Of a stretch of DNA of 64,000 nucleotides, positions 1 through 64,000 are shown one piece after another (within the stretch, counting starts at the first letter, position 1; each line of letters opens with the position of its first letter). The position numbers and the translations under genes are program-made. This stretch comes from Nanobdellota archaeon (GTDB lineage: Archaea > Nanobdellota > Nanobdellia > Pacearchaeales > GW2011-AR1): contig JBBSYC010000001.1 of NCBI GenBank assembly GCA_038045445.1, positions 35,140-99,139 on the forward strand. Reading direction: 5' to 3'. Below the pieces are notes generated by a model. That model had not been told where the DNA came from and ran no database searches. It saw nothing but the letters and a program-made list of their open reading frames with translations.

Positions 1-26
1 TTACAGACATAAAAACATTTTGCTTC

Positions 27-230
27 TTAATTCTTTAAATCAGAGATTCCTAGAAGGATGAATAATGCTCCAATCATAGTAATGAGCCAGAATAATCCGC
101 CTTTAAAGAATTCTCCTGCTGCATCCCAAAAGTTCCATGCTCCCCAATTTTGAGAATAGTATGCAACTAATATTGCTCCAACAACTAAAATAAGACCTAC
201 GAGAAGTTCTGACCATTTATTCATTCTCAA
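27..230 (-). CDS. small hypothetical membrane protein (2 hydrophobic helices)
   Basis: ORF track; hydrophobic stretches LLVGLILVVGAILVAYY and LFWLITMIGALFILLGI. Confidence 0.3.
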   Translation of the reverse strand: MRMNKWSELLVGLILVVGAILVAYYSQNWGAWNFWDAAGEFFKGGLFWLITMIGALFILLGISDLKN

Positions 231-433
231 TTCTAATGCTTGGGGTATTTAAAGATTTTTATGATTTGGAGTATGTGTAAAAATATATAAGTTGTCTAGT
301 TGTTTTACAGTCCTGTAGAAACTCCTTGCTTTTATTCTGTTGTATCTAGAGATATTAGAATGGAATAGATTACAGGTTCAAATAGACTTGAAGTTTTGTT
401 GAGATTTAAATAGGAGCATATTTTACATATTTC

Positions 434-994
434 ATGAATAACAGTTCAATAGTAATAGACTTGGATAATCCTAAAACCAATCTGGTTGCCGAAGCTTTGT
501 CAAACAAGACATGCATAAAGATACTTAGCTTGCTCGCTGAGAATGAACTTACTGCTACAGATGTATCTGGCAGGCTTAACATTCCATTAAACACTACTGG
601 TTATAATTTAGACAAATTAATTTCTTCAGGACTTGTAGAAAAGTCTTCAAACTTCTTTTGGAGTGTTAAGGGAAAGAAAACTCCTGTGTATAAAGTTGCA
701 AATAAAAGGATAATAATCTCTCCAAAAAGACAGATTAGAAGTGTTATTCCCGTTGTTATTATTTCTGGAATTTTTGCTTTAGTTTTAAAGACAGTTTTTG
801 TTGAATCTCCCACTTATGTTGCAAATAAGTTTGCTTCTGATTCTGGAGCTTCTGCTTTAGTTGCAGAGAGTGTTACTTTGGGTAGCACTGGTTTGTTAAG
901 TGCTGGATGGATATGGTTCTTTGTAGGAGCTTTGTTTTCTTTGGCTGTTGCTATCTTATGGGATTTAGCTTTAAGCAGGAGGTCATTGAGATGA
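434..994 (+). CDS. ArsR-like winged-HTH regulator fused to C-terminal transmembrane segments
   Basis: N-terminal region (LVAEALSNKTCIKILSLLAENELTATDVSGRLNIPLNTTGYNLDKLISSGLV) resembles ArsR/SmtB HTH. C-terminal half has two hydrophobic helices. Stop TGA overlaps the ATG of the next gene (ATGA at 991-994). Confidence 0.5.
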   Translation: MNNSSIVIDLDNPKTNLVAEALSNKTCIKILSLLAENELTATDVSGRLNIPLNTTGYNLDKLISSGLVEKSSNFFWSVKGKKTPVYKVANKRIIISPKRQIRSVIPVVIISGIFALVLKTVFVESPTYVANKFASDSGASALVAESVTLGSTGLLSAGWIWFFVGALFSLAVAILWDLALSRRSLR

Positions 995-3237
995 AAAGTA
1001 AGTTAATTTTAATTTTGGGAACTCTTTTGATTGTATCTATTGTTTTAGGGCTGTATTTCAATGAAAGTATCTCTATTGGTTCTAAGGATTTGAAGAGATT
1101 TAGTTCTTACGATGAATTAGCTTCTTATGTTAATGAATCTAACAAGGAGAATTATGGATTTAGGACAGATTCAGAAGAATCTGTTTTTACTCCCGAATCT
1201 GCTTCTGTAACAAGCACTTCTGGTGCAAAATCTGATTCTGTTGCTTTTGCTAATGATTATTCTGCAACAAATATTCAAGTTATAGGAGTTGACGAACCAG
1301 ATACTGTTAAAAATGATGGCAAATATATTTACAAGGTTAATGGGAACAAAGTTTATATAATTCAGGCTTATCCGGCAGATTCTGCTAAGATTATTTCGGA
1401 ACTAAAGTTTGATAATTATGTTAATGGCATCTTTGTTGATAAAAATAGATTAGTAGTCATTGAATCTTCTTACGGTTATTATGGTGGGTATACTGGTCCT
1501 GAAATAGCTGTTTCTAGTACTTATGAAAAAGCGGTTTCTCCCGAAGAAGGATTAGTTATTCCAGAACCTTCTCCGATGAATGACCCCCAGCCAGGAATTG
1601 GAAAACCTTCAGATTATGAAGAAGTTATTACTATTCCAGAGAATTATGGCTCTTCTGTAAAGATTCATGTTTATGATATAGAAGATAATCTTATTTTAAA
1701 CCCTGAACTACTCGATACATTTACTGTTGAAGGAAATTATTATACTGCAAGGCTTATTGAAGGGAATGTTTATGTTGTTTCTAATAAATATATAGGAAAC
1801 TCTGAACCTGTTGTTCCGTTTTTTGGAGTCGGAGAGGATGTTGAAATAGCTGATGCAAGCAGAATTTACTATCCTGGATATTATCAATCTGACTTGATGT
1901 TTACTTCTGTAATGGCAATAGATATTTCTTCTCTCAAATATGAGGGAGACGTTTTTCTTACAGGAACAAGCAATTCAATATACTTTTCTAAAGATTCTAT
2001 ATTTTTAACAAGTGCTAAACCTTATGATTATTCAAAGATTAATATTCAAGGAGAATTGGAGATTTATTCAAAAATTTTATCTGGAAGTGCTAAATCCGAA
2101 GCTGAAGAGATTCTTGATTCTGACACAGACTACTATTCTAAATCTCAGAAATTGAGCCTTGTTGTTCAAGAATACTTCAATGGACTTGATGATTACGAAA
2201 AGAAAGATTTTGAGGATTCTTATTCTGATGCTTCAAAAAGCTATTACTCTGAAATATCTAAAGAATATGAGAAGACTTTAATTCATAAAATAAGAATAGA
2301 TGGTCTTGATGTAGATTATGATGGTGTTGGAGAAGTTCCTGGCTATGTTTTAAACCAGTTTTCTATGGATGAATATGAGGGCAATTTTAGAATTGCAACA
2401 ACTACTGGAAATATATTTGGAAGCTTTCAGAACTCTTTGAATCACGTTTATATTCTTGATGATGGTCTTGAAATTGTTGGAAGTGTAGAGAATCTTGCTT
2501 CAGGAGAAAGAATTTATTCGGCTAGATTTTTAGGAGATAAAGCATATATGGTTACATTTAGACAGATTGATCCATTGTATGTTATTGATTTGTCTAATCC
2601 AAAATCTCCAGAAGTTCTTGGATATCTAAAGGTCACTGGATTTTCAAATTATCTTCATCCTATTGGAGATAATTTACTTATGGGGATCGGACGCGAGGTT
2701 ACATTAGATGGAAAACAGAAGGGCTTGAAGATTTCTATTTTTGATGTTTCTGATTTTGAGAATCCTAAAGAAATTGATAATTATGTTGTAGAATCAGATT
2801 CTTCATATTCAGAAGCCGAATATGAACATAAAGCTGTTTTGTTTGATGATGAGAAAGATTTGCTTGTAATTCCTGTTTCTTATAATAATAACATTAATGG
2901 AAGAGATTGGGAATATTGGCAAGGAGCATTTGTTTTCACAGTTACTGATGAAGATGTTTCTTTGAAAGGGAAGATAGACCATACTATTGAAGTAAACAAA
3001 GGCGATGGTGTTTTGGGAGCTGATGTTGAACCATCTTATTATGGAGTTACTCAAGGATATGTTTCAAGGTCATTGTTTATAGAGGATGTTCTTTATACTA
3101 TTTCAGATTATTTGATTAAGGCTAATAGCTTATTGGATTTGAAAGAAATAAAAAGTGTGAAGCTTGATTTTACAGAACCAATCTATACAATTTATGGGAC
3201 TGGAACTTCTGTTTCTTCTGTAGGGCTGTTGGATTGA
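991..3237 (+). CDS. large secreted protein with N-terminal signal/TM anchor, possibly beta-propeller-like (COG4880-like)
   Basis: Start moved to ATG 991, 8 nt after the SD-like AGGAGG at 977-982 (the track's 907 start overlaps the upstream gene). N-terminus MKSKLILILGTLLIVSIVLGLY is hydrophobic. 748 aa, no catalytic motif recognised. Confidence 0.45.
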   Translation: MKSKLILILGTLLIVSIVLGLYFNESISIGSKDLKRFSSYDELASYVNESNKENYGFRTDSEESVFTPESASVTSTSGAKSDSVAFANDYSATNIQVIGVDEPDTVKNDGKYIYKVNGNKVYIIQAYPADSAKIISELKFDNYVNGIFVDKNRLVVIESSYGYYGGYTGPEIAVSSTYEKAVSPEEGLVIPEPSPMNDPQPGIGKPSDYEEVITIPENYGSSVKIHVYDIEDNLILNPELLDTFTVEGNYYTARLIEGNVYVVSNKYIGNSEPVVPFFGVGEDVEIADASRIYYPGYYQSDLMFTSVMAIDISSLKYEGDVFLTGTSNSIYFSKDSIFLTSAKPYDYSKINIQGELEIYSKILSGSAKSEAEEILDSDTDYYSKSQKLSLVVQEYFNGLDDYEKKDFEDSYSDASKSYYSEISKEYEKTLIHKIRIDGLDVDYDGVGEVPGYVLNQFSMDEYEGNFRIATTTGNIFGSFQNSLNHVYILDDGLEIVGSVENLASGERIYSARFLGDKAYMVTFRQIDPLYVIDLSNPKSPEVLGYLKVTGFSNYLHPIGDNLLMGIGREVTLDGKQKGLKISIFDVSDFENPKEIDNYVVESDSSYSEAEYEHKAVLFDDEKDLLVIPVSYNNNINGRDWEYWQGAFVFTVTDEDVSLKGKIDHTIEVNKGDGVLGADVEPSYYGVTQGYVSRSLFIEDVLYTISDYLIKANSLLDLKEIKSVKLDFTEPIYTIYGTGTSVSSVGLLD

Positions 3238-3302
3238 GTTGGATTTTTATGCAATGAATAATTAAAACTAAACTTCTAAACTATTAAAAACCCTTAATTG
3301 TC

Positions 3303-4355
3303 TTGTTCATTAACATGCTTACTAAAAAACAACTTTCTGAAATACGCGAGCATCTTGAAATGGCACAGAATCCAATATTCCTTTATGATAATGATGTAGA
3401 TGGGCTTTGCAGTTATGTTCTATTGAGAAGATTTATTGGTCGTGGAAAAGGCATTGCAGTAAAATCGCACCCAAATGTAGATATTAATTATGTTAAGAGA
3501 GTTCAAGAGTTGAATGGCGATTGTATATTTGTTCTTGATAGGCACAGTCTTGGAAGAGAATTTGTTTCTGAAATTTCTATGCTTCAATTACCTATAGTTT
3601 GGATAGATCATCATGATGTTTCCGAGGAAAGACATGATTATCGTCTTCTTTACAGATTTAATCCCTCAAAAAATAAAAGAAAGAGCTATGAGTCTACAAC
3701 ATATCTTTGTTATAAGGCTACAAAACGTGCTGAGGATGTATGGCTTGTTTTAATGGGGTGCATAGCAGACCATTATATGCCCGATGTTGTTGAAGATTTT
3801 GTTAAAAATTATGCTCCTTTTTGGGGAAAGAATATAACTGAACCATTTCAGGCATTATATTCAACTGGAATAGGTCGTTTGGCAAGAGCACTTAGTTTTG
3901 GGTTGAAGGATTCTATTACCCATGTTGTTGAATTGCAGAATTTTTTAATTAATTGTAAAGACCCTTATGAATTGGAACATGAACTTGAAAGAGAAAGCGC
4001 TTTTGGAATAAAGTATAAAGAAATAATGAAAAAATATTCTTCTCTACTTAATGATGCTTCGAAGAGTGTTCCGGGAAAGTTACTTTTTTATAATTATGGA
4101 GGACAGATGAGCATAAGCGCAGACCTTTCTAATGAACTTTCTTATATTTTTCCTAAATCTTATATTTGTGTAGCTTATAGCGCTGGACCAATAACTAATA
4201 TTTCGTTGAGGGGAGATAATGTAAAAAAAATAATTTCTGAAATATTACCCTTATTTGATGGGGCTACTGGCGGAGGCCATAAGGATGCAGTGGGTTCTAG
4301 AATAAGGACTGAAGATATAGATAAATTTAGGATGGAGCTTGAGAAGAGAATTTAA
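3303..4355 (+). CDS. DHH/DHHA1 family phosphoesterase (NrnA/RecJ-like)
   Basis: DHH motifs DNDVDGLCS and WIDHHD; DHHA1 GGGH motif (ATGGGHKDAVG) near the C-terminus. Confidence 0.75.
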   Translation: MFINMLTKKQLSEIREHLEMAQNPIFLYDNDVDGLCSYVLLRRFIGRGKGIAVKSHPNVDINYVKRVQELNGDCIFVLDRHSLGREFVSEISMLQLPIVWIDHHDVSEERHDYRLLYRFNPSKNKRKSYESTTYLCYKATKRAEDVWLVLMGCIADHYMPDVVEDFVKNYAPFWGKNITEPFQALYSTGIGRLARALSFGLKDSITHVVELQNFLINCKDPYELEHELERESAFGIKYKEIMKKYSSLLNDASKSVPGKLLFYNYGGQMSISADLSNELSYIFPKSYICVAYSAGPITNISLRGDNVKKIISEILPLFDGATGGGHKDAVGSRIRTEDIDKFRMELEKRI

Positions 4356-4379
4356 AAACTAAATTTTTAACTCATTTGC

Positions 4380-5072
4380 ATGGCAGATAGAAAAATACCT
4401 ATTCATATTGGAATTATTCCAGATGGCAATCGTAGATGGGCTGTTTCTAAGGGTCTTGATAATCTTAAAGGGTATTCTAAAGTAGATTATAACCATTTGG
4501 AAAGTTTACTATTGGAAGCTAAAAAGTTAGGAGTTAAGTATGTTAGTTTATGGTTTTTTTCAACTGAAAATTGGAAAAGACCTAAAATAGAAGTTGATTT
4601 TCTTTTTAATCATTTTTTGAAAAATACTGATAAATTGTTGGAAGGGTGTTTGAAAAATAAAGTTAAAGTAAGGCATTTAGGCAGGAAAGATAGGTTGCCC
4701 AAAAAAGTTCTTGATGCTTTGGATAAACTTGAGTCTGAAACTTGCGGTTTTAAGGACTTTACTGTTCTTTTGTGCGTGGATTATGGGGGAAGAGATGAAA
4801 TATTGAGGGCAGTAAATAAAGTTTTAAGTTTAGGAGTCTCAAAGATTGACGAAGATAGTTTGAGGAATCTTTTGGATACGAAAGATATCCCAGACCCTGA
4901 TTTAATAATAAGGACATCTGGTGAAATGAGGCTTAGTGGATTCATGCCCTTTCAATCAGTTTATAGCGAATTTTATTTTCCAAGTATGCATTTTCCAGAT
5001 TTTAAACCTGAAAATTTGAAAGAGGCTGTTGAAGAATACTCTAAGCGTAAAAGAAATATGGGGGGGAATTGA
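4380..5072 (+). CDS. uppS: undecaprenyl/dehydrodolichyl diphosphate synthase (cis-prenyltransferase)
   Basis: IGIIPDGNRRWA signature near N-terminus, typical 230-aa length, ...RTSGE.RLSGF... C-terminal motif. Confidence 0.85.
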   Translation: MADRKIPIHIGIIPDGNRRWAVSKGLDNLKGYSKVDYNHLESLLLEAKKLGVKYVSLWFFSTENWKRPKIEVDFLFNHFLKNTDKLLEGCLKNKVKVRHLGRKDRLPKKVLDALDKLESETCGFKDFTVLLCVDYGGRDEILRAVNKVLSLGVSKIDEDSLRNLLDTKDIPDPDLIIRTSGEMRLSGFMPFQSVYSEFYFPSMHFPDFKPENLKEAVEEYSKRKRNMGGN

Positions 5073-5115
5073 TGTTCCTTAGAATAATTGTATTTTTATA
5101 GTTGGCAGTTTATTT

Positions 5116-5433
5116 TTGATTATGATTTATATTGTTAATTACGCTATTAGATGTGGTGTTTCTAATGGTCTTGGAACTAAGTTCTCCTCATCGTTAGATG
5201 AAGAATTGAGATTTTCCTCTATTTATGATATGCCTGAAGAATTAGTTGGTCATGCGAAAAATGAAATTAGACGCAGTATTTTATTGAGGGGTTATTTGAC
5301 TGATCCAGAGGATTCTTGTGTTACTGCAAGACTTGTTTCATTAAGAAGAGATGATGGGGTTAGAGTTCCATTTGAAGATGGAACAAATGTTAGAGTAAGC
5401 CAGGTAGAACTTTTACTTGCTCTCCTTGATTAA
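5116..5433 (+). CDS. hypothetical protein
   Basis: ORF track only; no recognisable motif. Confidence 0.25.
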   Translation: MIMIYIVNYAIRCGVSNGLGTKFSSSLDEELRFSSIYDMPEELVGHAKNEIRRSILLRGYLTDPEDSCVTARLVSLRRDDGVRVPFEDGTNVRVSQVELLLALLD

Positions 5434-5544
5434 TTTGATTTCTTGTTTTGTTTCTAAAGGAATATTGATTGGGAAATTTGACTGTATGATTGTATAAATC
5501 AATTATTCAATTAACTTAATATATCCCTGTTTTTTATTTGATAT

Positions 5545-6912
5545 ATGGGCAAACTAAAATGCGGACTTGAGATACATGCTTATCTTGTGACTGCTGAAAA
5601 GCTTTTCTGTCGTTGTAAGGCTTCTCGGGAAAGAGGGCTTGAGCCAAATACTTTAATTTGTCCGATATGCACCGGACAACCTGGAGCTAAACCAATGGCT
5701 CCAAATTCTAATGCTATAGAAAAGGCAGTGCAAATAGCTTTGCTTCTTGGATGCAAGGTTAATACAAATATTCCATGGATGCGTAAACATTATGATTGGC
5801 CAGACTTGCCTAAAGGATATCAGACTACTATGAGTGGACCCCATGCTACTCCCTTGGGGGTTTCTGGAAACTTTGAAGGGATTAGTATAGATAGTATGCA
5901 TGTTGAAGAAGATCCTGCATCTTGGGATCCAAAAAATGGAGCTGTAGATTATAACAGAAGCGGGTTACCCTTAGTAGAGATTGTAACTGCTCCAGATTTT
6001 AAGAATGCGGATGAAGTTTATGTTTGGGTCAATAAACTTGTTCATGCTTTGAATTATTTGAAGGCTATAGATACAAATGCTGGAATAAAGGCAGATGTAA
6101 ATGTCTCTCTTGTTGATGAAACTGGAAAGCAAAAGACAGAACGTGTTGAAATTAAAAATATTACATCTATCGAGGCTATGAAATCCGCTATTTTATTTGA
6201 GCATCAACGCCAAATTAATGAAGGAAGTGTTAGAGAGACTAGAAGATTTGATGAAGCTAAGGGAATTACTATGAGAATGAGGGGAAAAGAAGTTGCTGAT
6301 GATTATAGATTCATAGTTGACCCTGATTTGCAAATGGTTGTCTTACCTAGAAGTTTTGTAGAGAAACAAAAGAAACTTATTCCAGAGCTCCCTTCTGTAA
6401 AACTTGATAAGTTGATTAAGAAATATAAAATAGATGAAAAGAATGCTACTGTTCTTTCTAAAGATATTGATATAGTTTTATTTTTTGAAGATGTTTCAAA
6501 GCATATTGAGGGGAAATTTGCTTTGTCTTGGGTTACTGTTGAGCTCTTGAGAGTTTTAAATTATAACAATAAAAGATTAGGTGAAGTTTCTATTTCAGTT
6601 GAGCATTTTGTTAAATTACTTAAGATGGTTAGGGACAAGAAGATTACAGAATTGCAAGCTAAGCAGATATTGAATAAGTTTGTGCCTACGAGTTTTGACC
6701 CTTCTAATGTTGAAGGAAGAATAAGTGGTGAGAAGGAGCTTGAGCCAATTGTGAAGAAAGTAATTAATGATAACTCAAAAGCTGTGCTTGAATTTAGAAA
6801 TGGAGATATAAAAGCTTTTAATTTTTTGATTGGAGAGGTAATGAGAGCTACAAATAGAAGGGCTGATTCTGTTGCCGTTAGAAAATTGATTGATAAAATT
6901 ATTGGTAAATGA
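5545..6912 (+). CDS. gatB: aspartyl/glutamyl-tRNA amidotransferase subunit B
   Basis: GLEIHAYL plus KLFCRC...CPICTGQPGAKP zinc-Cys cluster typical of GatB; 455 aa. Confidence 0.85.
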   Translation: MGKLKCGLEIHAYLVTAEKLFCRCKASRERGLEPNTLICPICTGQPGAKPMAPNSNAIEKAVQIALLLGCKVNTNIPWMRKHYDWPDLPKGYQTTMSGPHATPLGVSGNFEGISIDSMHVEEDPASWDPKNGAVDYNRSGLPLVEIVTAPDFKNADEVYVWVNKLVHALNYLKAIDTNAGIKADVNVSLVDETGKQKTERVEIKNITSIEAMKSAILFEHQRQINEGSVRETRRFDEAKGITMRMRGKEVADDYRFIVDPDLQMVVLPRSFVEKQKKLIPELPSVKLDKLIKKYKIDEKNATVLSKDIDIVLFFEDVSKHIEGKFALSWVTVELLRVLNYNNKRLGEVSISVEHFVKLLKMVRDKKITELQAKQILNKFVPTSFDPSNVEGRISGEKELEPIVKKVINDNSKAVLEFRNGDIKAFNFLIGEVMRATNRRADSVAVRKLIDKIIGK

Positions 6913-6984
6913 CTCTCTTTTCTAACTCTGGCAGATTCATTAAATGGGTAGATTTAAAATACTCATTTTTACTTGGTTTAGTAA

Positions 6985-7056
6985 GGCCCTATAAGTTAAC
7001 GGATAGACTCTCCGGCTTCGGACCGGAAAACCGAGGTTCGATTCCTCGTGGGGCCG
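6985..7056 (+). tRNA. tRNA-Arg (anticodon TCG)
   Basis: Hand-folded cloverleaf. Acceptor stem GGCCCTA/TGGGGCC (7 bp, one G-U). D stem AGTT/GACT. Anticodon stem TCCGG/CCGGA with loop CTTCGGA (U33, anticodon UCG at 7018-7020). T stem CGAGG/CCTCG with TTCGATT loop. Discriminator G. No encoded CCA. Region is GC-richer than its surroundings. Confidence 0.85.
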
Positions 7057-7112
7057 TTATTTAATTTGAGGTTGGTACATACATTTTTATATTATTTAAT
7101 CTTAGAAATTGT

Positions 7113-7313
7113 ATGAAAAATAAAAAAGATGTTTGTTGCAAGAGTGGAAGTGGTGCTTGTGGTGGAGCAGTTTATGGATTAGGATTTATTGGTGCAGTTA
7201 TTTACTTTGTATCTGGGGCTGTTGGATTTTGGGCCGGAGTTCTTGGAGTTCTTAAGGCGCTTGTTTGGCCTGCTTTCTTAGTTTATGAGATATTGAAATT
7301 TTTAGGGATTTGA
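7113..7313 (+). CDS. small Cys-rich membrane protein
   Basis: CCKSGSGACGG N-terminus followed by two hydrophobic helices. Confidence 0.35.
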   Translation: MKNKKDVCCKSGSGACGGAVYGLGFIGAVIYFVSGAVGFWAGVLGVLKALVWPAFLVYEILKFLGI

Positions 7314-7387
7314 AATTAGTAGCTTTGTCGAATATAAAAATTAAAAAAATATCGATAGGTTTTTAAGCTAAATTTCTAGCTATTTTT

Positions 7388-7793
7388 ATGAAGAAAGGAA
7401 GACTAGTTGCTCAAGAAGAGGGTATGGGATGCGGATTGGCTTGTGTAGCTTCTGAATTAGGGATAAGTTATCAGGATGCAAGACAATTATCTGGAAAACC
7501 TCAAAATTCTAGTGGGACAGGTTATTCTTGTAAATGTTTAGTTGAAGTTTTAAATCGCAAAGGAAGAAACTATGTTTTTAGAAAAGCTGAAGATAGAAGT
7601 GAAAGGGAACTTGAAAAAGTTGGAACAATATTTTGTTAGGGATGGAAAAGATGACTCATGGGGGCATTATCTACTAAGAACTTCAAAAGGTTGGATGAAT
7701 CCTTGGATAAATTGGCCTTCAATTAATCCTGCAAGAGCAGGTTATGAAAAAGAATTTATTGGTGAAATTGAATGGATTATTTATGAAAAATAA
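7388..7793 (+). pseudogene. papain-like (C39-like) cysteine peptidase, apparently split by a frameshift into ORFs 7388-7639 and 7572-7793
   Basis: N-terminal GCGLACVASELG (Cys motif) and downstream SWGHYLL (His motif) lie in different frames. The two frames could be joined at the T4 run near 7631-7634. Confidence 0.35.
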
Positions 7794-7798
7794 ATAAT

Positions 7799-10303
7799 CT
7801 AATAATCTTTAAGAAACTCTTTGTTTTTTTCTATAAACTTTATGTTTTGTTCTGCTATTTCAAAAGCGTTTGCTTGCACAATTTTATAAGGGATCTTATT
7901 TTTTTCTAGAAAATCTTTTACTTCTTTTTTTCCAGACTCTGTTGTCTGCGATATTACTAAAGTATCTATGAAATCTCTCATTAAATATTTGTTATCTTTA
8001 TGTTTTTTCATGTTTTCCCAGTTTTTTTCAAACCAACTCATTATTATTTTTTGACATAAGGGATTAACGAATATGTTTCTGAATACAAATAATAGATCTT
8101 GAGGTCTTACTTTTTCAGTTAGTGCATAATCAAGTGCTCTAATTATAATTTTTTCTTGACTGAAATAGTATAATCCAGACAAGAGTTTTATTTTAGACTC
8201 TTGATTTGATTCTTTTTCATATTTCGAAATCATGTCTTTAAATGTATTTTCATTTCCGTTTTTGGAAACTATGCAATATATTGAGCCAGCTATGTCTAGT
8301 TCGAAGTTTCCTTTTAGGTATCTGCTTTTGGCCTCTGTTATTGTTTCTTCGTCATTAGCAAAGCCACAGAAATGTATACAGAGATTTCTCATCAATCTTT
8401 CATCTGAAGAATCTTCTTTTTTATTATCCCAACCAAGTTTTTTAAGAATCGATTTATAGGATGGAAGGAGTAATCTTATTATTTTTTCCTTTGTTTTGGG
8501 CCACCATTTTTCATTGCCAAACAATCTGTCCAATTTTTTTATGTTTGAAGATATTTCTGCTAAAGTGAAATAATTTGCTTCATCTAAATAATTGTTTAAG
8601 AAACGAAGATATTCTTCAAGACTTTCTTCACCTATGTTTGAGAGAGCCCATAAGTCGTTGTGTACCCCCCATCTGTCTTGTTCATTTAGCCTTTTTTCTT
8701 TTATCATTATCCCAAGGTTTTTCAACAGTTCTTTTGAATATTTTGTCCTGTAAAATCCTAGTTGTTCGTGATTTGATTTTAGATATTGTTCCTTAATTGG
8801 ATAAATTTCTTCTTTTTTCTCAAAAAGCTTGTAGTGGCATGTATCTTCTGTGCATATTGATAAAGGAATTGGCCATACTTGGTTTGTTGTTTTGTTGCAT
8901 CTTTTTTGAGAGATTTTTAATCCATATTTATTTTTTTCTATTGAAATTAAAGGGTATCCCGGCTCTGAAACCCAATATTTCATCATCTCTTTTATTTTCT
9001 TGCCTTTTGAGACTTCATTTAGGGACTCCCAGAGGTCGGTGGCTTTTGCGTTACTATAAGAATGTTTTTTTAGGTAATTTGAGACTCCTATTCTAAATGC
9101 TTCTTCTCCTATGTAAGATTCAAGCATTCTTAAGACGCTTCCTCCCTTTTGGTAACTTATTTCATCAAAAACTTCTTCTATTTCTTCAGGGCTTTTGACT
9201 TCAACTTCAATAGGGTGCGTTCCCTTTAAAGAATCCTTGAATAGTCCTAATGACAAATCGTTTGAAAGATAATCATTCCAGACATTCCATTCAGGATTGT
9301 AGTGGTCAACTGCCTTGAAAGCCATATAATTTGCAAAGCTTTCATTAAGCCACAAGTCATTCCACCATTTCATTGTAACTAGGTCTCCAGACCATTGGTG
9401 CCATAATTCATGAGAGATTACTTCCGCGGACACCTTTTTTCTTGCCATAGAGGTTTTTTCTTCGTTTACCAATAAGACTAGTTCTCTAAAAGTAATTGCT
9501 CCCCAGTTTTCCATACCAGATATTATAAAATCAGGGATGGCTATCAAGTCAAGTTTTTCTAGTGGGTATGGAATTTCTGAATAATTTTCAAAGTATTCTA
9601 AGTATTTTTTAGTCTGCTCTAAGGCAAAATCTGCATCTTTAGTTTTACCAGGAGTTGTTACAACTCTTAATTTAACAGATTTATAATTATCTTCTTTGAA
9701 TTCAAAGTTTCCTATTCCCAGATAAAATAAATAGGTTGACATTTTTGGAGTTCTTTTAAACTTAACTATTTTTTTGTTTTTTTCTATATTCTCTGATTGG
9801 ATTTGCATGTTGCTTATTGCTTCAAGGTCCTTGTTTATTATTGTGGTTACGTCAAATGTTGCTTTTTTATCTGGCTCATCAAAACACGGAAAGATTTTTC
9901 TTGCATGGGACGCTTCACATTGAGTCGTTATTAGATAGTAAGTTTTACTGTTATGCTCGTATTTGCTTCGGTATATTCCTGCTAAATCCTCCGTTATCTT
10001 CCCCGTGAATTCTATGTGGACTTCAATATCTCCAGCGATTTCTTTTTGAACTTCTAGAGAGATTGTTTCAGATTCTTTGTTTTCTTTTAATTTTGGTAAC
10101 AAACACTGGCTTCCAATGCATATTGTAGCTGTCTTAATCTGAGAGTTCTTTGAATGAAGAATTATTTCTTTTGAGGGTTTTGTTATTTCTGCTTTAATTG
10201 TTACCTTACCTTCATATGTTGACATATCTGTTGAAGGCTCTATTGAGATTTGATAGTTTGAAGGAGTTATGTGCTCTGATAGTCTTAAGATTTCTTTTTT
10301 CAT
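7799..10303 (-). CDS. M1-family zinc aminopeptidase (aminopeptidase N / tricorn-interacting factor-like)
   Basis: GMEN exopeptidase motif (ISGMENWG), HELWHQWSGDLVT...WLNESFANY zincin HExxH-x18-E, 834 aa. Confidence 0.85.
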   Translation of the reverse strand: MKKEILRLSEHITPSNYQISIEPSTDMSTYEGKVTIKAEITKPSKEIILHSKNSQIKTATICIGSQCLLPKLKENKESETISLEVQKEIAGDIEVHIEFTGKITEDLAGIYRSKYEHNSKTYYLITTQCEASHARKIFPCFDEPDKKATFDVTTIINKDLEAISNMQIQSENIEKNKKIVKFKRTPKMSTYLFYLGIGNFEFKEDNYKSVKLRVVTTPGKTKDADFALEQTKKYLEYFENYSEIPYPLEKLDLIAIPDFIISGMENWGAITFRELVLLVNEEKTSMARKKVSAEVISHELWHQWSGDLVTMKWWNDLWLNESFANYMAFKAVDHYNPEWNVWNDYLSNDLSLGLFKDSLKGTHPIEVEVKSPEEIEEVFDEISYQKGGSVLRMLESYIGEEAFRIGVSNYLKKHSYSNAKATDLWESLNEVSKGKKIKEMMKYWVSEPGYPLISIEKNKYGLKISQKRCNKTTNQVWPIPLSICTEDTCHYKLFEKKEEIYPIKEQYLKSNHEQLGFYRTKYSKELLKNLGIMIKEKRLNEQDRWGVHNDLWALSNIGEESLEEYLRFLNNYLDEANYFTLAEISSNIKKLDRLFGNEKWWPKTKEKIIRLLLPSYKSILKKLGWDNKKEDSSDERLMRNLCIHFCGFANDEETITEAKSRYLKGNFELDIAGSIYCIVSKNGNENTFKDMISKYEKESNQESKIKLLSGLYYFSQEKIIIRALDYALTEKVRPQDLLFVFRNIFVNPLCQKIIMSWFEKNWENMKKHKDNKYLMRDFIDTLVISQTTESGKKEVKDFLEKNKIPYKIVQANAFEIAEQNIKFIEKNKEFLKDY

Positions 10304-10332
10304 TGTCTGTTATTGAAGACAAGATTTAATAA

Positions 10333-11772
10333 GTGTTTTCATTCAATGGGATTATGGCTGATTCGAAAGGTTTGAGTGTTAAAAAGAATGAGAACTTTTC
10401 AGAATGGTATACTGAATTAATTCAAAAGGCAGAATTGGCAGATTATGCTCCTACTAGGGGTTTTATGATTGTTAGGCCGAGAGCTTATGCTTTGTGGGAA
10501 GCTATTCAGAAAGAATTTAATATGGTTTTAAAACAAAAAGGAGTGCAAAATGCTTATTTTCCTTTGCTGATTCCCGATTCTTTCTTTAAAAAAGAGGCAG
10601 AACATGCACAGGGGTTTGCTCCCGAATTAGCTTATATTGAACAAAAAGATGAAGGTGTTCGTTTAGCAATAAGACCTACTTCAGAGACAATTATGTATGA
10701 CTCCTATTCTAAATGGATTAGATCTCATAGAGATTTGCCTCTAAAATTGAATCAATGGTGTAATGTTTTGAGATGGGAAGTTAAACAGACTAAACCCTTT
10801 GTTAGAACTCGTGAATTTTTATGGCAAGAGGGCCATTGCGCCTTTGTAACCGATATTGAAGCTGAAGATAATATGAAAGAAATGATGTCTTCTTATCAAG
10901 AGCTTGTTGAAGGAATGCTTGCTATTCCAGTTATTGTTGGTAAAAAATCTAAAATGGAAAGATTTGCAGGCGCAGTTACTACTTTAACTATTGAAGCATT
11001 AATGCCTGATGGTAAGGCTTTGCAAATGGGAACTTCCCATAACTTGGGGCAAAATTTTGCTAAATCATTTAATATTATGTTTAAAGATAAAAATGAAAAG
11101 GATCAGTATGTCTGGCAGACTTCTTGGGGATTTTCTACTCGTTTAATAGGGGCTATTGCAATGGTTCATGGAGATGATAAGGGTTTAGTTATTCCTCCTA
11201 AAATTGCTTTGAATAAAGCTGTTATTGTGCCAATTTTATTTGAAGATTCTAAAGAAAATGTTTTAGTTCACTCTCGTAGTTTAGTTACTAAACTTTCAGA
11301 ATTTGGAGCTATTTTAGATGACCGAGAAGGTTACTCTGCTGGTTGGAAATTTAGTGAGTGGGAAATGAAGGGAATCCCATTAAGAATTGAAGTTGGACCA
11401 AAAGATTTAGATAAAAAGCAAGTTGTAATTGTTCGCCGAGATAATAACCATAAGGAAGTAGTTGCTGAGAAAGATATTGTAAAAAAAATTCAAATAATTT
11501 TAGAGGATATTCAAAAAGAACTATATCTAAATGCTCGTAAATTTTTAGACGGTAGAATTGATAACGCTAGAGATATAAAACAGTTAAATAAAAAACTTGA
11601 TGAGGGAAAAATGGTCAAGGTTTTTATGGTTGATGATAAAAAAATAGAGGAAAAATTGAAGGAAGAAACAGGCGCTAATTCAAGAATTGTTGAAGAAGAA
11701 AGTGCCGAAGGTGAATGTATTATCAGTGGTCAGAAAACAAAAACTGTAGCTTATGTGGCTAGGAATTATTAG
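10333..11772 (+). CDS. proS: prolyl-tRNA synthetase (archaeal/eukaryal type)
   Basis: Class II motifs and typical ProRS N-terminus (FSEWYTELIQKAELADYAPTRGFMIVRP). True start may be the internal ATG near 10354. Confidence 0.9.
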   Translation: MFSFNGIMADSKGLSVKKNENFSEWYTELIQKAELADYAPTRGFMIVRPRAYALWEAIQKEFNMVLKQKGVQNAYFPLLIPDSFFKKEAEHAQGFAPELAYIEQKDEGVRLAIRPTSETIMYDSYSKWIRSHRDLPLKLNQWCNVLRWEVKQTKPFVRTREFLWQEGHCAFVTDIEAEDNMKEMMSSYQELVEGMLAIPVIVGKKSKMERFAGAVTTLTIEALMPDGKALQMGTSHNLGQNFAKSFNIMFKDKNEKDQYVWQTSWGFSTRLIGAIAMVHGDDKGLVIPPKIALNKAVIVPILFEDSKENVLVHSRSLVTKLSEFGAILDDREGYSAGWKFSEWEMKGIPLRIEVGPKDLDKKQVVIVRRDNNHKEVVAEKDIVKKIQIILEDIQKELYLNARKFLDGRIDNARDIKQLNKKLDEGKMVKVFMVDDKKIEEKLKEETGANSRIVEEESAEGECIISGQKTKTVAYVARNY

Positions 11773-11808
11773 TGAGATTATAGTTATTATTAAATAGGCT
11801 TATTTTAT

Positions 11809-12411
11809 TTGAATTTTATGGATGATAAAGTTGCTTTGTTTGATATGGATGGGACTATTGCTGATTATACATTACAAATGCGTAGAGACTTAGCTAGATT
11901 GGGTTCTGAGCAAATTCCTGAAAGATTGCACGGGGAAGAAATTCCTGATTGGTTAGAAGCTAGAAAAAATATTGTCAGCTCTCAAATTGGATGGTGGAGG
12001 AATTTACCCGTTATTTCTAGTGGTATTGAAATTTTAACTCTTTGTAAAGAGATTGGATTTGGGATTCATATTCTGACACAAGGTCCAAGAAGTAAGCCAT
12101 CTGCATGGGGAGAAAAACTTCAATGGTGTGAAGATAAAGTTCTTCCAATTGACCCCAATTATGGAATAACTGTGACTAGAAATGGGAAAGGTTTACATTA
12201 TGGAAGAGTTTTAGTTGATGATTGGCCCCCATTTATGGAAGCCTGGCTTAAACACCGTCCTCGCGGTTTAGGGTTAATGCCTGTTAGTCCTGAAAACGAA
12301 GGTTTTTCTCACCATCAAGTTATTCGTTATAATCCTGAAAATTGGAGAACTTCACAATTAGAACATAGTTTAATGAGAGTCTATAATCGTAATCCAAGAG
12401 AATCTGTTTAA
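11809..12411 (+). CDS. HAD-superfamily 5'(3')-deoxyribonucleotidase-like protein
   Basis: FDMDGTIADY HAD motif I; size and layout resemble the NT5C family. Confidence 0.5.
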   Translation: MNFMDDKVALFDMDGTIADYTLQMRRDLARLGSEQIPERLHGEEIPDWLEARKNIVSSQIGWWRNLPVISSGIEILTLCKEIGFGIHILTQGPRSKPSAWGEKLQWCEDKVLPIDPNYGITVTRNGKGLHYGRVLVDDWPPFMEAWLKHRPRGLGLMPVSPENEGFSHHQVIRYNPENWRTSQLEHSLMRVYNRNPRESV

Positions 12412-12447
12412 TGATAGTTTTTTATATCTTATTTTATCTAGATAAAT

Positions 12448-13719
12448 ATGGCTGAATTGGATTTCAATTATGGAGATAGAGTAAAGATTAGACTTGCAAG
12501 AAATGAAATTGAAGGAATTGTTCTTGAAAGTTATGATAAAGATGTTATCCTTTTGAAGCTGGCTTCTGGATATAATATTGGAATACCTAAGGAAAATATT
12601 CTTGATTTTCTGGTTATTGAAAAATTTAAGGAGAATACTAAAAAAGATGAGATTGTTTTCAAGAATAAGGATAAACCTTCGATTGGACTTGTGATAACTG
12701 GAGGAACTATTGCCGCTAAACTTGATTCACGCACTGGAGGAGTATCTTGGTTGACTAATGTTAATGAATTTTCTAGATTTTATCCAAATATTTTTGAGAA
12801 AGCAAATGTAAAAAAAATATCTGTTCCTTTTATGACTTCTTCTGAAAATATGAATCATGAACATTGGATAACTATTGCTGAACATGTTAAACAGATGCTT
12901 GATGATCCTGAAATTAAAGGAGTTATAGTTACTCACGGGACAGATACTTTGCATTATACTTCTTCTGCTCTTAGTTTTTTTCTCAAGGATTTGAAAAAGC
13001 CTGTTGTTCTCACTTTTTCTCAAAGAAGTATTGACAGGGCTTCTTCTGACGCTGAACTTAATTTGGATTGTGCGGTTCAGATGGCTTTATCTAATTGTGC
13101 AGAAGTTATGATAGTGGGGCATGCTACTCAAAATGATGATTATTGCTTTGCCTTGCGTGGAACAAAGGTGCGCAAATTTCACACATCTAGAAGAGACACT
13201 TTTAAATCAGTTAATTGTGAACCAATTGCCAAAGTCTGGCCGAATAAAATAGAGTTTTTATCAAGTTATAATGCTCGTTCAGATGGATTGAGTAAGTTAG
13301 ATTCAGAATTCTCTGAAAAAGTTGGATTGGTATATTATTATCCAGGGCAGGACCCTTCAATTTTAGATTATTATTTAGTTCAAGGTTATAAAGGAATTGT
13401 TATTGTCGCCACTGGTTTTGGGCATGTTGCTACGGGAGATGTTGAGCATTCTTGGATTCCGACTTTAAAGAGGCTGATAAAACAAGGAGTTGCGGTTTGT
13501 TTTGCTCCTCAGACAATTTATGGGAGGCTGAATCCCAAGGTTTATTCTCCTGGAAGAGAACTTGAGAGTCTTGGAGTGATTTATTTGGAAGATATTCTGC
13601 CAGAGACTGCTTTCGTGAAACTTGGATATGTTTTAGGCCATAAACAGTGGAAGGGTCTTGTTCGTGAGAAGATGCTTGAGAATATTGCCGGAGAGTTTAA
13701 TCCTCTGCTGACAGAGTAG
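12448..13719 (+). CDS. gatD: Glu-tRNA(Gln) amidotransferase subunit D (asparaginase-like)
   Basis: N-terminal GatD-specific domain followed by an asparaginase fold (GLVITGGTIAAK, THGTDTLHYTSSALSF). Confidence 0.85.
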   Translation: MAELDFNYGDRVKIRLARNEIEGIVLESYDKDVILLKLASGYNIGIPKENILDFLVIEKFKENTKKDEIVFKNKDKPSIGLVITGGTIAAKLDSRTGGVSWLTNVNEFSRFYPNIFEKANVKKISVPFMTSSENMNHEHWITIAEHVKQMLDDPEIKGVIVTHGTDTLHYTSSALSFFLKDLKKPVVLTFSQRSIDRASSDAELNLDCAVQMALSNCAEVMIVGHATQNDDYCFALRGTKVRKFHTSRRDTFKSVNCEPIAKVWPNKIEFLSSYNARSDGLSKLDSEFSEKVGLVYYYPGQDPSILDYYLVQGYKGIVIVATGFGHVATGDVEHSWIPTLKRLIKQGVAVCFAPQTIYGRLNPKVYSPGRELESLGVIYLEDILPETAFVKLGYVLGHKQWKGLVREKMLENIAGEFNPLLTE

Positions 13720-13780
13720 TTGTAACTATAGGATGGTTACAGATAGAAAGGTTTAAAAGGGTAGTTTATGCATTTTTATT

Positions 13781-14692
13781 ATGGATGAACCACAAAAGAA
13801 GAAGGAACGTGCTGTAAAATGTGATGGTAGATTTGGATCTATTAGAGAGTTTCTTCATAGCGAAGCAGTTCCAATAGTATTAGAAGATAAACCTATGTTT
13901 TCTTGGAGAGATTTGCAAGATTTATGGAGTCTTATTTATCCAGAAATTTTGGCATATGAAGACTTTAGGGATCCGTACTTTGAGAATAGTAGAGATCCTT
14001 TACGCAGAACTCCTCCTGAATCTGGCTTAGCACTACTTCCTCTTTTTGATATAGCTATACGTCCTGATTTAGATGTAATGATTCGTTACGGGAATGCAAT
14101 GGGTTGTGATCCCAGGGTCTCAGGAAGACTATTTTACATGGGTATGAGATTGTCTAATGTTTTCAACGATTTATTCGGTAGAGGCTCTAAAGATATAAAA
14201 TTACCTAGTGGTGCGGATCTTAGGGGGTATAGTGTAGCCTCTAATTTTGGTATTGGTTCAATATCTCATGGAGGTACTAAAGGTGGAGGTGTTAGATCAG
14301 ATTCTCCTTTTCTTTTAGAAGTATATCAAGATTCTAGAGAAGGAGATACTCGTGGTGAAAGAAATCTAGCGGGAGTCATAGGTTTCTGGCCACAGGATAA
14401 TAATCTGCTGGTCTCTCAAATGCAGTCTTGTAGGAATGCTCAATATCCCGAGGGGGAAAAATTTGGAGTAGTCTCTCTTCGTATTGCAGAAGCATTTGCC
14501 AAACTTGCCGGATTTGATAATGTTTTGGCTTATTCTGCAAGAAACCATCCTCAATTTTTAGCTCACCCTGACAGTTTAGGGCAATTAGAGCAAACATTCA
14601 AATGTATGTGGGACTCCTCTGCACACAAATTAGATTATACAGGATCTAGCACTCAAAATTATTCAAAAAATGTTAAAAATGGAAGCAAGTAA
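13781..14692 (+). CDS. hypothetical protein inserted between gatD and gatE
   Basis: 303-aa ORF with no recognisable motifs. Locally GC-richer than neighbours by eye. Confidence 0.4.
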   Translation: MDEPQKKKERAVKCDGRFGSIREFLHSEAVPIVLEDKPMFSWRDLQDLWSLIYPEILAYEDFRDPYFENSRDPLRRTPPESGLALLPLFDIAIRPDLDVMIRYGNAMGCDPRVSGRLFYMGMRLSNVFNDLFGRGSKDIKLPSGADLRGYSVASNFGIGSISHGGTKGGGVRSDSPFLLEVYQDSREGDTRGERNLAGVIGFWPQDNNLLVSQMQSCRNAQYPEGEKFGVVSLRIAEAFAKLAGFDNVLAYSARNHPQFLAHPDSLGQLEQTFKCMWDSSAHKLDYTGSSTQNYSKNVKNGSK

Positions 14693-14723
14693 TCTTTAAT
14701 AACACCTTTAATTTTCTTTAGAT

Positions 14724-16172
14724 ATGCATGATTGCGCTAAGATTGGCTTCAAGGCTGGACTTGAAATACACCAACAAATTGATTCTCCTAAACTGTTTTC
14801 TGGAGCTCCATCTTTTTTGAGAAGCGACGAACCAGATTATACTATTTCTCGCAAGCTTCATGCTGTTGCAGGAGAAAGCGGGAAGATTGATACTGCAGTA
14901 GGTTATGAATCTGGTTTGGATAAAACATTTTTTTACGAGGGTTACAAAGATACTGTTTCACTTGTGGAGTTAGATGAAGAACCTGCTCATGCTGTCAATG
15001 ACGAAGCACTTAATACCGCTTTGACTGTTGCATTGCTTCTTAATTGCGAGATTTATCCAGTGACTCAAGTTATGCGTAAGACTGTAATTGATGGTTCAAA
15101 TACTTCTGGATTTCAAAGAACTGTTTTAATTGCTCATGATGGGAATATTGAAACTTCTTATGGCAATGTGAGTGTTGCTTCTGTTTGTCTTGAGGAAGAT
15201 TCTGCTCGCGTTATAACTCGCGATAAAAATAAAACTGTTTATCGCCTTGATAGATTGGGAATACCTCTTGTTGAAATTGCTACTTATCCTGATTTACACA
15301 ATTCGGAACAAGTTAAAGAATGTGCTCTTAAGATTGGAGAGATTTTGAGAGCTTGTAAAGTTAAAAGGGGAATTGGAACAATTAGACAAGATGTTAATAT
15401 CTCCATCTCTGGACACGATAGGGTTGAAATAAAAGGATTTCAAGATCCGAAGATGATGATTAAGACCATTGATGTTGAAATAGATAGACAACTGGAAAAT
15501 ATTAAGAATAAAAAATCTATTGGAGATGTTAGAAATGCTTTACCAGATGGTAAAAGTGAATTTCTAAGGCCAATGCCTGGAGCAGATAGGATGTATCCTG
15601 AGACTGACTTGGCTTTATTACGCATTGGAAGAGCTAGAATAGATTTTTTAAAGAAGAACTTGCCCAAACTAAAAACAGAATTGCGTGATGAATTGCGCAA
15701 GAAAGGAGTTAGTGAAGATTTAATTGAGTTAGTTCTTGATTCACAAGATACTTTTGGAGAGTTTGAAACCTTGACAAGAGTTTATCCTGCAGATGCGAAT
15801 CTTGTTGCTAAAATGATTACTTTATGGAGGCAAGAGTTTGCTTCTAAGAATAAAGTAGATTTTGAAAGAGTTAGAAGTGTTTTGAATGAAAGAGTTTATG
15901 AAAAAGTTTTAAGTGCGATTGCAGACTCTAAGCTAGCAATTTCTGATGTAAAATCTGTTCTTGCCAAGGTTATTAGTGGAATTGGTATAGGGGAAGCGCT
16001 TATATTTGATAAAGTGAGTGATGATGATATTGAAAAAGAAATTAGAGATTTAATAAAAGAAAAACCTGGAATGAGAGCTAATGCTTATATGGGAATGTTG
16101 ATGGCTAAGTTTAAGGGAAAGTTAGATGCCAAGAAGGCAATGGAGTTGATTGAGAGAGTTTTGAGAGATTAG
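14724..16172 (+). CDS. gatE: Glu-tRNA(Gln) amidotransferase subunit E
   Basis: GatB/E-family N-terminus GLEIHQQI, LVELDEEPAH, GIPLVEIATYPD, GTIRQDVNISI. Lacks the GatB Cys cluster. Adjacent to gatD. Shorter (482 aa) than typical GatE. Confidence 0.75.
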   Translation: MHDCAKIGFKAGLEIHQQIDSPKLFSGAPSFLRSDEPDYTISRKLHAVAGESGKIDTAVGYESGLDKTFFYEGYKDTVSLVELDEEPAHAVNDEALNTALTVALLLNCEIYPVTQVMRKTVIDGSNTSGFQRTVLIAHDGNIETSYGNVSVASVCLEEDSARVITRDKNKTVYRLDRLGIPLVEIATYPDLHNSEQVKECALKIGEILRACKVKRGIGTIRQDVNISISGHDRVEIKGFQDPKMMIKTIDVEIDRQLENIKNKKSIGDVRNALPDGKSEFLRPMPGADRMYPETDLALLRIGRARIDFLKKNLPKLKTELRDELRKKGVSEDLIELVLDSQDTFGEFETLTRVYPADANLVAKMITLWRQEFASKNKVDFERVRSVLNERVYEKVLSAIADSKLAISDVKSVLAKVISGIGIGEALIFDKVSDDDIEKEIRDLIKEKPGMRANAYMGMLMAKFKGKLDAKKAMELIERVLRD

Positions 16173-16261
16173 GTTTAGGTATTGGAATAATATCCTCTTT
16201 AGGGATGCTTGATTAATTTATTATAGATTAATTTTTAAAGAGGGTTTTAGTTGGTTTTAAT

Positions 16262-17317
16262 ATGGGCTCCATTATACAATCTGTAGGCACTTATTCTCCT
16301 GAAAGAATTTTGACTAATCAAGATTTAGAGAGAATTCTTGCTCTTAGTGGACAGGAAACAAGTGATTCTTGGATTATTGAAAGAACTGGAATTCATAGAA
16401 GAAGAGTAGCTTCTATTAGCGAAACTGTTGAAACAATGGCTCTAAGTGCTAGTTTAGATGCTGTTAAAAGACTTAGACAAAGTTCTCTCCCTATTCAACA
16501 CATTATTGTTGCTACAAATACTCATGAAAATAATTTCCCTAATGTTGCTGGTTATGTTGCAGAGGGTATAGTTGACTCTTATCCTCATTTAATTGAGAGA
16601 AGTGCTTCTGGAACTGATTTAAGTGCTGGTTGTGGGGGAGTTAATTTTGCTTTAATGTATGCAGATTCTTTGATAAAATCAAGAAAATTTGATAGTGTTT
16701 TAGTTTTAGGGACAGAGCATCTTTCAGATGTTACAGATTATAGAGATAGGACTACTTGTGTTTTATTTGGAGATGGAGCTTCAGCTTATGTTTTATGTCG
16801 TGGAGAAACATCTGGATTTTTAGGTGATTTTCCTAAAGGAGAAAGTTCTGGGCGTAGTCTTATTTATTGTGAGAATGATCAGGAAAAAGTTACTCTACAA
16901 GAGGCTTTATCTGCTTTAAAAGATGGGAGAAAACCATCTATTTCAAGAGGAAAAGTATTGAGGATGAATGGTAAAAAGGTTTTTAGATATGTGACTGAAT
17001 GTTGGAGGGATTTGCTTGAACATTTTTATGAACCGAGACTAAATCCTGATGGAATTGATTTTGGAGATGTTGGATGGATTGCCCCCCACTTGGCTAATCT
17101 TAGATGTCTCGAAAACGCGGGAAATGATATTCCTGGATTTTTGGATAAATGTGGTTTGATAGGAGAAGATTTGCTTGAATTTTGTAATACTTCTACTGCA
17201 TCTCAGGGGAGAAGAGTCAAACAATTTTTTGAAAACGCAAAACAAGGGGAGTATTTATTAATGCATGGTTATGGGGCAGGGCTTCAATCTTGCGCTAACT
17301 TATATCAGCAACCTTAA
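16262..17317 (+). CDS. 3-oxoacyl-ACP synthase III (FabH/KAS III)-like condensing enzyme
   Basis: TYSPERILTNQDLERI, WIIERTGIHRR, active-site Cys in DLSAGCGGVNFAL, FGDGASAYVL, APHLANLR (His) and CNTSTAS (Asn). Cys-His-Asn triad of FabH-type enzymes is intact. Confidence 0.75.
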   Translation: MGSIIQSVGTYSPERILTNQDLERILALSGQETSDSWIIERTGIHRRRVASISETVETMALSASLDAVKRLRQSSLPIQHIIVATNTHENNFPNVAGYVAEGIVDSYPHLIERSASGTDLSAGCGGVNFALMYADSLIKSRKFDSVLVLGTEHLSDVTDYRDRTTCVLFGDGASAYVLCRGETSGFLGDFPKGESSGRSLIYCENDQEKVTLQEALSALKDGRKPSISRGKVLRMNGKKVFRYVTECWRDLLEHFYEPRLNPDGIDFGDVGWIAPHLANLRCLENAGNDIPGFLDKCGLIGEDLLEFCNTSTASQGRRVKQFFENAKQGEYLLMHGYGAGLQSCANLYQQP

Positions 17318-17347
17318 GTCCATAATGCTTAAAAAAGGGGTTTCTTA

Positions 17348-18670
17348 ATGTTTGATATGGATTATTGGAAACTGCTTTCTGAAAGAAAGATGATTAATAC
17401 ACTAGAATCTAAAGAATCTAAGAATGTTGTTATTGCTGGATGGGTTTATGATCAGCGTGACTTGGGAAAGATTAGATTTCTTGTTTTGAGAGATTTTTCT
17501 GGAGAGATACAAGTAATTGCTCATAAAGATAAAGCTCCTAAGGAAGTTTTTGACTTAATGCAGAAAGCTTCTCGTGAAAGTGTGGTTCTTATTTCAGGGA
17601 AAATTCAAAAGAGTGAAAAAGCTTCTGGTGGAAGAGAGCTTGTTGCTGAACATTTTGAAATTCTTTCCGAGGCTGAACATCCCTTACCTATTGATGTATC
17701 TGACTTTTCAAAAACAGAATTGCCTAAGAGGCTTGATTATAGGTATGTTGATTTTCATAGAAGGAGAACACAAGCAATCTTCAAGATACAGAGCACCATT
17801 TCTACAGCATTCAAGGATTTTTTTGTTTCTAAGAGCTTTATCGAAATGCAACCTCCTTGTTTGATAGGTGTTGCTTCTGAAGGTGGAGCAGATGTTTTCA
17901 AAGTAAAATATTTTGAAAAGGAAGCTTGTCTTGCTCAAAGCCCCCAATTGTATAAGGAAATGGTTGCTTGTTCCATGGAAAAAACTTTTATGATTACACC
18001 TGTTTGGAGAGCTGAAAAACATAATACGGTCAGACATATAAATGAGATTCGCCAGATGGATATTGAATGTTCTTTCATGAGTCAGATGGATGTCATGAAG
18101 TTAGAAGAAGAATGTGTTAAGCATGTTGTTTCTGAAGTTATAAAGAAAAATAAAGCTGAAGTTGAACTTTTGGGTTTGAAATTAAAAGTGCCTACTGCTA
18201 AATATATTTCTTATGATGAAACTATTTCATTGTTAAAGAAGAATGGAATCAAAATTTCTATTGGAGATGATTTGAATCCTGAAGCTGAAAAGAAACTTGG
18301 GGAGTTATTTCCAGATACTTTGGTTTTTGTTCATTCGTGGCCTTCTTCGCTTAAACCATTTTATATTATGCCTAAAGGAGGGGATGCGAATTCTGATTAT
18401 TCGGAAGGTTTTGATTGTATATATAATGGTCTTGAGATAACATCTGGAGGGCAGAGAATTCATACGCCTGATTTGTTATTGAAAAGAATAAAACATAAAG
18501 GTATGAAAATAGATGGTTTAATGGATTACGTTAATTCCTTTAGATATGGTGCTGCTCCACACTCTGGATGGTCTATAGGTCTTGAAAGATTAACTATGCT
18601 TTTGTGTGAACTTGATAATGTCAGGGAAGCAACGATGTTCCCCAGAGATAGAGATAGACTTACGCCTTAA
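17348..18670 (+). CDS. aspS: aspartyl-tRNA synthetase (archaeal type, probably non-discriminating)
   Basis: OB-fold N-terminus, class II motifs (FRAE..HNTVRH, GGQRIH, GLERL). Confidence 0.9.
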   Translation: MFDMDYWKLLSERKMINTLESKESKNVVIAGWVYDQRDLGKIRFLVLRDFSGEIQVIAHKDKAPKEVFDLMQKASRESVVLISGKIQKSEKASGGRELVAEHFEILSEAEHPLPIDVSDFSKTELPKRLDYRYVDFHRRRTQAIFKIQSTISTAFKDFFVSKSFIEMQPPCLIGVASEGGADVFKVKYFEKEACLAQSPQLYKEMVACSMEKTFMITPVWRAEKHNTVRHINEIRQMDIECSFMSQMDVMKLEEECVKHVVSEVIKKNKAEVELLGLKLKVPTAKYISYDETISLLKKNGIKISIGDDLNPEAEKKLGELFPDTLVFVHSWPSSLKPFYIMPKGGDANSDYSEGFDCIYNGLEITSGGQRIHTPDLLLKRIKHKGMKIDGLMDYVNSFRYGAAPHSGWSIGLERLTMLLCELDNVREATMFPRDRDRLTP

Positions 18671-18700
18671 ATTTATAAACTGTTTTTAACTCTTGATATT

Positions 18701-19201
18701 ATGAGTCGACAGTTTTTTTCAAAAAACTTTTTTGTTTATTCTGCTTTGGCTTTATTAGGTATCATGTTTTTTGCAGGATATCTTAACTTTTCGTTTAAGG
18801 AAGATTTGTTTTTTGAACCTCCAATATATGAAGATTCTGTTTTAGACTGCAATGGATGTGTTTATGGAGTCAAATCTGAATCGGAGGTTTTTGATGGAAT
18901 TGGTTCTGAAGTCAAGGCAAAGGCGGATGCATTAATTAAATGTGAAATTGCAAAGTTATCTGTCAAGTCTTCGGATGGTTGCGAAAGATTAGATGGCACT
19001 ATTTCTGAACCTTGCATGTTAGATTATTGTATAAATTATGCTGAAGCAGATTCTTATGGTTTTGCAGATGTTTGCGTTGATAGGTATGGTCAAGATGGAA
19101 ATTATGTTAAAACTTTATGCAGAAAAGATAGAGATGTTAGTATATCTCCAGGATGGCGTTGTTATGCTGGTAATGTAATTGCTAGTCAAGATTCTTGTTG
19201 A
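18701..19201 (+). CDS. secreted/membrane-anchored Cys-rich hypothetical protein
   Basis: N-terminal hydrophobic helix followed by a 130-aa region with 12 Cys. Confidence 0.35.
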   Translation: MSRQFFSKNFFVYSALALLGIMFFAGYLNFSFKEDLFFEPPIYEDSVLDCNGCVYGVKSESEVFDGIGSEVKAKADALIKCEIAKLSVKSSDGCERLDGTISEPCMLDYCINYAEADSYGFADVCVDRYGQDGNYVKTLCRKDRDVSISPGWRCYAGNVIASQDSC

Positions 19202-19224
19202 TCAATGCATATTTTACATACATA

Positions 19225-19272
19225 GTCCACTCGAGAGATGAATTGTCCACTCAAAATAGGGTTTTGTCCACT
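19225..19272 (+). repeat. three direct GTCCACT iterons spaced 20-21 bp apart (left boundary of island)
   Basis: GTCCACT at 19225-19231, 19245-19251 and 19266-19272. Confidence 0.7.
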
Positions 19273-19314
19273 GAGTACATAAATGTTTAAGTAAACAAAA
19301 TTTGTCTCAGTTTT

Positions 19315-19644
19315 ATGGTAGACAATATGTTAAACATCGGAAGTCCAATAAAAGAGTTTATAGAACAAACTAAGAATCAAGCTTTAGCTGGACTCGGAGA
19401 CTGGGAGTTTAAAGCTCCTATTGAATTAGAACTCAATGCTATTGTTTCTGGAAAAGTTGGCGGAGGAATTGACATCAAAGTCATTAATTTTGGAGCTAAA
19501 GTTGAGGCCGAACAACAGCAGAAAATTAAGATATCTATAGGTCCAAAAGACGAAGCAGAACAAGAAGAAAAGAAAGCAAGAGTGGCAGTAGCAAAGAAGA
19601 TACAATGGAATCCTAGCCACGGAATACCTAACGCTAATAAGTAA
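19315..19644 (+). CDS. hypothetical protein (island cargo)
   Basis: ORF track; Lys/Glu-rich C-terminus; no motif recognised. Confidence 0.3.
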   Translation: MVDNMLNIGSPIKEFIEQTKNQALAGLGDWEFKAPIELELNAIVSGKVGGGIDIKVINFGAKVEAEQQQKIKISIGPKDEAEQEEKKARVAVAKKIQWNPSHGIPNANK

Positions 19645-19714
19645 AATTCTATTTATGTGCAAAGCCTGTTGTCTTAAAAGAAAGAATTTTAAACACCAAT
19701 ATTCTCGATTTTAG

Positions 19715-20023
19715 ATGGAAAGACCATTAACAGCTCAAGAAAAAAGAATGACTCAGAATGTAGGTGGAGCTATTTTCATATTTGCAGGAATTTATCTTTT
19801 CATCAAAGGTCAAATGGACGGATTATCCTTAGGAGTTCTTTTGATAATGGGTTTTGGAATCAGCCAAGATGCTAGAAATATTGGCTTATTTGCTTTGAAG
19901 TATATTTTTGCAAAAGTTACAAGGTCCCAAGTTCCAACTTATGACTTGTCAAAAGGTAAGATAACTCAGACATCTGGAAGAGATTCTATAGTTAATCATG
20001 GAACTATAATATATCATAAATAA
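19715..20023 (+). CDS. small membrane protein (2 TM)
   Basis: Hydrophobic helices AIFIFAGIYLFI and LSLGVLLIMGFGI. Confidence 0.3.
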   Translation: MERPLTAQEKRMTQNVGGAIFIFAGIYLFIKGQMDGLSLGVLLIMGFGISQDARNIGLFALKYIFAKVTRSQVPTYDLSKGKITQTSGRDSIVNHGTIIYHK

Positions 20024-20183
20024 TTATTATTAAGTTCAATAATGTTTATAAACAAGAGATGTATAATTATATCATGATGAGTGTTGATTTTAATTCTAGT
20101 TGTTTTCGTCGCTTATATGATAATTCTTCTCTATGGTTAGGTTTAAAAACTGAAAGGTTGCTGTCATTATAGGATTAAGACAC

Positions 20184-20342
20184 ATGACCAACAAAAAACC
20201 GAATAAAATACAAAAATTAAGAAATAAGCTTAGAGAGCAAGGCAAAGTTATAGAAATGCTCTCTAACAAGAAAGCTGTAAAAGGCCTAATTTCAGCATTG
20301 GATGATGTTAAGAATGGTGACTACATTATTCTAACAAACTAA
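20184..20342 (+). CDS. small hypothetical protein (52 aa), possibly antitoxin-like
   Basis: Hand-translated MTNKKPNKIQKLRNKLREQGKVIEMLSNKKAVKGLISALDDVKNGDYIILTN. Not in the track (under 60 aa). Converges on the RelE-like gene. Confidence 0.25.
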   Translation: MTNKKPNKIQKLRNKLREQGKVIEMLSNKKAVKGLISALDDVKNGDYIILTN

Positions 20343-20346
20343 ATTT

Positions 20347-20688
20347 TTAAATTTTATCTTTAAATTCTTCTTTTATTTTTTCAAGTCTCTCAAATAACTT
20401 TTTGTATTCTTTTGATTTAGTATAATTTTCATCATGATCTAAAACTGGACCCAAGACGAATGCTACAACTAAAGAGTTTTCTATTCTAATACAATACACT
20501 CTATACTTTGAACCTACTTTTATTTCACAAAATCCACCATGTTGATAAGACATTGGTTTTGCTATATCTTGGTTGGTAATCAAGCTATTTACTTTCTTTT
20601 CAACGGCGATACGCCAAGTATTTCCAAGATCGTTTAAACTATCCAAATAAGTCTTAGTCTGATATATTTTGATTTTTTTGTTTGTCAT
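20347..20688 (-). CDS. RelE/ParE-family toxin
   Basis: C-terminal GFCEIKVGSKYRVYCIRIENSLVVAFVLGPVLDHDENY fits the RelE/ParE pattern. 4-bp overlap with the upstream RHH gene. Confidence 0.6.
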   Translation of the reverse strand: MTNKKIKIYQTKTYLDSLNDLGNTWRIAVEKKVNSLITNQDIAKPMSYQHGGFCEIKVGSKYRVYCIRIENSLVVAFVLGPVLDHDENYTKSKEYKKLFERLEKIKEEFKDKI

Positions 20689-21230
20689 TTTATCTCCTTT
20701 TTTAAATAAGAAATAAATAAAAGAATTCTATCGTCTTCTGCACCTTCTAATGCGACAGCTTTTACTTTTATCAGCTCAGATTTAATAGTTCCAACAATAT
20801 TTTTCATAATTTCACTAATTTTGCTAATATCTGTTTTTTTCATTGCAAAATGAATATAAATTCCATTTACAGCGGTACGATCTAAATTGTTAATTCTATT
20901 CTCTATATTTTCTAGACTTTCTTCAAACATAAAGGTCTCATTCTTATCAATTACATTAATAATATCGCGATAAACATAACTTGGAGCATTCCCTAAATAT
21001 TTCTTTATTGTTTCTAGATGAATCTTAAGAGAGGGCATATGTTCTATAACTTTTTCTAAATCTTTAAACTCCCATTCATGAAGATCAATAAACTGTTCAA
21101 TAGCCATGTTTGTCAAGGCAGTAATAGTTTTACTCTTTTTCTCTGCGAGTGTTGAAAGACGAGTATGTAAATCTTTTTTCAAACGAATTACTACGGATTC
21201 TTCATCAGTCTTTTTTAAGTCTTCTATCAT
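20685..21230 (-). CDS. ribbon-helix-helix (CopG-like) antitoxin with a long uncharacterised C-terminal extension
   Basis: N-terminal VVIRLKKDLHTRLSTLAEKKSKTITALTNMAIEQFI is a classic RHH. 181 aa total. ATGA overlap with the toxin. Confidence 0.5.
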   Translation of the reverse strand: MIEDLKKTDEESVVIRLKKDLHTRLSTLAEKKSKTITALTNMAIEQFIDLHEWEFKDLEKVIEHMPSLKIHLETIKKYLGNAPSYVYRDIINVIDKNETFMFEESLENIENRINNLDRTAVNGIYIHFAMKKTDISKISEIMKNIVGTIKSELIKVKAVALEGAEDDRILLFISYLKKEIK

Positions 21231-21284
21231 GTTAGTAACACGTTGTATACAACTTGATACTACTTATAAATCTTTTGATTTTCG

Positions 21285-22214
21285 TTATGATTTTCCAATA
21301 ATCACTAAGTTGTGAATTAAAGCTTTCAACATCAACTCATTATCTCTTGCAACATCATTTCTAGTTCTCAGCCAGTTCATTGAACGCCTTTTTATTGTAG
21401 ATATTACTCCTTCTACTCCCCATCTGTATCTATAAGCATCTCTAAATCTTTCATGATTCTTTTTGTATAAGTTGAAAGCAGTGTTCCAAGCCTTACTTCC
21501 ACCTCCAAATTTGCTGTTTGATCTAAAGTTGATGAAAGCATTTTGAATTCCTAATTCCTCAGTTAATTCATAATGCCTTTTGCTTAGATAACCTGCGTCT
21601 GCTAATACTGTGTTCAAATCAAATCCATTGAATTTAACTGCAGTTACAATCTCCTCAAAGAATTTAGCATCATGTTCCGTTCCTTGAGAAGTTCTAGCAT
21701 AGGCTATTACCTTACTATCTCTAATTATTCCAATATGTAATTTTCTAGTCTTTCTAAGTGATGGAATCCCACTATGTCTTTTGCTTGCAGGTTTGTTAGT
21801 AAAACCTCCAACATACATTTTCAAGCCCATCCAAGTGCTATCTAAAATAAGAGTTTGATTGCTTCTGATAAATTGCCTTGCAGATTCTTGAATGAGTAAC
21901 CCTAGAAGTTTGTAAGTCTCTATACTATTCATATATTTACAGACAGCACTTCTTTTTATCGGGTGAGAGATAATACCTTGTCTTTGTGCAAATAGCATTT
22001 CACTATACCCTTTTCTGTAAGAATTACTTGGATAAGCCATTAATAACAAACATTTCAAAGCATTTTTGTAATGTGGTCTTATTTGTTCATCAGAAAATTT
22101 ATCAAAGAAATTTGCAAGAGTTGATGAATAATTGTATTTTTCTAATTCAAGAGCTTCATCTTTTATTATAGGAACTATGATTTTTCTTTCTAGCAATGGA
22201 GTTTGTTGTATCAT
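21285..22214 (-). mobile_element. DDE transposase (IS4/IS5-superfamily-like) of an insertion sequence
   Basis: Candidate DDE residues in LDSTW, VLADAGY and YRYRWGVEGVISTIKRR; 309 aa. Terminal inverted repeats not confidently identified. Confidence 0.6.
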
Positions 22215-22215
22215 G

Positions 22216-22575
22216 TTAATACCTCAACTCTCTAAACTCAACTTTTCCTTCTTCTACCATTTTCTTAATTCTTTCTTGTTTTGGAGACAGTTTTGAGCCC
22301 CCAGTTTTTATTTCAATAAACTTGATAGTATCTTCATCAAAACAAAGTCCATCTATAGGCATTCCTAAATGTATGAATGTTTCTTTAGAACCCGGAAAGT
22401 CTTTTGTAAATGGTGCAAAATGTTCAAAGGTCTTTCCGAACTTTACATATGCAGAACGTAAATCGTGTTTGCATTTATCTAATTCTGTTTGGATAGTCTT
22501 ATTTTGTCTTACAGTTCTAGAGATAAAATAGACTGCTATGCCTATGATTGTTAAAGCCGTTATTTCGGTTATCAT
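22216..22575 (-). CDS. membrane-anchored PD-(D/E)xK-like nuclease-fold protein
   Basis: N-terminal TM (ITALTIIGIAVYFI), then GMPIDGLCFDEDTIKFIEIKTG matching a D...E.K restriction-endonuclease-like core. Abuts the transposase start. Confidence 0.4.
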   Translation of the reverse strand: MITEITALTIIGIAVYFISRTVRQNKTIQTELDKCKHDLRSAYVKFGKTFEHFAPFTKDFPGSKETFIHLGMPIDGLCFDEDTIKFIEIKTGGSKLSPKQERIKKMVEEGKVEFRELRY

Positions 22576-22702
22576 TTTTGTTCATATCATAACCTCTTAC
22601 ACTTTAATAGTGTATTATTACCTAAATAACAGTTGTAATAGGCCTATTTAAATATTTCCCGTCAAATTAATACTTAATCAGAGTAATAACACACTAGTTA
22701 GT

Positions 22703-22712
22703 TTTATATATA
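22703..22712 (+). promoter_or_regulatory. TATA-box-like element about 24 bp upstream of the AbrB-like gene start (possible leaderless transcript)
   Basis: TTTTATATAT in the divergent intergenic region. Confidence 0.25.
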
Positions 22713-22730
22713 TGTAAAATTTATAATTTT

Positions 22731-22940
22731 ATGGAACGTGGAGACTTCGTAGAAACAATAGAAAAAGAAGTTACATTACAATACTCAAAACCTAAAAATA
22801 GAACTCAAGGTCATTTTTTTATGCAAATACCAAAAGAAATAGCTAGAAATTTGAATTTAAAAAAAGGAGATAAAGTAATAATGCGAAGTCCTATAAAAAA
22901 TAAATCTGAATACTCCATCAGATTCAAAAAACTACCATGA
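22731..22940 (+). CDS. AbrB/MazE (SpoVT-AbrB) fold small DNA-binding protein
   Basis: HFFMQIPKEIARNLNLKKGDKV resembles the swapped-hairpin motif. ATGA overlap with the next gene. Confidence 0.45.
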   Translation: MERGDFVETIEKEVTLQYSKPKNRTQGHFFMQIPKEIARNLNLKKGDKVIMRSPIKNKSEYSIRFKKLP

Positions 22941-23170
22941 CATTCTACAAAAAAAAGAAAAGGTTTCACCCTTATGATGAAGCAATCCTTCAAGTTTTTG
23001 CTAATACAGACAAGATTGTGACTCCGGGGGAAGTTGCGGATTATCTGGGAATACCCCCTGCAACTGTTAAAAGAAGAATTCTAAAATTGATGAGAAAAAG
23101 ATATATTAGTTGTAAATTAGAAGGAAAAAGATTGTATTGTCAAAAAGGTTCTAAAGAAATTGAGATCTAA
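22937..23170 (+). CDS. winged-HTH transcriptional regulator
   Basis: TPGEVADYLGIPPATVKRRILKLMRKRYI HTH region. Confidence 0.5.
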   Translation: MTFYKKKKRFHPYDEAILQVFANTDKIVTPGEVADYLGIPPATVKRRILKLMRKRYISCKLEGKRLYCQKGSKEIEI

Positions 23171-24157
23171 TCATGCTAAGTCGATTATGATTGCACTAAT
23201 ATTTTGAAATTGAAGAGGTATTTGACCAAACTGCCAACCTCTAGCAGTCATTTCAATATAATAATATTTTTTACCATTGTTTTCAAAGTAAGGAGCATTA
23301 ACATTTTCACCTAATACCCCTATAGCCATATGTCCTGGAAATAATAACAATTTGACATCAAAACCTAATTTATTTAGTAGTGCTGCTGCTAAAATTGAGA
23401 CATCTTCACAATCACCAGTTCCATCACTGAATGTTTGCATTGGATATTTAGTGTAATCGTTATAACCAACTAAAATATCACTAGTATAATGTAGGCTTTG
23501 TACAAATGTTGCAACAAACATAACCTTATCATAATAATCCCAATTTAATTGTGTAGAATTGTCCATAGTAATCTTTAATGTTTGTGCAAATCTATTAACT
23601 CCTAAGTCTTCTGAATTAATAAATGATGGATAATATATTTCATCATCTATTCTATTTGGCCTGACAATTTTCTCATAATATGAAATCACATCAGATGGAA
23701 TTGTTACATCTCCACTCCACGTTCTGCTATCAAACACCCATTCAATGTGTTTTACGATATTTCTATCTCCACCAATGGGATGATCATCGTACTTGTCTGG
23801 GACTCCATCTCTATCAGTATCCGAATCTAAATCTGAAGTGCCTAAACTATTTTCTTGTCTTAAAGTCAATCCATCACGATCTTTATCTGAATTTAAGTTT
23901 GCTTCTTGTTGTTTTTGTGCTTCAATAGCATTCCTTTGTGAGTCTGCAACATCCTGTGCTATTTTTCTTTGGAGTTCCTCTTCAGTTAAAGCACTCTGTA
24001 GATTATTATTTTCTTGCTGTTGTTGTAATAAATCATTTTCTGTTTGATTTATTCTTTCATTCATTAAATAGAACTGATAAACTCCATAAAATAATAAAAA
24101 AAGAAAGACAAACATCGTTAAACTCTTTGAAAGTCGTCTGAAAACACTATCTTTCAT
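23171..24157 (-). CDS. membrane-anchored transglutaminase-like cysteine protease-fold protein with TSP3-like Ca-binding Asp repeats
   Basis: N-terminal TM, Gln-rich coiled coil, DKDRDGL / DSDTDRDGVPDKYDDHP Asp-rich repeats, and GDCEDVSILAAALLNKLGF...PGHMAIGV (Cys/His core of the transglutaminase-like superfamily). Confidence 0.55.
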   Translation of the reverse strand: MKDSVFRRLSKSLTMFVFLFLLFYGVYQFYLMNERINQTENDLLQQQQENNNLQSALTEEELQRKIAQDVADSQRNAIEAQKQQEANLNSDKDRDGLTLRQENSLGTSDLDSDTDRDGVPDKYDDHPIGGDRNIVKHIEWVFDSRTWSGDVTIPSDVISYYEKIVRPNRIDDEIYYPSFINSEDLGVNRFAQTLKITMDNSTQLNWDYYDKVMFVATFVQSLHYTSDILVGYNDYTKYPMQTFSDGTGDCEDVSILAAALLNKLGFDVKLLLFPGHMAIGVLGENVNAPYFENNGKKYYYIEMTARGWQFGQIPLQFQNISAIIIDLA

Positions 24158-24213
24158 GTATGTGTGCGTGAAAACCCATTAATAAAGATTATGTTATAGG
24201 TGGTGGAGGCATA

Positions 24214-24370
24214 CATGAGAGTCAGATATGTTAATATTTCTATTCCAGAAGAATTAGTAAAAGAGGTAGATGAATTTATTAAAAAATCAAAAAGTGGTTA
24301 CAGATCAAGAGCAGAGTTTTTGTCAGAGGCAATTAGATTTAGGTTAGGGTTGTTGGAACCTAAAAAATAA
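24214..24370 (+). pseudogene. ribbon-helix-helix (CopG/NikR-like) gene interrupted by a +1 frameshift
   Basis: SD GGAGGC 6 nt upstream. Frame 1 gives MRVRYVNISIPEELVKEVDEFIKKSKSGY then stops at 24334. The +1 frame continues RSRAEFLSEAIRFRLGLLEPKK (classic GY-RSRAE..AIR helix 2). An extra C at the TAC-CAG junction (about 24300-24301) separates them. Confidence 0.5.
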
Positions 24371-24378
24371 GAGTTCTC

Positions 24379-24427
24379 AGTGGACACTTGGTGGACAGTC
24401 AGTGGACAAAAGATGGTACAGTGGACT
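24379..24427 (+). repeat. tandem AGTGGACA iterons (4-5 copies, 11-bp spacing), inverted relative to the left-hand GTCCACT array
   Basis: AGTGGACA at 24379-24386, 24390-24397 (GGTGGACA), 24401-24408, a degenerate copy near 24412-24419, and AGTGGACT at 24420-24427. Confidence 0.7.
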
Positions 24428-24476
24428 GTGTATATTTTACAATAATGTTTAAATAGACTCTTTATTAATTTTTTTT

Positions 24477-24887
24477 ATGGTAAAAATAGGAAATGTTGGC
24501 ATAGGATTATTAGCATCAGTTCTTTCTTCTTGTCAGGTTCCCAAGGTTGAAAAACCTAGTTATGATGACTTTGGTTTAAGGGTGAGGGCTTTGGTTTTAG
24601 GGGAAGGAGTTCTTTCACCGAGAGGTTATCTTGAAGGGTATGGGGGAATGCCTTCTTATTTTTTATGGGTTCGCCCAGAGGGTCAGGATTCTATTTACGG
24701 AGTTGTAATCTCTGAAGGTTCAAAATCCATAGAAGCGCTCGACAAGTCTATTTCTCCTGGAGATTTTATTCATTTTGATGCCGAAACATTTCGGAATAAT
24801 ACTGGTTCTAATAATTTGGTAAGACTAACAAGCTCGGATGTTTTTCCTGTTGAAAGGATACATATTCCTATACATATTCCTAAGTGA
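24477..24887 (+). CDS. secreted or lipoprotein-like hypothetical protein
   Basis: N-terminal GIGLLASVLSSC signal/lipobox-like segment. Confidence 0.3.
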   Translation: MVKIGNVGIGLLASVLSSCQVPKVEKPSYDDFGLRVRALVLGEGVLSPRGYLEGYGGMPSYFLWVRPEGQDSIYGVVISEGSKSIEALDKSISPGDFIHFDAETFRNNTGSNNLVRLTSSDVFPVERIHIPIHIPK

Positions 24888-25158
24888 GGCTAATACAGAT
24901 ATTTTTATTAAGCTGAATTATTGTTTTGTTTTATGGATAATGAAGAAATAAAAAAAGAAGCAAGAGAATTACTTGACAAATTTGGAAAAGATTTGACTGG
25001 TTTTAAGATTGAATCTAAGCTTAATTTTAAAGGTGGGGAATTACGTAAGGAAAAACCTGGAGAGGATTGTGATATTGATTTTAAGACAATAATGTTTAAA
25101 AATGCTCCTCGCAAAAATGAGGAGTGCCTTATTTTAGAAAAAGCACATTGGAATTAAG

Positions 25159-25764
25159 ATGCAACAAAACACAAACAGTACTATTAATTTTGGAACTTTG
25201 GTTGGAAAGAGAGCTCCTGACTTTGTGACTCACTCTTTTCACCAGAATAAGTTTAAAGACATAAATCTTAGCTCTCTGAAGGGGAAGTGGGTTGTGCTGG
25301 TATTTTATCCTGGAGACTTTACTTTTGTTTGTCCTACTGAACTTTCTCGTTTTGCTGATTTATATTCTGATTTTAAAAAGTCCAATGCTGAAATCTTAAG
25401 TGTAAGTACCGATAGTGAACATGTGCACAAGGCTTGGTGGGATCAGTCTGAATCTATAAAGAAAATACAATATCCTATGCTTGCAGATAGTTCTGGGAAG
25501 ATTTCTAAGTTATACGGCGTTTATATTGAACAGGGAATTGATGAAGGGAGGGCTTTGCGTGCTACCTTCATAATTGACCCTGATGGAATTGTTCGCAGTG
25601 CAGATATTCATGATAATTCAATTGGAAGAAGTGTTAAAGAGGTTCTGCGCAAATTGCAGGCTGCCAAATATGTTAGAGAACATGGCGGAGAAGTTTGCCC
25701 TGTTGAGTGGGAAGCAGGGAGCAAGACTTTGAGACCTGGAATTGGATTAGTTGGGAAGATTTAA
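25159..25764 (+). CDS. peroxiredoxin (AhpC/TSA family, typical 2-Cys)
   Basis: FTFVCPTEL peroxidatic Cys motif and resolving EVCP Cys near the C-terminus. Confidence 0.85.
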   Translation: MQQNTNSTINFGTLVGKRAPDFVTHSFHQNKFKDINLSSLKGKWVVLVFYPGDFTFVCPTELSRFADLYSDFKKSNAEILSVSTDSEHVHKAWWDQSESIKKIQYPMLADSSGKISKLYGVYIEQGIDEGRALRATFIIDPDGIVRSADIHDNSIGRSVKEVLRKLQAAKYVREHGGEVCPVEWEAGSKTLRPGIGLVGKI

Positions 25765-25770
25765 TTTAGA

Positions 25771-26520
25771 ATGAAAAGAGTTTTAATTACAGGATTAACT
25801 GGTAGGATTGGAAAAAGTTTTCTTTATGAATACGATGAGAAATACAAAGATAAATATAATTTGACTGTTGGAATAAATAGAACTCCACTTTCTGGATATA
25901 AAACTGTTAAAATAGATTTGACTAATTTAGACTATTTGACTAAAGTCTTCTCTGATTTTGATGTTGTGATTAATTTGGCTGGAAATTCTGACCCTATTGC
26001 TTCATTTGATAGTTTGATTGAGCCTAATTTAATTGGAACCTACAATGTTCTAGAGGCTGCTAAGCGTGCAGGGATAAAACGCGTAGTTCTTGCGAGCAGT
26101 GTTCATGCTGTTAGAGGATATACTCTTGGAGAAAGTTTTGAGATGAACTTAATGGTAAAACCTCTTAATTATTATGGAGCTACTAAGGCATTCGTTGAAG
26201 CAATGTGTCACGTTTATGCTTATTCTTATGGTGTGAGCTGTTTTGCCATTAGAATTGGCGCTTATATCTCCGATGAAGCTCTAAAGGTTGCTTGTCCTAC
26301 TCGCAGTAACTTTGATTATATAATATCTCAAAGAGATTTTGCACAATTAATTTATAGATGTATTGTTGCTCCAGACAGCGTTAAATTTGGAATTTTAGCT
26401 GGAACTTCTAATAATAAGAATCTGTATATGGATTTAGAGGAAACTAAAAAACTTGTTGGATACGAGCCTATTGATGATGGTTATGAAATGTGTAAGCTCC
26501 ATATTGTTGGCAAGATTTAA
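25771..26520 (+). CDS. NAD(P)-binding epimerase/dehydratase-family protein (short-chain Rossmann fold)
   Basis: ITGLTGRIG glycine-rich N-terminus; 249 aa. Confidence 0.55.
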   Translation: MKRVLITGLTGRIGKSFLYEYDEKYKDKYNLTVGINRTPLSGYKTVKIDLTNLDYLTKVFSDFDVVINLAGNSDPIASFDSLIEPNLIGTYNVLEAAKRAGIKRVVLASSVHAVRGYTLGESFEMNLMVKPLNYYGATKAFVEAMCHVYAYSYGVSCFAIRIGAYISDEALKVACPTRSNFDYIISQRDFAQLIYRCIVAPDSVKFGILAGTSNNKNLYMDLEETKKLVGYEPIDDGYEMCKLHIVGKI

Positions 26521-26544
26521 ATACTAGTTATACAATGTATAACT

Positions 26545-26775
26545 ATGGCTTCAATACAAGTAAAAGTAAGAAAATGGGGGAATTCATTAGGAGTTATTTT
26601 GCCTAGTGATACTGTCGAAAATGAAAAAATAAAAGAGAGCGATAACATCAATGTAATAATTGTCAAGGACTCGAGGAAAGCTTTTAGAGAAACTTTTGGG
26701 ATGCTTAAAGGAAAACTTAAGGGAACTGCACAAGAGTTTAAGGATGAGACAAGAAGGGAACTCTATAATCGTTGA
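26545..26775 (+). CDS. vapB: VapB-like antitoxin (SpoVT/AbrB domain)
   Basis: VRKWGNSLGVILPSD swapped-hairpin motif; overlaps the downstream PIN gene. Confidence 0.6.
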   Translation: MASIQVKVRKWGNSLGVILPSDTVENEKIKESDNINVIIVKDSRKAFRETFGMLKGKLKGTAQEFKDETRRELYNR

Positions 26776-27151
26776 TGAATCTGAGCAGGAAGAATTCTTT
26801 TTTGATTCCTACGCTATCTTTGAAATTCTTAATGGAAATGTTAATTATAAAAGATATGAATATTCTAAAATTATAATTACACAGTTAAATCTTTTTGAGG
26901 TTTATTTAAAAGTACTTAGAGATTCTAGTGAAAAAAATGCAGATGAAGTAATAGCTAAGTATTGCATATTTAGCATAGATTTTGATGAAGAAGTTATAAA
27001 AGAAGCAGCAAAACTTAAAATTTTATTAAATAAAAGAGATATCTCCATGACTGATTGTATTGGATACTGTTTGGCTAAACAATTAGATATAAAATTCTTA
27101 ACAGGAGATAATGCTTTTGAAAAACTTGACAATGTTGAGTTTGTTAAGTAA
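26744..27151 (+). CDS. vapC: VapC PIN-domain toxin
   Basis: PIN acidic residues in FFFDSYAIFEIL, SMTDCIGYCLA and FLTGDNAF. Start placed at ATG 26744, overlapping vapB by 32 nt (the track's 26660 start is in another frame of vapB). Confidence 0.65.
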   Translation: MRQEGNSIIVDESEQEEFFFDSYAIFEILNGNVNYKRYEYSKIIITQLNLFEVYLKVLRDSSEKNADEVIAKYCIFSIDFDEEVIKEAAKLKILLNKRDISMTDCIGYCLAKQLDIKFLTGDNAFEKLDNVEFVK

Positions 27152-27182
27152 GATTTAAAAACAACTTTTTGTTTTTGTTTTT

Positions 27183-27452
27183 ATGAATATTGTAAAACAA
27201 TCTAAACCATTGACATCTGTTAAAAAAGGAGATTTTATAACGGTTAATGGCAAGAAACTTGAGGTTGATGCGCATTATGTTTTTGAAGATTATAAGACTA
27301 CTAAGGAGATGTTAATTGAGCTTTTTGATTCAAAGACAGATAAAGATTATCAGATAAGGTATTTTGATGACCAAGTTAATGAGACGCTGAAGTTTTATGA
27401 ACTTAAAGAGATAGTTTATGAAGAAGTTGATATCGAGAAGATTGAGTGGTGA
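27183..27452 (+). CDS. hypothetical protein
   Basis: ORF track only. Confidence 0.25.
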   Translation: MNIVKQSKPLTSVKKGDFITVNGKKLEVDAHYVFEDYKTTKEMLIELFDSKTDKDYQIRYFDDQVNETLKFYELKEIVYEEVDIEKIEW

Positions 27453-27453
27453 G

Positions 27454-28086
27454 TTAGAATCTATCTGATTTTCTTCTTTCTTCCTGTAATTCTTTTAAGA
27501 TCTCATCTGATTTTACTTTAGTTTTTTGATCATATTTTTTATTTTTGAAGCAATCTTCGCTATGGTCGTTGACTAAACCAGATGCTTGCATAAATGCATA
27601 ACATATTGTTGAGCCTACGAATTTGAAGCCTTTTTCTTTGAGGGCTTTTGACATTGAATCTGACTCGGGGCTTTTTGATTGATAGTCTTTTATTGTTTTT
27701 ATTTTATTTTTTATAGTTTTATGATTTACAAATTGCCAAATGTAATTGCTAAATGTTTGTGTTTCTTTTAATTTTAGAAATGCTTTAGCGTTAATTATTG
27801 TGCTATCTATTTTTAGTCTGTTTCTTATTATTCCTGCATCTTGCATTAATCTTTGTTTATCTTCTTCTGTGTAATTTGATATAATCTTTGGGTTAAAATT
27901 ATCAAATGCTTTTCTAAAATTTTCTCTTTTGTTTATTATTGTATTCCAACTTAATCCTGCTTGAAAGGCATCTAGTACAAGGTATTCAAATAGTTTCTGG
28001 TCGTCTTTTAGAGGAGTTCCCCATTCTTTATCATGATATTCAATCATTAAAGGGTTCTCATTTACCCAAGGACATCTTTTTAGCAT
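27454..28086 (-). CDS. tag: DNA-3-methyladenine glycosylase I
   Basis: EYHDKEWGTPLKDDQKLFEYLVLDAFQAGLSWNTII matches the Tag signature. Confidence 0.85.
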   Translation of the reverse strand: MLKRCPWVNENPLMIEYHDKEWGTPLKDDQKLFEYLVLDAFQAGLSWNTIINKRENFRKAFDNFNPKIISNYTEEDKQRLMQDAGIIRNRLKIDSTIINAKAFLKLKETQTFSNYIWQFVNHKTIKNKIKTIKDYQSKSPESDSMSKALKEKGFKFVGSTICYAFMQASGLVNDHSEDCFKNKKYDQKTKVKSDEILKELQEERRKSDRF

Positions 28087-28155
28087 TTTAATAAGAAATT
28101 TCTTTTGATTTAAATCCTTCGGAAAGTATTTAACCTGTTTTTTTAATTAATTGGA

Positions 28156-29463
28156 ATGGGTATTGTGGAAGATAAGGTGAAGGTTTACTTATCTAGGATA
28201 AAAGAATATAATAAATTGGTTAATGCTTTTATTGAATTGAGTAATGAAAATGAAATTCTTTCTGAAGCTAGAATGCTTGACTCTAAAACTAAGAAAGGAA
28301 GACTTTATGGTTATGTTATCGGAGTAAAGAGCAATATTTGCGTAAAGGGGTTACATGCTTCTTGCGCTTCTAAAACTCTTGAGGATTATAAAGCACCTTA
28401 TGATGCTACTGCAGTTAAAAGAATTAAAGAAGAGGATGGCCTCATTATAGGAATGCTTAATTGTGATGAATTTGCATGTGGTTGGACTGGAGAAACAAGC
28501 GCTTTTGGAAAATCTCATAACCCTGCGGTTCCAGACCATATATCAGGAGGGTCTTCTTCTGGTGCGGCGGTTGCTGTTGCTGCAGGTTTTTGTGATGTTG
28601 CTTTGGGAAGCGATACTGGGGGGAGCATAAGAGTTCCTTCTTCATTTTGCGGTGTTGTTGGTGTAAAGCCCAGCTATGGTTGCGTTTCCAGATATGGGTT
28701 GATTGATTTGTCAATGTCTCTTGATCAAATAGGACCTATTTCTAAGAATGTTTCTGATTCTGTTTTGTTGTTAGATGTAATAAAAGGTTTGGATGAAAGA
28801 GACACTACTACTTTTAATTCTAAACCTATTAAGATTGAGAAAATTAGCAAAATCAAATATGGAATTGTTAGAGTTTCAGAAGTTGATTCAAGAATATTAG
28901 ATTTGATTGACTCTTTTTTGGCAAAAATCTCAAGTAAATTAAAATGGTCTGAGAAAAAGGTTAATTTGAAATATATTAATTTTGGGATTCAGACTTATCA
29001 TCCTTTGGTATGGACAGAGTTCTTTTCTGCTACTCGCAGAATGGATGGAAGACGATTTGGTAAAAAAATAGAAGAATCCGCAGGTCCTGAAGTTTTAAGG
29101 AGAATTTTAGGGGGAAGCGAAATTTCAAGAGCGGAATTTAAGGGCCAATATTATCAGAAGGCACTTGCCGCCAAGGATTTAATCAAGAGAGAGTTTGATA
29201 ATGTCTTTAAGGAAGTTGATTGCTTAATAATGCCTACTGTTCCGATGTTGCCTTGGAAGTTTGGTACAGAGGTTTCTATGAACAAGTTATATGCTATAGA
29301 TGCTTTAACTATTCCCGGAAACCTTGCGGGTGTTTGTGCTATTTCTATCCCTATTGGAAAAATAGAGAGTAAACCTGTTGGATTGCAGGTTGTTTGTGCT
29401 AAAGGGGATGAGAGCAGGATGTTTAGTATTGCTAAGGAGATAGAAAACATTGTGAAAGAGTAA
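28156..29463 (+). CDS. gatA: aspartyl/glutamyl-tRNA amidotransferase subunit A (amidase)
   Basis: Amidase signature GGSSSGAAVAVAAGF...GSDTGGSIRVPS. Confidence 0.8.
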   Translation: MGIVEDKVKVYLSRIKEYNKLVNAFIELSNENEILSEARMLDSKTKKGRLYGYVIGVKSNICVKGLHASCASKTLEDYKAPYDATAVKRIKEEDGLIIGMLNCDEFACGWTGETSAFGKSHNPAVPDHISGGSSSGAAVAVAAGFCDVALGSDTGGSIRVPSSFCGVVGVKPSYGCVSRYGLIDLSMSLDQIGPISKNVSDSVLLLDVIKGLDERDTTTFNSKPIKIEKISKIKYGIVRVSEVDSRILDLIDSFLAKISSKLKWSEKKVNLKYINFGIQTYHPLVWTEFFSATRRMDGRRFGKKIEESAGPEVLRRILGGSEISRAEFKGQYYQKALAAKDLIKREFDNVFKEVDCLIMPTVPMLPWKFGTEVSMNKLYAIDALTIPGNLAGVCAISIPIGKIESKPVGLQVVCAKGDESRMFSIAKEIENIVKE

Positions 29464-29499
29464 CGGCTATTTTAAAAAGTTTTTATTCTTTAGAACGTC

Positions 29500-30165
29500 A
29501 TGAAATTTGGAGATTTGGATATAGAATTTTTAGGACATTCAGGTTTTCTTTTGAGATTTAAGAACAAAAATATTTTTGTTGACCCTTATAGAGTTTCTGA
29601 TTCTCTTCTTAAAGCCGATGTAATTTTGATTACTCATAGCCATAGCGACCATTGTAGCATAAGAGACATACAAAAAATTTCGGATAAGAAGACGGTGGTT
29701 TTGTGTCCTGTTGATTGTCATAGCACTTTGATGAAGGTCAAGAATGTTGAGGTGCATATTGTAGAAGGGGAAGATATCTTAGACTTTAGAACATTTAAGA
29801 TAGAATGTGTTCCTGCATACACCTTCAATAAACATCATCCTCAAAATGAGGGGTGGTTGGGATATGTTTTGAAATTTGGAAATAGTATAGTCTATTTTGC
29901 GGGAGATACAGATTTGACTCCTGAATTAAAGAATCTTAGCGGTTATGGAAAAAAAAGTAATAATTTTATTGTTGCTCTCCCAATTTCAGGCAATGTTGTT
30001 ATGAATTACATAACTGCTGTAAATGCAGCTTCTTTATTAAATCCAAATTTAGCAATCCCCCATGGGTATGGGGCGGGGGTTTATGGAACTACTGAAGATG
30101 CAAGGAAATTTGTCGAGCTTTGTTCACTTAAGGGTATAAGGGCAGAGATTTTGAATAAAAAGTAA
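29500..30165 (+). CDS. MBL-fold metallo-hydrolase
   Basis: HSHSDH (HxHxDH) motif. Confidence 0.65.
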   Translation: MKFGDLDIEFLGHSGFLLRFKNKNIFVDPYRVSDSLLKADVILITHSHSDHCSIRDIQKISDKKTVVLCPVDCHSTLMKVKNVEVHIVEGEDILDFRTFKIECVPAYTFNKHHPQNEGWLGYVLKFGNSIVYFAGDTDLTPELKNLSGYGKKSNNFIVALPISGNVVMNYITAVNAASLLNPNLAIPHGYGAGVYGTTEDARKFVELCSLKGIRAEILNKK

Positions 30166-30191
30166 TTAGATAATCTTAAAAAGGATTTTAT

Positions 30192-31187
30192 TTGATTTTT
30201 AATATGGATAATGAAAAGGTTGCACGTGAGAATCTGCTTCGGAGTAGCGAGGAGTTTTTTGGTGAAAGTGTTGAAGGATACAATTTTGACTACGGAGTCG
30301 ATTATAATAAATTAATTTCTTTTTTTGGTTCTAGTGGATTTCAGGCGACTAACTTGTCAAGAGCTATTGAAATAACAAATAATATGATTCGTGATAATTC
30401 TTTTGTTTTTCTGGGATATACTTCTAACATGGTATCTTCAGGGCTTAGAGGTATTATTCGTTTTCTTGTTGAGCATAAAAAAGTAAATGTTCTCGTGACT
30501 ACCTGCGGGGGAATAGAAGAGGATATAATAAAATGTCTCGGGGACTTTAAAATTGGACGGTTTAATGCTGATGGTACTTTGCTTCGCAAAAAAGGAATTA
30601 ATAGAATAGGCAATATTTTTGTTCCAAATTCAAGGTATGTTGCATTTGAGAAGTTTGTTCAGCCGATTCTTGAGGAAATTTATCAAGAAAGCAAGAAGAC
30701 TGGAAAACCTGTTTGCGGAAATGAATTGATATGGAAACTTGGAGAAAAAATTGATGACAAGAATAGTATTTATTATTGGGCTTATAAAAATAAAATTCCT
30801 GTTTATTGCCCTGCTCTTCTTGACGGAGCACTAGGAGATAATATTTATTTCTTTAAATTTAAAAGACCTGATTTTATTATTGATTGCACAGGGGATGTTG
30901 TTTGGTTTAATAATGCTACAATTGGTTTGAAGAAATCTGGAGCAATAATTCTTGGAGCTGGAGTTATCAAACATGCTATTCTTAATGCGAATATGTTGCG
31001 CAATGGTCTTGACTATTGTGTTTACATTAATACCTCTCAAGAATATGATGGTTCTGATGCGGGAGCTATGCCTGATGAAGCTGTTTCATGGGGAAAGATA
31101 TTGCCTAATGCTCAAAGTGTGAAGGTTTTTGCTGATGCCACTATTGTTTTTCCTTTAATTGTTGCTGGGAGTTTTGCCAAAATCTAG
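30192..31187 (+). CDS. dys: deoxyhypusine synthase
   Basis: LGYTSNMVSSGLRGIIRFLVEHKKVNVLVTTCGGIEEDIIKC and overall DHS-like layout, 331 aa. Confidence 0.85.
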   Translation: MIFNMDNEKVARENLLRSSEEFFGESVEGYNFDYGVDYNKLISFFGSSGFQATNLSRAIEITNNMIRDNSFVFLGYTSNMVSSGLRGIIRFLVEHKKVNVLVTTCGGIEEDIIKCLGDFKIGRFNADGTLLRKKGINRIGNIFVPNSRYVAFEKFVQPILEEIYQESKKTGKPVCGNELIWKLGEKIDDKNSIYYWAYKNKIPVYCPALLDGALGDNIYFFKFKRPDFIIDCTGDVVWFNNATIGLKKSGAIILGAGVIKHAILNANMLRNGLDYCVYINTSQEYDGSDAGAMPDEAVSWGKILPNAQSVKVFADATIVFPLIVAGSFAKI

Positions 31188-31268
31188 TATTTTATGTATT
31201 TAAGATAATCAAAATTGATTATTATGTGGTATGAAAATATTTAAATACTACTAATCTTTTTATTATAT

Positions 31269-31970
31269 ATGAAAAAAATAGAATTGTTAAGAGTACTTGA
31301 GAAATATCCATTGTTTACATTTAACGAGTTTGTTAAAATTACTGGAAAGAGCATTAAATATTCTAGGACTTACATATATAGATTAAAAAAAGATAAACTA
31401 ATATTTGAAATTGAGAAGGGTAAATATACTCTTAAAGATAACCCTCTGATATTTGCCTCTTTTATAACTGCTCCTTCTTATATTAGTTTTTGGACTGCTT
31501 TGAGATTTTATAATGTTACTGATCAGCTTCCAAATGAGATAATGGTAGCTTCTAAAAGATCTAAAAAAGAGATAACTTTTCTGAATGCTAAAATAAAATT
31601 CTATAAAGTGAAATATTTATGGGGATATCGAAAAATTAGATACAATAATTTTGATATATTCATTGCAGAATTAGAGAAGAGCATTATTGATTCTGTTGCA
31701 TCTGGTCTGGTTCCTTTGAGCGAGATTGTAGATGTATTGATAAATGAAGAGATTAATACTCTAAAACTTAAGGAATTTGCGATTAAAACTGGAAGTAAAT
31801 CATTAATAAAAAGAATTGGATTCTTACTGGATAAAATCAAAGTTGATGCTGATGAAATGCTTAAGTATATTGACTATAATTATATAATATTAGATATTAA
31901 TAATAAAAGTAAAGGTGATAAAAATAAAAAATGGAGGATAATTGATAATTTGAGCTATGATTTCACTTGA
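31269..31970 (+). CDS. AbiEi-like antitoxin/transcriptional regulator (type IV TA / abortive infection)
   Basis: N-terminal wHTH (LEKYPLFTFNEFVKITGKSIKYSRTYIYRLKKDKLIFEIEKGKYTL). Overlaps the downstream nucleotidyltransferase gene by 14 nt. Confidence 0.55.
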   Translation: MKKIELLRVLEKYPLFTFNEFVKITGKSIKYSRTYIYRLKKDKLIFEIEKGKYTLKDNPLIFASFITAPSYISFWTALRFYNVTDQLPNEIMVASKRSKKEITFLNAKIKFYKVKYLWGYRKIRYNNFDIFIAELEKSIIDSVASGLVPLSEIVDVLINEEINTLKLKEFAIKTGSKSLIKRIGFLLDKIKVDADEMLKYIDYNYIILDINNKSKGDKNKKWRIIDNLSYDFT

Positions 31971-32727
31971 AGATTTAAGGAATATTGCTAGAGTAAAAAG
32001 CATTAGTAATATTGGGTATGCTGAGAAGGATTATTTGCTTGATTTGATACTTTTTTCAATCTCTAAGAATACAAAAGATGAACTTGTTTTCAAAGGAGGT
32101 ACTTGTCTTTACAAAATTTATAAAATTAACCGGTTTAGCGAAGATATAGATTTTAGTGCTGTTAAAGAGATTGATTTTAGAAGTTTAATTAACAAGATAA
32201 TTATTGATTTGCGTTTGTTTGGTATTGAGGCAACTACTAAAGAGAAAAAAGAGAGATATAATACTACCCTAATAGCTTTGCATGCTAAAGGTCCGCTTTA
32301 TAATGGAAATTCAAATTCTTTGTGCAATATAAGAATAGATATAAACACTAAGTCGGAGGTTAATTTTAAACCTGTTTTGCATAGATATAACTCTTTATAT
32401 TCAGAAATCTCTGAATATTCTCTTCTTGTTATGTCTAAAGAGGAGATTTTAGCTGAAAAGATAAGAGCAATTATTAACAGAGATAAAGCAAGAGATGTTT
32501 ATGATTTATGGTTTTTACTTGAAAATGGAGTAAAGATTGATAAGTCTCTGATTGAAAAGAAACTGGAATATTATGAAAAGATGTTTGATTATAGTGAGTT
32601 TATAAAAAGAATTAAAGATAAGAAAAAATTGTGGGGTGTTGAGATTGGACGGTTGATAATGGGACAAGTTCCTGATTTTAAGGTTGTAGAAGAAACTATT
32701 ATTAAGAAGACTATGGGATTGAAGTAA
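31957..32727 (+). CDS. AbiEii/AbiGii-family nucleotidyltransferase toxin (DUF1814)
   Basis: VFKGGTCLYKIY...RFSEDIDFS motif characteristic of AbiEii nucleotidyltransferases. Confidence 0.65.
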   Translation: MISLEDLRNIARVKSISNIGYAEKDYLLDLILFSISKNTKDELVFKGGTCLYKIYKINRFSEDIDFSAVKEIDFRSLINKIIIDLRLFGIEATTKEKKERYNTTLIALHAKGPLYNGNSNSLCNIRIDINTKSEVNFKPVLHRYNSLYSEISEYSLLVMSKEEILAEKIRAIINRDKARDVYDLWFLLENGVKIDKSLIEKKLEYYEKMFDYSEFIKRIKDKKKLWGVEIGRLIMGQVPDFKVVEETIIKKTMGLK

Positions 32728-32940
32728 TTTGAATACTAGTTGAAATCTCAGATCTTTAAGTTTGATTTACAGTTTGCTGAGATTCTCAACGGTAATCACA
32801 AAACACAAACAAACTAGGGCAGAGTTTTGTGATCTTTTCTGTCAGATAAGTATATCTTTTTGTATACTTGACTGGATAAAAGGTTTAATCTTTGAATGTT
32901 TTTGCTGATTTTTGTTGGTTGTGTGGTGTAGGGAGTTTTG

Positions 32941-33354
32941 CTAAGAACCAATATTCTTTAGAATAATATTCTTCATTTCTTCCATTTTTTCCTTAGGCTG
33001 TGCTTGCCTTTCTGGAACATCTTCTTGATCTGCAATTAACTTCCTTAGGTTTGATTTTGTCGGAACTATGTGTAAATGAAAATGTTCTTGACTTTTATGC
33101 TTTCCAGTATTGATATGAAATATTGGATCTTGATTTGATGATCTCTTTACTGCTTCTTTTAATTTTTCTACTAATTGAAAAAAGTTTTTGAGTTCTTTTC
33201 CAGATAATTCACTTATTTTTTCGACGTGTCTTTTAGGTAAAATCATTATATGACCTAACTTTAACGGGGATGTTGGAATAATACTAAATGTATCTTCATT
33301 TTCTTCAATGATCCTATAATTTTCTTGTTGTGCTTCACATAATCCACATTGCAT
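32941..33354 (-). CDS. HIT-family (histidine triad) hydrolase
   Basis: HFHLHIVP histidine-triad motif. Confidence 0.8.
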   Translation of the reverse strand: MQCGLCEAQQENYRIIEENEDTFSIIPTSPLKLGHIMILPKRHVEKISELSGKELKNFFQLVEKLKEAVKRSSNQDPIFHINTGKHKSQEHFHLHIVPTKSNLRKLIADQEDVPERQAQPKEKMEEMKNIILKNIGS

Positions 33355-33458
33355 CTTTCTTTTTTAATTGCTTACTTTATATTAGTTATTGTTTCCATTT
33401 TAGAACATAATAAAAATTAATACTAAGATTTAAATACTATCAAGTAGTATTAAGTAGT

Positions 33459-33686
33459 ATGGAAAACATTAGTTTGAAATTGGAGATTGGATTTCTTCAT
33501 GCAATAGAGAAAGTAATGAAGAGGCATAATTATACGACTAAGACTGAATTTATTCGCGAGTCTATTCGCGATAAAATACGCAGACTTGAGGAAAAGGAAA
33601 TACTAGAAGATAAGGATATGATGTCTCAAATTAGAAGAAGTGAAAGAAATAGGAAAAAAGGCAAGACTTGGGAATCTAAGTATTAA
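33459..33686 (+). CDS. ribbon-helix-helix (CopG-like) small regulator
   Basis: FLHAIEKVMKRHNYTTKTEFIRESIRDKI RHH pattern. C-terminus EILEDKDMMSQIRRSERNRKKG is shared with a remnant at 34441. Confidence 0.5.
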   Translation: MENISLKLEIGFLHAIEKVMKRHNYTTKTEFIRESIRDKIRRLEEKEILEDKDMMSQIRRSERNRKKGKTWESKY

Positions 33687-34036
33687 TGCGAAAGAATCAT
33701 ACTCTTATTATAAGGAGAGATTATGCTAGTATTAATTTGATTTTGCACTCCTGATGCTGAAACTTCAAATGTTATTTGAGCCCAATTTCTTCCATATTGG
33801 ACACTAAAATTTCCCTTTAGCATCTTTGGTTTTTTAATTTCTTTTAGAAAGGGAAAGTATTCTGAAGCATTAAAAAACTCAAGACCAACTACAGAACCAT
33901 CAAAGCCATAATCTATGACTACATCTCCTTTTGGAAGCTCTAGATCAAAGCTAAATTTTGATTTATTGCCTTCGCTATGTAATGAGATAATGTCCTCATC
34001 TGAATCATAGCTTACTTTGAAAGATTTTTTCTCCAT
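33683..34036 (-). CDS. DUF2283-family small protein (putative antitoxin partner of DUF4258)
   Basis: SYDSDEDIISLHSEG...VVIDYGFDGSVVGLEFFNASE matches the DUF2283 pattern. Confidence 0.55.
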   Translation of the reverse strand: MEKKSFKVSYDSDEDIISLHSEGNKSKFSFDLELPKGDVVIDYGFDGSVVGLEFFNASEYFPFLKEIKKPKMLKGNFSVQYGRNWAQITFEVSASGVQNQINTSIISPYNKSMILSH

Positions 34037-34365
34037 AGTTTTTCAGCCTTTTTACTTGTTTTAATTACGTTGATTATGTTTAAATCCTTTTCTGCGTAAG
34101 ATATTACTATAATTATTGAATATTTTGAACTTATCTTGTAAATTAACTTATAGCGAGTTTCTTCTTTTCCCTTTAATATAACTTTTTGTTTTTGTGCATA
34201 ATATGGTTGTTTTGTAAGAATTAAATCAATTACTAAATCTTGGTTTACTCCTCTATCTTCCATCTTTTCAAGAGAATAATCCGTAAAATTTAATCTATCT
34301 TTAAAATATTGCTGATTTGTTTCAGTTACTGTTTTGATTAATTCTAATAAGTCTTTATTTTCCAC
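34012..34365 (-). CDS. DUF4258-family protein (putative RNase-type toxin)
   Basis: FTDYSLEKMEDRGVNQDLVIDLI pattern. Overlaps the downstream DUF2283 gene. Confidence 0.5.
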   Translation of the reverse strand: MENKDLLELIKTVTETNQQYFKDRLNFTDYSLEKMEDRGVNQDLVIDLILTKQPYYAQKQKVILKGKEETRYKLIYKISSKYSIIIVISYAEKDLNIINVIKTSKKAEKLWRKNLSK

Positions 34366-34440
34366 AATATTAATTTGCTTTTTAGTATATATTTTTTACT
34401 AATTGCAAAAATTATTAAACTCTTAATTATTACTTGATTA

Positions 34441-34554
34441 ATGAAGAAAATGACTGAGGAAGAAGAGATACTTGCAGATAAGGATATGATGGAACAACTC
34501 AAAGAAAGCGAGAAAAATAGAAAAAAAGGTATTTCTTATAAGTTTGATTACTAA
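34441..34554 (+). pseudogene. C-terminal remnant of an RHH-gene paralogue
   Basis: 37-aa ORF MKKMTEEEEILADKDMMEQLKESEKNRKKGISYKFDY. It matches the tail of the 33459-33686 protein, shares a 16-nt identical core AGATAAGGATATGATG, and has no RHH N-terminal half. Confidence 0.3.
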
Positions 34555-34676
34555 TTTTTGTTTTTTGTTGCTTCTATTTCATTACTAAAACCTACTTTTT
34601 TATTACACACAATTATTTAAACTCAAACGAACTTTTCGTTTCAATTATTTGAAAGGAGGTATGAAAAAAAGAAAAA

Positions 34677-35765
34677 ATGGTTCTTGATTTTGCAAAAGAA
34701 GCAATTGCAAATGCTTCCACACACAGCATCAATTTTGATGAACTTCGTGCTGGAAAGGCTAACATAAAGGTTTTTGGGGCTGGAGGTGCTGGTTGCAACA
34801 CTATTACCTGGTTATTTAACAAAGGAATTAATGGGGCAAATATTTACGGCATTAACACAGACGCTCTGCATTTAAGCATCACAAAGGCTGATGAGAAAAT
34901 TTTGATAGGAAAAGAAATAACTCGAGGTCTTGGTTGCGGGGGATATCCTCAAAAGGGTAGAGAGGCTGCTAAAGAATCTGTCTCTGAGCTAAAGAAATCT
35001 GTCAGCGCTGCCGATATGGTTTTTATTTGTGCAGGGATGGGTGGTGGAACTGGTACTGGTGCTGCTCCTGTTGTTGGTCAACTTGCAAAGGAAGCTGGTG
35101 CGGTAGTTATTGCAGTTGTTACAATGCCATTCGAGTGTGAAAAGGCTAGAATTGATAAAGCAGAATTTGGATTACAGGAGCTAAGAGAGGTTGTGGATAC
35201 AGTTATAGTTATTGATAATAATAGACTTGTCGATATCGCAGGTAACTTGCCAATGGAACAAGCTTTCGCAGTTGCAAACGAGCTAGTAAGTACAATGATA
35301 AAAGGTATAGTGGAGACTATTACTTTGCCTTCATTGATTAACTTAGACTATGCTGACGTTTCAGCAATTATGAAAGGCGGTGATGTTGCAGTTATCGGGG
35401 TTGGCGAGTCTGATAGTTCTATGAGAGTCGAAGAAGCTGTTAGACAGGCTTTAACACATCCTTTATTGGATGTAGATTATCGTGGAGCTACTGGAGCTTT
35501 AATCCATATTACATGCGGTCCTGATTTCAAGCTTGATGAGTTCTCTGGCGTGGGAAACCTAGTCACTGAAAACTTAAGCGCTGAAGCTCAAGTTATTATT
35601 GGAGCTAGAATAAACAAAGAGTTTGGTTCTAAAGTCAGAGTTATAACTATAATGACTGGTGTCAAATCTCCTTATGTACTTGGAAAGGAATTGTCTTCAT
35701 CTGTAAACAACAATAGAAGTGGAAAATCTGAAATGTCTGATTTAGGCATAGAGATATTCCGCTGA
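34677..35765 (+). CDS. ftsZ: cell division GTPase FtsZ
   Basis: GAGGAGCN and GGGTGTGAAP tubulin signature motifs; AGGAGG upstream. Confidence 0.9.
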   Translation: MVLDFAKEAIANASTHSINFDELRAGKANIKVFGAGGAGCNTITWLFNKGINGANIYGINTDALHLSITKADEKILIGKEITRGLGCGGYPQKGREAAKESVSELKKSVSAADMVFICAGMGGGTGTGAAPVVGQLAKEAGAVVIAVVTMPFECEKARIDKAEFGLQELREVVDTVIVIDNNRLVDIAGNLPMEQAFAVANELVSTMIKGIVETITLPSLINLDYADVSAIMKGGDVAVIGVGESDSSMRVEEAVRQALTHPLLDVDYRGATGALIHITCGPDFKLDEFSGVGNLVTENLSAEAQVIIGARINKEFGSKVRVITIMTGVKSPYVLGKELSSSVNNNRSGKSEMSDLGIEIFR

Positions 35766-35798
35766 TTGAAAAAGATTTTATTTTTATTTTTTAATTTT

Positions 35799-36374
35799 TT
35801 ATTTATAGTCGAAAGTTGATGGATCTTGATGAGGATATTTTCTTGGTTTAGTTTTTTCATCCCATTTTTCCCAAAAGATTTTATTTTCTATGGCTATTTT
35901 TCTTTTCTTTGTTGTTTTTTCTTTTGAGTAACCTATAGGAATTATTGCTTCTATACTCCAGTCTTCTGGAATTTTGAACTTTGATTTTATTTCTTCTTCT
36001 GCAAACGCTCCAACCCAGCAGGCTCCTAATCCTTGGTCTGTTAGGCTAAGCAAGATATTCTCGATTGCTGCTCCTGCTTGTTGTCTTGAATATATTATGC
36101 CTTTGTCCTGATAAAGATTTTCAAGTTTATCTGTTTCAGAACATACAATAATTATCCATTGAGAATCTGATATCCAGTATTGTTGTGAAAATTCAGATAC
36201 TAGTGCTTTATTCTCTTTCTTTTCTATTATCAAGAATTTTAAGTTATTTATGTTTCCTGCAAAGGGAGCATGGTTTGCAGATTCTATTGCTTCAAGTACT
36301 ATGTCTATTTTGACTGGTTTATTTGAGAACTTTCTCACAGATATTCTTTTCTTTATTGCTTCTTCTGTTTTCAT
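35799..36374 (-). CDS. nitroreductase-family flavoprotein
   Basis: N-terminal AIKKRISVRKF and overall nitroreductase fold pattern. Confidence 0.7.
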   Translation of the reverse strand: MKTEEAIKKRISVRKFSNKPVKIDIVLEAIESANHAPFAGNINNLKFLIIEKKENKALVSEFSQQYWISDSQWIIIVCSETDKLENLYQDKGIIYSRQQAGAAIENILLSLTDQGLGACWVGAFAEEEIKSKFKIPEDWSIEAIIPIGYSKEKTTKKRKIAIENKIFWEKWDEKTKPRKYPHQDPSTFDYK

Positions 36375-36402
36375 GGTTTTTTTAGTTAATTGATAGTTAA
36401 AA

Positions 36403-36771
36403 ATGTGTCGTTACAATATTTATATAATCCTTAATCTAAGAATGATTATGAGTAGAGATATCTATCACCTTATTAATAGACTGAGAACTTTTAATATTGA
36501 AAGAAATTGGGATAAGGATCATAATCCTAAAGACCTTATTTTGGCTTTGGTAGGAGAAGTTGGAGAACTTGCCGAGTGTTATCAATGGATGAATAATTCT
36601 CAAATTGATTTATTAAATAAGGATTCATATAAAAAGAAAAAGATTGAAGATGAAATTGCCGATGTTATAATTTATTTAATGATTCTTGCATATAAGAGCG
36701 ATATTGATTTATTAAAAGTTGTGGAAGAAAAGATTGAAAAAAATGAGAAAAGGTTTCCTGTTGAGAAATAA
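36403..36771 (+). CDS. MazG-like nucleoside triphosphate pyrophosphohydrolase (dCTPase-like)
   Basis: LALVGEVGELAE and EDEIADVIIYLMILA EExxE/D motifs. Likely start at internal MSRDIYHL. Confidence 0.65.
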   Translation: MCRYNIYIILNLRMIMSRDIYHLINRLRTFNIERNWDKDHNPKDLILALVGEVGELAECYQWMNNSQIDLLNKDSYKKKKIEDEIADVIIYLMILAYKSDIDLLKVVEEKIEKNEKRFPVEK

Positions 36772-36807
36772 ATATATCATATAACAACTTTTTGAAGTAA
36801 TTTAAGG

Positions 36808-37878
36808 TTAATCACTAATCTCTCCGCCACCCAACATGATTCTTGATTTTGAGTAAAATACTGCTGACTGACCAAGAGCTATGCCTTCAATTGGTTGATT
36901 TAAATGTATTTTATTGCCTTTCATTGACGCTTTATGTAATTTCCCTAAGTGCCTTATTCTTACTAAAATGTTTTCTGACTTTGGCTTGCCTGAAATCCAA
37001 TTGATATTTTTTATTCTGAATTCCTTTATTTTTAATAATGGATTGTTTTTTGGGGCTACAATTAGTTCATTTTTTTTAATGTCTTTTTTTGCAATGTACA
37101 ATTTTGATTTTATTTTATTTCTATAATCTTTATCTATTTCCATATCTTCATTTTCTCTTAAACGCTCTCCAATTGTGTAAAACATTATTCCATTATGTTT
37201 TCCAACTATTTCACCTTCAGGGTTTCTTATTATTCCTTGTTTGTTTTTTATTTTCTGCTTTAGAAAGGATTTCATATCTATATTTCCTACAAAACATAAT
37301 CCTCTTGTTCCATGTTTGTTCCAATTTTGAAAATTGTTTATTCTCGCTATTCTTCGGACTTCTGATTTTGTGTAATCTCCAATCGGAAAAAGTGTACGAC
37401 TTAAATCTTTTTGAGTTAATTGATATAAAAAGTAAGATTGGTCTTTATTTTTATCTTTTGGAATCTTTAAGGTGTAGACATTTTTGTTTTTTAATTTAGT
37501 TATGTAATGCCCTGTTGCTATGAAATTACATTTATTTTTTGTTGCTTCTTTCCATAAATATGGGAATTTTATTGTCTTGTTACATAGGGAATCAGGATTT
37601 GGAGTTATTCCCTTTGAATAGGATTTAAACATTGGTTTGATTACTTTGTTTTTGTATTCCTTTTCATAGTCTAATTCTATTAATGGAAGATTTAATTTAG
37701 ATGCTATTTTTTGGGCTTCTTTTTTATCTTCTAAATAGCTACACTGACCTTTTATTTTTGAATCTGAAAAACATTTTAGAAAAGCGCAGATTACCTCATA
37801 TCCTTGTTTTTTTAATAACCATGCCGTGACTGCTGAATCTACTCCCCCAGATAGTCCAAGCATTACTCTTTGTTTCAT
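36808..37878 (-). CDS. mnmA: tRNA-specific 2-thiouridylase (MnmA/TrmU-like)
   Basis: PP-loop LGLSGGVDSAV, ITPNPDSLCNKTIKF motif, catalytic Cys region CFVG. Confidence 0.75.
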   Translation of the reverse strand: MKQRVMLGLSGGVDSAVTAWLLKKQGYEVICAFLKCFSDSKIKGQCSYLEDKKEAQKIASKLNLPLIELDYEKEYKNKVIKPMFKSYSKGITPNPDSLCNKTIKFPYLWKEATKNKCNFIATGHYITKLKNKNVYTLKIPKDKNKDQSYFLYQLTQKDLSRTLFPIGDYTKSEVRRIARINNFQNWNKHGTRGLCFVGNIDMKSFLKQKIKNKQGIIRNPEGEIVGKHNGIMFYTIGERLRENEDMEIDKDYRNKIKSKLYIAKKDIKKNELIVAPKNNPLLKIKEFRIKNINWISGKPKSENILVRIRHLGKLHKASMKGNKIHLNQPIEGIALGQSAVFYSKSRIMLGGGEISD

Positions 37879-37930
37879 TAGACTATTTTAATGACAAACT
37901 TTATAAATAAATTGAGTATTAGGTATTGCT

Positions 37931-40105
37931 ATGAAAAGAGGATTTTTTTTAGTTGTATCTGTTGCTTTTGCTATTTTAGCTCTTTTTGTTTTATATCTTG
38001 ATGTTGCCAGAGATTGCGGTTCTCTTAGGTGTGTTGCGCGTTATGTTTCTACCGGAGAGAGTTTATCAGACTCTCAATTCCCTCCTAAAAAAATTCAGTT
38101 TTTTGACTCCAGTTCAGATTCTAATATTCTTAGTTTTGCTTTGAAGAAGACTATTTCTAAGATTATTTATCCTTTTGTGGAACATGAAGAGGTTTTGCTT
38201 CAGGCAGGTCTTGAGCCACCGGTTATAACTGGAATAGCTCCTCCTTCCTTTTCTAGTTCTTCCGATACAGATGTTTCAGTAATAGGACAGAATTTTGACC
38301 TTGATGCTTTGCTTTTAATCGGAGGAGATGTTATTGAGAGCTCTAGGCTGACTATAACCCCAACAGAAATATTATTTAGTTATATTGCCAATGAACTTCC
38401 TGCAGGAACTCATCAGGTCTCTGTTACAAACCCTTCTTCAGGACTTGTTTCGAATTCCTTTGGATTAACATTGACTACTAGCCCAGTTATAACTTCTCTA
38501 AGTCCACAAACTATAGTAAATAATGATAGTTATATTGTAAATATAAATGGAAACGACTTTAATCCTTTTGCAGTAGTTTTTGAAGGAATTATATTAGATA
38601 GTTCTTCTGGATTGTGGCAATATGTAAGCCCTAATTTGATTAGACTAAATATTCCTTCCGGTTTATCTGCGGGAGATTTTGATATTCAGATATATAATTT
38701 GGATGGTGCTCTGTCTAATATTATGGTTCTTAGGTCCAATTATCCATTTGTTTATTTCTTGAGTTCTTCTCCTTCTCCTGGAGATGTTTTGCCAGGTAGC
38801 TCTTTTGTTTTGGATGTTTCAATAAATAGTGTTGTTTTCACAGAACATGAAGAAGTTGTTTTAAGTTTGCAGACTCCTTTAGGAATTACTTCTAGTTTTG
38901 TTGGTTCAGACAGGTGTATTCCTAATATTCCTTCTACTGTCGTTCAAGGTATTGCTTATTGTAACCTTGCTGTTAATTTTGATGTTGGTTCTATTCCAAG
39001 TGGAAACTATAATCTCTCTATTAATTCGGTTTCTGCTTTGAATTCCGTGAAGGGTCAGATTAACTTTTCTTTGAATGTTATTCCTTTAGGTCAACCTGAT
39101 GGGGATTTGGATGAAGTCCCAGATTCTATTGATTTGTGTCCTAACACTCCTGCAAATGTAAAGACGACTTACGGAATTAATGTATTCAATGGATGTCCTA
39201 TTCCTAATATTTATCCAATGACTGCTTCGCTCACAACTGACTTCTCAAATGTTCCTAATCTATTTGCTGTCGAGAATTTGAGAATGGGCATTGCTGGAAA
39301 CTCTAGCGTTACTTTTAGGGCTCCCATTAGCATGTTATGGGTGAATACTACTGCAGTTCCTTCTCATCATTTGCCTATAGGTCTTGGAGAATGGGCAATT
39401 AACTTATCAGAGAATTATGTTTTCATTAATTCTACAAAGAGACCTATCTTTAATGTTTCTGCTGAAGTAACTTTCTTTGATACTGGACTTACTAATCCTG
39501 TTTTGTATAGAGATGGAGTTATTTGTGATTCAAGTAAATGTCATATTCTTTCTTTCGATACAATATCTGGAGATGTTGTAGCAAATGTTTCTGGGTTCTC
39601 TAGCTACTCTGTCTCTCAAGGTTCTTGTGGAGACTCTATGTGTTCTATTGCAGAGACTTGCTCTAGCTGTTCTGCTGATTGTGGTTCATGTCTAAATAAC
39701 GGTCCCCCTCCTAGTGGTTCTTCTGGTGGCGGTGGAGGCGGTGGGGGATCTAAGGGTAGTAAGGGTTCTTCTTCGATAGTTTATCGTGCAACTCCTCAGT
39801 GTAGCGATGGAGTGGATAATGATTTAGACTCTTTAGTTGACTATCCTAACGATTTAGGTTGTCTTAATACTAGTGATGATACTGAAGTGGATTCTAGTCC
39901 TCTTGTTGGAGATTCAGAGGGACAAGGAGAATCTTTAGATTCGTCTTCTTCTATAAAAGACAAAGATTATAGTATGGGGGTTGTATTTTGGATAGTCCTT
40001 GTTGTGCTTCTAGGAGGCATAACTCTTGTAATAGTAAGGATATTAAAGTATTCTCGTAATCGCAAAAAGTTTTCAGATCTTGCCGAGATGACTTCTAAAT
40101 CATAA
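37931..40105 (+). CDS. giant surface protein 1 (724 aa)
   Basis: N-terminal TM/signal, IPT/TIG-like domains, the shared cassette, then the C-terminal module described in the summary. Tail KYSRNRKK. Many N-x-S/T sequons. Confidence 0.7.
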   Translation: MKRGFFLVVSVAFAILALFVLYLDVARDCGSLRCVARYVSTGESLSDSQFPPKKIQFFDSSSDSNILSFALKKTISKIIYPFVEHEEVLLQAGLEPPVITGIAPPSFSSSSDTDVSVIGQNFDLDALLLIGGDVIESSRLTITPTEILFSYIANELPAGTHQVSVTNPSSGLVSNSFGLTLTTSPVITSLSPQTIVNNDSYIVNINGNDFNPFAVVFEGIILDSSSGLWQYVSPNLIRLNIPSGLSAGDFDIQIYNLDGALSNIMVLRSNYPFVYFLSSSPSPGDVLPGSSFVLDVSINSVVFTEHEEVVLSLQTPLGITSSFVGSDRCIPNIPSTVVQGIAYCNLAVNFDVGSIPSGNYNLSINSVSALNSVKGQINFSLNVIPLGQPDGDLDEVPDSIDLCPNTPANVKTTYGINVFNGCPIPNIYPMTASLTTDFSNVPNLFAVENLRMGIAGNSSVTFRAPISMLWVNTTAVPSHHLPIGLGEWAINLSENYVFINSTKRPIFNVSAEVTFFDTGLTNPVLYRDGVICDSSKCHILSFDTISGDVVANVSGFSSYSVSQGSCGDSMCSIAETCSSCSADCGSCLNNGPPPSGSSGGGGGGGGSKGSKGSSSIVYRATPQCSDGVDNDLDSLVDYPNDLGCLNTSDDTEVDSSPLVGDSEGQGESLDSSSSIKDKDYSMGVVFWIVLVVLLGGITLVIVRILKYSRNRKKFSDLAEMTSKS
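39121..39681 (+). repeat. copy A of a 561-bp near-identical cassette shared by giant genes 1 and 2
   Basis: Read directly; about 3 mismatches over 561 bp against 46345-46905. Encodes DSIDLCPNTPANV...SADCGSC. Confidence 0.85.
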
Positions 40106-40123
40106 ATCTTTATAAAGTCCTCT

Positions 40124-43100
40124 TTGCATTTTAGGACGATGAAAAGAGGTTTTTCTATTTTTGTTTTATTTGTTTCTCTCATTCTAATTCTTTCATTTTA
40201 TTTTGGAAATTTTTATGATTCTAATGAGACTATTAGCTCTGATTATTCTTGGCCTGCTTCAGTTTATCTGTTTCATGATTTAAATTTATTAAAATCTCCT
40301 AATATGGAGACTTTTTCTGGTTCCTCTTGCACCATTCTAGGTCTTTCTTGGGATAGGCAGAAGGCTAGGGCAGGAGATGATGTTAAATTACTTGTAAATA
40401 GCAAAGGTTGTGATGAGGGAACACATGTTCTTCTAACAATATCTGATTCTGATTTATTATCTGATGACACTCTTTCGTCTTATCGTTTACCTTTAGTTTA
40501 TGATGTTACTTCTGCAATATGGACAGTTCCTTCTTTTCCAGATGCATTTTCTGAATTTATGGAAGGAAAAGACATTGAGTTATATATTTCTGCAACTTTG
40601 GATACAGAGGATGTTTTTTCTACACTTGTTTATTCTCCTTCTAATTCATTAGATGTTAATGACCTTAATTTAGAAGATTATTCAATTCCTCTTCTTATTC
40701 CTCTTCAGGAATCTGATGGTATAGGAGATCCTATAACTGGAGATTTGTTGTCTCCAATTCTTTCTGTATCTGCTTCTGATTTAGAGGAAGACCCTCAAGT
40801 TCAATTGTCTGCAGTTTCTCTTGGGGAAAATCAAGTTTTCATAAAAAATGAAAATGTTTTTGCTGTGACTAATCATTTAGCTAGTGTTCCTATTTCTTTT
40901 CAACCTTGTGAATATTTTGATGGAGATAATAACATAAGGCTTAGAGATACTACGACCAATAATATTCTTACTACTCAAATTCAGTCTACGGGATATCATC
41001 AGAAAGATAGTGCCTCATGCACTAAAGGTTCTGTGATGTTTGCAGTTGCACATGTTAAAGTTAGTCTTGCTCCAGGAGAGGAAAGAATTTATGATATTAT
41101 TGAGTCTACTCAAGCAAACTCTCCGTTTGTTTATGCTCCAGAAGTTGATGATTTTGTTATAAGAGGAGCCATTCGGTCTGTTTCAACAGATATTTATGGA
41201 AGAGATTACGTTGCAGATATACCCTTTGCTGGTTTAGAGTGGGTCGTTAATGGAGATGTTGTTCGTATAGGAAAGTACACAAAAATGCATAGAATTGCGA
41301 ACCCTTCTTCATGCAACACTAATCAGCCTTGTTTGAGCTATTTGTTCTCTGTTGTTACTTATTTGACTTTTGTTAGCAATGAACCCATTGTTAGAACACA
41401 GGTTCTTGTTGTAAATGCGATGAACTTTGATGAACTTCAAACTCCGGACTGCTCTCAAACTCCTTGCGTTTATAGAAGGCTTGATAACAATCAACCTGAA
41501 TGGCAGAATGGAAATTTGAAGTATGGTTCTCTGCGATTTAATATAGATGGTTTTGCTAATCCGTTTTCATTTTATTTTCCAGATATGGATATAAGACAAC
41601 CTACTACAATATCCCAAGTAGATAATACTCATGCTACTGTTTGGACAATGCCTTCTGATGGGCAGTATACTTTAGGATGTATCTTAGGAAATACTGGAGG
41701 TTATTGTCCTCCAGAATTTGATAGAGAGAATAAGAATTATCTTGGAGAGGGTCAGAGTTTGCTTGTGGATGGAATTGTTAAGTTTGGGAGTTATAATACC
41801 CCTACATATACGACGCATAATTATTTTGCAGAGAATAAAATAGGTTCTGGACAATCACTTAAAAGATGGACTAAAGTAGACAGATTATTTGAATCTATGA
41901 TTCCAGATACTTCTAAATTAGGTGATTTGAGTAGATGGATATCTCCTGCAGATGCACAGAGCGAGTATGATTCTATTAGACCTTCTGCTTCAAATCAGAG
42001 GACTCATTTTGGGAATGCTCCTATTTATCAAACTAGGCTTACTGAAGCGAGCGAGAGTTTTCCGAGAGACTTTAGAGTGGATATGTATAGTAACCTTTGG
42101 GTAAAATATTTACTATCTTGTGCGGATAGATGTAATCCCAAATATCTTTATGCTCTTAGTTTTAAAAATAAACAGAGCACAATGTTTGTTGGACATCTTG
42201 TAGGTTATGAGCCTTGGGAACATCCCCTTGCTAACCCTTTAATTGATGATGGTACTGGGGGGATACCATTTAGTAGTTCTGCTGGTGCTGAAAGACTTTG
42301 TTATTCACAAAACCCATTTAGAACGACTTACAGAGATACTCTTGGTTTTTGTAATGTTCAGACTCCAAATGCTCACTTATATGATTATGGTGATTTGGGA
42401 ATTGGAGAGGGAAGAGCCCCCCATCATGAATGGAGTGCTTATGGAAGAACTCATTGGGGAACTAGCGAAGCAGAATATGTTTATGCTTCAGGAGACTTGA
42501 TGTTAAGAGATGTTTTCATGAGCACTGCAAAACTTCATGCTAATGTAATTCATCACTCTCCTGACTTGACTCTTACGAAACCAGCAAGTGGTCCTGCAAG
42601 GGGTATTGGGAGAGTTGCTGTCGGCGTTGAAAAAGCTGCGTTCATGACTAATCCATTGATTCAAAGTTATTATTCAGATTCTCTCAAGAGATGGCTTTCG
42701 AGAATTGATGAGAGATTAAATAAGCAGAATCCTGGAGATAGAGGATATAATCCTGTGACTGGAGATCCTTATGCGGTGGGACATTTGGGAATTGATGCTT
42801 GTAATGATGTCGTTTTCGGAAATGGAGAGCTTTGCGGAGAGCAGGTTTGGATGGAGGCTCTTGCTGCTCAAGGTTTAATGGAGATAAGACAGAATATTCT
42901 TGAAACAGGGACACAATATATTCAACTTATGGATACTATACTCTTTCATTTATCAAGATATCTTTTTGATTTCGGATATAAAGATCCTTCACAAGTCAAA
43001 AATAATTTTGTTATTTCCCATCCTATTACCGGACAGTCAATAACTGTTAATGAGGGTCTTGGATATCTGGCTTATTGGACTGCTCATGGGCCATCTCCAG

Positions 43101-46100
43101 GAGTGTCCGTTGTTACAACATATCCTCGATATAATTATGGCCCTGAAACTACAGACCATTGGCACATACCTAATGCTCTTTGTTTGCTTGCCAAGTTCTA
43201 TTCTCCAGATACTACGCGCCAGAACATAGCATTGAAATCTTTTGAGGCTTCATTTGGGTATAGAGGTTATACTTTGAAAGCTGAAAGCGGATCTCATAGG
43301 CTTAAGGATATTTTGCCTCCATCTCTTTCAGTAATCTCTGCGGACTTTTTATGCTCTTTGACACAGTTAAAAAATATTCCGACACCTAATGTAGTTAATC
43401 CTCCTGCGTGTCCTGACGCTGATGCTGACGGATATTCTACTTGTTTAGGAGATTGCAATGATGCAAATCCAAATATTCATCCTAATGTTCTTGAGAGTAG
43501 TGGTCTTTGCAGTGATTCAGTGGATAATAATTGCAATGGTCTACGAGATTGTGAGGATACGGGATGTTTTCTTTGTGGAGATAATACTGCTTGTTATTCT
43601 TCTCTTTATTGTAACTCTAATTCTATAGCTTATTGTGGAAATCTTGTAGTTAATAATCCAAATGCTGTTGGTCTTCAGGAAACTTGCGATGTCAATCCTG
43701 CTCCGCCTCAACTTATCTCTGTAAGAGGTAGTGGACAGAATTCTCTTGGTGACGGAAGATGTATCCCTCCAGGAACTTTACCTGCGCATGGACAAGCTTG
43801 TACTTATGCAATTGCGGCTACATGCGGAGATAATATGGTAAATCGACAATCAGAAGAATGTGATGGAACAGCTGTTGGGATATGCGGGCCTGCAACGTCA
43901 TGTTCTGCATCTTGTTTATGTAATGGTCCTGTATTGAATAGTATTTCTCCGAATAGTATAACTAACCCTACTCAAAATGTAGTTGTTACTGCTAGCGGAA
44001 GAGGTTTTGTTGCTACTCCCACTGTAAAGATTAATAATATTCCCCAGAGCAGTGTTCCTGTTTCTTTTGTTAATCAAAATTCTATTTCCTTGACTTTTAC
44101 GCCCGATTTTTTACAGATTCTTGGTTCTGGAACTCATCAATTAAGTCTTGTAAATCCAAATACTCAAGAGACAAGGAGTCTTTCTTTGACTACTACTATG
44201 AGCGGAGGATTATGTACTAACGCTTTGATGGTTGGTTCAGGAAAACCTTATGCTAAGCCAAGTGATGCTTTGGCAGTTGCTCAAGATGGAGATACAATAC
44301 TTATATTCCCTGGAACTTATCTTGATTATGCAACAATTACTCAAGATAATTTAATTATTAGAGGAGTAAGAGATGCCTCTGGAAACAGACCTAAAATTAC
44401 ATGGAATGGAAATGTGCCTAATGGAAAGGCTCTTTTTGTTTTAAGATCTCCACACATAGTTATAGATAATTTAGAGATGTATGGCGCCGAATCTTCAAGT
44501 GCTAACGGTGCTGCTTTGCGTGTTGAAAGTCCTGTTACTCAATTAACTGTAAGAAATAGTTATTTCCATGATAGTCAGATGCAAATTCTCCAAGATGAAG
44601 GAAACTTAGCATTTACGGCGCTTTTAGAGTATAATGAGTTCGATCATCAAGGAAGTTGTACTAATAATGATTTGAATCTTTGTTCACATTTGGTTTATAT
44701 TAATGGAGGAGCATCCGTGACTGTTCAGAATAATTATTTCCATCATGCGCGGAGAATGCATCATTTTAAGAGCAGAGCTGCACAAAACTTTGTTTTGTAT
44801 AATAGATTTACAGATGAAGAGACGGGACAATCTAATTACCATATAGACTTTCCACAAGGGGGAGATAATTATGTAATTGGAAACTTATTTCATCAAAACA
44901 TAAACACGAGAAATTCTAATATAATTGTAGTTAATACAGAGATTAATGATCCTTTGAAACCAGCACATACACTTCAGAACTTATATGTTGTCGCAAATAC
45001 TTTTGTAGATGATTTTGCAGGAGTTATGGTTTCTTCAGATTATAATACAAACATACGCACTCTAAATAACTTCGTTATAAGAAATAATATATTTATTACT
45101 TCTGCTTTGCAACAAAATGCTTTTGGAGGAAATCCTACTTTCGATTCAAACCTTTTGAGTACCATTGGTTCATTTACGTGGTTTAGAAATGTTTTAGGTT
45201 ATGATTATTCTCTTACAGGGGGTTTGTTAAACACCGGTTCTCCTTATGGTTCTAGTGTTACTGGTTATTCTTTGACTCCTTCTTATCAATATGTTCATAA
45301 TGCCAAACGTGAGACAAGGTCTGCTTCTGGGGCTCCAGATGTTGGAGCTTATGAGTTTTCAGGGGGAGGAGGAAATACTTGCTTCTCTTCTACTGAATTA
45401 TGCGACGGAATAGATAATAATTGTAATAGTCAGATTGATGAAGGAATAGTATGTACTTCTTGCAGTGGCGGACCTTCTGGACCAAGTATTGTTTCAGTTC
45501 AGCCTTATAACTTTTCTATAGCAAACAATACCTTAGTTGTAGTTACGGGGCAAAACTTTGCAAGTAACTCTGATATAAGAATAAATGGTCTTCCAGTTAG
45601 CACTATTAGAACATCTCTGACAGAATTACGTTGGAATTACATTGCTAATTCTTTGTTGGCTGGATTGAATACTTTAACAGTTTATAATCCTCCTACTGGT
45701 TTATCTTCAGGACCATTTTATCTGAATCTCACTTCTCCTCCTAATGCTCCTTCTAACTTTGTTGCAATTCCTCAGTCTTCTACAGTTATTTTGTTAACAT
45801 GGATAGATAATGCAAACAATGAAGATTATTTTGAAATGGAAAGAAGACCTCTTCCTTCAGGTACTTTTGCTATAATGCCTGGAGCTAGTCGTTTGAATCC
45901 AAATAGCAGAACTTATAACAACACTGGCCTTTCCGTTGGAGCAAGTTATGAATATCATGTTCGTGCAGTTAACTCTGCAGGAACTTCGGCTTGGTCTAAT
46001 TTGGCAAATGCGACAACTGCATCTAATCTTGTCCTTACTTCGTTGAATCCCAACTCAACAGTTAATGGTGCCTCTACAAATGTTCAGATGATAGGGACTG

Positions 46101-47356
46101 GATTCTCGACTATTAATTGTGGTATAGAGATTAACAGAATTCTTGCTAATTCTTCTCTTTATGGAATTAATTGTGTAAGTTCTACCAGAACGGACTTTGT
46201 TGTTCCCCCTGGATTATCTTTAGGGAATTATAGCTTGGTTGAAGTTACCTTGAATAATCTCGGAGGAGTTATTGCACGAAGCAATTCTTTAAACCTTACA
46301 GTAGTTAGTGGAAATGTTCCTGATGGAGATGGAGATGGAGTTCCAGATTCTATTGATTTGTGTCCTAATACTCCTGCAAATGTAAGGACGACTTATGGAA
46401 TTAATGTATTCAATGGATGTCCTATTCCTAATATTTATCCAATGACTGCTTCGCTCACAACTGACTTCTCAAATGTTCCTAATCTATTTGCTGTCGAGAA
46501 TTTGAGAATGGGCATTGCTGGAAACTCTAGCGTTACTTTTAGGGCTCCCATTAGCATGTTATGGGTGAATACTACTGCAGTTCCTTCTCATCATTTGCCT
46601 ATAGGTCTTGGAGAATGGGCAATTAACTTATCAGAGAATTATGTTTTCATTAATTCTACAAAGAGACCTATCTTTAATGTTTCTGCTGAAGTAACTTTCT
46701 TTGATACTGGACTTACTAATCCTGTTTTGTATAGAGATGGAGTTATTTGTGATTCAAGTAAATGTCATATTCTTTCTTTCGATACAATATCTGGAGATGT
46801 TGTAGCAAATGTTTCTGGGTTCTCTAGCTACTCTGTCTCTCAAGGTTCTTGTGGAGACTCTATGTGTTCTATTGCAGAGACTTGCTCTAGCTGTTCTGCT
46901 GATTGCGGCTCTTGTGGAGGAAGTAGTGGGGGTGGTTCTTCTGGAGGAGGTTCCGGTGGAGGTGGAGGAGGCGGAGGTTCTAGTGGTGGAGGTGGAAGAA
47001 CAAGTTCTGGACCAGTTATTAATCGTGTTGTTACTCAATGTAGTGATGGTCTTGACAATGATGGAGATGAATTAATAGATTATCCTAGAGATAGAGGGTG
47101 TTTGAATAACGAAGATGATGTTGAACTTGACTCAAGCAATCTTGTTACCGACTCTGAAGATAAAGAAAGGTTAGGAAATTCCGAAGAGAGTTTGGATAAA
47201 AATATAAGATTGGTGTTTTGGATTGTTCTTGCTACTCTTTTGATTGGAATCTCTATTGTTTTGATATTGATATTAAAATATTCGAGAAATCATAAAAGGA
47301 TTAATGCTCTTGCAAAAATGGTGTCTGCTAATGCTTTTGATTTAAAACATAGTTGA
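40124..47356 (+). CDS. giant surface protein 2 (2410 aa)
   Basis: N-terminal TM/signal. Cys-rich MopE/TSP3-like CxDxDxDG motifs (CPDADADGYSTCLGDCNDANP..., CDGIDNNCNSQIDEG). IPT domains. Right-handed beta-helix repeats (NSYFHDS..., VQNNYFHH...). An FN3-like domain. The shared cassette. Gly linker, QCSDGLDNDGDELIDYPRDRGC, TM, KYSRNHKR. Confidence 0.7.
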   Translation: MHFRTMKRGFSIFVLFVSLILILSFYFGNFYDSNETISSDYSWPASVYLFHDLNLLKSPNMETFSGSSCTILGLSWDRQKARAGDDVKLLVNSKGCDEGTHVLLTISDSDLLSDDTLSSYRLPLVYDVTSAIWTVPSFPDAFSEFMEGKDIELYISATLDTEDVFSTLVYSPSNSLDVNDLNLEDYSIPLLIPLQESDGIGDPITGDLLSPILSVSASDLEEDPQVQLSAVSLGENQVFIKNENVFAVTNHLASVPISFQPCEYFDGDNNIRLRDTTTNNILTTQIQSTGYHQKDSASCTKGSVMFAVAHVKVSLAPGEERIYDIIESTQANSPFVYAPEVDDFVIRGAIRSVSTDIYGRDYVADIPFAGLEWVVNGDVVRIGKYTKMHRIANPSSCNTNQPCLSYLFSVVTYLTFVSNEPIVRTQVLVVNAMNFDELQTPDCSQTPCVYRRLDNNQPEWQNGNLKYGSLRFNIDGFANPFSFYFPDMDIRQPTTISQVDNTHATVWTMPSDGQYTLGCILGNTGGYCPPEFDRENKNYLGEGQSLLVDGIVKFGSYNTPTYTTHNYFAENKIGSGQSLKRWTKVDRLFESMIPDTSKLGDLSRWISPADAQSEYDSIRPSASNQRTHFGNAPIYQTRLTEASESFPRDFRVDMYSNLWVKYLLSCADRCNPKYLYALSFKNKQSTMFVGHLVGYEPWEHPLANPLIDDGTGGIPFSSSAGAERLCYSQNPFRTTYRDTLGFCNVQTPNAHLYDYGDLGIGEGRAPHHEWSAYGRTHWGTSEAEYVYASGDLMLRDVFMSTAKLHANVIHHSPDLTLTKPASGPARGIGRVAVGVEKAAFMTNPLIQSYYSDSLKRWLSRIDERLNKQNPGDRGYNPVTGDPYAVGHLGIDACNDVVFGNGELCGEQVWMEALAAQGLMEIRQNILETGTQYIQLMDTILFHLSRYLFDFGYKDPSQVKNNFVISHPITGQSITVNEGLGYLAYWTAHGPSPGVSVVTTYPRYNYGPETTDHWHIPNALCLLAKFYSPDTTRQNIALKSFEASFGYRGYTLKAESGSHRLKDILPPSLSVISADFLCSLTQLKNIPTPNVVNPPACPDADADGYSTCLGDCNDANPNIHPNVLESSGLCSDSVDNNCNGLRDCEDTGCFLCGDNTACYSSLYCNSNSIAYCGNLVVNNPNAVGLQETCDVNPAPPQLISVRGSGQNSLGDGRCIPPGTLPAHGQACTYAIAATCGDNMVNRQSEECDGTAVGICGPATSCSASCLCNGPVLNSISPNSITNPTQNVVVTASGRGFVATPTVKINNIPQSSVPVSFVNQNSISLTFTPDFLQILGSGTHQLSLVNPNTQETRSLSLTTTMSGGLCTNALMVGSGKPYAKPSDALAVAQDGDTILIFPGTYLDYATITQDNLIIRGVRDASGNRPKITWNGNVPNGKALFVLRSPHIVIDNLEMYGAESSSANGAALRVESPVTQLTVRNSYFHDSQMQILQDEGNLAFTALLEYNEFDHQGSCTNNDLNLCSHLVYINGGASVTVQNNYFHHARRMHHFKSRAAQNFVLYNRFTDEETGQSNYHIDFPQGGDNYVIGNLFHQNINTRNSNIIVVNTEINDPLKPAHTLQNLYVVANTFVDDFAGVMVSSDYNTNIRTLNNFVIRNNIFITSALQQNAFGGNPTFDSNLLSTIGSFTWFRNVLGYDYSLTGGLLNTGSPYGSSVTGYSLTPSYQYVHNAKRETRSASGAPDVGAYEFSGGGGNTCFSSTELCDGIDNNCNSQIDEGIVCTSCSGGPSGPSIVSVQPYNFSIANNTLVVVTGQNFASNSDIRINGLPVSTIRTSLTELRWNYIANSLLAGLNTLTVYNPPTGLSSGPFYLNLTSPPNAPSNFVAIPQSSTVILLTWIDNANNEDYFEMERRPLPSGTFAIMPGASRLNPNSRTYNNTGLSVGASYEYHVRAVNSAGTSAWSNLANATTASNLVLTSLNPNSTVNGASTNVQMIGTGFSTINCGIEINRILANSSLYGINCVSSTRTDFVVPPGLSLGNYSLVEVTLNNLGGVIARSNSLNLTVVSGNVPDGDGDGVPDSIDLCPNTPANVRTTYGINVFNGCPIPNIYPMTASLTTDFSNVPNLFAVENLRMGIAGNSSVTFRAPISMLWVNTTAVPSHHLPIGLGEWAINLSENYVFINSTKRPIFNVSAEVTFFDTGLTNPVLYRDGVICDSSKCHILSFDTISGDVVANVSGFSSYSVSQGSCGDSMCSIAETCSSCSADCGSCGGSSGGGSSGGGSGGGGGGGGSSGGGGRTSSGPVINRVVTQCSDGLDNDGDELIDYPRDRGCLNNEDDVELDSSNLVTDSEDKERLGNSEESLDKNIRLVFWIVLATLLIGISIVLILILKYSRNHKRINALAKMVSANAFDLKHS
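46345..46905 (+). repeat. copy B of the 561-bp cassette (direct repeat, offset 7224 bp)
   Basis: Read directly; see copy A. Confidence 0.85.
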
Positions 47357-47380
47357 GGGATAATTTATATATCTTAAAGC

Positions 47381-50300
47381 TTGTTTTTGTTTATGAGAGT
47401 TAATTATTTTTGGTATTTGTTTTTTGTTTTAATTTTATCAATTATATTAATTACTTATTTTGTTAAGGTTAATAATCTTGAAGGCTCTTTTTCTACTCCT
47501 AGAGACGACGGAATCCTTGGATCTCTTGAAGATTCTGAAGGTCAGCTTTCTCCTCTTGGAGGTGATGAATCCTTTATAATCGAGAATACCTTAGCTCCTG
47601 CAGGTGCTTCTTTAGAGGGGACTAATGCTGTGGGTTTTGATTCTTCTAAAGGAGTTTACTATTTTGAATTTAGGGATTTTAATGATATTCTTTTAGATAG
47701 ATATGAAATAAATATTAGTAACTCCGAAGTTCAAAAAGGGATTTTAAAAATTAGGGAATCTCGAAGAAATTTCTTTCCAGTGGTTGATGGGGGGACTCTT
47801 TATAGGACCCCTTCAGGACAAATACTTCAACCAATTGATCTCGCATTAAAATCCCAGATTAACTCTTTTAATCATCAACAGACTTCTTTAAATAGTGTTC
47901 AATTTCAATATGATGAAACTGTTAGTTCTGAGACCGAAACCGTTTTACTTACAAAGCAGTATACGTTTTCCATTAAAGGGGGAACACTCATTATAGAGGT
48001 TAAACAAATTGATTCTCCTCTTACTCCTACATCGAATTATGCAGGATTTACTTTTGGTCAGGCGAATAATGTTGAGAATCCTCGAAATATATCAATACCT
48101 TATATGGAAATAGCACCCATAACTGTTGTAAATAACAGCTTCTTTTCTTCAACATATATTGATTGGTCTTTAAGCAATTCAAATTATTATCCTCAATTAG
48201 TTTGGTCTAATTCTAATTCTCCTGGAAATTTTAAAAATTCTTACTCTTCAAAATATGTTGCTCGTCAAAGTAATACATACAATAATATTGAAGAAACGGG
48301 ATATGTTTCAGTTAGTAATAATGTTGAGGATCTTATGATGGTTCCTCACAGACAGCCATCCCCTTATCGCAATCAATTGGACTCGAGACCAGTAATTTCT
48401 GTTTGGAATCTTTGGGGAAATTTTCAAACTTCGGAAGGAGTTCTTTCCTATTTTCATGATTCTCTAGGTATTGATAATCTGACTGTGATTTACAATAGAT
48501 GGAGTCAGAATTTCTGTGCTCCTCCCCATGATCTTCCTGCAGCAATGAATCTCGGCGGAAATGAGGCACTACTTAGGTTAGTAAATAAAGCTAAATCTTA
48601 TGGTTATTTATTTGCACTTTATGAAGTTTATTCAGATTTAAATCCTAGTAGTCCATTTTGGGAAAAAAATCAAGATAAAATCTCGCTTAATTCAAGTGGT
48701 GCGAGGCGTTTAGGGTGGTTTGCAGAAAGTTGCCCTTTTCCCCAAAACTATGATCTTTCGAGTGATAAGAGTTTGTTCTTTGCTCAAAATATTTCTCCTC
48801 AAATTAAAGAAACTTTTAATCCTAATGCGGTTTATACAGATGTAATTCCAAAACAATATATGACTAATGGTGGAATAGATTATTCTGCAACTAATTTAAA
48901 TTCTAGTTCTATTGGTGCTACTATGCAAAATGCTATGCATTTGTTTGATTTTCTTCATTCTAATTATAACTCTCCTCTTTTTGGAGAGGGTGGTCAAGTT
49001 CCAATTTCTCCAAGAGTAATGTATGGAGGTTTGGTTGATTCAATTGGAGGTGAAATTGTTGGTAGGGAATTTGCCCCCATATTACCAGATTATGAACTTA
49101 AAATTATAAAACCTTTAATGGCAAATCAGGGAATGGGTATGCCTCAAAGATGGGTTGGAGATGGGACAATACACCATGTCGGAGATTTGGACATAGCTAA
49201 TTTAGATTTGGATAAGTATAATTCAATGGCTATCTCTTATGGTCATACTGGGTATATAGACGAATTGTTGAGTCAAACAAATCCCCTTTATTATCTGTCC
49301 AAATATTATGTAACTGAATATTATTTATTTAGGGAAATTCAAGAGAGATATCTTTCTTCTCCAGTAATATCAGTTTTATATGAAAATTCTTCTGGAAATA
49401 TGATTGATCTTAATGAAGCTTTGCGCCAGAATCTAGATTTTAGTAAGACTAAATTAAGAACTTCTTATTCTAATGGTCTCGTGGTATATGTTAATCACGG
49501 TTCTTCTATTTGGGTAGTTACCCAAAGTGGGAAAACTTATTATCTACCATTAAATGGTTGGTTGGCTATTGCCCCAGATTTTATAGAGTATTCTGCTTTA
49601 GTAGACCAAAATGGTAATCCTTCGATTAGTGGACATAGGGCAGATTATATTTATTCCCCCAATTATCTTTTCGTGAATGGCCGCGGAGTTGAAACCTCGT
49701 TTGGAAATGATTATTTCAATAATCCTATAATTGCAACTAATATTTTAGTAATTAAACCTACTGGTTGGATAGTTCTTGAAACTTTAGACCCTAATATAGG
49801 GGGACAATTTGTTCCTTCGGTTTTTCATTTAGTTCCATCAATAAATAGGATAAATCCAGATAATGTTATTAATAATAAGGATAATTTAATTAGAGTTCAA
49901 GGACTTAATTTTACGTTTACTAATTTTTTAATGCTTAATGATATTCTCTTAGATGATAGCATTTATCAAGTTAATATTGTTAATTCTACAGATATAACTT
50001 TTGTTCTTCCATCTGGATTTTCGACCGGAGATTATAATTTAACTGTTATTCATCCAATTGGTCAAACTGGTAGTCTGACTAGTAATTCCTTAATTTTAAG
50101 GGTTGAATCTCCAAGTGGTACTGGCGGAAGCTCATCCGGTGGTGGTTCTTCCGGTGGTGGAGGCGGAGGAGGCTCTGGAGGTCCTGCAGTCGGAGGAGGT
50201 TTAATAACTCAATGTAACGATGGAGTCGATAACGACGGAGATTTGTTAATAGATTATCCAAATGATTTGGGGTGCAGTAGTTCTAATGACAATAGTGAAA

Positions 50301-50527
50301 TTGATTCTGAATTGATAATAGGATCTACTTCTGGTTCAAATTATACCTCTGGCAACTCAGGGGCTGTCGGAGGAAGGGATTCTGGAGAGAATATGAGCTT
50401 AATCTTTTGGGTTCTTCTTGTATCTCTTTCAATTGCTATAATTATTGTATTTGTTTTAATTATAAGACATTATAGGGCGCGTAAAAGAATAGATTCACTA
50501 ACAAGATTTTCTAATTACTCTAAGTAA
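47381..50527 (+). CDS. giant surface protein 3 (1048 aa)
   Basis: N-terminal TM, large uncharacterised ectodomain, IPT-like domain, the same C-terminal module. Tail RHYRARKR. Confidence 0.65.
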   Translation: MFLFMRVNYFWYLFFVLILSIILITYFVKVNNLEGSFSTPRDDGILGSLEDSEGQLSPLGGDESFIIENTLAPAGASLEGTNAVGFDSSKGVYYFEFRDFNDILLDRYEINISNSEVQKGILKIRESRRNFFPVVDGGTLYRTPSGQILQPIDLALKSQINSFNHQQTSLNSVQFQYDETVSSETETVLLTKQYTFSIKGGTLIIEVKQIDSPLTPTSNYAGFTFGQANNVENPRNISIPYMEIAPITVVNNSFFSSTYIDWSLSNSNYYPQLVWSNSNSPGNFKNSYSSKYVARQSNTYNNIEETGYVSVSNNVEDLMMVPHRQPSPYRNQLDSRPVISVWNLWGNFQTSEGVLSYFHDSLGIDNLTVIYNRWSQNFCAPPHDLPAAMNLGGNEALLRLVNKAKSYGYLFALYEVYSDLNPSSPFWEKNQDKISLNSSGARRLGWFAESCPFPQNYDLSSDKSLFFAQNISPQIKETFNPNAVYTDVIPKQYMTNGGIDYSATNLNSSSIGATMQNAMHLFDFLHSNYNSPLFGEGGQVPISPRVMYGGLVDSIGGEIVGREFAPILPDYELKIIKPLMANQGMGMPQRWVGDGTIHHVGDLDIANLDLDKYNSMAISYGHTGYIDELLSQTNPLYYLSKYYVTEYYLFREIQERYLSSPVISVLYENSSGNMIDLNEALRQNLDFSKTKLRTSYSNGLVVYVNHGSSIWVVTQSGKTYYLPLNGWLAIAPDFIEYSALVDQNGNPSISGHRADYIYSPNYLFVNGRGVETSFGNDYFNNPIIATNILVIKPTGWIVLETLDPNIGGQFVPSVFHLVPSINRINPDNVINNKDNLIRVQGLNFTFTNFLMLNDILLDDSIYQVNIVNSTDITFVLPSGFSTGDYNLTVIHPIGQTGSLTSNSLILRVESPSGTGGSSSGGGSSGGGGGGGSGGPAVGGGLITQCNDGVDNDGDLLIDYPNDLGCSSSNDNSEIDSELIIGSTSGSNYTSGNSGAVGGRDSGENMSLIFWVLLVSLSIAIIIVFVLIIRHYRARKRIDSLTRFSNYSK

Positions 50528-50540
50528 TAATGTAATATAT

Positions 50541-51635
50541 TTATTCTATTTGAAATCTTAATATTGCCCCTGCGCCCTTTGTGATATTGTAGAATTGTTC
50601 GCCTTCTTGCGTTTCATCTGAAATCATTATAACTTCAGAACCCATATCTATTGCCAATCTTTCTAGTTCTGCTACTTGCTTCTTCTCTAATTTTTCAGAT
50701 ATTAACAATTTGTGGACTGCTCCCCTTTCTAAAGCTACTTTTGTTTTTTCAATACCATATGCTGCTTTTTCAGGATATTTTCCCAAGGTCATGAAAAACT
50801 CTTCTATTATCTTTTTTTCCTTTATTATTTCTTGCTCTGCAATATCGCTTTGTGAGGCTTCTACTAAAAGTTTTAGTCCATGTTCATCTACATATCCTAT
50901 GTCTTTAACTGCTATGACTTTCTCTTTTAATTTTGTTACTAATTGACCTTCTTCTAAGAACTCTTCTTTTGTAGGTATTGGTCCACCTACAAGAATTCCT
51001 TTTAATCTAGGTAATTCAAAGAATAATTCTTTCATTGCTTCTGCAGTTCTTCTGAAAAATTCTTTTGCCAAACCTTCTGTTATTCTGTGAAAACGCTGAG
51101 AACTTTGACCTCCTGCCCTCACTTTGCTTGGAACTCCCGAAGTTAAATGTCTTAGAACTTTGATTTGTTTTCCTTCTAATAATCCTAGAGTTGCTTCCTG
51201 TCTATCTATTACTACAAGAGCATACACTTCGTCTGTTTGAAGCATGTCTTTTAATGGTTCCGTTACAAAAACTTGATCGCACCTATACATTCTGACTCTT
51301 AGGGGTTTTGGAGGTTCTATTGCCCATAATTTTATATCAGATACTCCTTCTTTTTCAGATATATTTCCAGCATATAAAGCAAGACCATTTTTTGGAGTTG
51401 CCTTCGTATTCTTTAGCGTTCTGATTATCATATCTATTGCATCGGTAACTGCACTTCTTGTTGCTTTAGATTTAATGTTATCTGCTGTTGAACGCTCTGA
51501 CTCTAATTGTTTTGTTACACTGTGAATATTGAAATCTACTGGAATGAGCACTGTGACTAATTCAGTATGTCTTCCTCTGACACTTTCCAATTCTTCAATT
51601 TGTTCTTCTAGTTGAAGTTTTTGTTTGTCGTTCAT
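50541..51635 (-). CDS. prf1: peptide chain release factor aRF1
   Basis: NIKS motif (TADNIKSK) and GGQ motif (RAGGQSSQRF). Confidence 0.9.
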   Translation of the reverse strand: MNDKQKLQLEEQIEELESVRGRHTELVTVLIPVDFNIHSVTKQLESERSTADNIKSKATRSAVTDAIDMIIRTLKNTKATPKNGLALYAGNISEKEGVSDIKLWAIEPPKPLRVRMYRCDQVFVTEPLKDMLQTDEVYALVVIDRQEATLGLLEGKQIKVLRHLTSGVPSKVRAGGQSSQRFHRITEGLAKEFFRRTAEAMKELFFELPRLKGILVGGPIPTKEEFLEEGQLVTKLKEKVIAVKDIGYVDEHGLKLLVEASQSDIAEQEIIKEKKIIEEFFMTLGKYPEKAAYGIEKTKVALERGAVHKLLISEKLEKKQVAELERLAIDMGSEVIMISDETQEGEQFYNITKGAGAILRFQIE

Positions 51636-52027
51636 GATGGTTTTATTCTCCTATACTTTCCTAGTTCGAGGATAGTTATAGAATTTATTAGATTATCTGG
51701 TTCTATTTCGTCTATAAGGCTTTTTAAGGTATTTGTTATTTGGATTCCAGTAAAAGAGTAAGGAAGCCTTATAATTATTAGACCATAATGGCTACTCTTG
51801 GAGTATCTTAATGGGTTGCCAAAATTCTTATCTTTTGTTATTAGTATAGCTTTTTTATTTTTAGCATATTCTGCAATCTTGCCATCTTCCTCTCCTTGTA
51901 ACTCTGTTAAACTAATATGTTCTACTTCAAAACCTTTGCTTTTTAGCATTTCTACCGAGGATTTAGGAACATTTTCATCTAAAACAAATTTACATTTATT
52001 TTTGTAGTTCTCTAACTTCTTCACCAT
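51632..52027 (-). CDS. DUF5615-family PIN-like putative toxin
   Basis: N-terminal KFVLDENVP...GFEV and KAILITKDKNFG match the DUF5615 pattern. Stop overlaps the aRF1 start (ATGA). Confidence 0.65.
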   Translation of the reverse strand: MVKKLENYKNKCKFVLDENVPKSSVEMLKSKGFEVEHISLTELQGEEDGKIAEYAKNKKAILITKDKNFGNPLRYSKSSHYGLIIIRLPYSFTGIQITNTLKSLIDEIEPDNLINSITILELGKYRRIKPS

Positions 52028-52214
52028 GTATTAAAGAAGCAATATATCTCAATACTATAAGAATATCTTCTTTTCTTAAATTATATTCTTTTTCTATTTC
52101 TTCATAAGTCATTCCTGAAGTAAGCATTCCAAGAACCTCTTCAACAGATATTCTTGTTCCTTCTATTATAGGTATTCCATGTCTTACTCTTTGATCTATT
52201 ATTATTTTTCTCAT
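51996..52214 (-). CDS. DUF433-family putative antitoxin
   Basis: GIPIIEGTRISVEEVLGMLTSGMTYEEIEKEY...EDILIVLRYIA matches DUF433. 32-nt overlap with DUF5615. Confidence 0.65.
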   Translation of the reverse strand: MRKIIIDQRVRHGIPIIEGTRISVEEVLGMLTSGMTYEEIEKEYNLRKEDILIVLRYIASLIHGEEVRELQK

Positions 52215-52264
52215 ATATCTTAATGAATTGAAGAGTTAATAAAAGTTGGGTTTCTTTAATTGCG

Positions 52265-52400
52265 TTTTAAACCTTATGAATTGATGTCGAAGTGTTTGGA
52301 AACCACTTACTTTAGTGCGTGGAACACTTCGAGCATCCAAAAATCGAGCACCATTCAAATCGTATGCTAAAGCATGCGGTGGTGCATCGATTTTTTGATA
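52265..52400 (+). ncRNA. candidate structured small RNA (two long nested hairpins ending in a T6 run); identity unknown, strand uncertain
   Basis: Two long imperfect hairpins ending in TTTTTT at 52391-52396 (details in the ncRNA finding). GC-richer than flanks. The overlapping minus-strand 67-aa ORF has no recognisable features. Confidence 0.25.
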
Positions 52401-52676
52401 TTCATAGGCCTTCGCTTGTAGAGGACAAGCTTCAGACATTGCTAATTGAGATTAGAAGGCTTAAAATTATAATCTGAGATAATTTTAAGGGTTGCGGGTT
52501 AAAAAACTAATCTAATTGACCTATTGCTCTGTCTTTTTCTCTAACAAACGGTCCAATCCCCTTAAATATCCCAAAGTAGCTTTTTATCTTCTTATTTTTT
52601 GTTTTTTTATTATATTTTATTTTCATCTTAACCAAAGTATTATAATAAAACACCATTGGAAACTATTAAATGTTTT

Positions 52677-55046
52677 CTATTGCAAATTGTGACAAGCTAC
52701 TAAATCTTTCTCAAAATTCTTTAGTGATGTTGGGATTCTTATGTTTTTTATTGCTTCTTTCAAGGAAATTCCATTTTCCTTTTTTTGTTTCCATACTTCG
52801 CCGTTGAACTGCATGATACTTTCTATTATTTTTTCTGCTTCTTTGTTTTCTTTTCCCTTTGGAAATGTCGTTTTATGTAAGATTATATCTAGCCCATTAC
52901 CTATTACAGAAGTTACTTGGGGGAGTATAGGGTATAGTAGAGTTATCATTCTTTCTAATAGATAGTATAGGGTATACTTTGCTGATTCGCTTTCTTCCTT
53001 GCTGAAATTATTTGATTCGTTGTATGCTCTGCTTTTTATCATCTCAATGTAATGTGAAGCAAAAATGTCCCAGAGAAATTTTCTTAATGTTTCTGCTGGG
53101 GTATGAAAGTCATAGTGTTCGTAAGATATATCTATTCTTGATGTTTGTGTGTCAATATAACTTATGAATAATTTATCTAACTCTGTTAACTTTGATTTTT
53201 TTGGTTTTTTGAACTGGCAAACAAACCTTGATACATTAACTAGCTTGTTTATGGTTTTTGTTTCTGCGCCTATTCTATCCATTGAACATTTTAGGTCCTG
53301 TTCTGCTAAATTTCCTTCTAATGCTGCCCAAAATCTAAATGCTTCTGCTCCATGTGTTTTTAGTATGTCTTGTGGGTCGATTCCATTTCCCAAAGACTTT
53401 GACATTTTTCTTCCTTGGCTGTCCACTATATGCTGATGTATCCAGACATCTTTGAACGGTGGTTCTCCCATCTCTAAATATCCTCTAAGCATTGTGTAAT
53501 ATAACCATGTTCTAACTATTTCCTTGCCTTGAGGTCTTAATGAAATAGGGTATGCTTTTTTTGCAAATTCTGAGGGATATTTAATCATATTCAACTCTGA
53601 AATAGAGGAGTCAAACCATGTATCAAATACTTTTTCTTCACCAACCCATGTTTTTTCTTTAAAGTCAGATATTTTTCCTACTTTTTTTCCATTTTCAAAT
53701 ATTATTGATTCTTTTGGAGCATTTTCTTTTGTTGGTTCATAATATTTTCCTTTAGGAGGCACTGCAATAAGATTTTCAGAACGCCATAAAGGAATAGGAG
53801 TTGCATAAAATCTTCTTCTTGATATTGGCCAGTCTATTGAAATAGAATCTAACCATCTAATTAAGATTTCTTTTGATTCCTTTGGATAAAACTCTATTTT
53901 TTCCATAACTTTTTTTAATTTTGGAATAAATTCTAACTGTTTAAGATAATATTCTGGCATCTGTATAAATTCTATTTCTGCTCCGGATCTTTCCGATGTT
54001 GGGGTTCTATGAACTATACTTTCTTGTTTTATGATTAGATTTTGTTTTTGCAAATCTTCTATTATTTTTTCTCTTGCTTCTTTTACTTTTAATCCTTGAT
54101 ATGATTTTGCTATTTCATTCATTCTACCTTCTTTTGTTATCGCTATTTTTGGTTTTAGATTCATTTCCCTGAAGAACTGAATATCTGTAACATCTCCTGC
54201 TGAACACATCATCATTAATCCTGTTCCTTTGTCAATTTGCGCAAATGGATGCTCTTGTATTGGAACTTCATAATTGAAGATAGGGACAATTGCTTTTTTT
54301 CCTTTTAGGTGTTTGTATCTCTTATCTTCTGGATTATATACAACCATTGCACAAGTACATAATAGCTCAGGTCTTGTTGTTGCTATAACTATTTTTTCTT
54401 TAGAATCTTTTATTTTCCATTCAATATGGTTGAATTTTGATGGAATTTCTTTATATTCTATTTCAGAATCTGCAACTGTTGTTCTTAGTTTGGTATCCCA
54501 GTTATTTATTCTGTTATCTTCGTAAACCAGATTTTTATGAAACAAGTCAATAAATGTATCTTGAGTTATTTTTCTGTATTCTGGAGAATCTGTGTGATAG
54601 ATATCTCCTATTTTATTCCCTTTTTTATATGAAGAATATGAGTGACCTAGTCTTGCAAATGAGTCAACTGATTCTTCAGATGCAGATTCTAATAATTTTT
54701 TACAATGCTCTATAAATTGTTCTCTACCTACTTTAAAGGGAGATATGTTAAACTTCTTCTCTGTTGCTAATTCTATAGGGAGACCGTTTCTATCTAGACC
54801 TAAAGGAAATAAGACTTCGAAGCCTTTCATTCTTTTGTATCTTGCAAAGAAGTCCATGTAAGTGTATGTTGTTGCATGGCCCATATGTATGGGGGTGTTA
54901 ACATAAGGAGGGGGAGTATCAATAGAGTAAATTTCCTTTTTTGTATTTGGATTAAATGGGAAAAGGTTGTTTTCTTTCCAGAAGGTTGTTATCTGCTTTT
55001 CTATCTCAATATTCCAGTTTTTAATTTCTGATAGTTTTGGTTCCAT
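52677..55046 (-). CDS. valS: valyl-tRNA synthetase
   Basis: HMGH (HIGH) and KMSKS motifs. ValRS-specific TTRPELL...NPEDKRY...KGTG and DWPISRRRFYATPIPLW. 789 aa. Confidence 0.8.
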   Translation of the reverse strand: MEPKLSEIKNWNIEIEKQITTFWKENNLFPFNPNTKKEIYSIDTPPPYVNTPIHMGHATTYTYMDFFARYKRMKGFEVLFPLGLDRNGLPIELATEKKFNISPFKVGREQFIEHCKKLLESASEESVDSFARLGHSYSSYKKGNKIGDIYHTDSPEYRKITQDTFIDLFHKNLVYEDNRINNWDTKLRTTVADSEIEYKEIPSKFNHIEWKIKDSKEKIVIATTRPELLCTCAMVVYNPEDKRYKHLKGKKAIVPIFNYEVPIQEHPFAQIDKGTGLMMMCSAGDVTDIQFFREMNLKPKIAITKEGRMNEIAKSYQGLKVKEAREKIIEDLQKQNLIIKQESIVHRTPTSERSGAEIEFIQMPEYYLKQLEFIPKLKKVMEKIEFYPKESKEILIRWLDSISIDWPISRRRFYATPIPLWRSENLIAVPPKGKYYEPTKENAPKESIIFENGKKVGKISDFKEKTWVGEEKVFDTWFDSSISELNMIKYPSEFAKKAYPISLRPQGKEIVRTWLYYTMLRGYLEMGEPPFKDVWIHQHIVDSQGRKMSKSLGNGIDPQDILKTHGAEAFRFWAALEGNLAEQDLKCSMDRIGAETKTINKLVNVSRFVCQFKKPKKSKLTELDKLFISYIDTQTSRIDISYEHYDFHTPAETLRKFLWDIFASHYIEMIKSRAYNESNNFSKEESESAKYTLYYLLERMITLLYPILPQVTSVIGNGLDIILHKTTFPKGKENKEAEKIIESIMQFNGEVWKQKKENGISLKEAIKNIRIPTSLKNFEKDLVACHNLQ

Positions 55047-55095
55047 GTTTAAAGCACGTGGAAACGTATTTTAAGACTTTTCTTTTAGGATTTAT

Positions 55096-55707
55096 ATGGA
55101 TTTGAAGAAGGCCTTGAAACAACTTTCAGAACTTAAGAGGCTTGGGGGTAAGATGCGTTTAGCTGCTGAATCTTGGGGTGCTGAATGGAAGTGTCTTATT
55201 GCAACAATAATGTCTGCGCAATCTAGGGATGAGACAACTATAATTGTTGCTGAAAGGTTGTTTGATGAATATAATTCTCTTGATAAATTGGCTAATGCTT
55301 CTTATAATGATGTCTTGAAAGTCTTTAGAAGTTTGAATTATAATAAGACTAAAGCTAAAAATGTTATTTCTTGTGCTTCGGAGTTAATTGAGAGATATAA
55401 TGGTAAAATTCCTCACGACTTGGATAAATTGATTGAGCTTTCTGGAGTTGGGCGCAAAACCGCTAATGTGTTTTTATCTGAACATGGTCACGATGGTTTG
55501 GCCGTAGACACTCACGTATTTCAGATTGCTAGAAAACTTGATTGGTCTAAGGAAAAGAATCCTCATAAAGTAGAGGCTGATTTGAAGAAATTGTTTCCCT
55601 CTAAGTATTGGGCTTCTGTGAATCCAGTTCTTGTTAGGTTTGGAAAGAGATATACTTCTCGTAAAAAGAAGAATGAGTTGCTTGAGGGGGTAAGTAGGAT
55701 TAAATAA
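55096..55707 (+). CDS. endonuclease III-like HhH-GPD DNA glycosylase
   Basis: HhH-GPD motif LIELSGVGRKTANVFL...D. Confidence 0.7.
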   Translation: MDLKKALKQLSELKRLGGKMRLAAESWGAEWKCLIATIMSAQSRDETTIIVAERLFDEYNSLDKLANASYNDVLKVFRSLNYNKTKAKNVISCASELIERYNGKIPHDLDKLIELSGVGRKTANVFLSEHGHDGLAVDTHVFQIARKLDWSKEKNPHKVEADLKKLFPSKYWASVNPVLVRFGKRYTSRKKKNELLEGVSRIK

Positions 55708-55727
55708 CTCTTCTTTATTCTTGTTTT

Positions 55728-56369
55728 ATGATAAAAGGAATTATTTTTGATAAAGATGGCGTTATATTTGACTCTGAGCCAGTTTACGCTATGGCAACTA
55801 TAAAAACTCTTGAGAAATTTGGGCATTTTTTAACAGAAAAAGATTATTTTGAATATTGGACAAGAAAAGGTTGGGGAATTAAGGAGTTTTTGGAGCATAA
55901 GAAAATTAAGATTGATCTTGAGGAATTCAAAAGGATGAGGCATGAAATAATTGATTTTGAAATTAAAAGAAAACTTCCCTTAATTGATGGTGCTGAAAAA
56001 GTTTTATCTTCTTTTAAGGGCATTTATCCTCTTGCTCTTGTTACTTCTTCTGATACAAGGGTGACTAATTTGAAACTTGAGATTTCTGGGTTTTACAGGT
56101 TTTTTGATTTTGTTATAACTAAAGAAGATGTTACAAATCACAAACCTCACCCCGAAGGGTTTTTGCTCGCTGCTGATAAACTTAATATTAATCCAGAGAA
56201 TATTGTTGTGATAGAAGATGCCGAAAAAGGAGTAATTGCTGCTCACAATGCAGGAATGAAATGCATTGCGATACCAAATAAATATACTAAATTTAATGAT
56301 TTTTCCTTGGCGGATGTTGTTCTTAGAGATATAGGGGAGATTACTCCTGAACTGATTAAGACCTTGTAA
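55728..56369 (+). CDS. HAD-superfamily hydrolase (beta-phosphoglucomutase-like subfamily)
   Basis: IIFDKDGVIFDSE motif I, VTSS motif II, IEDAEKGVIAAHNAGM motif IV. Confidence 0.7.
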   Translation: MIKGIIFDKDGVIFDSEPVYAMATIKTLEKFGHFLTEKDYFEYWTRKGWGIKEFLEHKKIKIDLEEFKRMRHEIIDFEIKRKLPLIDGAEKVLSSFKGIYPLALVTSSDTRVTNLKLEISGFYRFFDFVITKEDVTNHKPHPEGFLLAADKLNINPENIVVIEDAEKGVIAAHNAGMKCIAIPNKYTKFNDFSLADVVLRDIGEITPELIKTL

Positions 56370-56401
56370 AGATTTTTATACTAACCTTTATTGTGTCTTT
56401 C

Positions 56402-56572
56402 ATGGCTCACCAACAACAATCTCTTCAGATGCCTGGTGCATTTGGTGGAATTATGCGTTATGATTCAGAGTATCAAAGCAAGGTTATGCTTTCTCCAAAG
56501 GCAGTTGTTGCGTTTTTGGTTGCGGTTATAGCCTTTGTTATTGTTTTGAAAGTTTTCTGGCCTGTTGTTTAA
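56402..56572 (+). CDS. preprotein translocase subunit Sec61-beta (SecG), 56 aa
   Basis: Hand-translated MAHQQQSLQMPGAFGGIMRYDSEYQSKVMLSPKAVVAFLVAVIAFVIVLKVFWPVV. G-[GL]-MRY motif plus a single C-terminal TM is the archaeal Sec-beta signature. Below the track's 60-aa cutoff. Confidence 0.65.
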   Translation: MAHQQQSLQMPGAFGGIMRYDSEYQSKVMLSPKAVVAFLVAVIAFVIVLKVFWPVV

Positions 56573-56641
56573 TTGTTCAAATTGAGTTTATTCATAGTTT
56601 TGAATAAAGTTTAAATAGAATAAAATTATTTTGTCATACTG

Positions 56642-56854
56642 GTGATTGAAATGTCAAGCAATAGAGACTTAAGAGATCAGATGAATAGTGATTCTGTTGC
56701 CGAGGCTTTTGGTTTTCTTTTATCTGGAAAGAAGGGATATAAAACAGTTATTGAAAGAAAGGTTGAGCCACTTCGTTGTTCTGGGTGTAATGTTGTTTTG
56801 CAAGATGGTGTTAAGTTTTGTTCTGAGTGTGGGACTAGAGTTGTTAAGAAATAG
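56642..56854 (+). CDS. zinc-ribbon small protein
   Basis: CSGC...CSEC double CxxC near the C-terminus. Confidence 0.45.
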   Translation: MIEMSSNRDLRDQMNSDSVAEAFGFLLSGKKGYKTVIERKVEPLRCSGCNVVLQDGVKFCSECGTRVVKK

Positions 56855-57060
56855 GCTTACCTTCTTTAATAAATTCTAACTTTGTTATCTTGTTGTCTTT
56901 GATTTCTAGAATGGTGTTTACATGAGAGCCAAAGCCTGCGTTTACTATTGTTGTTTGATTTATTGTGTCTTTTTCTAAGTTCTATTCTTAGTAAAATGGT
57001 TATAATAAAATTAATTCTTTCTTTAATTAAACTTAAATAATCTGGCTTCGTTTAAAAAAA

Positions 57061-57843
57061 ATGGAGACAAAAGAGATAAGAAAAATCCTAAAATCTAGTT
57101 TCGAGAGTTGTTCTTTTTATAACCATATTAAGGGGGTGACAATTGTTGGATCATTCTCTGAAGATAGATCTTTGTATTGCAATGACGAGGCTGATATTTT
57201 ATTGGTTGTAGATACTATTGATGTAGTCTTATTAAAAAAAATTCATGATTGGGCAAAAGATATATATAAAAAAAATACAAATAAAAGGAAATGGAAGTAC
57301 ACATTTAAAAATGGACCCTACAAAGAGGTAGCTTACAAACCAAATTTATTACTTCAAATTTTGTTGGACCCCTTAAGTGAGTTAGGGAATTATCCCCCAA
57401 CTTTCCTAAAATCTTTTGAAAAAAAACATAAAGTTCTATTGGGAAAATTTCTTTACCCTAAGGTTAAACAACCCACACTTAAGAGTATCTGTTATCAAAA
57501 AAGGAATCTCATTTGGTGGATTGATAAGATAAAAAATAATAAAACCTTTTATTTTGAATGGATTCAGGCAGGGAATAAGGTAAAATTAGATTTCAAAATT
57601 ATTAAAATTCCATTAGAACAAACATGTGAAATGGCTCTTTCAGTGTTAAAGAAGGAATTTAATAATCTGATTTTGGCAGGGTACAAACCAACCAAAGAGA
57701 TTAGTAAAGAAGTTGAAGGGTTATTGATTTATGACAGTACAATCAAATCATGTAAAAAATTTAAAAAGACAAAAGAAATAATTAACAAAATAGTTTCTTT
57801 ATTCAAAAGATTACATAAAAACTCGCTAAAACAGTGTGAATAA
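57061..57843 (+). CDS. hypothetical protein with possible Pol-beta-type nucleotidyltransferase core
   Basis: VGSFSEDRSLYCNDEADILLVVD loosely fits the NTase fold pattern GS-x(9-13)-[DE]h[DE]h. Weak. Confidence 0.3.
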   Translation: METKEIRKILKSSFESCSFYNHIKGVTIVGSFSEDRSLYCNDEADILLVVDTIDVVLLKKIHDWAKDIYKKNTNKRKWKYTFKNGPYKEVAYKPNLLLQILLDPLSELGNYPPTFLKSFEKKHKVLLGKFLYPKVKQPTLKSICYQKRNLIWWIDKIKNNKTFYFEWIQAGNKVKLDFKIIKIPLEQTCEMALSVLKKEFNNLILAGYKPTKEISKEVEGLLIYDSTIKSCKKFKKTKEIINKIVSLFKRLHKNSLKQCE

Positions 57844-57948
57844 TTTTGAGTATGAGCTAATTCTTGGGGCTATGATTGCATCAAAATCATTACTATAAAT
57901 CTCTGGCTTGTTTTCATGAAGGTCTCCTATTATTAGAAATTTTGTCAT
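57826..57948 (-). pseudogene. 40-aa N-terminal remnant of a metallophosphoesterase-like gene
   Basis: Hand-translated MTKFLIIGDLHENKPEIYSNDFDAIIAPRISSYSKLFTLF, with a GDxH-type motif I. Terminates inside the 3' end of the convergent 57061-57843 ORF. Confidence 0.25.
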
Positions 57949-57986
57949 TTTAATAGAGGTTTAGAAAGCTATAAATAATCTCGTTT

Positions 57987-58334
57987 TTGATTTGTTTTAT
58001 GTTTGGAGGAATAGACCCTAAGAAGATGCAGGCAATGATGAAACAGATGGGAATCAAACAAGATGAGGTCGAGGCTGTTCGGGTTGTTATTGAAAAGGTG
58101 GATGGTGGCAAAATAGTCATAGAGGAACCTTCTGTTGTTAAGGTGACTATGCAGGGCCAGCAATCTTGGCAGATATCTGGAAACGCTCATGAGGAATCTG
58201 GAGATTCTGAAAATACTAAAGATGAAGATGTTCGTTTAATTATGGATAAGACAGGTAAGAGTTTTGAAGAATGCTCTCAAGTTCTTGAAAAGAACAATGG
58301 GGATATTGCTCAGAGTATAATGGATTTGTCGTGA
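57987..58334 (+). CDS. nac: nascent polypeptide-associated complex protein (archaeal NAC-alpha)
   Basis: NAC domain (KKMQAMMKQMGIKQDEVEAVRVVIEKVDGGKIVIEEPSVVKV) plus C-terminal UBA-like domain (FEECSQVLEKNNGDIAQSIMDL). Start probably the internal MFGG. Confidence 0.8.
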   Translation: MICFMFGGIDPKKMQAMMKQMGIKQDEVEAVRVVIEKVDGGKIVIEEPSVVKVTMQGQQSWQISGNAHEESGDSENTKDEDVRLIMDKTGKSFEECSQVLEKNNGDIAQSIMDLS

Positions 58335-58428
58335 AATTGAGTGTTTGTATATCTCTTTATAAATTTAGGCTTTTCGAAAGGTATAAAAAGAACTTTTTGT
58401 TTATTATGCTCCTTTAGGACAGGTATTT

Positions 58429-58854
58429 ATGTTAATTGATGAGATTATAAAGGAAAAGATTAGTGCAGACCATTTACTTTATGTGAGTCTGAAGTACACT
58501 AAGACTTGTGATGTTATATTAAATTTGCTTTCTCGTTGGAAGATAATGATTGATACTTCTTTTGCTTTTTTAATTAAAAAGTCTGGGAAAAGTTGGAAGC
58601 CTGTTTTTGATGCTCCAAGAGCAAGGTTTTTACAATTAAGAAAAGTCTATGCTAATGTACCTGAGGTTGCAGAGACTTTGGAGCTTTATGAATTTTTTAG
58701 AGATATCGAAGGTCTTGAGAAGGCAAGAGAAAATGAATTTAGAAAAGGAGTTAATTTAAAAGTTAATTATAAGGGAAAAGTTATCGATATAAATCTTGAA
58801 AGGCTTGCAATATATTCGCAAATTCTAGAAAGGTTTATAAGCTATCTCAAGTAA
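58429..58854 (+). CDS. hypothetical protein
   Basis: ORF track only. Confidence 0.25.
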   Translation: MLIDEIIKEKISADHLLYVSLKYTKTCDVILNLLSRWKIMIDTSFAFLIKKSGKSWKPVFDAPRARFLQLRKVYANVPEVAETLELYEFFRDIEGLEKARENEFRKGVNLKVNYKGKVIDINLERLAIYSQILERFISYLK

Positions 58855-58884
58855 TTGAATATATTGAGGCTATTTTAAATTCAC

Positions 58885-59628
58885 ATGACAGTAATAACGG
58901 TTACATCTGGAAAAGGTGGAGTTGGTAAAACTACTACTACTATTAATCTTGGCGCTGCTTTAAACTCTTTCAATAAAGAGGTTATAATTGTCGATGCTAA
59001 CTTGACTACCCCTAATGTGGGATTGCATCTTGGGGCTCCTATTGTACCTGTTAATTTGAATCATGTTATGCAAGGTAAGGCTAAAGTTGCGGATGCTATT
59101 TATGAACATGATTCAGGTACAAAGGTAATTCCTTCTTCTCTTTCAGTTAAGGAACTTAGGAGAATAAATCATGATAAACTAAAAGATGTTGCTAAGAAGT
59201 TGAGAAGTATGGCAGATTTTATTTTGTTTGACTCTGCGGCGGGGCTTGGAGATGAAGCTTGTAGTTCTATAGAGGCTGCTGATGAACTTATAATTGTGAC
59301 TAATCCTGAGATAACTGCTGTTACAGATGCCTTGAAGACGGTTAAATTGGCTCAAGAGTTGGGAAAGAAAGTTAGGGGAGTAATTATTACTCGTGTTTCA
59401 GGAAACACCCACGAGATGTCTATTTCTAATATAAAAGAAATGTTGGACTTGCCTGTTTTGGGCGTTGTTCCTGAAGACAAGAAAATTTTAGCTTCTTTAA
59501 GACATAAGGATGCTGTTATACATATGTATCCATACACAAAGTCTGCTTTAGCTTATAAGAGAATTGCTGCTAAGATTGCCGGAGTGAATTATAAAGAGCC
59601 TGGTTTTTGGAAGAAAATGATAGGTTAA
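58885..59628 (+). CDS. minD: MinD/ParA-family cell-division ATPase
   Basis: Deviant Walker A TSGKGGVGKTTT, switch regions, 247 aa. Confidence 0.85.
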   Translation: MTVITVTSGKGGVGKTTTTINLGAALNSFNKEVIIVDANLTTPNVGLHLGAPIVPVNLNHVMQGKAKVADAIYEHDSGTKVIPSSLSVKELRRINHDKLKDVAKKLRSMADFILFDSAAGLGDEACSSIEAADELIIVTNPEITAVTDALKTVKLAQELGKKVRGVIITRVSGNTHEMSISNIKEMLDLPVLGVVPEDKKILASLRHKDAVIHMYPYTKSALAYKRIAAKIAGVNYKEPGFWKKMIG

Positions 59629-59690
59629 TTTGTAACTTTTGAATAGTTATAATTAAATAGATTTATATATGATTCTTTTTTTGGTTTTTT

Positions 59691-61208
59691 ATGTCAAGTA
59701 CTCAAATAGACAAGAATTATGGAAATGATTGGGCTAAATCAAAATCTCGTGATTTAGTTAGAAGTATGATTCAAAGGAATTTAGGTTATAGAAGACCTCA
59801 AGATTTAAGAGTTTTATGTTTTCCTGGAAATGAAGCTACCGAAGTCAAGGAAGTTTATGATCTCCTTGGAATTCCAAGAGGAAATATTGTTGGGGTTGAA
59901 AGAGATCCTAAGGTTGCTGAGATGATTAAGTCTCAAGGACTTGGAATTCAAGTTGTTAATCAAACTTTGGAAGATTATGTTGCTTCGCAAGATTCTTTGG
60001 GTTTTGATGTTGTTAGTTTGGACTATACGGGTCCTTTGAATGGAGGACAGCTTGAAAGTTTGAGAACAATTTCTTTAATGAATTCTAGAGAAGATTTTAT
60101 TCTTAATCAATCTAATTTGGCTAAAAGGGACGGATCTAATAAAGATTTGTATGTTGCTGGGGCGATTGGTAGAAAGTTAAGAGATCCTTCTAATCCTCAA
60201 ATGCTTATGTCCTCGCAAATTTCTTCGGTAAATCCTTTTGGAGACGGTAGTTCTTTGGATATAGTTATTTCTGGGGAAAAACAATTTGAAGATGCAGATA
60301 TTGGGTCTGCTAGAACTTATGGTTATTCTCGTCTTTTAAGTGCCTCTTTACAATCTCCCGATGAGTCCCAACAAGAGTTTCTTAAAAAATTAGTATTTTT
60401 TCTAGGTTTAGACGAGGGGCTAATTAAAGAATTAGAGAGCAATTTTTCAGCTAAATCTCAAATTCAGATTAGTAGTTTGGCTCTTCATTCTATAAAAAAA
60501 TCTCTTCTTGCTCGCGGAATTAATGATTCTTTTAGTGCCCAAGGAATTCTTGGCGCTTTATGGCATGCTAGTCTTCCTAAATCTTACGAGCCCTGTGATG
60601 CGGAGGCATATTCTTATATCTCTGAATCTGGAGCTCCTATGATAGGAGCAGTTCATTATCTTAAATCTATCTCTCGTTCCCAACCAGAAGCGAGAGAATT
60701 ATCCCGGCTGGTAACTTTTCAGGGAAAATTTAAAGTGATTGATAGGGGCAGATTAGCCCAGGCGATATCAAGATTTGGTAGATCTTATAAAAGAGGCATG
60801 AATATTGGAAGAATTGTTGAGGGTAGAATAAAGGCGGAGAACCCTGTTTTTCTAGGCTCATCTGCCCGACCTGTTTTAACTAAGCAGAGAGCTATTGAAG
60901 AATTTAGGGCTGGTGCTTCTGTGGATGAAGTTAGAGAAAAATATAGGGGTGTGAATGGAAAGCCTCTTGCACAATGGAAAGCACATGTGACTATGGGGAC
61001 CTACAATGATTCTCTTAGAAGTGAAGAAGTGATTGTTGAAGATGTTGAGGATTCAGATGTTGAGAAAATAACAAAAGAACAGGCACTTGATTTGCTTTCT
61101 AATGGGGTTCCTCCCAAAGAAATTGCAGACGCATATCCTACTTCATTTACTCAACCTCAATTAATAGCTTTTAACTATTGGTTAGGTAAAGGCAAATATA
61201 CTGGTTAG
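59691..61208 (+). CDS. hypothetical 505-aa protein, possibly with an N-terminal Rossmann-like domain
   Basis: VLCFPGNEATEV...VGVERDP...FDVVSLDYTG weakly resembles SAM-methyltransferase motifs I/II; otherwise unknown. Confidence 0.3.
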   Translation: MSSTQIDKNYGNDWAKSKSRDLVRSMIQRNLGYRRPQDLRVLCFPGNEATEVKEVYDLLGIPRGNIVGVERDPKVAEMIKSQGLGIQVVNQTLEDYVASQDSLGFDVVSLDYTGPLNGGQLESLRTISLMNSREDFILNQSNLAKRDGSNKDLYVAGAIGRKLRDPSNPQMLMSSQISSVNPFGDGSSLDIVISGEKQFEDADIGSARTYGYSRLLSASLQSPDESQQEFLKKLVFFLGLDEGLIKELESNFSAKSQIQISSLALHSIKKSLLARGINDSFSAQGILGALWHASLPKSYEPCDAEAYSYISESGAPMIGAVHYLKSISRSQPEARELSRLVTFQGKFKVIDRGRLAQAISRFGRSYKRGMNIGRIVEGRIKAENPVFLGSSARPVLTKQRAIEEFRAGASVDEVREKYRGVNGKPLAQWKAHVTMGTYNDSLRSEEVIVEDVEDSDVEKITKEQALDLLSNGVPPKEIADAYPTSFTQPQLIAFNYWLGKGKYTG

Positions 61209-61540
61209 TGTATTTTACTTCCCGGAGATATTTGTTTTTCTGGTTTTATAAAAAAGACGTTCGTTTTTTCTTCATTGCTCGCTGCTAGAATCATTCCATT
61301 GCTTTCTACTCCTCTTAACACTACTGGTTCTAAATTTGCCACGAATATGGCTTGTTTACCTTTAAGGTCTTCATGAGTATAGTATGTTCTTAGGCCTGCT
61401 ACTATTGTTCTTGCTATTGGTTCTCCTAAATCTACTTTTAAGATGTAGAGTTTGTCTGCTTTAGGATGATTTTCAACTTCTAGAATTGTTCCGACTCTTA
61501 AGTCTATTTTTTGGAAATCTGTGAATGGGATTTTTGTCAT
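61205..61540 (-). CDS. stand-alone tRNA-binding domain protein (Trbp111/CsaA/EMAP-like)
   Basis: DLRVGTILEVENHPKADKLYILKVDLGE...IVAG and LEPVVLRGVESNGMIL are characteristic of the OB-fold tRNA-binding domain usually appended to MetRS. Confidence 0.7.
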   Translation of the reverse strand: MTKIPFTDFQKIDLRVGTILEVENHPKADKLYILKVDLGEPIARTIVAGLRTYYTHEDLKGKQAIFVANLEPVVLRGVESNGMILAASNEEKTNVFFIKPEKQISPGSKIH

Positions 61541-61577
61541 GTTAGTACCTCTTCTAATGTTAGTCCTGCATCTTTCA

Positions 61578-61755
61578 CTATGTGATGAAGAGTTCCCTTT
61601 TTAAATTAGGATGTTTTGGAACAGTCAGTTTTATTATTTTAAAAGGAGTGTTCTTTTCTAATCTAATATGCGAACCTCTTTGCCTTACAACCACAAATCC
61701 AAATCTTTGCAACCTTTTTATTAATTCAATTCCAGAGATCTGTGGAATTTTCATA
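61578..61755 (-). pseudogene. hicA: hicA toxin gene with a 1-nt insertion (frameshift) after codon 5
   Basis: Minus strand reads ATG AAA ATT CCA CAG G ATC TCT GGA... Frame 0 stops after MKIPQDLWN. The +1 frame encodes SGIELIKRLQRFGFVVVRQRGSHIRLEKNTPFKIIKLTVPKHPNLKKGTLHHI, a complete HicA body. The ATG overlaps the hicB stop (ATGA). Confidence 0.55.
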
Positions 61756-61957
61756 CAATTATTTTTTCGCTTATTCCTTTATCAAGATAAACCATTATTT
61801 CGTTTTGATCAGGTTCTAAATATAATTGTATTGCTTCCTTAATATTCTCTATAGCTTCTTCTTTTGTTTCTCCTTGAGATACACAGCCTTGTAATGATGG
61901 GACATATACGGTATATCCACCTTCTTCTTGAGGCTCAAGTATGATATATAATTCCAT
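61751..61957 (-). CDS. hicB: HicB-family antitoxin
   Basis: MELYIILEPQEEGGYTVYVPSLQGCVSQGETKEEAIENIKEAIQLYLE is the HicB/UPF0150 pattern. Confidence 0.7.
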   Translation of the reverse strand: MELYIILEPQEEGGYTVYVPSLQGCVSQGETKEEAIENIKEAIQLYLEPDQNEIMVYLDKGISEKIIV

Positions 61958-61997
61958 ATATTTTTACGTTTAGTAGAGATTATAAGTTTTTTGGTGC

Positions 61998-62696
61998 TTA
62001 TATTGTAGCTCCGCCATCTACTGCTAAGATTGTGCCCGTTGTAAAATCATTTTCTGCTAAAAAAATGGTTGCATGAGCAATTTCTTCAGGTTTTCCCGCT
62101 CTTTTCATCGGATGTCTGGTAGCACTTCTTTTAAGATTACTTAATCCCTCTTCTTTTGATGTCTCTGATTTCAACCATATAGGGGTGTCAATTACTCCAG
62201 GGTTAATACAATTAACTCTAATTTCATTTTCAATTAATTCCAATGCTAAACTCTTTGTTAAATTTATAATTGCTGCTTTTGATAAGCTATATATTGAATT
62301 TCCAGGTCTCGGAGTTATTCCACTTATTGAACCTATATTTATGATGCATCCGCCCTTGCTGATTTTATAAATTGAATATTTACACATCCAAAAAACTCCT
62401 TTAATATTTGTATCAATAACTTTATTGATTTCTTCTGTTGTTGTTTTTTCTATTGTGTCTCCTGCGAAAATTCCTGCATTATTTACTAGAATATCTATTG
62501 ACTTTACTTTGTTTATTGCTGATTTTATCTGTTCTTCTTTACTTACATCAACTTTATGGAATTCGCATTCATAATCTGGTTTGTTTTTTCCAAAGATAAT
62601 TATTTTTGCTCCTTTTTGCATAAACTCTTTTGCTATTGCTTTTCCGATGCCCGTACTTCCGCCAGTTATTAGGGAGGTTTTGTTTTTTAGATTCAT
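61998..62696 (-). CDS. short-chain dehydrogenase/reductase (FabG-like 3-oxoacyl reductase family)
   Basis: TGGSTGIGKAIA cofactor motif, NNAG, catalytic S...YSLSKAA (YxxxK). Confidence 0.8.
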   Translation of the reverse strand: MNLKNKTSLITGGSTGIGKAIAKEFMQKGAKIIIFGKNKPDYECEFHKVDVSKEEQIKSAINKVKSIDILVNNAGIFAGDTIEKTTTEEINKVIDTNIKGVFWMCKYSIYKISKGGCIINIGSISGITPRPGNSIYSLSKAAIINLTKSLALELIENEIRVNCINPGVIDTPIWLKSETSKEEGLSNLKRSATRHPMKRAGKPEEIAHATIFLAENDFTTGTILAVDGGATI

Positions 62697-62714
62697 TTTT
62701 AGATATTATAACTT

Positions 62715-62918
62715 TTAAATAAGATTTTTAACATTAATTTGAGAGAGTGATTTTAGAGGTATTCTTTTACTTACATTTAATAGTTCTATCCCTAAAATAT
62801 TTGAATCTTTATCTAAATCAATTATTGTGAAGTCATCTATTTTCTTATTTTTTGCGAATTCTCCACTACGAAACTCTATATAAATTGCATCTGCTTCTTT
62901 ATCGTAAGTTATTTCCAT
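62715..62918 (-). CDS. DUF2283-family small protein (second copy)
   Basis: TYDKEADAIYIEF...IIDLDKDSNILGIELLNVS. Confidence 0.55.
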   Translation of the reverse strand: MEITYDKEADAIYIEFRSGEFAKNKKIDDFTIIDLDKDSNILGIELLNVSKRIPLKSLSQINVKNLI

Positions 62919-63133
62919 TTTGTTATATCCAGTAAATTGTTATTACCTTTATGTGTTTCTGTTTTTTCACAACATATTTCAATTGTTCCATAGGGTAATT
63001 TTTTGCTAAAATAATATTGTTCGTGTTTCTTATCTATTTTTTCAGGATAATTAATAATATCCATTACTTCTTGTTCTGTAATTTTTCTTTTTATAATTCT
63101 TGCTTTAGCATGTTCTGTAAATATTATTTTCAT
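62909..63133 (-). CDS. DUF4258-family putative toxin (second copy)
   Basis: IIFTEHAKARIIKRKITEQEVMDII pattern. Overlaps the DUF2283 gene by 10 nt. Its stop overlaps the MetRS end region. Confidence 0.5.
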   Translation of the reverse strand: MKIIFTEHAKARIIKRKITEQEVMDIINYPEKIDKKHEQYYFSKKLPYGTIEICCEKTETHKGNNNLLDITKWK

Positions 63134-64000
63134 TGTATTTTTTGAAATAAGATTTCTGATTTAACTATTTTGCTTTCTTTTAGAGGTTTATCTAATTCGT
63201 CTAAGGATATTTTAAAATTGAACGTTTTTGATATTTTTTCTGCTGTTTCTGGCATGAATGGGAATAAGAGTATTGCAATGTTTTTTATTGCAGTTGCTAA
63301 TTCGTATAAAACTTTTCTTGAGTTCGATTCACTCTTGCTGCGAGCTTCCTCGCCTTGCTGTGGAGCTTCTCGCTGCGGTGAACAAACTTCCCAAGGTTTC
63401 TTTTCTTGAATATACTCATTAGTTTTGTCTACATAGTGAAATATAATTTCTAAAACTTTATGCAATTCATAGTTATTGAAATGTTCGTTTACTTGTTTTA
63501 ATGTTTCTTCTATTTCTAAAGTATTTTTTGTTTTTTCAATTCCATATTTTTCTGCTAGAGTTGAGACTCTGCTTACTAGATTGCCTAGTTTGTTTGCTAA
63601 TTCATTGTTGTGACGTTCTATTAGCATTTCTTGAGAGAAATCTCCATCATCCCCTAAAGGTGTTTCTCTCAATAGGAAGTATCTTGCACTGTCTACTCCT
63701 GCAATTTTTACTAAATCATTTATTTTTATTGCATTACCTGCAGATTTACCCATTTTTTTATTATTTACAGTCCACCATCCGTGAGCGAATACTGTTTTTG
63801 GCAAGGGTAGTTTTACTGCTTCTAATAATGCTGGCCAGTAAACTGTGTGAAACCATAAAATGTCTTTACCTATTAAATGAAGATCTGTTGGCCAGAATTT
63901 GTTTAGTTTCTTATTTTCTTGAGTTGCACTGTAATAGTTGAATAACGCGTCAACCCAAACGAAAGCAACGTGTTTTTTATCAAATGGAAAGGGAATTCCC
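63130..64000 (-). CDS. metG: methionyl-tRNA synthetase, C-terminal portion (gene continues beyond the window end)
   Basis: HGWWTVNNKKMGKSAGNAI (KMSKS-type), anticodon-binding region RHNNELANKLGNLVSR...EKKPW...FPFMPETAEKI. Reading frame stays open upstream of the track's 63804 start. Confidence 0.8.
   Translation of the reverse strand, partial: GIPFPFDKKHVAFVWVDALFNYYSATQENKKLNKFWPTDLHLIGKDILWFHTVYWPALLEAVKLPLPKTVFAHGWWTVNNKKMGKSAGNAIKINDLVKIAGVDSARYFLLRETPLGDDGDFSQEMLIERHNNELANKLGNLVSRVSTLAEKYGIEKTKNTLEIEETLKQVNEHFNNYELHKVLEIIFHYVDKTNEYIQEKKPWEVCSPQREAPQQGEEARSKSESNSRKVLYELATAIKNIAILLFPFMPETAEKISKTFNFKISLDELDKPLKESKIVKSEILFQKIQ

Follow-up and report, generated by a model that had tools for sequence, protein, structure and literature searches.

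Membrane-anchored surface proteins with putative carbohydrate-active heads and a shared C-terminal cassette in a DPANN archaeon

Introduction

DPANN archaea and CPR bacteria, whose metabolism is minimal, probably depend on host cells, and little is known of how they engage the host envelope. A 64-kb stretch of archaeal DNA (the window, i.e., the whole stretch analyzed) contains three consecutive genes for large proteins, termed P1, P2, and P3, with a common C-terminal end, which raises the question of whether these proteins constitute a distinct surface system and what they would do at the cell surface. Large anchored proteins of the cell surface already count as a hallmark of DPANN archaea (PMC10266531); P1–P3 look like a variation on a known theme, not a new kind of system. 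In the reading favored here, to which we assign a probability of roughly 0.6, they are type-I anchored DPANN surface proteins with putative carbohydrate-active heads.

Gene models and surface character

The open reading frames (37931–40105, 40124–47356, and 47381–50527) all lie on the + strand and agree with the NCBI protein records MEK6915009.1–011.1 of a "Nanoarchaeota archaeon" MAG, confirming three consecutive same-strand genes. The source MAG is from groundwater and, as judged from aRF1, FtsZ, and the source names, Nanoarchaeota/Pacearchaeota-like. The genes and the elements preceding them are as follows.

37900..37907, + strand: TATA-like box TTTATAAA of gene 1, 31 nt before the ATG
37931..40105, + strand: gene 1 (P1, 724 aa), MEK6915009.1
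40109..40116, + strand: TATA-like box of gene 2, 30 nt before ATG 40139
40139..47356, + strand: gene 2 (P2, 2405 aa from ATG 40139; ORF opening at TTG 40124), MEK6915010.1, NCBI name "MopE-related protein"
47364..47371, + strand: TATA-like box of gene 3, 29 nt before ATG 47393
47393..50527, + strand: gene 3 (P3, 1044 aa from ATG 47393; ORF opening at TTG 47381), MEK6915011.1, hypothetical protein

The octamer TTTATAAA occurs at only ~16 distinct sites in the 64 kb, yet it lies 29–31 nt ahead of each of the three ATGs. Genes 2 and 3 probably start at ATG 40139 and ATG 47393, respectively, both with a TATA box in front; of the sizes first given (724, 2410, and 1048 aa), that of P1 holds, and the other two become 2405 and 1044 aa. 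A conserved three-gene unit was rejected because a P2 homologue (P0065) occurs on its own among other neighbors, the homologues of P3 have different surroundings, and each gene has its own TATA box; the same observations leave a three-gene "system" unsupported.

Exactly two hydrophobic segments are present in each protein, one N-terminal and one C-terminal, the latter being the TM helices at residues 684–702 (P1), 2366–2384 (P2), and 1010–1028 (P3). All three proteins are Ser/Asn-rich, with 10–16 N-X-S/T sequons per protein. Hydropathy and sequon counts are thus in agreement with the proposed N-terminal hydrophobic helix and Ser/Asn-rich ectodomain, and the two-helix layout, together with the Pfam domains described below, supports membrane-anchored multidomain surface proteins. 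The N-terminal helices are without an AxA site, and the MKRGF motif could be a class III signal.

The C-terminal anchor cassette

The last ~135 aa are common to P1, P2, and P3 (BLASTP E 2e-28 and 7e-30), confirming a module shared by all three proteins. It was delimited in each by BLASTP, alignment, hydropathy, and NCBIfam.

39698..40102, + strand: P1 cassette, with the VVFW-TM helix
46916..47353, + strand: P2 cassette
50114..50524, + strand: P3 cassette

In order, the cassette consists of a Gly/Ser linker, one copy of an acidic two-Cys repeat (consensus QCSDGxDNDxDxxIDYPxDxGC), an acidic spacer, the motif (I/V)R(V/L)VFW with the TM helix, and a basic tail. The full cassette is found in 10 proteins, including P1–P3, from at least five DPANN MAGs or metagenomes; the seven further proteins, from MAGs of Woesearchaeota, Pacearchaeota, and Nanoarchaeota, bear out the expected conservation outside this genome. 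It was seen only in DPANN archaea, on P2-like, P3-like, and FN3-only ectodomains, and its spacing is constant across the 10 proteins, with 39–50 aa from the repeat to the TM helix and a tail of 13–32 aa (~20–25 aa in P1–P3) that retains a pattern of a basic cluster and a conserved Leu. A search of the PDB gave no relative of the cassette.

By sequence, the repeat unit is clearly homologous to the acidic double-disulfide repeat NF033662 (acid_disulf_rpt), of which it is one unit; MopE and thrombospondin type 3 Ca-binding repeats are the other close comparisons. A repeat profile search retrieved 34 repeat proteins (E down to 5e-24), and at least 438 tblastn-confirmed stretches of this type were found among GTDB species genomes, in DPANN, CPR, Myxococcota, Actinomycetota, and other groups. 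Elsewhere the repeat usually forms tandem arrays of up to 14 copies, whereas in the window and the DPANN relatives a single copy stands at a fixed distance from the C-terminal TM helix. NF033662 requires a score of at least 41 bits over the whole protein, normally reached with several tandem repeats; because the cassette holds only one, P1, P2, and P3 score below this cut-off (20.7, 22.5, and 16.8 bits, respectively). The conserved Cys and Asp residues of the shared end are thus one copy of a catalogued and very widespread repeat. The predicted repeat would be stabilized by a disulfide and probably by Ca2+.

The architecture of the cassette invites the suggestion of a true sorting signal, an idea raised in the original prediction; an archaeosortase- or rhomboid-type enzyme would then cleave at or near RxVFW, with the protein being re-attached to lipid or the S-layer. 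Indeed, as in the PGF-, PEF-, and PEP-CTERM signals, a C-terminal motif at the outer TM edge, a helix, and a basic cluster are combined in one lineage-restricted module on many unrelated secreted proteins, and in bacteria the same repeat often stands ahead of short TM-plus-Arg-rich C-termini. Unlike those signals, however, the cassette has no signature tripeptide, PGF, PEF, and VPXXXP-type motifs being absent, and no NCBIfam CTERM model was matched when five C-termini were scanned at E values up to 10. Furthermore, the length and conserved pattern of the cytoplasmic tail suggest that it is retained, and, in contrast to archaeosortase/exosortase systems, the 64-kb window yielded neither a sortase gene nor any polytopic membrane protein (five or more TM segments). 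Cleavage and sorting are on this evidence quite improbable, and retention by the cassette itself is the reading followed below.

P1 as a partial duplicate of P2

P1 begins with a signal/anchor helix and continues with two TIG domains, an Ig-like region, the 200-aa domain that it has in common with P2, and a Cys motif, before ending in the anchor cassette.

38219..38458, + strand: P1 IPT/TIG domain, aa 97–176, with a second copy following (Pfam PF01833, E 1.8e-11, two stretches)
39092..39691, + strand: P1 aa 388–587, opening with a TSP3-like DxDxD stretch, after which comes a domain of unknown fold; DNA 97.5% identical to P2 46316–46915
46316..46915, + strand: P2 aa 2065–2264, the 200-aa domain common to P1 (sequence alignment with P1)

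The similarity between P1 and P2 extends beyond the last 110 aa, with 54% identity between P1 93–722 and P2 1783–2401, and by these alignments the last third of P2 has its paralogue in P1. Residues 388–587 of P1 correspond to 2065–2264 of P2, with a DNA core of ~480 nt at 100% identity; the domain also occurs in the homologue P0065, and permissive Pfam and NCBIfam scans detected only its TSP3-like start. An assembly artifact is an unlikely cause of the identical stretch because the sequences recur on several contigs (exact P1 on three and P2 on two), and the 90% clusters of P1 and P2 each include further members from other contigs. The description of the paralogues as highly divergent outside the C-terminal end consequently applies only to P3, which shares just the TIG domain and the anchor with P1 and P2. 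Selection on this end as a unit, as had been proposed, gives way to a different explanation: the cassette is mobile, and P1 duplicates part of P2.

Domains of P2 and its PL26-like core

The largest domains of P2 and P3 (P2 228–1095 and P3 59–830) were missing from the original domain list. P2 comprises the following regions in addition to those given above.

40805..43408, + strand: P2 core, aa 228–1095, a rare family with an N-terminal beta-sandwich and an alpha/alpha toroid; closest solved structure PL26 exo-rhamnogalacturonan lyase
43406..43993, + strand: aa 1095–1290, Cys-rich MopE-type repeats (PF11617, 41.1 bits; 13 of 22 family members; homologue alignments run through)
43991..44248, + strand: aa 1290–1375, TIG-like (sequence reading and homologue alignments)
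44249..45403, + strand: aa 1376–1760, putative right-handed parallel beta-helix, inserted in P2 alone among the family members
45482..46309, + strand: stalk with TIG 1787–1857, FN3 1875–1960, and TIG-like 1966–2062 (Pfam; BLAST to the P3 TIG)

The predicted IPT/TIG, FN3, and Cys-rich MopE domains of gene 2 were all recovered by Pfam: PF01833 (IPT/TIG) exceeds its gathering cut-off of 20.9 bits in both P1 (44.3 bits, two copies) and P2 (32.3 bits), PF00041 (fn3) scores 33 bits at P2 1875–1960 (cut-off 25; PDB FN3 match 1x4z, E 1.4e-4), and PF11617 (Cu-binding_MopE) scores 41.1 bits at P2 1110–1139 (cut-off 27; two stretches). The NCBIfam model CoaZ_rpt_PGGG matched two stretches in P2, the one listed being 1787–1865. 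The beta-helix, on the other hand, was not recovered by HMM, with no match to Beta_helix, PbH1, NosD, or Pectate_lyase (Pfam E up to 5, NCBIfam E up to 10); the predicted model of 1376–1760 is pectin-lyase-like, with a pLDDT of only 47.8. The region thus differs from the beta-helices of GH28, PL1/6/9, tailspike depolymerases, and PfbA in having no superfamily HMM match.

The core, the N-terminal domain of P2 (31–230), and the beta-helix gave no match in Pfam or NCBIfam at permissive E values, and a word-indexed homologue search returned one fragment for the core. An exhaustive HMMER search with the N-terminal part of P2 defined a family of 29 representatives among 1.84 billion sequences, found only in DPANN and CPR and thereby crossing the divide between archaea and bacteria. 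Its members contain 24 invariant columns, including charged and aromatic toroid residues, at 23–29% pairwise identity between P2 and most homologues (49% for one), a pattern that resembles that of an active site.

The core yielded a confident predicted model with the fold and domain arrangement of PL26, and its structural neighbors are all enzymes. The match to PL26 (10–11% identity, TM 0.46) is at the level of the fold only; CAZy families are defined by sequence, and by sequence the core falls outside PL26. A profile built from 22 members of the P2 family likewise retrieved no PL26 chain from the PDB (E up to 10), giving only MopE and teneurin Cys-rich matches. The solved PL26 enzyme, Penicillium chrysogenum PcRGLX (5xq3/5xqj; EC 4.2.2.24), is a secreted fungal protein; the P2 core, in contrast, forms part of an anchored archaeal protein of 2405 aa, for which pectin is an unlikely substrate in groundwater symbioses.

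P3 and its similarity to GH129

47555..49870, + strand: P3 large domain, aa 59–830, very small family (phmmer 5opq/8rzg, E 1.4e-6; family alignment)
49832..50095, + strand: P3 TIG-like domain, aa 818–905 (CoaZ_rpt_PGGG E 0.004, sub-threshold; BLAST to the P1/P2 TIG)

Residues 348–430 of P3 resemble the TIM barrel of the GH129-like DagB (5opq) and of the GH129 member NagBb (5wzn). A profile of the P3 subgroup matched the same barrel region in both (DagB E 5.6e-7, NagBb E 0.006), with only ~80 aa aligned, and the match weakened when more divergent homologues were added (E 0.0026 and 0.02). No Pfam GH129 match was found for the domain, nor any other in Pfam or NCBIfam at permissive E values. One homologue (L082) matched DUF5696, for which nothing was found in the literature, with E 5.6e-5 and 22.3 bits, below the 25.6-bit threshold; the aligned 81-aa DagB fragment gave no match to Pfam DUF5696.

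The catalytic pair is D435/E478 in NagBb and D486/E531 in DagB (PMC5698469). In P3, D487 (YTDV), conserved in all five homologues covering the position, and E536 (GEGG), conserved in six of six, are co-linear with these pairs and would be equivalent to them, as judged from spacing rather than alignment. DagB contains an N-terminal domain of ~300 aa followed by the barrel, an order with which that of P3 is compatible. Compared with NagBb (alpha-N-acetylgalactosaminidase) and DagB (3,6-anhydro-D-galactosidase), however, P3 has an anchor and a TIG stalk in addition, and the similarity is only local. About five further relatives (the L003 homologue and L082–L085) were obtained in two non-exhaustive scans, and a word-indexed search matched the domain only to itself. 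UGA recoding as an explanation for the in-frame TGA in L003 was rejected because the stop codon of that gene is itself TGA and, in a sister assembly, the position codes for Gly.

Proposed function and alternatives

In the proposed mechanism, each gene would be transcribed from its own TATA box, as the upstream sequences suggest, and the proteins would be exported via the N-terminal signal-like helix and retained in the membrane by the C-terminal cassette, the layout of which is seen in all three and the topology of which is predicted from the positive-inside rule. The TIG and FN3 domains would form a stalk displaying the putative heads, namely the PL26-like toroid and pectin-lyase-like beta-helix of P2 and the GH129-type TIM-barrel-like domain of P3; P1, short and paralogous to the P2 stalk, has no recognizable head. 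Since the heads resemble enzymes that cut sugar polymers, P1–P3 would be surface-mounted tools for degrading or binding glycans, which may bind and probably cleave extracellular or host-envelope polysaccharides for attachment or sugar scavenging. Recombination would shuffle the cassette and the heads among DPANN surface-protein genes. Polysaccharide binding or cleavage, already suggested in the original prediction, appears to be the best-supported function, in view of the PL26-like fold, the weak beta-helix model, and the GH129-type similarity. In relatives, the partner domains (PG_binding_1, Laminin_G_3, and Ig_Rha78A_N) are of the kind usually seen in extracellular proteins that act on glycans.

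None of the three putative heads scores above a curated family threshold, which is also consistent with non-catalytic adhesins, in which the toroid, beta-helix, and TIM-like domain would only bind, serving host or partner attachment as in methanogen adhesin-like proteins and pneumococcal PfbA. Stalks of Ig-like domains and repeats that bind Ca are common features of adhesins, and DPANN archaea depend on cell contact (PMC10266531). The 24 columns kept invariant in the P2 core family at such low identity, the exclusively enzymatic neighbors of its fold, and the co-linear Asp and Glu of P3 nevertheless argue against this, and a purely adhesive role is considered possible but rather doubtful.

Structural components of the envelope (S-layer or sheath), which would build the wall rather than act on foreign glycans, are a further alternative. 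Archaeal S-layer proteins are typically C-terminally TM-anchored, glycosylated, and Ser/Thr/Asn-rich, with Ig-like domains, and P1–P3 resemble them in anchor, composition, and Ig-like domains and have 10–16 sequons each. A core wall protein, however, is expected to be conserved across a lineage, whereas the P2 and P3 families are very rare (29 representatives and, in the non-exhaustive scans, about five further relatives, respectively), are mosaic between closely related strains, and have enzyme-like folds, making a wall-building role highly improbable.

Beyond the reading as anchored surface proteins with putative carbohydrate-active heads, a bolder proposal is that the ~800-aa P2 core, found only in giant DPANN/CPR surface proteins, founds a new lyase/hydrolase family and the P3 core a new GH129-type branch, with which episymbionts would open or harvest host envelope glycans; the cassette would then be a DPANN-specific anchoring or sorting device, exchanged by recombination and the archaeal counterpart of the PG-binding anchors on CPR homologues. 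This proposal is speculative and unlikely in its entirety. The locus nonetheless provides testable candidates in the form of two unannotated enzyme-like heads, one of which is common to both ultra-small radiations. If active, the heads would represent CAZy families not yet described and indicate which glycans the symbionts target. In addition, the cassette could make it possible to catalogue, by sequence alone, the surface proteome of MAGs of Woesearchaeota, Pacearchaeota, and related Nanoarchaeota.

Comparison with known systems

The closest comparison is with the SPEARE-type proteins of Nanohaloarchaeota (PMC10266531), which are likewise very large proteins of ultra-small symbionts, with arrays of Ig/FN3-like domains and membrane anchoring, and which, like P1–P3, take up a considerable part of a reduced genome and differ from strain to strain. 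P1–P3 differ in being much shorter and in having no VirB4/TraG-like ATPase or protease domain by Pfam; the ATPase domain stands at the cytoplasmic end of SPEARE proteins, where P1–P3 have tails of only ~20–25 aa. In place of these, P1–P3 carry CAZyme-like heads and a different, DPANN-specific C-terminal cassette.

Gene Organization and Probable Promoters

The proposed cluster indeed comprises three consecutive same-strand genes, whose products are referred to as P1, P2, and P3 and numbered from their ATG starts. The open reading frames (ORFs) and the promoter-like boxes preceding them are as follows.

37900-37907, + strand: TTTATAWA box, 31 nt upstream of ATG 37931 (gene 1)
37931-40105, + strand: gene 1 ORF (P1; MEK6915009.1, 'IPT/TIG domain-containing protein')
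40109-40116, + strand: TTTATAWA box, 30 nt upstream of ATG 40139 (gene 2)
40124-47356, + strand: gene 2 ORF (P2; MEK6915010.1, 'MopE-related protein', 2405 aa)
47364-47371, + strand: TTTATAWA box, 29 nt upstream of ATG 47393 (gene 3)
47381-50527, + strand: gene 3 ORF (P3; MEK6915011.1, 'hypothetical protein', 1044 aa)

By exact look-up, MEK6915009.1-011.1 belong to the record of a 'Nanoarchaeota archaeon' MAG, where they sit on a contig of 145.8 kb, and the source of ENA copies of the locus proteins is Hainich groundwater wells. The neighboring genes mark the source as an archaeon; they encode an aRF1/Pelota-type release factor, FtsZ (whose 90% cluster includes a Candidatus Pacearchaeota sequence), MnmA, and valyl-tRNA ligase. 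GC content is ~33% in the window, and 35-40% across the cluster (window 38001-48000) versus 29-33% in the flanks, a difference that could reflect Gly/Ser/Cys-rich amino-acid composition or foreign origin. Just past the flanking release-factor gene lies a toxin-antitoxin-like pair, namely a DUF5615/PIN_10-type gene and an adjoining DUF433 gene (window 51632-52027 and downstream; 4782-5364 in the scanned locus L002).

The TTTATAWA octamer occurs at only ~16 distinct sites in the whole 64 kb, and its placement before all three ATGs suggests that each gene is most likely served by an archaeal TATA box of its own and yields an mRNA that is leaderless or almost so. The same placement favors ATGs 40139 and 47393 over upstream TTGs as the starts of genes 2 and 3, where the NCBI annotation likewise begins. 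The trio is thus a cluster, but not demonstrably a single transcription unit.

Each protein is Ser/Asn/Gly-rich, carries 10-16 N-glycosylation sequons, and contains exactly two strongly hydrophobic 19-residue windows—that is, the predicted N-terminal one and another located 20-30 residues from the C-terminus. Archaeal class III (prepilin-peptidase) signal peptides are marked by (K/R)G ahead of a hydrophobic stretch; the MKRGF N-termini of P1 (37931-37945) and P2 (40139-40153) resemble this pattern, which is lacking in that of P3 (MRVNYF).

The C-terminal Cassette

All three proteins end, as originally predicted, in the same module, here termed the cassette. The ~135 aa in common comprise, in order, a Gly/Ser-rich linker, one copy of an acidic Cys repeat (QCSDGxDNDxDxxIDYPxDxGC..D..E), an acidic spacer of 35-50 aa, a transmembrane (TM) helix opening with (I/V)R(V/L)VFW, and a tail in which a basic cluster is accompanied by a conserved Leu. 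The Cys/Asp unit corresponds to the 'acidic double-disulfide repeat' NF033662 (NCBIfam), scoring below the cut-off because only a single copy is present. Ahead of the linker, a Cys motif (CGDxxCNxxETCxxCxxDCGxC) was observed in P1 (39650-39695), P2 (46870-46915), and most cassette-bearing homologues (loci L003, L004, L012, and L019), but not in P3, so the cassette may extend beyond the 110 aa initially assigned to it.

The repeat by itself is very widespread, the complete cassette far more restricted. A profile search for the repeat returned 34 proteins, nearly all built of tandem repeats, and among GTDB species, each represented by a single genome, at least 438 stretches were confirmed, spread over DPANN, CPR, Myxococcota, Actinomycetota, and other groups. 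Of 87 repeat-bearing ORFs drawn from 79 loci, 7 have the full layout (single repeat, 39-50-aa gap, TM helix, and 13-32-aa tail). These 7 come from MAGs of Woesearchaeota, Pacearchaeota, or Nanoarchaeota, and conservation of the module beyond this genome was thereby borne out. The cassette is joined to a P2-family ectodomain (P0070/L012), to P3-family ectodomains (L003/P0095, L082, L084, and P0092), and to FN3-rich or otherwise unrelated ectodomains (P0096 and P0102). In some bacterial proteins, too, a TM helix comes after the repeats, with a tail that is much shorter. In several bacteria (proteins P0010, P0020, and P0030; loci L032, L048, L063, and L074), acidic-Cys-repeat arrays lead straight into CG..-TM-RRRR or into a TM helix and 6-20-aa tail, and look like the repeat placed beside bacterial C-terminal sorting signals.

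The simplest reading of the sequence is that the cassette would serve a type-I membrane protein as its stalk and anchor. A processed sorting signal is a minor alternative, against which stand the lack of any match between the cassette TM helix plus tail and curated C-terminal sorting-signal models (E up to 10), of a PGF- or PEF-type motif in the cassette, and of any polytopic membrane protein encoded in the window that could serve as an archaeosortase. No relative of the cassette was found in the PDB.

Ectodomains of P1 and P2

Several of the anticipated domains were recovered by Pfam: TIG domains in P1 and P2, and, above threshold, an FN3 domain (P2 1875-1960) and the Cys-rich Asp-repeat modules, which are MopE repeats (P2 from 1110). 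The predicted β-helix (P2 1376-1760) fared less clearly, with no HMM match for such a fold and no counterpart among the related proteins compared. This region nevertheless contains 8 hxxNxF-type motifs spaced 23-38 residues (versus 2.4 ± 1.5 in shuffles), and a single-sequence AF2 model consists entirely of short β-strands at low confidence (pLDDT 47.8, pTM 0.54), so that a right-handed β-helix is likely, though not proven.

The largest element of the locus, P2 228-1095 (the core), had been overlooked. It has no sequence match in Pfam, NCBIfam, or PDB, and an exhaustive HMMER search with P2 31-1095, which includes the core, yielded only 29 proteins in 1.84 billion representatives. Family members measure 1000-2900 aa in nearly all cases and have MopE, TIG, FN3, PG_binding_1, or Laminin_G_3 as partner domains; the named ones belong to a Nanoarchaeota archaeon and to a CPR bacterium, Candidatus Harrisonbacteria. 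An alignment of 17 sequences has 24 invariant columns, including D738, W770, H777, D791, R826, and R830 (numbered as in P2), and the AF2 model built from it (pLDDT 77.4, pTM 0.87) comprises an N-terminal β-sandwich followed by an α/α toroid. PL26 entries ranked first in Foldseek (E 1.4e-9, TM 0.46 over the full length); the modeled core thus resembles a carbohydrate-active enzyme at the fold level, as distinct from belonging to the family.

The CPR homologues of the core end in a peptidoglycan-binding domain in place of a TM anchor. CPR-type bacterial members of the P2-core and P3-core families, ending in PG_binding_1, are P0079/P0122 (Candidatus Harrisonbacteria), P0078, and L085. The heads are therefore common to both ultra-small radiations, with anchors fitting each envelope.

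The P3 Domain

The family of P3 59-830 (the P3 domain) is even smaller than that of the P2 core: a word-indexed search matched only the domain itself, and locus scans added five relatives, namely a Woesearchaeota homologue with 35% identity across 818 aa and four from metagenomes. P3 348-427 matches the TIM barrel of DagB (5opq/8rzg; E 1.4e-6), a GH129-like 3,6-anhydro-D-galactosidase with a ~300-aa β-sandwich, a barrel at 300-620, and an Ig-like domain (PMC5698469). With a profile of the closest subgroup, the E-value improves to 5.6e-7 and NagBb (5wzn) is also found at the same barrel position (E 0.006); in one homologue, the DagB-aligned region has a Pfam DUF5696 match just under threshold. 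The signal is real but local, since the GH129 link loses strength with wider profiles (E 0.0026 and 0.02).

Catalytic candidates in DagB are D486, E517, and E531, and the catalytic residues of NagBb, the founding GH129 enzyme, are D435 and E478 (PMC5698469). In P3, D487 (YTDV) is kept in all five homologues covering that site and E536 (GEGG) is invariant (6/6 homologues), both at distances from the aligned block co-linear with the DagB/NagBb catalytic residues; from this spacing only, D487 and E536 may be equivalent to the GH129 catalytic residues. In the Woesearchaeota homologue (L003), an in-frame TGA at nt 2400 falls within the conserved GEGG motif, and the sister assembly (P0095) has Gly (GGA) at this position. 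The TGA is a sequencing error or strain-specific pseudogene; UGA recoding was ruled out, the gene's own stop also being TGA.

Mosaic Architecture

The expectation that the proteins diverge strongly outside the last 110 aa holds for P3, whose similarity to P1 and P2 is confined to a TIG domain and the final ~135 aa (E 2e-28 and 7e-30), but not for P1 and P2. P1 93-722 and P2 1783-2401 are 54% identical and include a nearly identical stretch (P1 388-587 and P2 2065-2264; DNA 97.5% identical over 600 nt), so that P1 is paralogous, in part, to the last third of P2. Within the stretch, ~480 nt (39212-39690 in gene 1, 46436-46914 in gene 2) are 100% identical amid diverged surroundings, most likely through recent gene conversion; the formal alternative is a repeat collapsed in assembly.

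Two lake-metagenome P3 homologues, L082 (2302-5607) and L084 (150-3482), are 100% identical in their first ~135 and last ~340 residues, with only 20-40% identity in the central ~600-aa core, a pattern that indicates exchange of the putative catalytic domain as a cassette. P0065, a P2 homologue, has the domain shared by P1 and P2, lacks the β-helix and the acidic repeat, and stands alone in an unrelated neighborhood. From the conversion tract, the core swap, and the make-up of P0065, frequent reshuffling of head, stalk, and anchor modules is evident; the tandem arrangement of the window genes is not conserved. Near P0065 lies an opposite-strand giant gene (L086 24389-28787; ~3020 aa, no Pfam match), on a contig also encoding CDC48 with an intein.

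Proposed Function and Comparison with Known Systems

In the best-supported model, P1, P2, and P3 would be Sec-exported, C-terminally anchored surface proteins whose TIG and FN3 stalks would keep carbohydrate-active heads clear of the membrane. The heads of P2 would be the PL26-like toroid and the β-helix, and that of P3 a GH129-type barrel, with P1 having no recognizable head. Gene structure, the hydrophobic ends of the proteins, the cassette and where it occurs, domain matches, and the P2-core fold are direct results; we infer export, topology, catalysis, substrates, and any host-contact role. As the main rival reading, the proteins would be adhesins with heads that bind only, and an S-layer role is a minor alternative.

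Surface-anchored multidomain CAZymes are familiar in bacteria. Giant anchored surface proteins, for their part, are already deemed a DPANN hallmark (PMC10266531). What is new here is the rare and so far unannotated P2-core family, whose PL26-like predicted fold occurs in both DPANN and CPR, together with the small GH129-related family of the P3 domain and a definable DPANN anchor cassette.

Follow-up and report, generated by a model that had tools for sequence, protein, structure and literature searches.

We show that two adjacent surface-protein genes, g1 and g2, of what we take to be a DPANN ('Nanoarchaeota') archaeon from Hainich groundwater share a nearly identical cassette, present as a direct repeat at an offset of 7224 bp. 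In our account, to which we assign a probability of roughly 0.75, the repeat is real, it stems from a recent conversion between old paralogues, the identity of its copies was partly made by the assembler, and the copied piece encodes a stalk module. Positions are those of the window, the whole 64-kb stretch of DNA that was analysed, and the genes and cassette copies are as follows:

37931..40105, + strand: g1, 724 aa (ORF list, translation)
40139..47356, + strand: g2, 2405 aa (ORF list, translation, Pfam)
47393..50527, + strand: g3, 1044 aa, the third tandem paralogue (translation)
39095..39690, + strand: cassette copy A, in g1 (alignment of copies)
46319..46914, + strand: cassette copy B, in g2, 7224 bp downstream of copy A (alignment of copies)

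The three proteins are surface proteins anchored in the membrane by their C-termini, and the genes that neighbour them have housekeeping functions. The g1 protein opens with an N-terminal signal/TM segment and IPT/TIG domains (Pfam TIG, E 1.8e-11), continues with the cassette (aa 390-587), a Gly/Ser linker and a MopE-like QCxDGxDND...GC motif, and closes with an acidic stretch, a TM helix and a basic tail; in NCBI it is MEK6915009.1, 'IPT/TIG domain-containing protein [Nanoarchaeota archaeon]'. A preliminary description of this DNA had called it a giant gene, a term that its 724 aa, against the 2405 aa of g2, do not justify. The g2 protein (MEK6915010.1, 'MopE-related protein') comprises a large uncharacterised core, MopE motifs, fn3, TIG and the cassette (aa 2062-2259), followed by a linker, MopE-like motif and TM tail of the g1 kind. 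Its core is 48% identical to the protein P0025 over aa 222-1438, and a sequence search of the PDB returned no match to it. The tail of g3, a member of tail repeat family D2, shares its Gly/Ser linker, its MopE-like motif and its TM arrangement with those of g1 and g2; the family HMM found no cassette in g3, and a PDB search gave a weak 80-aa match to 3,6-anhydro-D-galactosidase and nothing else.

Alignment of 39121-39681 with 46345-46905 gives 561 columns, no gaps and exactly three mismatches, in agreement with the approximately three substitutions given in the preliminary description: 39145 C/T and 39172 C/T, both synonymous, and 39162 A/G (K/R). A match of such length cannot arise by chance. 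The similarity starts at about 39095 and stops at about 39690, with a 5' transition zone (39095-39172 in copy A) holding nine mismatches and an identical core of 509 bp (39173-39681). At the end of the cassette, the C-G-S-C codons (39682-39691) encode the same amino acids in both copies with three synonymous differences. The encoded peptide, DSIDLCPNT...SADC(GSC), contains the six N-x-S/T sequons listed in the preliminary description; the heavy N-glycosylation read from them is not supported, as 3.2 sequons are expected from composition and the enrichment is not significant (P = 0.07). Neither a repeat search nor the family HMM detected a further cassette copy in the 64-kb window.

Assembly of the repeat from short reads

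When assemblies were compared for the cassette, as had been suggested, both genes proved intact and cassette-bearing on at least five independent long contigs, and one contig carried a hybrid gene. That assemblers demonstrably mishandle this repeat lends some plausibility to the idea that the cassette exists in one gene only and was wrongly written into the other. The read graphs speak against it. The Logan k=31 contigs of three runs begin within the repeat, exactly 30 nt from its 3' end, and another contig (L008; H51 R3, 0.2-um fraction) ends exactly on the first shared 55-mer. Contig ends at k-1 and k bases into a repeat mark branch nodes and thus the presence of both contexts in the reads, here in independent graphs from two assemblers. 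Moreover, copy-specific SNPs form a chain to each left flank, the right-hand junctions differ from each other, and a pure artefact would leave genes without a module that their homologues possess. We therefore regard this explanation as highly improbable.

The assembly hazard that the preliminary description saw in the 7224-bp repeat did materialise in public assemblies, as a collapse, a reciprocal misjoin and copies that vary together. The first two of these concern one segment:

39682..46905, + strand: 7224-bp loop, comprising the g1 tail, the N-terminal 2260 aa of g2 and copy B

Contig Hain_H51_01um_R3_24 (138,546 bp) lacks this loop, differs from the two-copy form by exactly 7224 bp, and has a 733-aa hybrid gene in place of g1 and g2, with its breakpoint somewhere within the identical core. 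The reciprocal join is seen in a g2N-cassette-g1C contig with 5x coverage and an internal stop. A G>T change at 39629 in L006 was rejected as a real variant, because it makes a stop codon in a 5x contig. Inserts in a separate Hainich H52 sampling were about 214-234 bp, and PMC8672522 states no insert size; the core is thus probably longer than the library insert, so that assemblers mis-thread the repeat and produce both the collapse and the reciprocal join.

The same contigs could instead record ongoing recombination between the direct repeats, with deletion of the loop and its circularisation or duplication, in which case the population would gain and lose the 2405-aa protein. Both reciprocal junctions are observed, contigs differ by exactly the length of the loop, and direct repeats of about 560 bp are long enough to recombine homologously. 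However, a collapsed repeat allows two wrong walks, which yield these same two junctions; the core probably exceeds the insert size of the H52 sampling; the H51 R3 0.2-um contig that stops on the first shared 55-mer implies a g2-side junction in that replicate; the reciprocal contig has low coverage and a disrupted frame; and the deletion occurs in only one of about seven long contigs, similar places having been merged in this count. Recombination of this kind, with a genuine deletion polymorphism in well H51, is conceivable, and we consider it doubtful.

The third effect bears on the perfect identity of the core. Independent assemblies differ at five sites within the cassette, all on the + strand (copy A coordinates):

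39235, + strand: A/G
39241, + strand: C/T
39244, + strand: C/T
39301, + strand: C/G (N457K)
39307, + strand: C/T

Across five assemblies, all of these fall on third codon positions and four of the five are synonymous. In two-copy assemblies they always change in both copies together (+7224, 46459-46531). In two assemblies, L002 and L005, the only differences from the window across 22 kb are three and two cassette sites, respectively, mirrored in both copies, and the chance of such clustering in the cassette is about 0.002; no other SNP separates the assemblies over approximately 21.6 kb of flanks. The spacings of the variants include 63 and 57 nt, both above 55, leaving shared stretches of 62 and 56 nt, while the retained copy-specific differences are all chained less than 55 nt apart. 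Perfect identity of the copies starts exactly where the first shared 55-mers exist. Each single-copy contig carries a pure haplotype that is in phase with its own left flank, and cassette haplotypes are mosaic between replicates of one well.

By default, metaSPAdes uses k = 55, a value corroborated here by the contig end and by the onset of identity at the first shared 55-mer. The replicates were assembled separately with metaSPAdes 3.13 (PMC8672522). At this k, copies A and B would merge in the de Bruijn graph, the small bubbles formed by the five third-position differences would be popped, and one collapsed sequence would be written into both genes. The perfect 509-bp core was thus probably made in part by the assembler, and the five sites appear to be real differences between the copies, erased in assembly, rather than differences between strains. 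Copy A probably reads A-C-C/C-C and copy B G-T-T/G-T, giving probable true differences of 8/561 instead of 3 and an identity of about 98.6%.

Concerted evolution at the strain level would offer another explanation: copies truly identical within each genome, with the five sites distinguishing coexisting homogenised strains. The same alleles do occur in both copies of every two-copy assembly, and repeated within-strain conversion predicts the same pattern. Yet the lack of flank SNPs that separate the assemblies, the mosaic haplotypes, the onset of identity at shared 55-mers and the phasing of single-copy contigs argue against it; all four points are expected from bubble popping of copy-specific variants. 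We judge strain-level homogenisation unlikely. Public assemblies and a GenBank MAG of this archaeon probably carry a repeat sequence that is partly a consensus of the two copies, and SNP or strain analysis per gene would mislead at the cassette. At least one deposited contig, also in MGnify, fuses g1 and g2 into the 733-aa hybrid.

Probable conversion between old paralogues

The dS of the cassette is 0.039 as assembled and 0.072 with the hidden variants, against 1.2-2.6 or saturation in the flanks. Since synonymous sites are identical too, purifying selection was rejected as the cause of the identity. The preliminary description had regarded the two genes as highly divergent outside the cassette, which holds for their saturated flanks, but these are not unrelated: g1 and g2 are homologous both upstream of the cassette (34% aa identity) and in their C-terminal tails (55% aa, about 59-65% nt identity). 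Both ends of the tract fall within domain coding sequence, the 5' boundary being a graded zone within the TSP3 motif and the 3' boundary preceding the C-G-S-C codons, and the tract adjoins a low-complexity GGN-rich linker.

Relatives indicate that the module is not new to either gene. P0021 (g1-like) and P0025 (g2-like), both distant relatives, have it at the same place. The syntenic relative GCA_964423055.1 (eRF1 90%, LeuRS 80% aa identity), compared at the level of the syntenic locus, has two adjacent cassette genes, whose cassettes are only 41% identical in amino acids and are not detected by blastn. With 41-46% aa identity to this relative for the surface genes and 80-90% for the housekeeping flanks, the surface genes turn over far faster. 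A scan of GTDB genomes for related loci, with a single-protein query, yielded no confirmed locus.

Taken together, the saturated flanks, the tract ends inside the domain and the diverged outgroup cassettes make recent gene conversion, as already proposed in the preliminary description, the best explanation. The module would be ancient in both genes, and recently, in the lineage of the window, some 510-590 bp of one copy would have been replaced by the sequence of the other through gene conversion, a non-reciprocal homologous replacement, of one direct paralogue by the other across 7.2 kb, leaving a patch with dS of about 0.04-0.07 within saturated flanks. Before the event the cassettes may have been too diverged for classical homologous recombination, if the approximately 41% aa identity in the relative is a guide. 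Conversion may then have used short conserved anchors, with the TSP3 motif or else the Cys-knot plus GGN run as candidates; alternatively, g1 and g2 may have been closer to each other in this lineage before the event.

We also considered a recent insertion or duplication of the module, by illegitimate recombination, into a gene that lacked it, a form of domain shuffling. Such an event could explain why the tract roughly equals one structural module, the adjoining GGN-rich linker could mediate illegitimate joins, and g3 illustrates that the tail can exist without the module. It is difficult to reconcile with the last four codons of the domain, which fall beyond the tract and whose synonymous sites diverged long ago, with the TSP3 motif at the 5' end, which is likewise old in g1 and g2, and with the presence of the module in g1-like and g2-like proteins elsewhere and in both genes of the syntenic relative. 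We therefore find insertion quite improbable.

Continuing domain shuffling among surface proteins had led the preliminary description to see a hallmark of antigenic or adhesive variation, taken here as a programmed system of cassette exchange. Tandem surface-protein genes that share a near-identical segment do recall such systems, but the rest of the locus does not: the cassette occurs just twice in the 64-kb window, each time within a full-length gene, and silent donor cassettes are absent there; the neighbouring genes include no recombinase, invertase, integrase or DGR reverse transcriptase; the variation consists of five third-position changes instead of mosaic diversity; and the locus of the relative shows ordinary divergence without homogenisation. 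A programmed system is, on this evidence, very hard to credit. DGR-type mutagenesis was rejected as well, because the variable sites are not adenine-specific. The locus is, in our view, a clean, dated case in which surface-protein paralogues of a DPANN archaeon underwent conversion.

The cassette domain and its putative cleavage site

The cassette encodes a module of about 190 aa that consists of a TSP3-like Ca-binding motif, a beta-sandwich of the Nup98/ZU5/GAIN-type autoproteolytic fold and a six-cysteine knot. Its AF2 model (pLDDT 94.6) has the half-open beta-sandwich of the Nup98 autoproteolytic domain. The only Pfam signal for the cassette alone is the TSP3 motif DxDxDGxxDxxDxCP (PF02412), at E 0.05 and below cut-off; the same model matches 26 of 31 cassette homologues (best E 5e-5), and the family profile matches the TSP3 repeats of the OmpA-family protein 5wtl with E 1.8e-7. 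Similarly, PF04096 gives no match to the window's own cassette at E <= 0.1, matches 23 of the 31 homologues (best E 4.2e-8), and is precomputed on two relatives. Against the PDB, the family profile retrieves Nup116 (E 9.6e-4) and Nup98 (E 7.7e-3), aligned on the HF↓S site, and the signal in the homologues favours PF04096 over the GPS or ZU5 models. The Nup98/ZU5/GAIN-type nature of the cassette was overlooked in the preliminary description.

An exhaustive search of cluster representatives found 737 that match the cassette. A word-indexed homologue search returned one match for the cassette query and 11 for the family alignment, among which were several OmpA proteins with TSP3. The nearest relative outside the window shares no more than 70% identity and lies on another organism's contig. 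The copied piece is a widespread membrane-proximal domain with a conserved aromatic-Ser/Thr site, mostly unannotated in the databases consulted. That site is represented in the window by one feature:

39587..39595, + strand: predicted scissile motif G553-F554-S555 of g1 (HMM alignment to Nup98/Nup116, motif census, AF2)

The equivalent codons of copy B are at 46811-46819. The G-F-S motif aligns with the Nup98 HF↓S site, in a turn between the last two beta strands (159-164 and 169-174 in the AF2 model). In 189 domains, P1' is S/T in 98% and P-1 is aromatic (F/W/Y) in 97%, and P-2 is most often G (50%), followed by H (22%) and S (21%). The window's cassette has the nucleophilic Ser and the aromatic residue, with Gly at P-2 where His is absent.

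The module likely forms a membrane-proximal stalk. It may self-cleave at G-F↓S, with the ectodomain then held non-covalently on a membrane stub. More tentatively, the cassette could be a working archaeal counterpart of the self-cleaving Nup98, GAIN and ZU5 domains, present in DPANN surface proteins by the hundreds, with cleavage at (G/H/S)-F↓(S/T) and non-covalent retention of large enzyme or adhesin ectodomains, and with the repeats perhaps also recombining. On this reading, the prokaryotic sequences most closely related to the nucleoporin S59 domain would be those of DPANN archaea, and the homogenised module of g1 and g2 could reflect selection for a common stalk or partner. Should the cassette cleave, the biology of autoproteolytic stalks would extend to archaeal episymbionts, with a bearing on the prokaryotic roots of the nucleoporin domain.

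Comparison with known systems

The assembly behaviour resembles that of collapsed repeats in short-read de Bruijn assembly, with co-varying copies, identity that starts at shared k-mers, contigs that break off k or k-1 bases inside the repeat, one contig that skips the loop and one that is the reciprocal chimera. The difference is that here the repeat itself exists, and artefacts probably account for no more than the final 1% or so of its identity and some of the joins. In evolutionary terms, the locus resembles concerted evolution of tandem surface-protein paralogues, as a sharply bounded patch of near-identity lies within paralogues that are old and saturated, the tract, about 0.5 kb long, has both ends in coding sequence that is homologous, and what appear to be the same paralogues are diverged in an outgroup. 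It departs from such cases in involving a single tract and two expressed genes of a DPANN archaeon, with neither a donor archive nor signs of recurrence. The pilE/pilS, vlsE and VSG systems, in contrast, draw on an archive of silent or partial donor cassettes, which this locus lacks within the 64-kb window, and they generate mosaic non-synonymous cassette diversity, which is absent here across the five assemblies.

As for the domain, the ZU5-GPS-Nup98 superfamily, which includes the GAIN/GPS and ZU5/FIIND domains, was described by Zhang et al. 2012 (PMC3482391), and the literature searched held nothing specific beyond that study on an archaeal, DPANN-wide version of Nup98/S59. Identity of the cassette to the Nup98/Nup145N/Nup116 domain (peptidase S59, PF04096) is only about 16-18%. 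Unlike the nucleoporin domain, the cassette belongs to archaeal surface proteins, where it lies outside the cell and close to the membrane; a TSP3-like motif precedes it, a six-Cys knot follows, and the putative cleavage site has Gly instead of His at P-2. Compared with the GAIN/GPS domains of adhesion GPCRs and with ZU5/FIIND, it is without the helical GAIN subdomain A, and the proteins that carry it are anchored by a single C-terminal TM helix in place of the 7TM bundle of adhesion GPCRs.

Three tandem genes and their surroundings

The cassette lies in frame in two consecutive genes, g1 and g2; with g3, these encode predicted C-terminally membrane-anchored surface proteins.

Features of the surface-gene locus (window coordinates)
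37931-40105, plus strand: g1, 724 aa, with the cassette in frame
40139-47356, plus strand: g2, 2405 aa, with the cassette in frame
47393-50527, plus strand: g3, 1044 aa, directly after g2, without the cassette
39098-39691 and 46322-46915, plus strand: cassette domain, comprising a TSP3-like motif, a Nup98/ZU5/GAIN-type autoproteolytic fold and a CGDxxCxxxExCxxCxxDCGxC knot

At 724 aa, g1 is not the giant gene that the preliminary description had made of it. All three proteins share a C-terminal build of a Gly/Ser linker, a MopE-like QCxDGxDNDxDxxxDYPxDxGC motif, an acidic stretch, a TM helix and a KYSRN-type basic tail, and no PGF-CTERM-like signal was found in these tails. This common module is old, with 69-75% nucleotide identity within a 68-nt repeat (39794-39861, 47033-47100 and 50207-50274) and about 59-65% when the whole tails are aligned pairwise. 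Neither PDB nor Pfam gives a match to the g2 core (aa 201-1800). Residues 344-423 of g3 give a weak but significant match (E 1.7e-6) to a 3,6-anhydro-D-galactosidase and a "conserved periplasmic protein" (PDB 5opq, 8rzg), and there are hints that g3 could be a surface-anchored glycoside hydrolase.

Exact g1 and g2 proteins occur in Hainich groundwater assemblies (e.g. Hain_H52_01um_R2_21, 145,770 bp) and in a GenBank MAG that bears the label Nanoarchaeota archaeon (MEK6915009/10). Around them lie archaeal housekeeping genes, including GatD/GatE, deoxyhypusine synthase, eRF1, Sec61-beta, aminoacyl-tRNA synthetases and FtsZ, and no recombinase, invertase or reverse transcriptase is found among them. 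Between eRF1 and LeuRS (~51630-52230) lie a PIN_10/DUF5615 and DUF433 gene pair, probably a toxin-antitoxin, and two tiny ORFs; a syntenic relative lacks all of these, and its eRF1 adjoins LeuRS. At 31269-32727, a 233-aa ORF shares 14 nt with the AbiEii-family nucleotidyltransferase toxin gene downstream of it; the ORF has no Pfam match and may be the AbiEi-like partner of that gene. A 101-nt direct repeat (33587-33687 and 34455-34555, 71% identity) connects the 3' end of a 75-aa ORF to a 37-aa ORF, with a DUF2283 gene pair between the two ORFs, and suggests that a small gene was duplicated in part.

The near-identical tract and its flanks

Pairwise alignment of 39121-39681 with 46345-46905 gave three mismatches over 561 ungapped columns (two synonymous, one K/R), confirming the near-identical copies first reported; a repeat finder detected no further long repeats or inverted repeats in the window. 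On a diagonal scan at offset 7224, similarity begins at about 39095, passes through a graded zone (39095-39172) and continues for 509 nt without a difference (39173-39681), past which identity is sharply lost.

The best explanation for this near-identity is a recent gene-conversion patch between old tandem paralogues, an early proposal borne out by the contrast in dS, the position of the tract ends and an outgroup. By the Nei-Gojobori method, dS between g1 and g2 as assembled is 0.039 in the cassette, 1.2-1.6 in the 100-300 codons upstream (34% amino-acid identity), and 1.5-2.6 or saturated in the tails, which are 55% identical in amino acids between g1 and g2 and 40-43% identical to that of g3. 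The flanks had been called highly divergent, which holds for dS, although they are still homologous.

The 5' tract boundary falls within the PDGDxDxVPDS motif, where mismatches thin out across 78 nt, and the 3' boundary four codons short of the domain end, the final C-G-S-C being kept in both proteins (TGT GGT TCA TGT in g1, TGC GGC TCT TGT in g2). Since both tract ends lie inside the domain, the domain ends were present in both genes beforehand, and a homologous segment was therefore replaced; insertion of a module into one gene is unlikely on the same grounds. The module also holds the same position in g1-like and g2-like proteins of distant relatives (P0021, 42% identity over aa 107-722; P0025, 48% over core aa 222-1438).

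The syntenic locus of GCA_964423055.1 (eRF1 90% and LeuRS 80% identical to those of the window) carries two adjacent cassette-bearing genes upstream of eRF1. Their cassettes are 41% identical in amino acids, with no match between them detected by blastn, and their tails 53% (69% in nucleotides). The homogenisation is therefore lineage-specific and recent, and the family as a whole does not share it.

Upstream of eRF1 lies a hotspot of surface-gene turnover. We compared 37931-50527 with positions 1-6955 of the contig of this same relative (L013; GCA_964423055.1, CAYRCZ010000003.1): housekeeping neighbours are 80-90% identical in amino acids, whereas surface proteins reach only 35-46% and differ in number and lengths.

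Assembly effects in the repeat

The 7224-bp direct repeat proved to be the assembly hazard that had been anticipated, with mirrored variants in two other contigs of the locus (L002, L005) and with misjoined contigs. Over 22 kb, the only differences from the window are at 39235, 39241 and 39244 in L002 (H52 R2) and at 39301 and 39307 in L005 (H52 R1), in each case together with the same sites +7224. The chance of two independent variant clusters both falling within the core is ~0.002. All five sites are third codon positions, and four are synonymous; the other change, N457K, loses a sequon.

Neighbouring copy-specific differences that survive (39103 to 39172) are under 55 nt apart; the first "erased" cluster follows 63 nt after 39172, and the second another 57 nt on. 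The default top k of metaSPAdes is 55. At this k, the copies would merge at 39173, the variant clusters would turn into bubbles, and bubble popping would put one arbitrary allele into both copies. Merging at k = 55 is supported by L008 (H51_02um_R3), a contig whose end coincides exactly with the first shared 55-mer: the window contains its final 55 nt twice and its final 56 nt once. The assemblies were made with metaSPAdes 3.13, one per filter replicate (PMC8672522), and Illumina inserts of ~214-234 bp, shorter than the 509-bp core, were reported for a separate Hainich H52 sampling. Each of the two contigs with a single cassette carries one pure haplotype, in phase with its left flank.

Alleles at the five variable sites in the single-cassette contigs
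L004, left flank from g1: A-C-C / C-C
L006, left flank from g2: G-T-T / G-T

On the simplest reading of these sequences, the true copies would differ at 8 of 561 sites (98.6% identity, dS 0.07); the sequence and surroundings of the conversion patch are probably partly distorted by short-read assembly.

L004 (Hain_H51_01um_R3_24, 138,546 bp) is shorter by exactly 7224 bp: its locus (10001-12202) joins window 37931-39681 to 46906-47356 in a 733-aa hybrid gene with the g1 N-terminus, the cassette and the g2 tail, outside which it is identical to the window over 22 kb. The g1-g2 fusion is also an MGnify protein (MGYP001558217534, 733 aa). L006 (Hain_H52_02um_R1_33575, 1-2107; 5x coverage) has the reciprocal join of g2 upstream flank, cassette and g1 tail, with every alternative allele plus a stop codon at the equivalent of 39629. 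Real recombination between the repeats would be expected to yield both reciprocal junctions, but these are also the two paths that an assembler can wrongly take through a collapsed repeat. Because the graph for the 0.2-um fraction of that H51 replicate branches at the first k-mer shared by the copies, and the deletion occurs in only one of about seven long contigs, an artefact is favoured and real recombination appears unlikely; in L004 the assembler probably skipped the loop. In three runs, Logan k=31 contigs begin exactly 30 nt within the 3' end of the repeat; both right-hand junctions are therefore in the reads, and the cassette is truly in two genes. In the low-coverage contig L007 (Hain_H52_02um_R1_89051), positions 538-645 repeat window 47017-47124 in inverted orientation and are joined to the forward sequence; this is a chimera of the hairpin type, made in assembly, within the g2 tail.

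The preliminary description also saw a hallmark of antigenic or adhesive variation systems. No sign of a programmed system of this kind was found: there are two copies only, with no donor-cassette archive in the 64-kb window and no dedicated enzyme among the neighbours, and variation is confined to five sites, of which four are silent.

A Nup98/ZU5/GAIN-like domain, probably a stalk

Such a repeat is nothing unusual, and more interest attaches to a by-product of the analysis, namely what the domain is. The cassette encodes a Nup98/ZU5/GAIN-like domain, probably a stalk, that is widespread in DPANN surface proteins, and its family is large and mostly unannotated in the databases consulted. A word-indexed homologue search found one relative, and an exhaustive search 737 cluster representatives (E <= 1e-3), typically at 30-45% identity; those that carry a name derive from MAGs of Nanoarchaeota and Aenigmatarchaeota. 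In the TM-anchored proteins that contain it, which are 300-6400 aa long, the domain always sits close to the membrane and typically stops some 135-250 residues short of the C-terminus. Six sequons in the cassette had been taken as a sign of heavy N-glycosylation; the count is correct, but the enrichment is not significant (3.2 +/- 1.5 in composition-preserving shuffles, P = 0.07), and one sequon only is conserved across the family.

In a family profile built from a 31-sequence alignment, the N-terminus matches TSP3 repeats of an OmpA-family protein (E 1.8e-7) and the core matches Nup116 (E 9.6e-4) and Nup98 (E 7.7e-3). PF04096 (Nup98-96 autopeptidase S59) matches 23 of the 31 members (best E 4.2e-8). 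In the upstream gene of L013, a MopE-type motif replaces the TSP3 motif before the autoproteolytic-fold domain.

The literature searched yielded no description of an archaeal membrane-proximal version of the Nup98/ZU5/GPS domain. Zhang et al. 2012 (PMC3482391) had earlier placed ZU5, GPS and the Nup98 autoproteolytic domain in one superfamily, and noted ZU5-type autopeptidases in large bacterial surface proteins. Alignment sets the family's "PHFSxYS" on the Nup98 HF|SKY cleavage site, and across 189 domain instances the putative scissile site reads G (50%), H (22%) or S (21%), followed by F/W/Y (97%) and S/T (98%). From its sequence, the cassette may cleave itself at this predicted site. Within the ZU5/GPS/Nup98 superfamily, the window cassette aligns with the HF|SKY site of Nup98 but has G-F-S there, in the turn between the last two strands.

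Follow-up and report, generated by a model that had tools for sequence, protein, structure and literature searches.

The surface proteins of DPANN archaea, which live attached to other cells, are likely to act as contact machinery; to our knowledge, almost nothing is known about how these proteins are held on the cell. Archaeosortases have been described in a subset of Euryarchaeota only, and we know of no archaeosortase in the Nanoarchaeota. Tripartite sorting signals carry a short signature motif directly before the C-terminal helix and few basic residues after it (PMC6098224). For a cultured nanoarchaeon, SlaB-like surface proteins have been described that have an N-terminal leader and are anchored by a C-terminal TM segment (bioRxiv 10.1101/2023.10.27.564410).

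The window analysed here, a stretch of 64,000 nucleotides, encodes three neighbouring surface proteins on the + strand, to which all coordinates below refer. P1 (37931..40105, 724 aa) has an N-terminal hydrophobic leader, IPT/TIG domains and a C-terminal cassette, and has an exact protein match on ENA contig Hain_H52_01um_R2_21. P2 (40139..47356, 2405 aa), with a MopE-type motif and fn3 and TIG domains, and P3 (47393..50527, 1044 aa) end in the same cassette. The body of P3 is unrelated to those of P1 and P2 apart from a weak TIG-like match; just before its tether, the TIG-like repeat model NF058597 matched at 17.2 bits, below the cut-off of 30 bits. Hydrophobic segments in P1, P2 and P3 are found solely at the N-terminus and near the C-terminus. 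The window also encodes a beta-propeller protein.

An earlier note on this DNA had claimed a common C-terminus for all three giant proteins, and the translations of P1-P3 confirmed it, with identical order and spacing of elements: a G/S run, the motif QC[SN]DG.DND.D.L.DYP.D.GC (the knob), an acidic stalk, a TM helix with FW at its start, and a basic tail. The order of elements listed in that note was therefore correct, but the stalk, given as 40-60 residues, measured 36-41 aa. The span 39690-40105 to which the note assigned the module is the P1 copy alone. The cassette is real, lineage-restricted and uncatalogued; its designation as an anchoring module is well supported, and its designation as a sorting signal is speculation.

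In P1, the Gly/Ser tether SGSSGGGGGGGGSKGSKGSSS (39713..39775) includes a weak period-9 DNA repeat at 39724-39744. The knob CSDGVDNDLDSLVDYPNDLGC (39800..39862), a single acidic, disulfide-bracketed repeat of the NF033662 type, has a trailing DD.E (39863-39889) and leads into an acidic Ser/Asp/Glu-rich stalk of 39 aa (39863..39979; net charge -8, predicted disordered), the transmembrane helix VVFWIVLVVLLGGITLVIV, beginning VVFWIVL (39980..40036), and the predicted cytoplasmic basic tail RILKYSRNRKKFSDLAEMTSKS, beginning RILKYSRNRKKF (40037..40102). The P2 cassette comprises the Gly/Ser tether (46916..47011), knob CSDGLDNDGDELIDYPRDRGC (47039..47101), acidic stalk of 36 aa (47102..47209), TM helix LVFWIVLATLLIGISIVLILIL (47210..47275) and basic, predicted cytoplasmic tail KYSRNHKRINALAKMVSANAFDLKHS (47276..47353). 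The corresponding parts of P3 are the Gly/Ser tether (50114..50182), knob CNDGVDNDGDLLIDYPNDLGC (50213..50275), a Ser/Gly/Asn-rich acidic stalk of 41 aa (50276..50398), TM helix LIFWVLLVSLSIAIIIVFVLII (50399..50464) and basic, likewise predicted cytoplasmic tail RHYRARKRIDSLTRFSNYSK (50465..50524). A six-frame search of the whole window found the knob pattern at three sites only, the tails of P1-P3. Net charge was -5 to -8 in the three stalks and +4 to +6 over the first 12 tail residues. AF2 gave the knob a pLDDT of 90-95 and the stalk one below 50, and modelled TM segment and tail as one continuous helix (helix pLDDT ~97).

Judged by phmmer comparison of stalk, TM helix and tail, the similarity among the P1-P3 tails is far above chance: E was 2e-12 for P1/P2 and about 1e-4 to 2e-3 for P1/P3 and P2/P3, each scaled to 1.84e9 sequences. 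The ectodomains of P1 and P2 also share a recently homogenised segment of 597 bp (39095..39691 in P1, 46319..46915 in P2; 98% nucleotide identity), which ends exactly at the start of the G/S run. Because this tract ends before the cassette, and the P1 and P2 tails are 53% identical at the protein level (38-53% among the tails of the window), the resemblance of the tails does not derive from the recent P1/P2 duplication. The end of the tract at the start of the tether marks the cassette boundary.

An anchor-only profile, comprising the stalk, TM helix and tail without the knob, was used for an exhaustive HMM search of 1.84e9 representatives at E<=1e-3. The 29 matches consisted of three self-matches, about 23 genuine matches and three junk repeats (P0025, P0028 and P0044), which were discarded as multi-stretch matches to low-complexity or eukaryote-like repeats. 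All genuine matches lay at the extreme C-terminus of the host proteins, which were 91-2601 aa long. Although the query lacked the knob, a full G/S run and knob were found upstream in 18 of them, and two fragmentary matches began inside the knob; the sole exceptions were P0042, without a knob, and P0047, without the first Cys. The HMM check proposed in the earlier note thus recovered about 23 further carriers beyond the window, and the objection that no additional proteins would be found does not hold. The exhaustive search was needed, as a word-indexed search with the anchor alone returned zero matches; word-indexed searches with the whole module or the 22-sequence alignment returned almost solely short multi-repeat bacterial fragments, which helped to define the repeat but were of little help in finding the anchor. 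Pfam matches on the tails (SCIMP, TMEM156, LapA etc.) were far below the cut-offs and were rejected as noise.

Alignment of 22 family sequences showed the residues Q, C, D, D, N, D, D, D, D, G, C, D, E, then W, I, I to be invariant. The family stalk has a median length of 39 aa (mostly 33-49) and a net charge of -2 to -10; the predicted cytoplasmic tail has a median of 22 aa (11-40), a charge of +2 to +8 over its first 12 residues and a conserved KKF..LA stretch (R..R.[KR]KF..LA), and is itself partly conserved. Residues preceding the TM helix are variable (MG, IR, MS, ...), and R-x-[VI]-F-W at the helix start is semi-conserved. These 16 residues recur, with unchanged stalk length and charge pattern, in about 35 proteins from many assemblies with differing ectodomains. 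Named members belong to Nanoarchaeota/Pacearchaeota MAGs, and the anchor was present in one of 79 knob-carrying GTDB loci (L009, a Nanoarchaeota MAG). Tandem pairs of cassette genes occur in L083, L086, L090 and L098. In a syntenic relative, the equivalent slot holds one cassette gene; most of the housekeeping genes around it share 80-90% identity with those of the window (58% for a HAD hydrolase), against just 30-39% for the surface protein. Between genomes the cassette itself is about 33-45% identical, not above the neighbouring ectodomains.

The Cys-bracketed Asp motif had been put forward as an element of a novel signal; this was not supported, as the motif is a single unit of a curated repeat, NF033662 (acid_disulf_rpt, "acidic double-disulfide repeat"). 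NF033662 matched exactly at the knob in P1-P3, at 16.8-26.8 bits (E 4e-3 to 3e-6), and the knob aligned to positions 3-28 of the 32-position model in P1-P3 and in 21 of 21 aligned family members (17-27 bits each). P1-P3 fall below the whole-protein cut-off of 41 bits because each has a single membrane-proximal copy; control proteins with 2-22 copies of C.DG.DNDGDG.ID[YF]P.DPGC...D..E scored 44-350 bits. CPR bacteria, DPANN archaea, Myxococcota, Actinobacteria and other groups have the repeat; a protein may carry 1-22 copies of it, in any part of its sequence, also ahead of MYXO-CTERM and LPXTG anchors. Since in several phyla it is often the final extracellular element, with a lineage-specific anchor after it, the knob could be annotated as NF033662 and not as a new signal. 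A literature search for "acidic double-disulfide" gave no match.

The motif had also been likened to thrombospondin type-3 and MopE repeats. The first comparison is favoured by ligand positions that coincide with those of teneurin in the alignment described below; the second failed, as MopE (PF11617) gave no match on the three tails at E<=10 and was rejected as the identity of the knob. PF11617 (Cu-binding_MopE) did match P2 at aa 1106-1135, outside the tail; it shares with the knob a short Cys-/Asp-rich motif in surface proteins, but the Cys spacing differs. The top PDB sequence match of the P2 knob was the thrombospondin-T3-like C-rich domain of teneurin-4 (7plp_A, E=0.12, not significant alone), in which CSDGLDNDGDELID of the knob is aligned with CGDSKDNDGDGLVD of teneurin. 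In this E=0.12 alignment the invariant knob residues at C+2, +5, +6, +7, +9 and +13 fall on D840, D843, N844, D845, D847 and D851, the Ca2+ ligands of the teneurin-4 C-rich domain (PMC9058538). The bracketing disulfide corresponds, in the same E=0.12 alignment, to teneurin C838-C857, although the teneurin domain has six Cys in three disulfides and the knob has two Cys. A search with a synthetic consensus peptide served only to display the teneurin sequence and is not evidence. From the ligand pattern, the knob is predicted to be a Ca2+ site of the thrombospondin-T3/teneurin type. The knob core, vDNDGDGliDYPa, could also be aligned to the calmodulin loop VDADGDGTIDFPE at marginal E values (0.04-1). 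A DxDxDG-type loop sequence is present, but the EF-hand helix-loop-helix is absent from the AF2 knob model, which has no helices except one 3-residue turn; the calmodulin matches were taken as a likeness of loop motif only and not as homology. Two multi-repeat relatives carry precomputed Dockerin_1 (PF00404) matches.

The tail was reported in the earlier note to lack the PGF, PEF and VPXXXP cores, which was confirmed, and PEP and LPXTG-like motifs were also absent. When the tails were compared with defined CTERM sorting families in NCBIfam and Pfam, no model matched at E<=10 in the three window tails or the 21 family members. An equal scan of loci from other phyla, run as a positive control, detected MYXO-CTERM (30.8 bits) and LPXTG (15.5 bits) behind NF033662. 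The objection that the motif belongs to an already-defined family therefore also fails. There was no short signature motif adjoining the N-terminal side of the TM helix. Genes for an archaeosortase, exosortase or rhomboid were absent from the 64-kb window, from a further 8.7 kb of its contig and from the flanks of some 12 related loci (L081, L083, L086-L098), and neither the window nor the related flanks contained a sortase-like multi-pass membrane enzyme. An ICMT/PEMT-like multi-TM neighbour in L081, DUF2157 and DUF2238 neighbours in L083 and a 5-TM ORF of 180 aa in L092/L096 were each rejected as partner enzymes, none being common to the other loci. A literature search for "PACE-CTERM" gave no match. 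Of the proposed new "sorting or anchoring signal", the anchoring module was retained on the strength of the recurrent, conserved tail, and the sorting signal is speculation, since nothing indicates processing.

Three other explanations of the tail were weighed against permanent anchoring. The FW-helix and basic tail might form a sorting signal of a new class, cleaved after export by an archaeosortase-, rhombosortase- or myxosortase-like nanoarchaeal enzyme that would pass the mature protein to a lipid or surface-layer component. This is unlikely, despite a C-terminal hydrophobic helix followed by a basic cluster, a conserved helix start, a narrow clade of carriers, at least three carriers per genome with unrelated ectodomains, and a tail explained by no existing CTERM model. 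In Myxococcota and Actinobacteria, a true sorting signal, MYXO-CTERM or LPXTG, comes after an NF033662 repeat and spacer, and by analogy the nanoarchaeal tail could be processed. Against this, the length of the tail and its conserved KKF..LA contrast with the few basic residues of known signals (PMC6098224) and suggest that it is retained, unlike sorting signals, which are removed. The absence of a PGF, PEF, PEP or LPXTG-like motif, the lack of a candidate enzyme gene in the window, the additional contig sequence and the related flanks, and the limited range of described archaeosortases also argue against cleavage. A fuller version, in which the FW-helix, basic tail and fixed-length stalk are the recognition element of a new Nanoarchaeota sorting or surface-attachment system and the ectodomain is cleaved and covalently passed to a lipid or surface layer, is slightly more doubtful again; if true, it would be a DPANN counterpart of PGF-CTERM/ArtA or MYXO-CTERM/myxosortase.

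It is less probable still that the knob is the functional core, a Ca2+-dependent, dockerin- or EF-hand-like docking site for an S-layer subunit or host-contact protein, with the TM helix as a generic anchor. Conservation within the cassette is highest at the knob residues, the core DNDGDGxIDYP matches calmodulin EF-hand loops, the Dockerin_1 matches in the two relatives point the same way, and a near-constant stalk length would be expected if the knob needed a fixed height over the membrane. However, the stalk, TM helix and tail are significantly conserved when the knob is left out, which indicates that the helix is not generic, and P0042 retains the anchor without a knob; neither a cohesin-like partner gene nor a helix-loop-helix in the AF2 model was identified. 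Finally, the tail might have no special function and be shared only by recent paralogues, kept alike by duplication or gene conversion in a tandem array. The tandem genes, the 98% P1/P2 tract and a cassette identity between genomes no higher than that of the adjoining ectodomains are consistent with this, but the converted tract ends before the cassette, the tails within the window are old, and the same 16 positions, stalk length and charge pattern recur in about 35 proteins behind different ectodomains. We regard this explanation as very improbable.

The tail is probably a permanent cassette for type-I membrane anchoring and spacing, with which a narrow clade of groundwater Nanoarchaeota (DPANN) displays large, modular surface proteins that evolve fast, and among which it is probably shuffled. 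Sec export would be driven by the basic, hydrophobic leader at the N-terminus, found in all full-length members, and the single C-terminal helix would stop transfer and leave the Lys/Arg-rich tail in the cytoplasm, a topology suggested by the observed positive-inside charge. On the outer side, the stalk, strongly acidic, rich in Ser/Asp/Glu/Asn, predicted to be disordered and about 39 residues long, would carry one small disulfide-closed loop, whose invariant Asp/Asn may form the Ca2+ site, and the Gly/Ser tether of 15-35 residues would flexibly link this rigid knob to any ectodomain. The conserved FW...L..GI face of the helix and the R..R.[KR]KF..LA tail probably bind to one another or to a shared partner in the membrane or cytoplasm. 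The low-complexity G/S coding run, at which the P1/P2 conversion tract ends, may be a recombination boundary. The cassette behaves as a module: the domains that precede it are of at least two unrelated kinds, its genes lie in tandem arrays, and the conversion tract stops at its G/S run. Some observations sit against a permanent anchor: true sorting signals of other phyla occupy this same layout of last acidic repeat, spacer and hydrophobic/basic C-terminal segment, R-x-[VI]-F-W at the helix start could be a recognition motif, and sortase-type substrates classically number several per genome and differ in their ectodomains, as the carriers here do.

A cassette HMM provides a sequence handle for cataloguing the surface proteins on display in one nanoarchaeal clade from groundwater, and the cassette gives a defined module boundary for ectodomain swapping in rapidly evolving tandem loci. 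It is also a testable candidate for a stalk that Ca2+ stabilises close to the membrane or, with lower probability, for a new sorting signal.

Among described systems, NF033662 covers the knob only and holds no information on the stalk, TM helix or tail. Its name implies two disulfides (four Cys) per unit, whereas the cassette knob has exactly two Cys, is a single copy, is always membrane-proximal and has an invariant Gln before the first Cys. The tripartite signals (PGF-CTERM/archaeosortase A, PEF-CTERM, PEP-CTERM/exosortase, MYXO-CTERM, LPXTG/sortase and GlyGly-CTERM/rhombosortase) share with the cassette a C-terminal hydrophobic helix with basic residues, several carriers per genome and restriction to particular lineages, and in other phyla they sit behind the last NF033662 repeat, in the same place as the cassette anchor. 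They differ in having a helix-adjacent signature motif, a cognate enzyme and a short basic cluster at the C-terminus, where the cassette has no such motif, no enzyme found nearby and a partly conserved tail of 11-40 aa. Proteins of the type of Sulfolobales SlaB and Nanobdella aerobiophila MJ1_0299/0309/0707 have no reported G/S tether, Ca2+-type knob or conserved FW helix with a KKF..LA tail, and the likeness of the cassette proteins to them is one of architecture. P1-P3 have the features of a type-I SlaB-like protein, namely an N-terminal leader, one TM helix near the C-terminus and a positive-inside charge pattern, and the cassette proteins resemble the SlaB and MJ1 proteins in combining an N-terminal leader, a large Ig/TIG-rich ectodomain and what would be a single permanent C-terminal TM anchor.

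The genes of three large surface proteins, P1 (37931–40105, 724 aa), P2 (40139–47356, 2405 aa) and P3 (47393–50527, 1044 aa), are arranged head to tail on the + strand of the window, which is archaeal, has a G+C content of 33% and encodes GatD/GatE, aRF1 and an archaeal-type ProRS. A protein identical to P1 is encoded on a 145.8-kb contig from the 0.1-um filtrate of Hainich groundwater well H52. In each of the three proteins the hydrophobic N-terminal leader is accompanied by a single other hydrophobic segment, near the C-terminus. TIG and/or fn3 domains were found in P1 and P2, with a MopE-type motif additionally in P2; the only domain match of P3 was a weak, sub-threshold one to a TIG-like repeat model. 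TATA-box-like elements TTTATAAAT (37900–37908), TTTATAAA (40109–40116) and ATTTATATA (47363–47371) lie ~22–31 nt 5' of the ATG codons of P1, P2 and P3, which suggests separate archaeal promoters for the three genes and 5' leaders that are very short or missing.

Translations and part coordinates show that P1, P2 and P3 end in one common series of elements, here called the cassette, which the earlier note described accurately, although its coordinates (39690–40105) covered the P1 copy and not those of P2 and P3. A G/S run of 21–32 residues is followed by 8–10 residues, the last an invariant Gln, and then by a Cys-bracketed Asp motif, the knob, with the pattern C[SN]DG[VL]DND.D.L[VI]DYP.D.GC and then ..[DN][DN].E.D. 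No further copy of this pattern is present in any of the window's six frames. The acidic, Ser/Asp/Glu/Asn-rich stalk measures 36–41 residues, against the 40–60 claimed earlier, and leads into a TM helix starting [VL][VI]FW and a basic tail of 20–26 residues. The post-knob segments are significantly alike on their own (phmmer E 2e-12 to 2e-3, scaled to 1.84e9 sequences).

P1 and P2 also have in common a 597-bp tract (39095–39691 and 46319–46915, respectively) of 98% DNA identity, containing a TSP3-like DGD.D.VPDSIDLCPNTP motif, a beta-sandwich and CGDSMCSIAETCSSCSADCGSC. The tract stops, to the base, where the G/S-coding run begins, and blastn found no match between P1 and P2 past that point. 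The tails of P2 and P3, respectively 53% and 38% identical to that of P1 at the protein level, must therefore be older and diverged, and by this comparison the resemblance of the cassettes is not a by-product of recent duplication. The tract itself is best read as the product of a recent event, either gene conversion or duplication of a domain, that stopped at the low-complexity run; the G/S run marks the edge of a module.

To identify further carriers, as the earlier note had proposed, a profile (A2) restricted to the stalk, helix and tail, with the Cys/Asp motif left out, was run exhaustively against 1.84e9 representative proteins (E<=1e-3). The 29 matches comprised the three window proteins, three repetitive junk sequences and ~23 genuine proteins of 91–2601 aa, each of which matched almost the full profile in one stretch at its extreme C-terminus. 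Although the query excluded the knob, 18 of the genuine matches carry an intact G/S run and knob upstream, and two fragments start within the knob. Sixteen positions are invariant in a 22-sequence alignment: the Gln, the two Cys, the Asp/Asn ligands, the post-knob Asp and Glu, the Trp of FW and two helix Ile. Across the family the stalk is mostly 33–49 aa long (median 39), with a net charge of -2 to -10. The cytoplasmic tail ranges from 11 to 40 aa (median 22), its first 12 residues carry +2 to +8, and an R..R.[KR]KF..LA pattern recurs in it. AF2 on this alignment gave a confident knob, a disordered stalk (pLDDT <50) and a single helix spanning the TM segment and the whole tail. Upstream of the cassette there are at least two kinds of context, a beta-sandwich followed by CGDS.C...E.C..C..DCG.C, and a TIG-type domain directly before the cassette. 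In two of the matched proteins the knob varies: P0042 lacks it and retains all other parts (G/S run, stalk, FW-type helix and tail), and P0047 has a knob without the first Cys; both would make useful natural controls for knob function.

The P1 N-terminus (37931–38080) follows the pattern MKR.GF..V.AFAI.S.FV.Y.D...CGS..CV..Y.STGE, common to the distant cassette proteins P0032, P0035, P0045 and P0048 and conserved far above a generic signal peptide; in many other members [IS]TG stands a few residues past the hydrophobic region. This leader may serve as another conserved element, for targeting or for processing. A 776-aa beta-propeller protein (PF09826; 907–3237) has an N-terminal hydrophobic leader and neither a C-terminal helix nor the cassette, so the cassette is not used by every exported protein of the organism.

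NF033662, an acidic double-disulfide repeat, was the sole NCBIfam model touching the tails (17–27 bits against a whole-protein cut-off of 41). Since proteins with 2–22 copies of the unit score 44–350 bits, the knob is one copy of this curated repeat. When one genome from each GTDB species was scanned, the unit proved widespread, in CPR bacteria (Falkow-, Jorgensen-, Peri-, Peregrini-, Saccharibacteria and others), DPANN archaea, Myxococcota, Solirubrobacterales, Gammaproteobacteria and Methanosarcinales, with 1–22 copies per ORF at any position. Where it is the last extracellular element, lineage-specific anchors come next, such as MYXO-CTERM in the myxococcal locus L034 (30.8 bits, cut-off 20) or LPLTG in a protein of Solirubrobacterales (15.5 bits, cut-off 15.9). 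The Cys/Asp motif, which the earlier note thought might be part of a signal, is thus not itself a sorting element. Three myxococcal loci (L034, L008, L066) and one of Solirubrobacterales (L003) have a Gly/Asp/Ala-rich spacer between the repeat and a MYXO-CTERM or LPXTG-type anchor. Judged from sequence, an architecture of last acidic repeat, spacer and C-terminal anchor recurs across phyla.

The top PDB sequence match of the P2 knob was a crystal structure, that of the teneurin-4 C-rich domain (7plp_A), at an E of 0.12 that alone is not significant. In the alignment CSDGLDNDGDELID / CGDSKDNDGDGLVD (P2 knob/7plp_A) the residues invariant in the family coincide with D840, D843, N844, D845, D847 and D851, which coordinate Ca2+ in a thrombospondin-T3-like manner in that structure, where C838–C857 is the counterpart of the bracketing Cys pair (PMC9058538). 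The resemblance to thrombospondin type 3 proposed earlier is seen in the aligned ligand positions, and the knob is probably a Ca2+ site of this type. Cys-rich acidic motifs within P2 (ACPDADADGYSTCLGDCND..., CSDSVDNNCNGLRDCEDTGC and CDGIDNNCNSQIDEG, at ~aa 1100–1145 and 1735–1755) are related to but distinct from the knob, and only ACPDADADGYSTCLGDCND is recognised, as PF11617 MopE; similar C.DGLDNDCDG motifs lie inside other family members.

Named cassette members come from Nanoarchaeota and Candidatus Pacearchaeota MAGs. Only one of 79 GTDB knob-carrying loci has this anchor (L009, a Hainich Nanoarchaeota MAG), the other DPANN proteins among them having unrelated C-terminal helices. A metagenome scan added 12 cassette ORFs in nine loci. 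Adjacent tandem pairs in L083 (2540–9952 and 9968–14530), L086, L090 and L098 resemble the triple array of the window. In a related Hainich genome (L081) the syntenic slot (10001–14068), followed by aRF1, ValRS, HhH-GPD, HAD and ParA genes, holds one 1355-aa cassette gene where the window holds three (37931–50527). Neighbouring housekeeping proteins are mostly 80–90% identical (HAD hydrolase, 58%) and the surface protein only 30–39% identical to P1, so the locus evolves fast. Around it lie several toxin-antitoxin-like pairs (31269–32727; 9564–11119 in locus L085), namely AbiEii with a 233-aa gene upstream, HicA/HicB and DUF4258/DUF2283, with PIN/MazE pairs in the syntenic region of L081. At 5545–18670 and 28156–29463 the window encodes a GatB-like protein, GatD, GatE, a GatA-type amidase, ProRS and a class II D/K/N-type aminoacyl-tRNA synthetase (17348–18670); components of both tRNA-dependent transamidation routes are thus clustered in a single region.

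The reading that we favour, with moderate confidence, is that the tail is a permanent type-I anchor and stalk cassette. That it is a new sorting signal is a live minority reading, which we consider rather unlikely. The position and the narrow clade would fit a signal, as would the unrelated ectodomains of the several carriers in a genome and a semi-conserved helix start (R-x-[VI]-F-W), and in other phyla true sorting signals hold the equivalent place behind the NF033662 repeat. However, none of 21 members matched any curated CTERM (C-terminal sorting-signal) model, while MYXO-CTERM and LPXTG controls were detected with the same tool; a match to a defined CTERM family, which the earlier note named as refuting its idea, was not seen. 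No short signature motif adjoins the helix N-terminally. A search for multi-pass membrane enzymes across the window, a further 8.7 kb of the contig and the flanking regions of related loci gave none. After the helix, signals of the sortase, exosortase and archaeosortase types have just a short charged cluster, which is discarded (PMC6098224), whereas the nanoarchaeal cassette has a long, partly conserved tail.

The cassette is relevant to work on DPANN cell surfaces and protein-sorting signals. As a model the cassette is absent from Pfam and NCBIfam; it is conserved, lineage-restricted and apparently shuffled. SlaB-like surface proteins with a C-terminal TM anchor and an N-terminal leader have already been described in a cultured nanoarchaeon, so the general kind of anchor is known, as is the knob, a curated repeat. 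What is new beside these is the fixed combination of tether, single knob, fixed-length acidic stalk, FW helix and KKF..LA tail.
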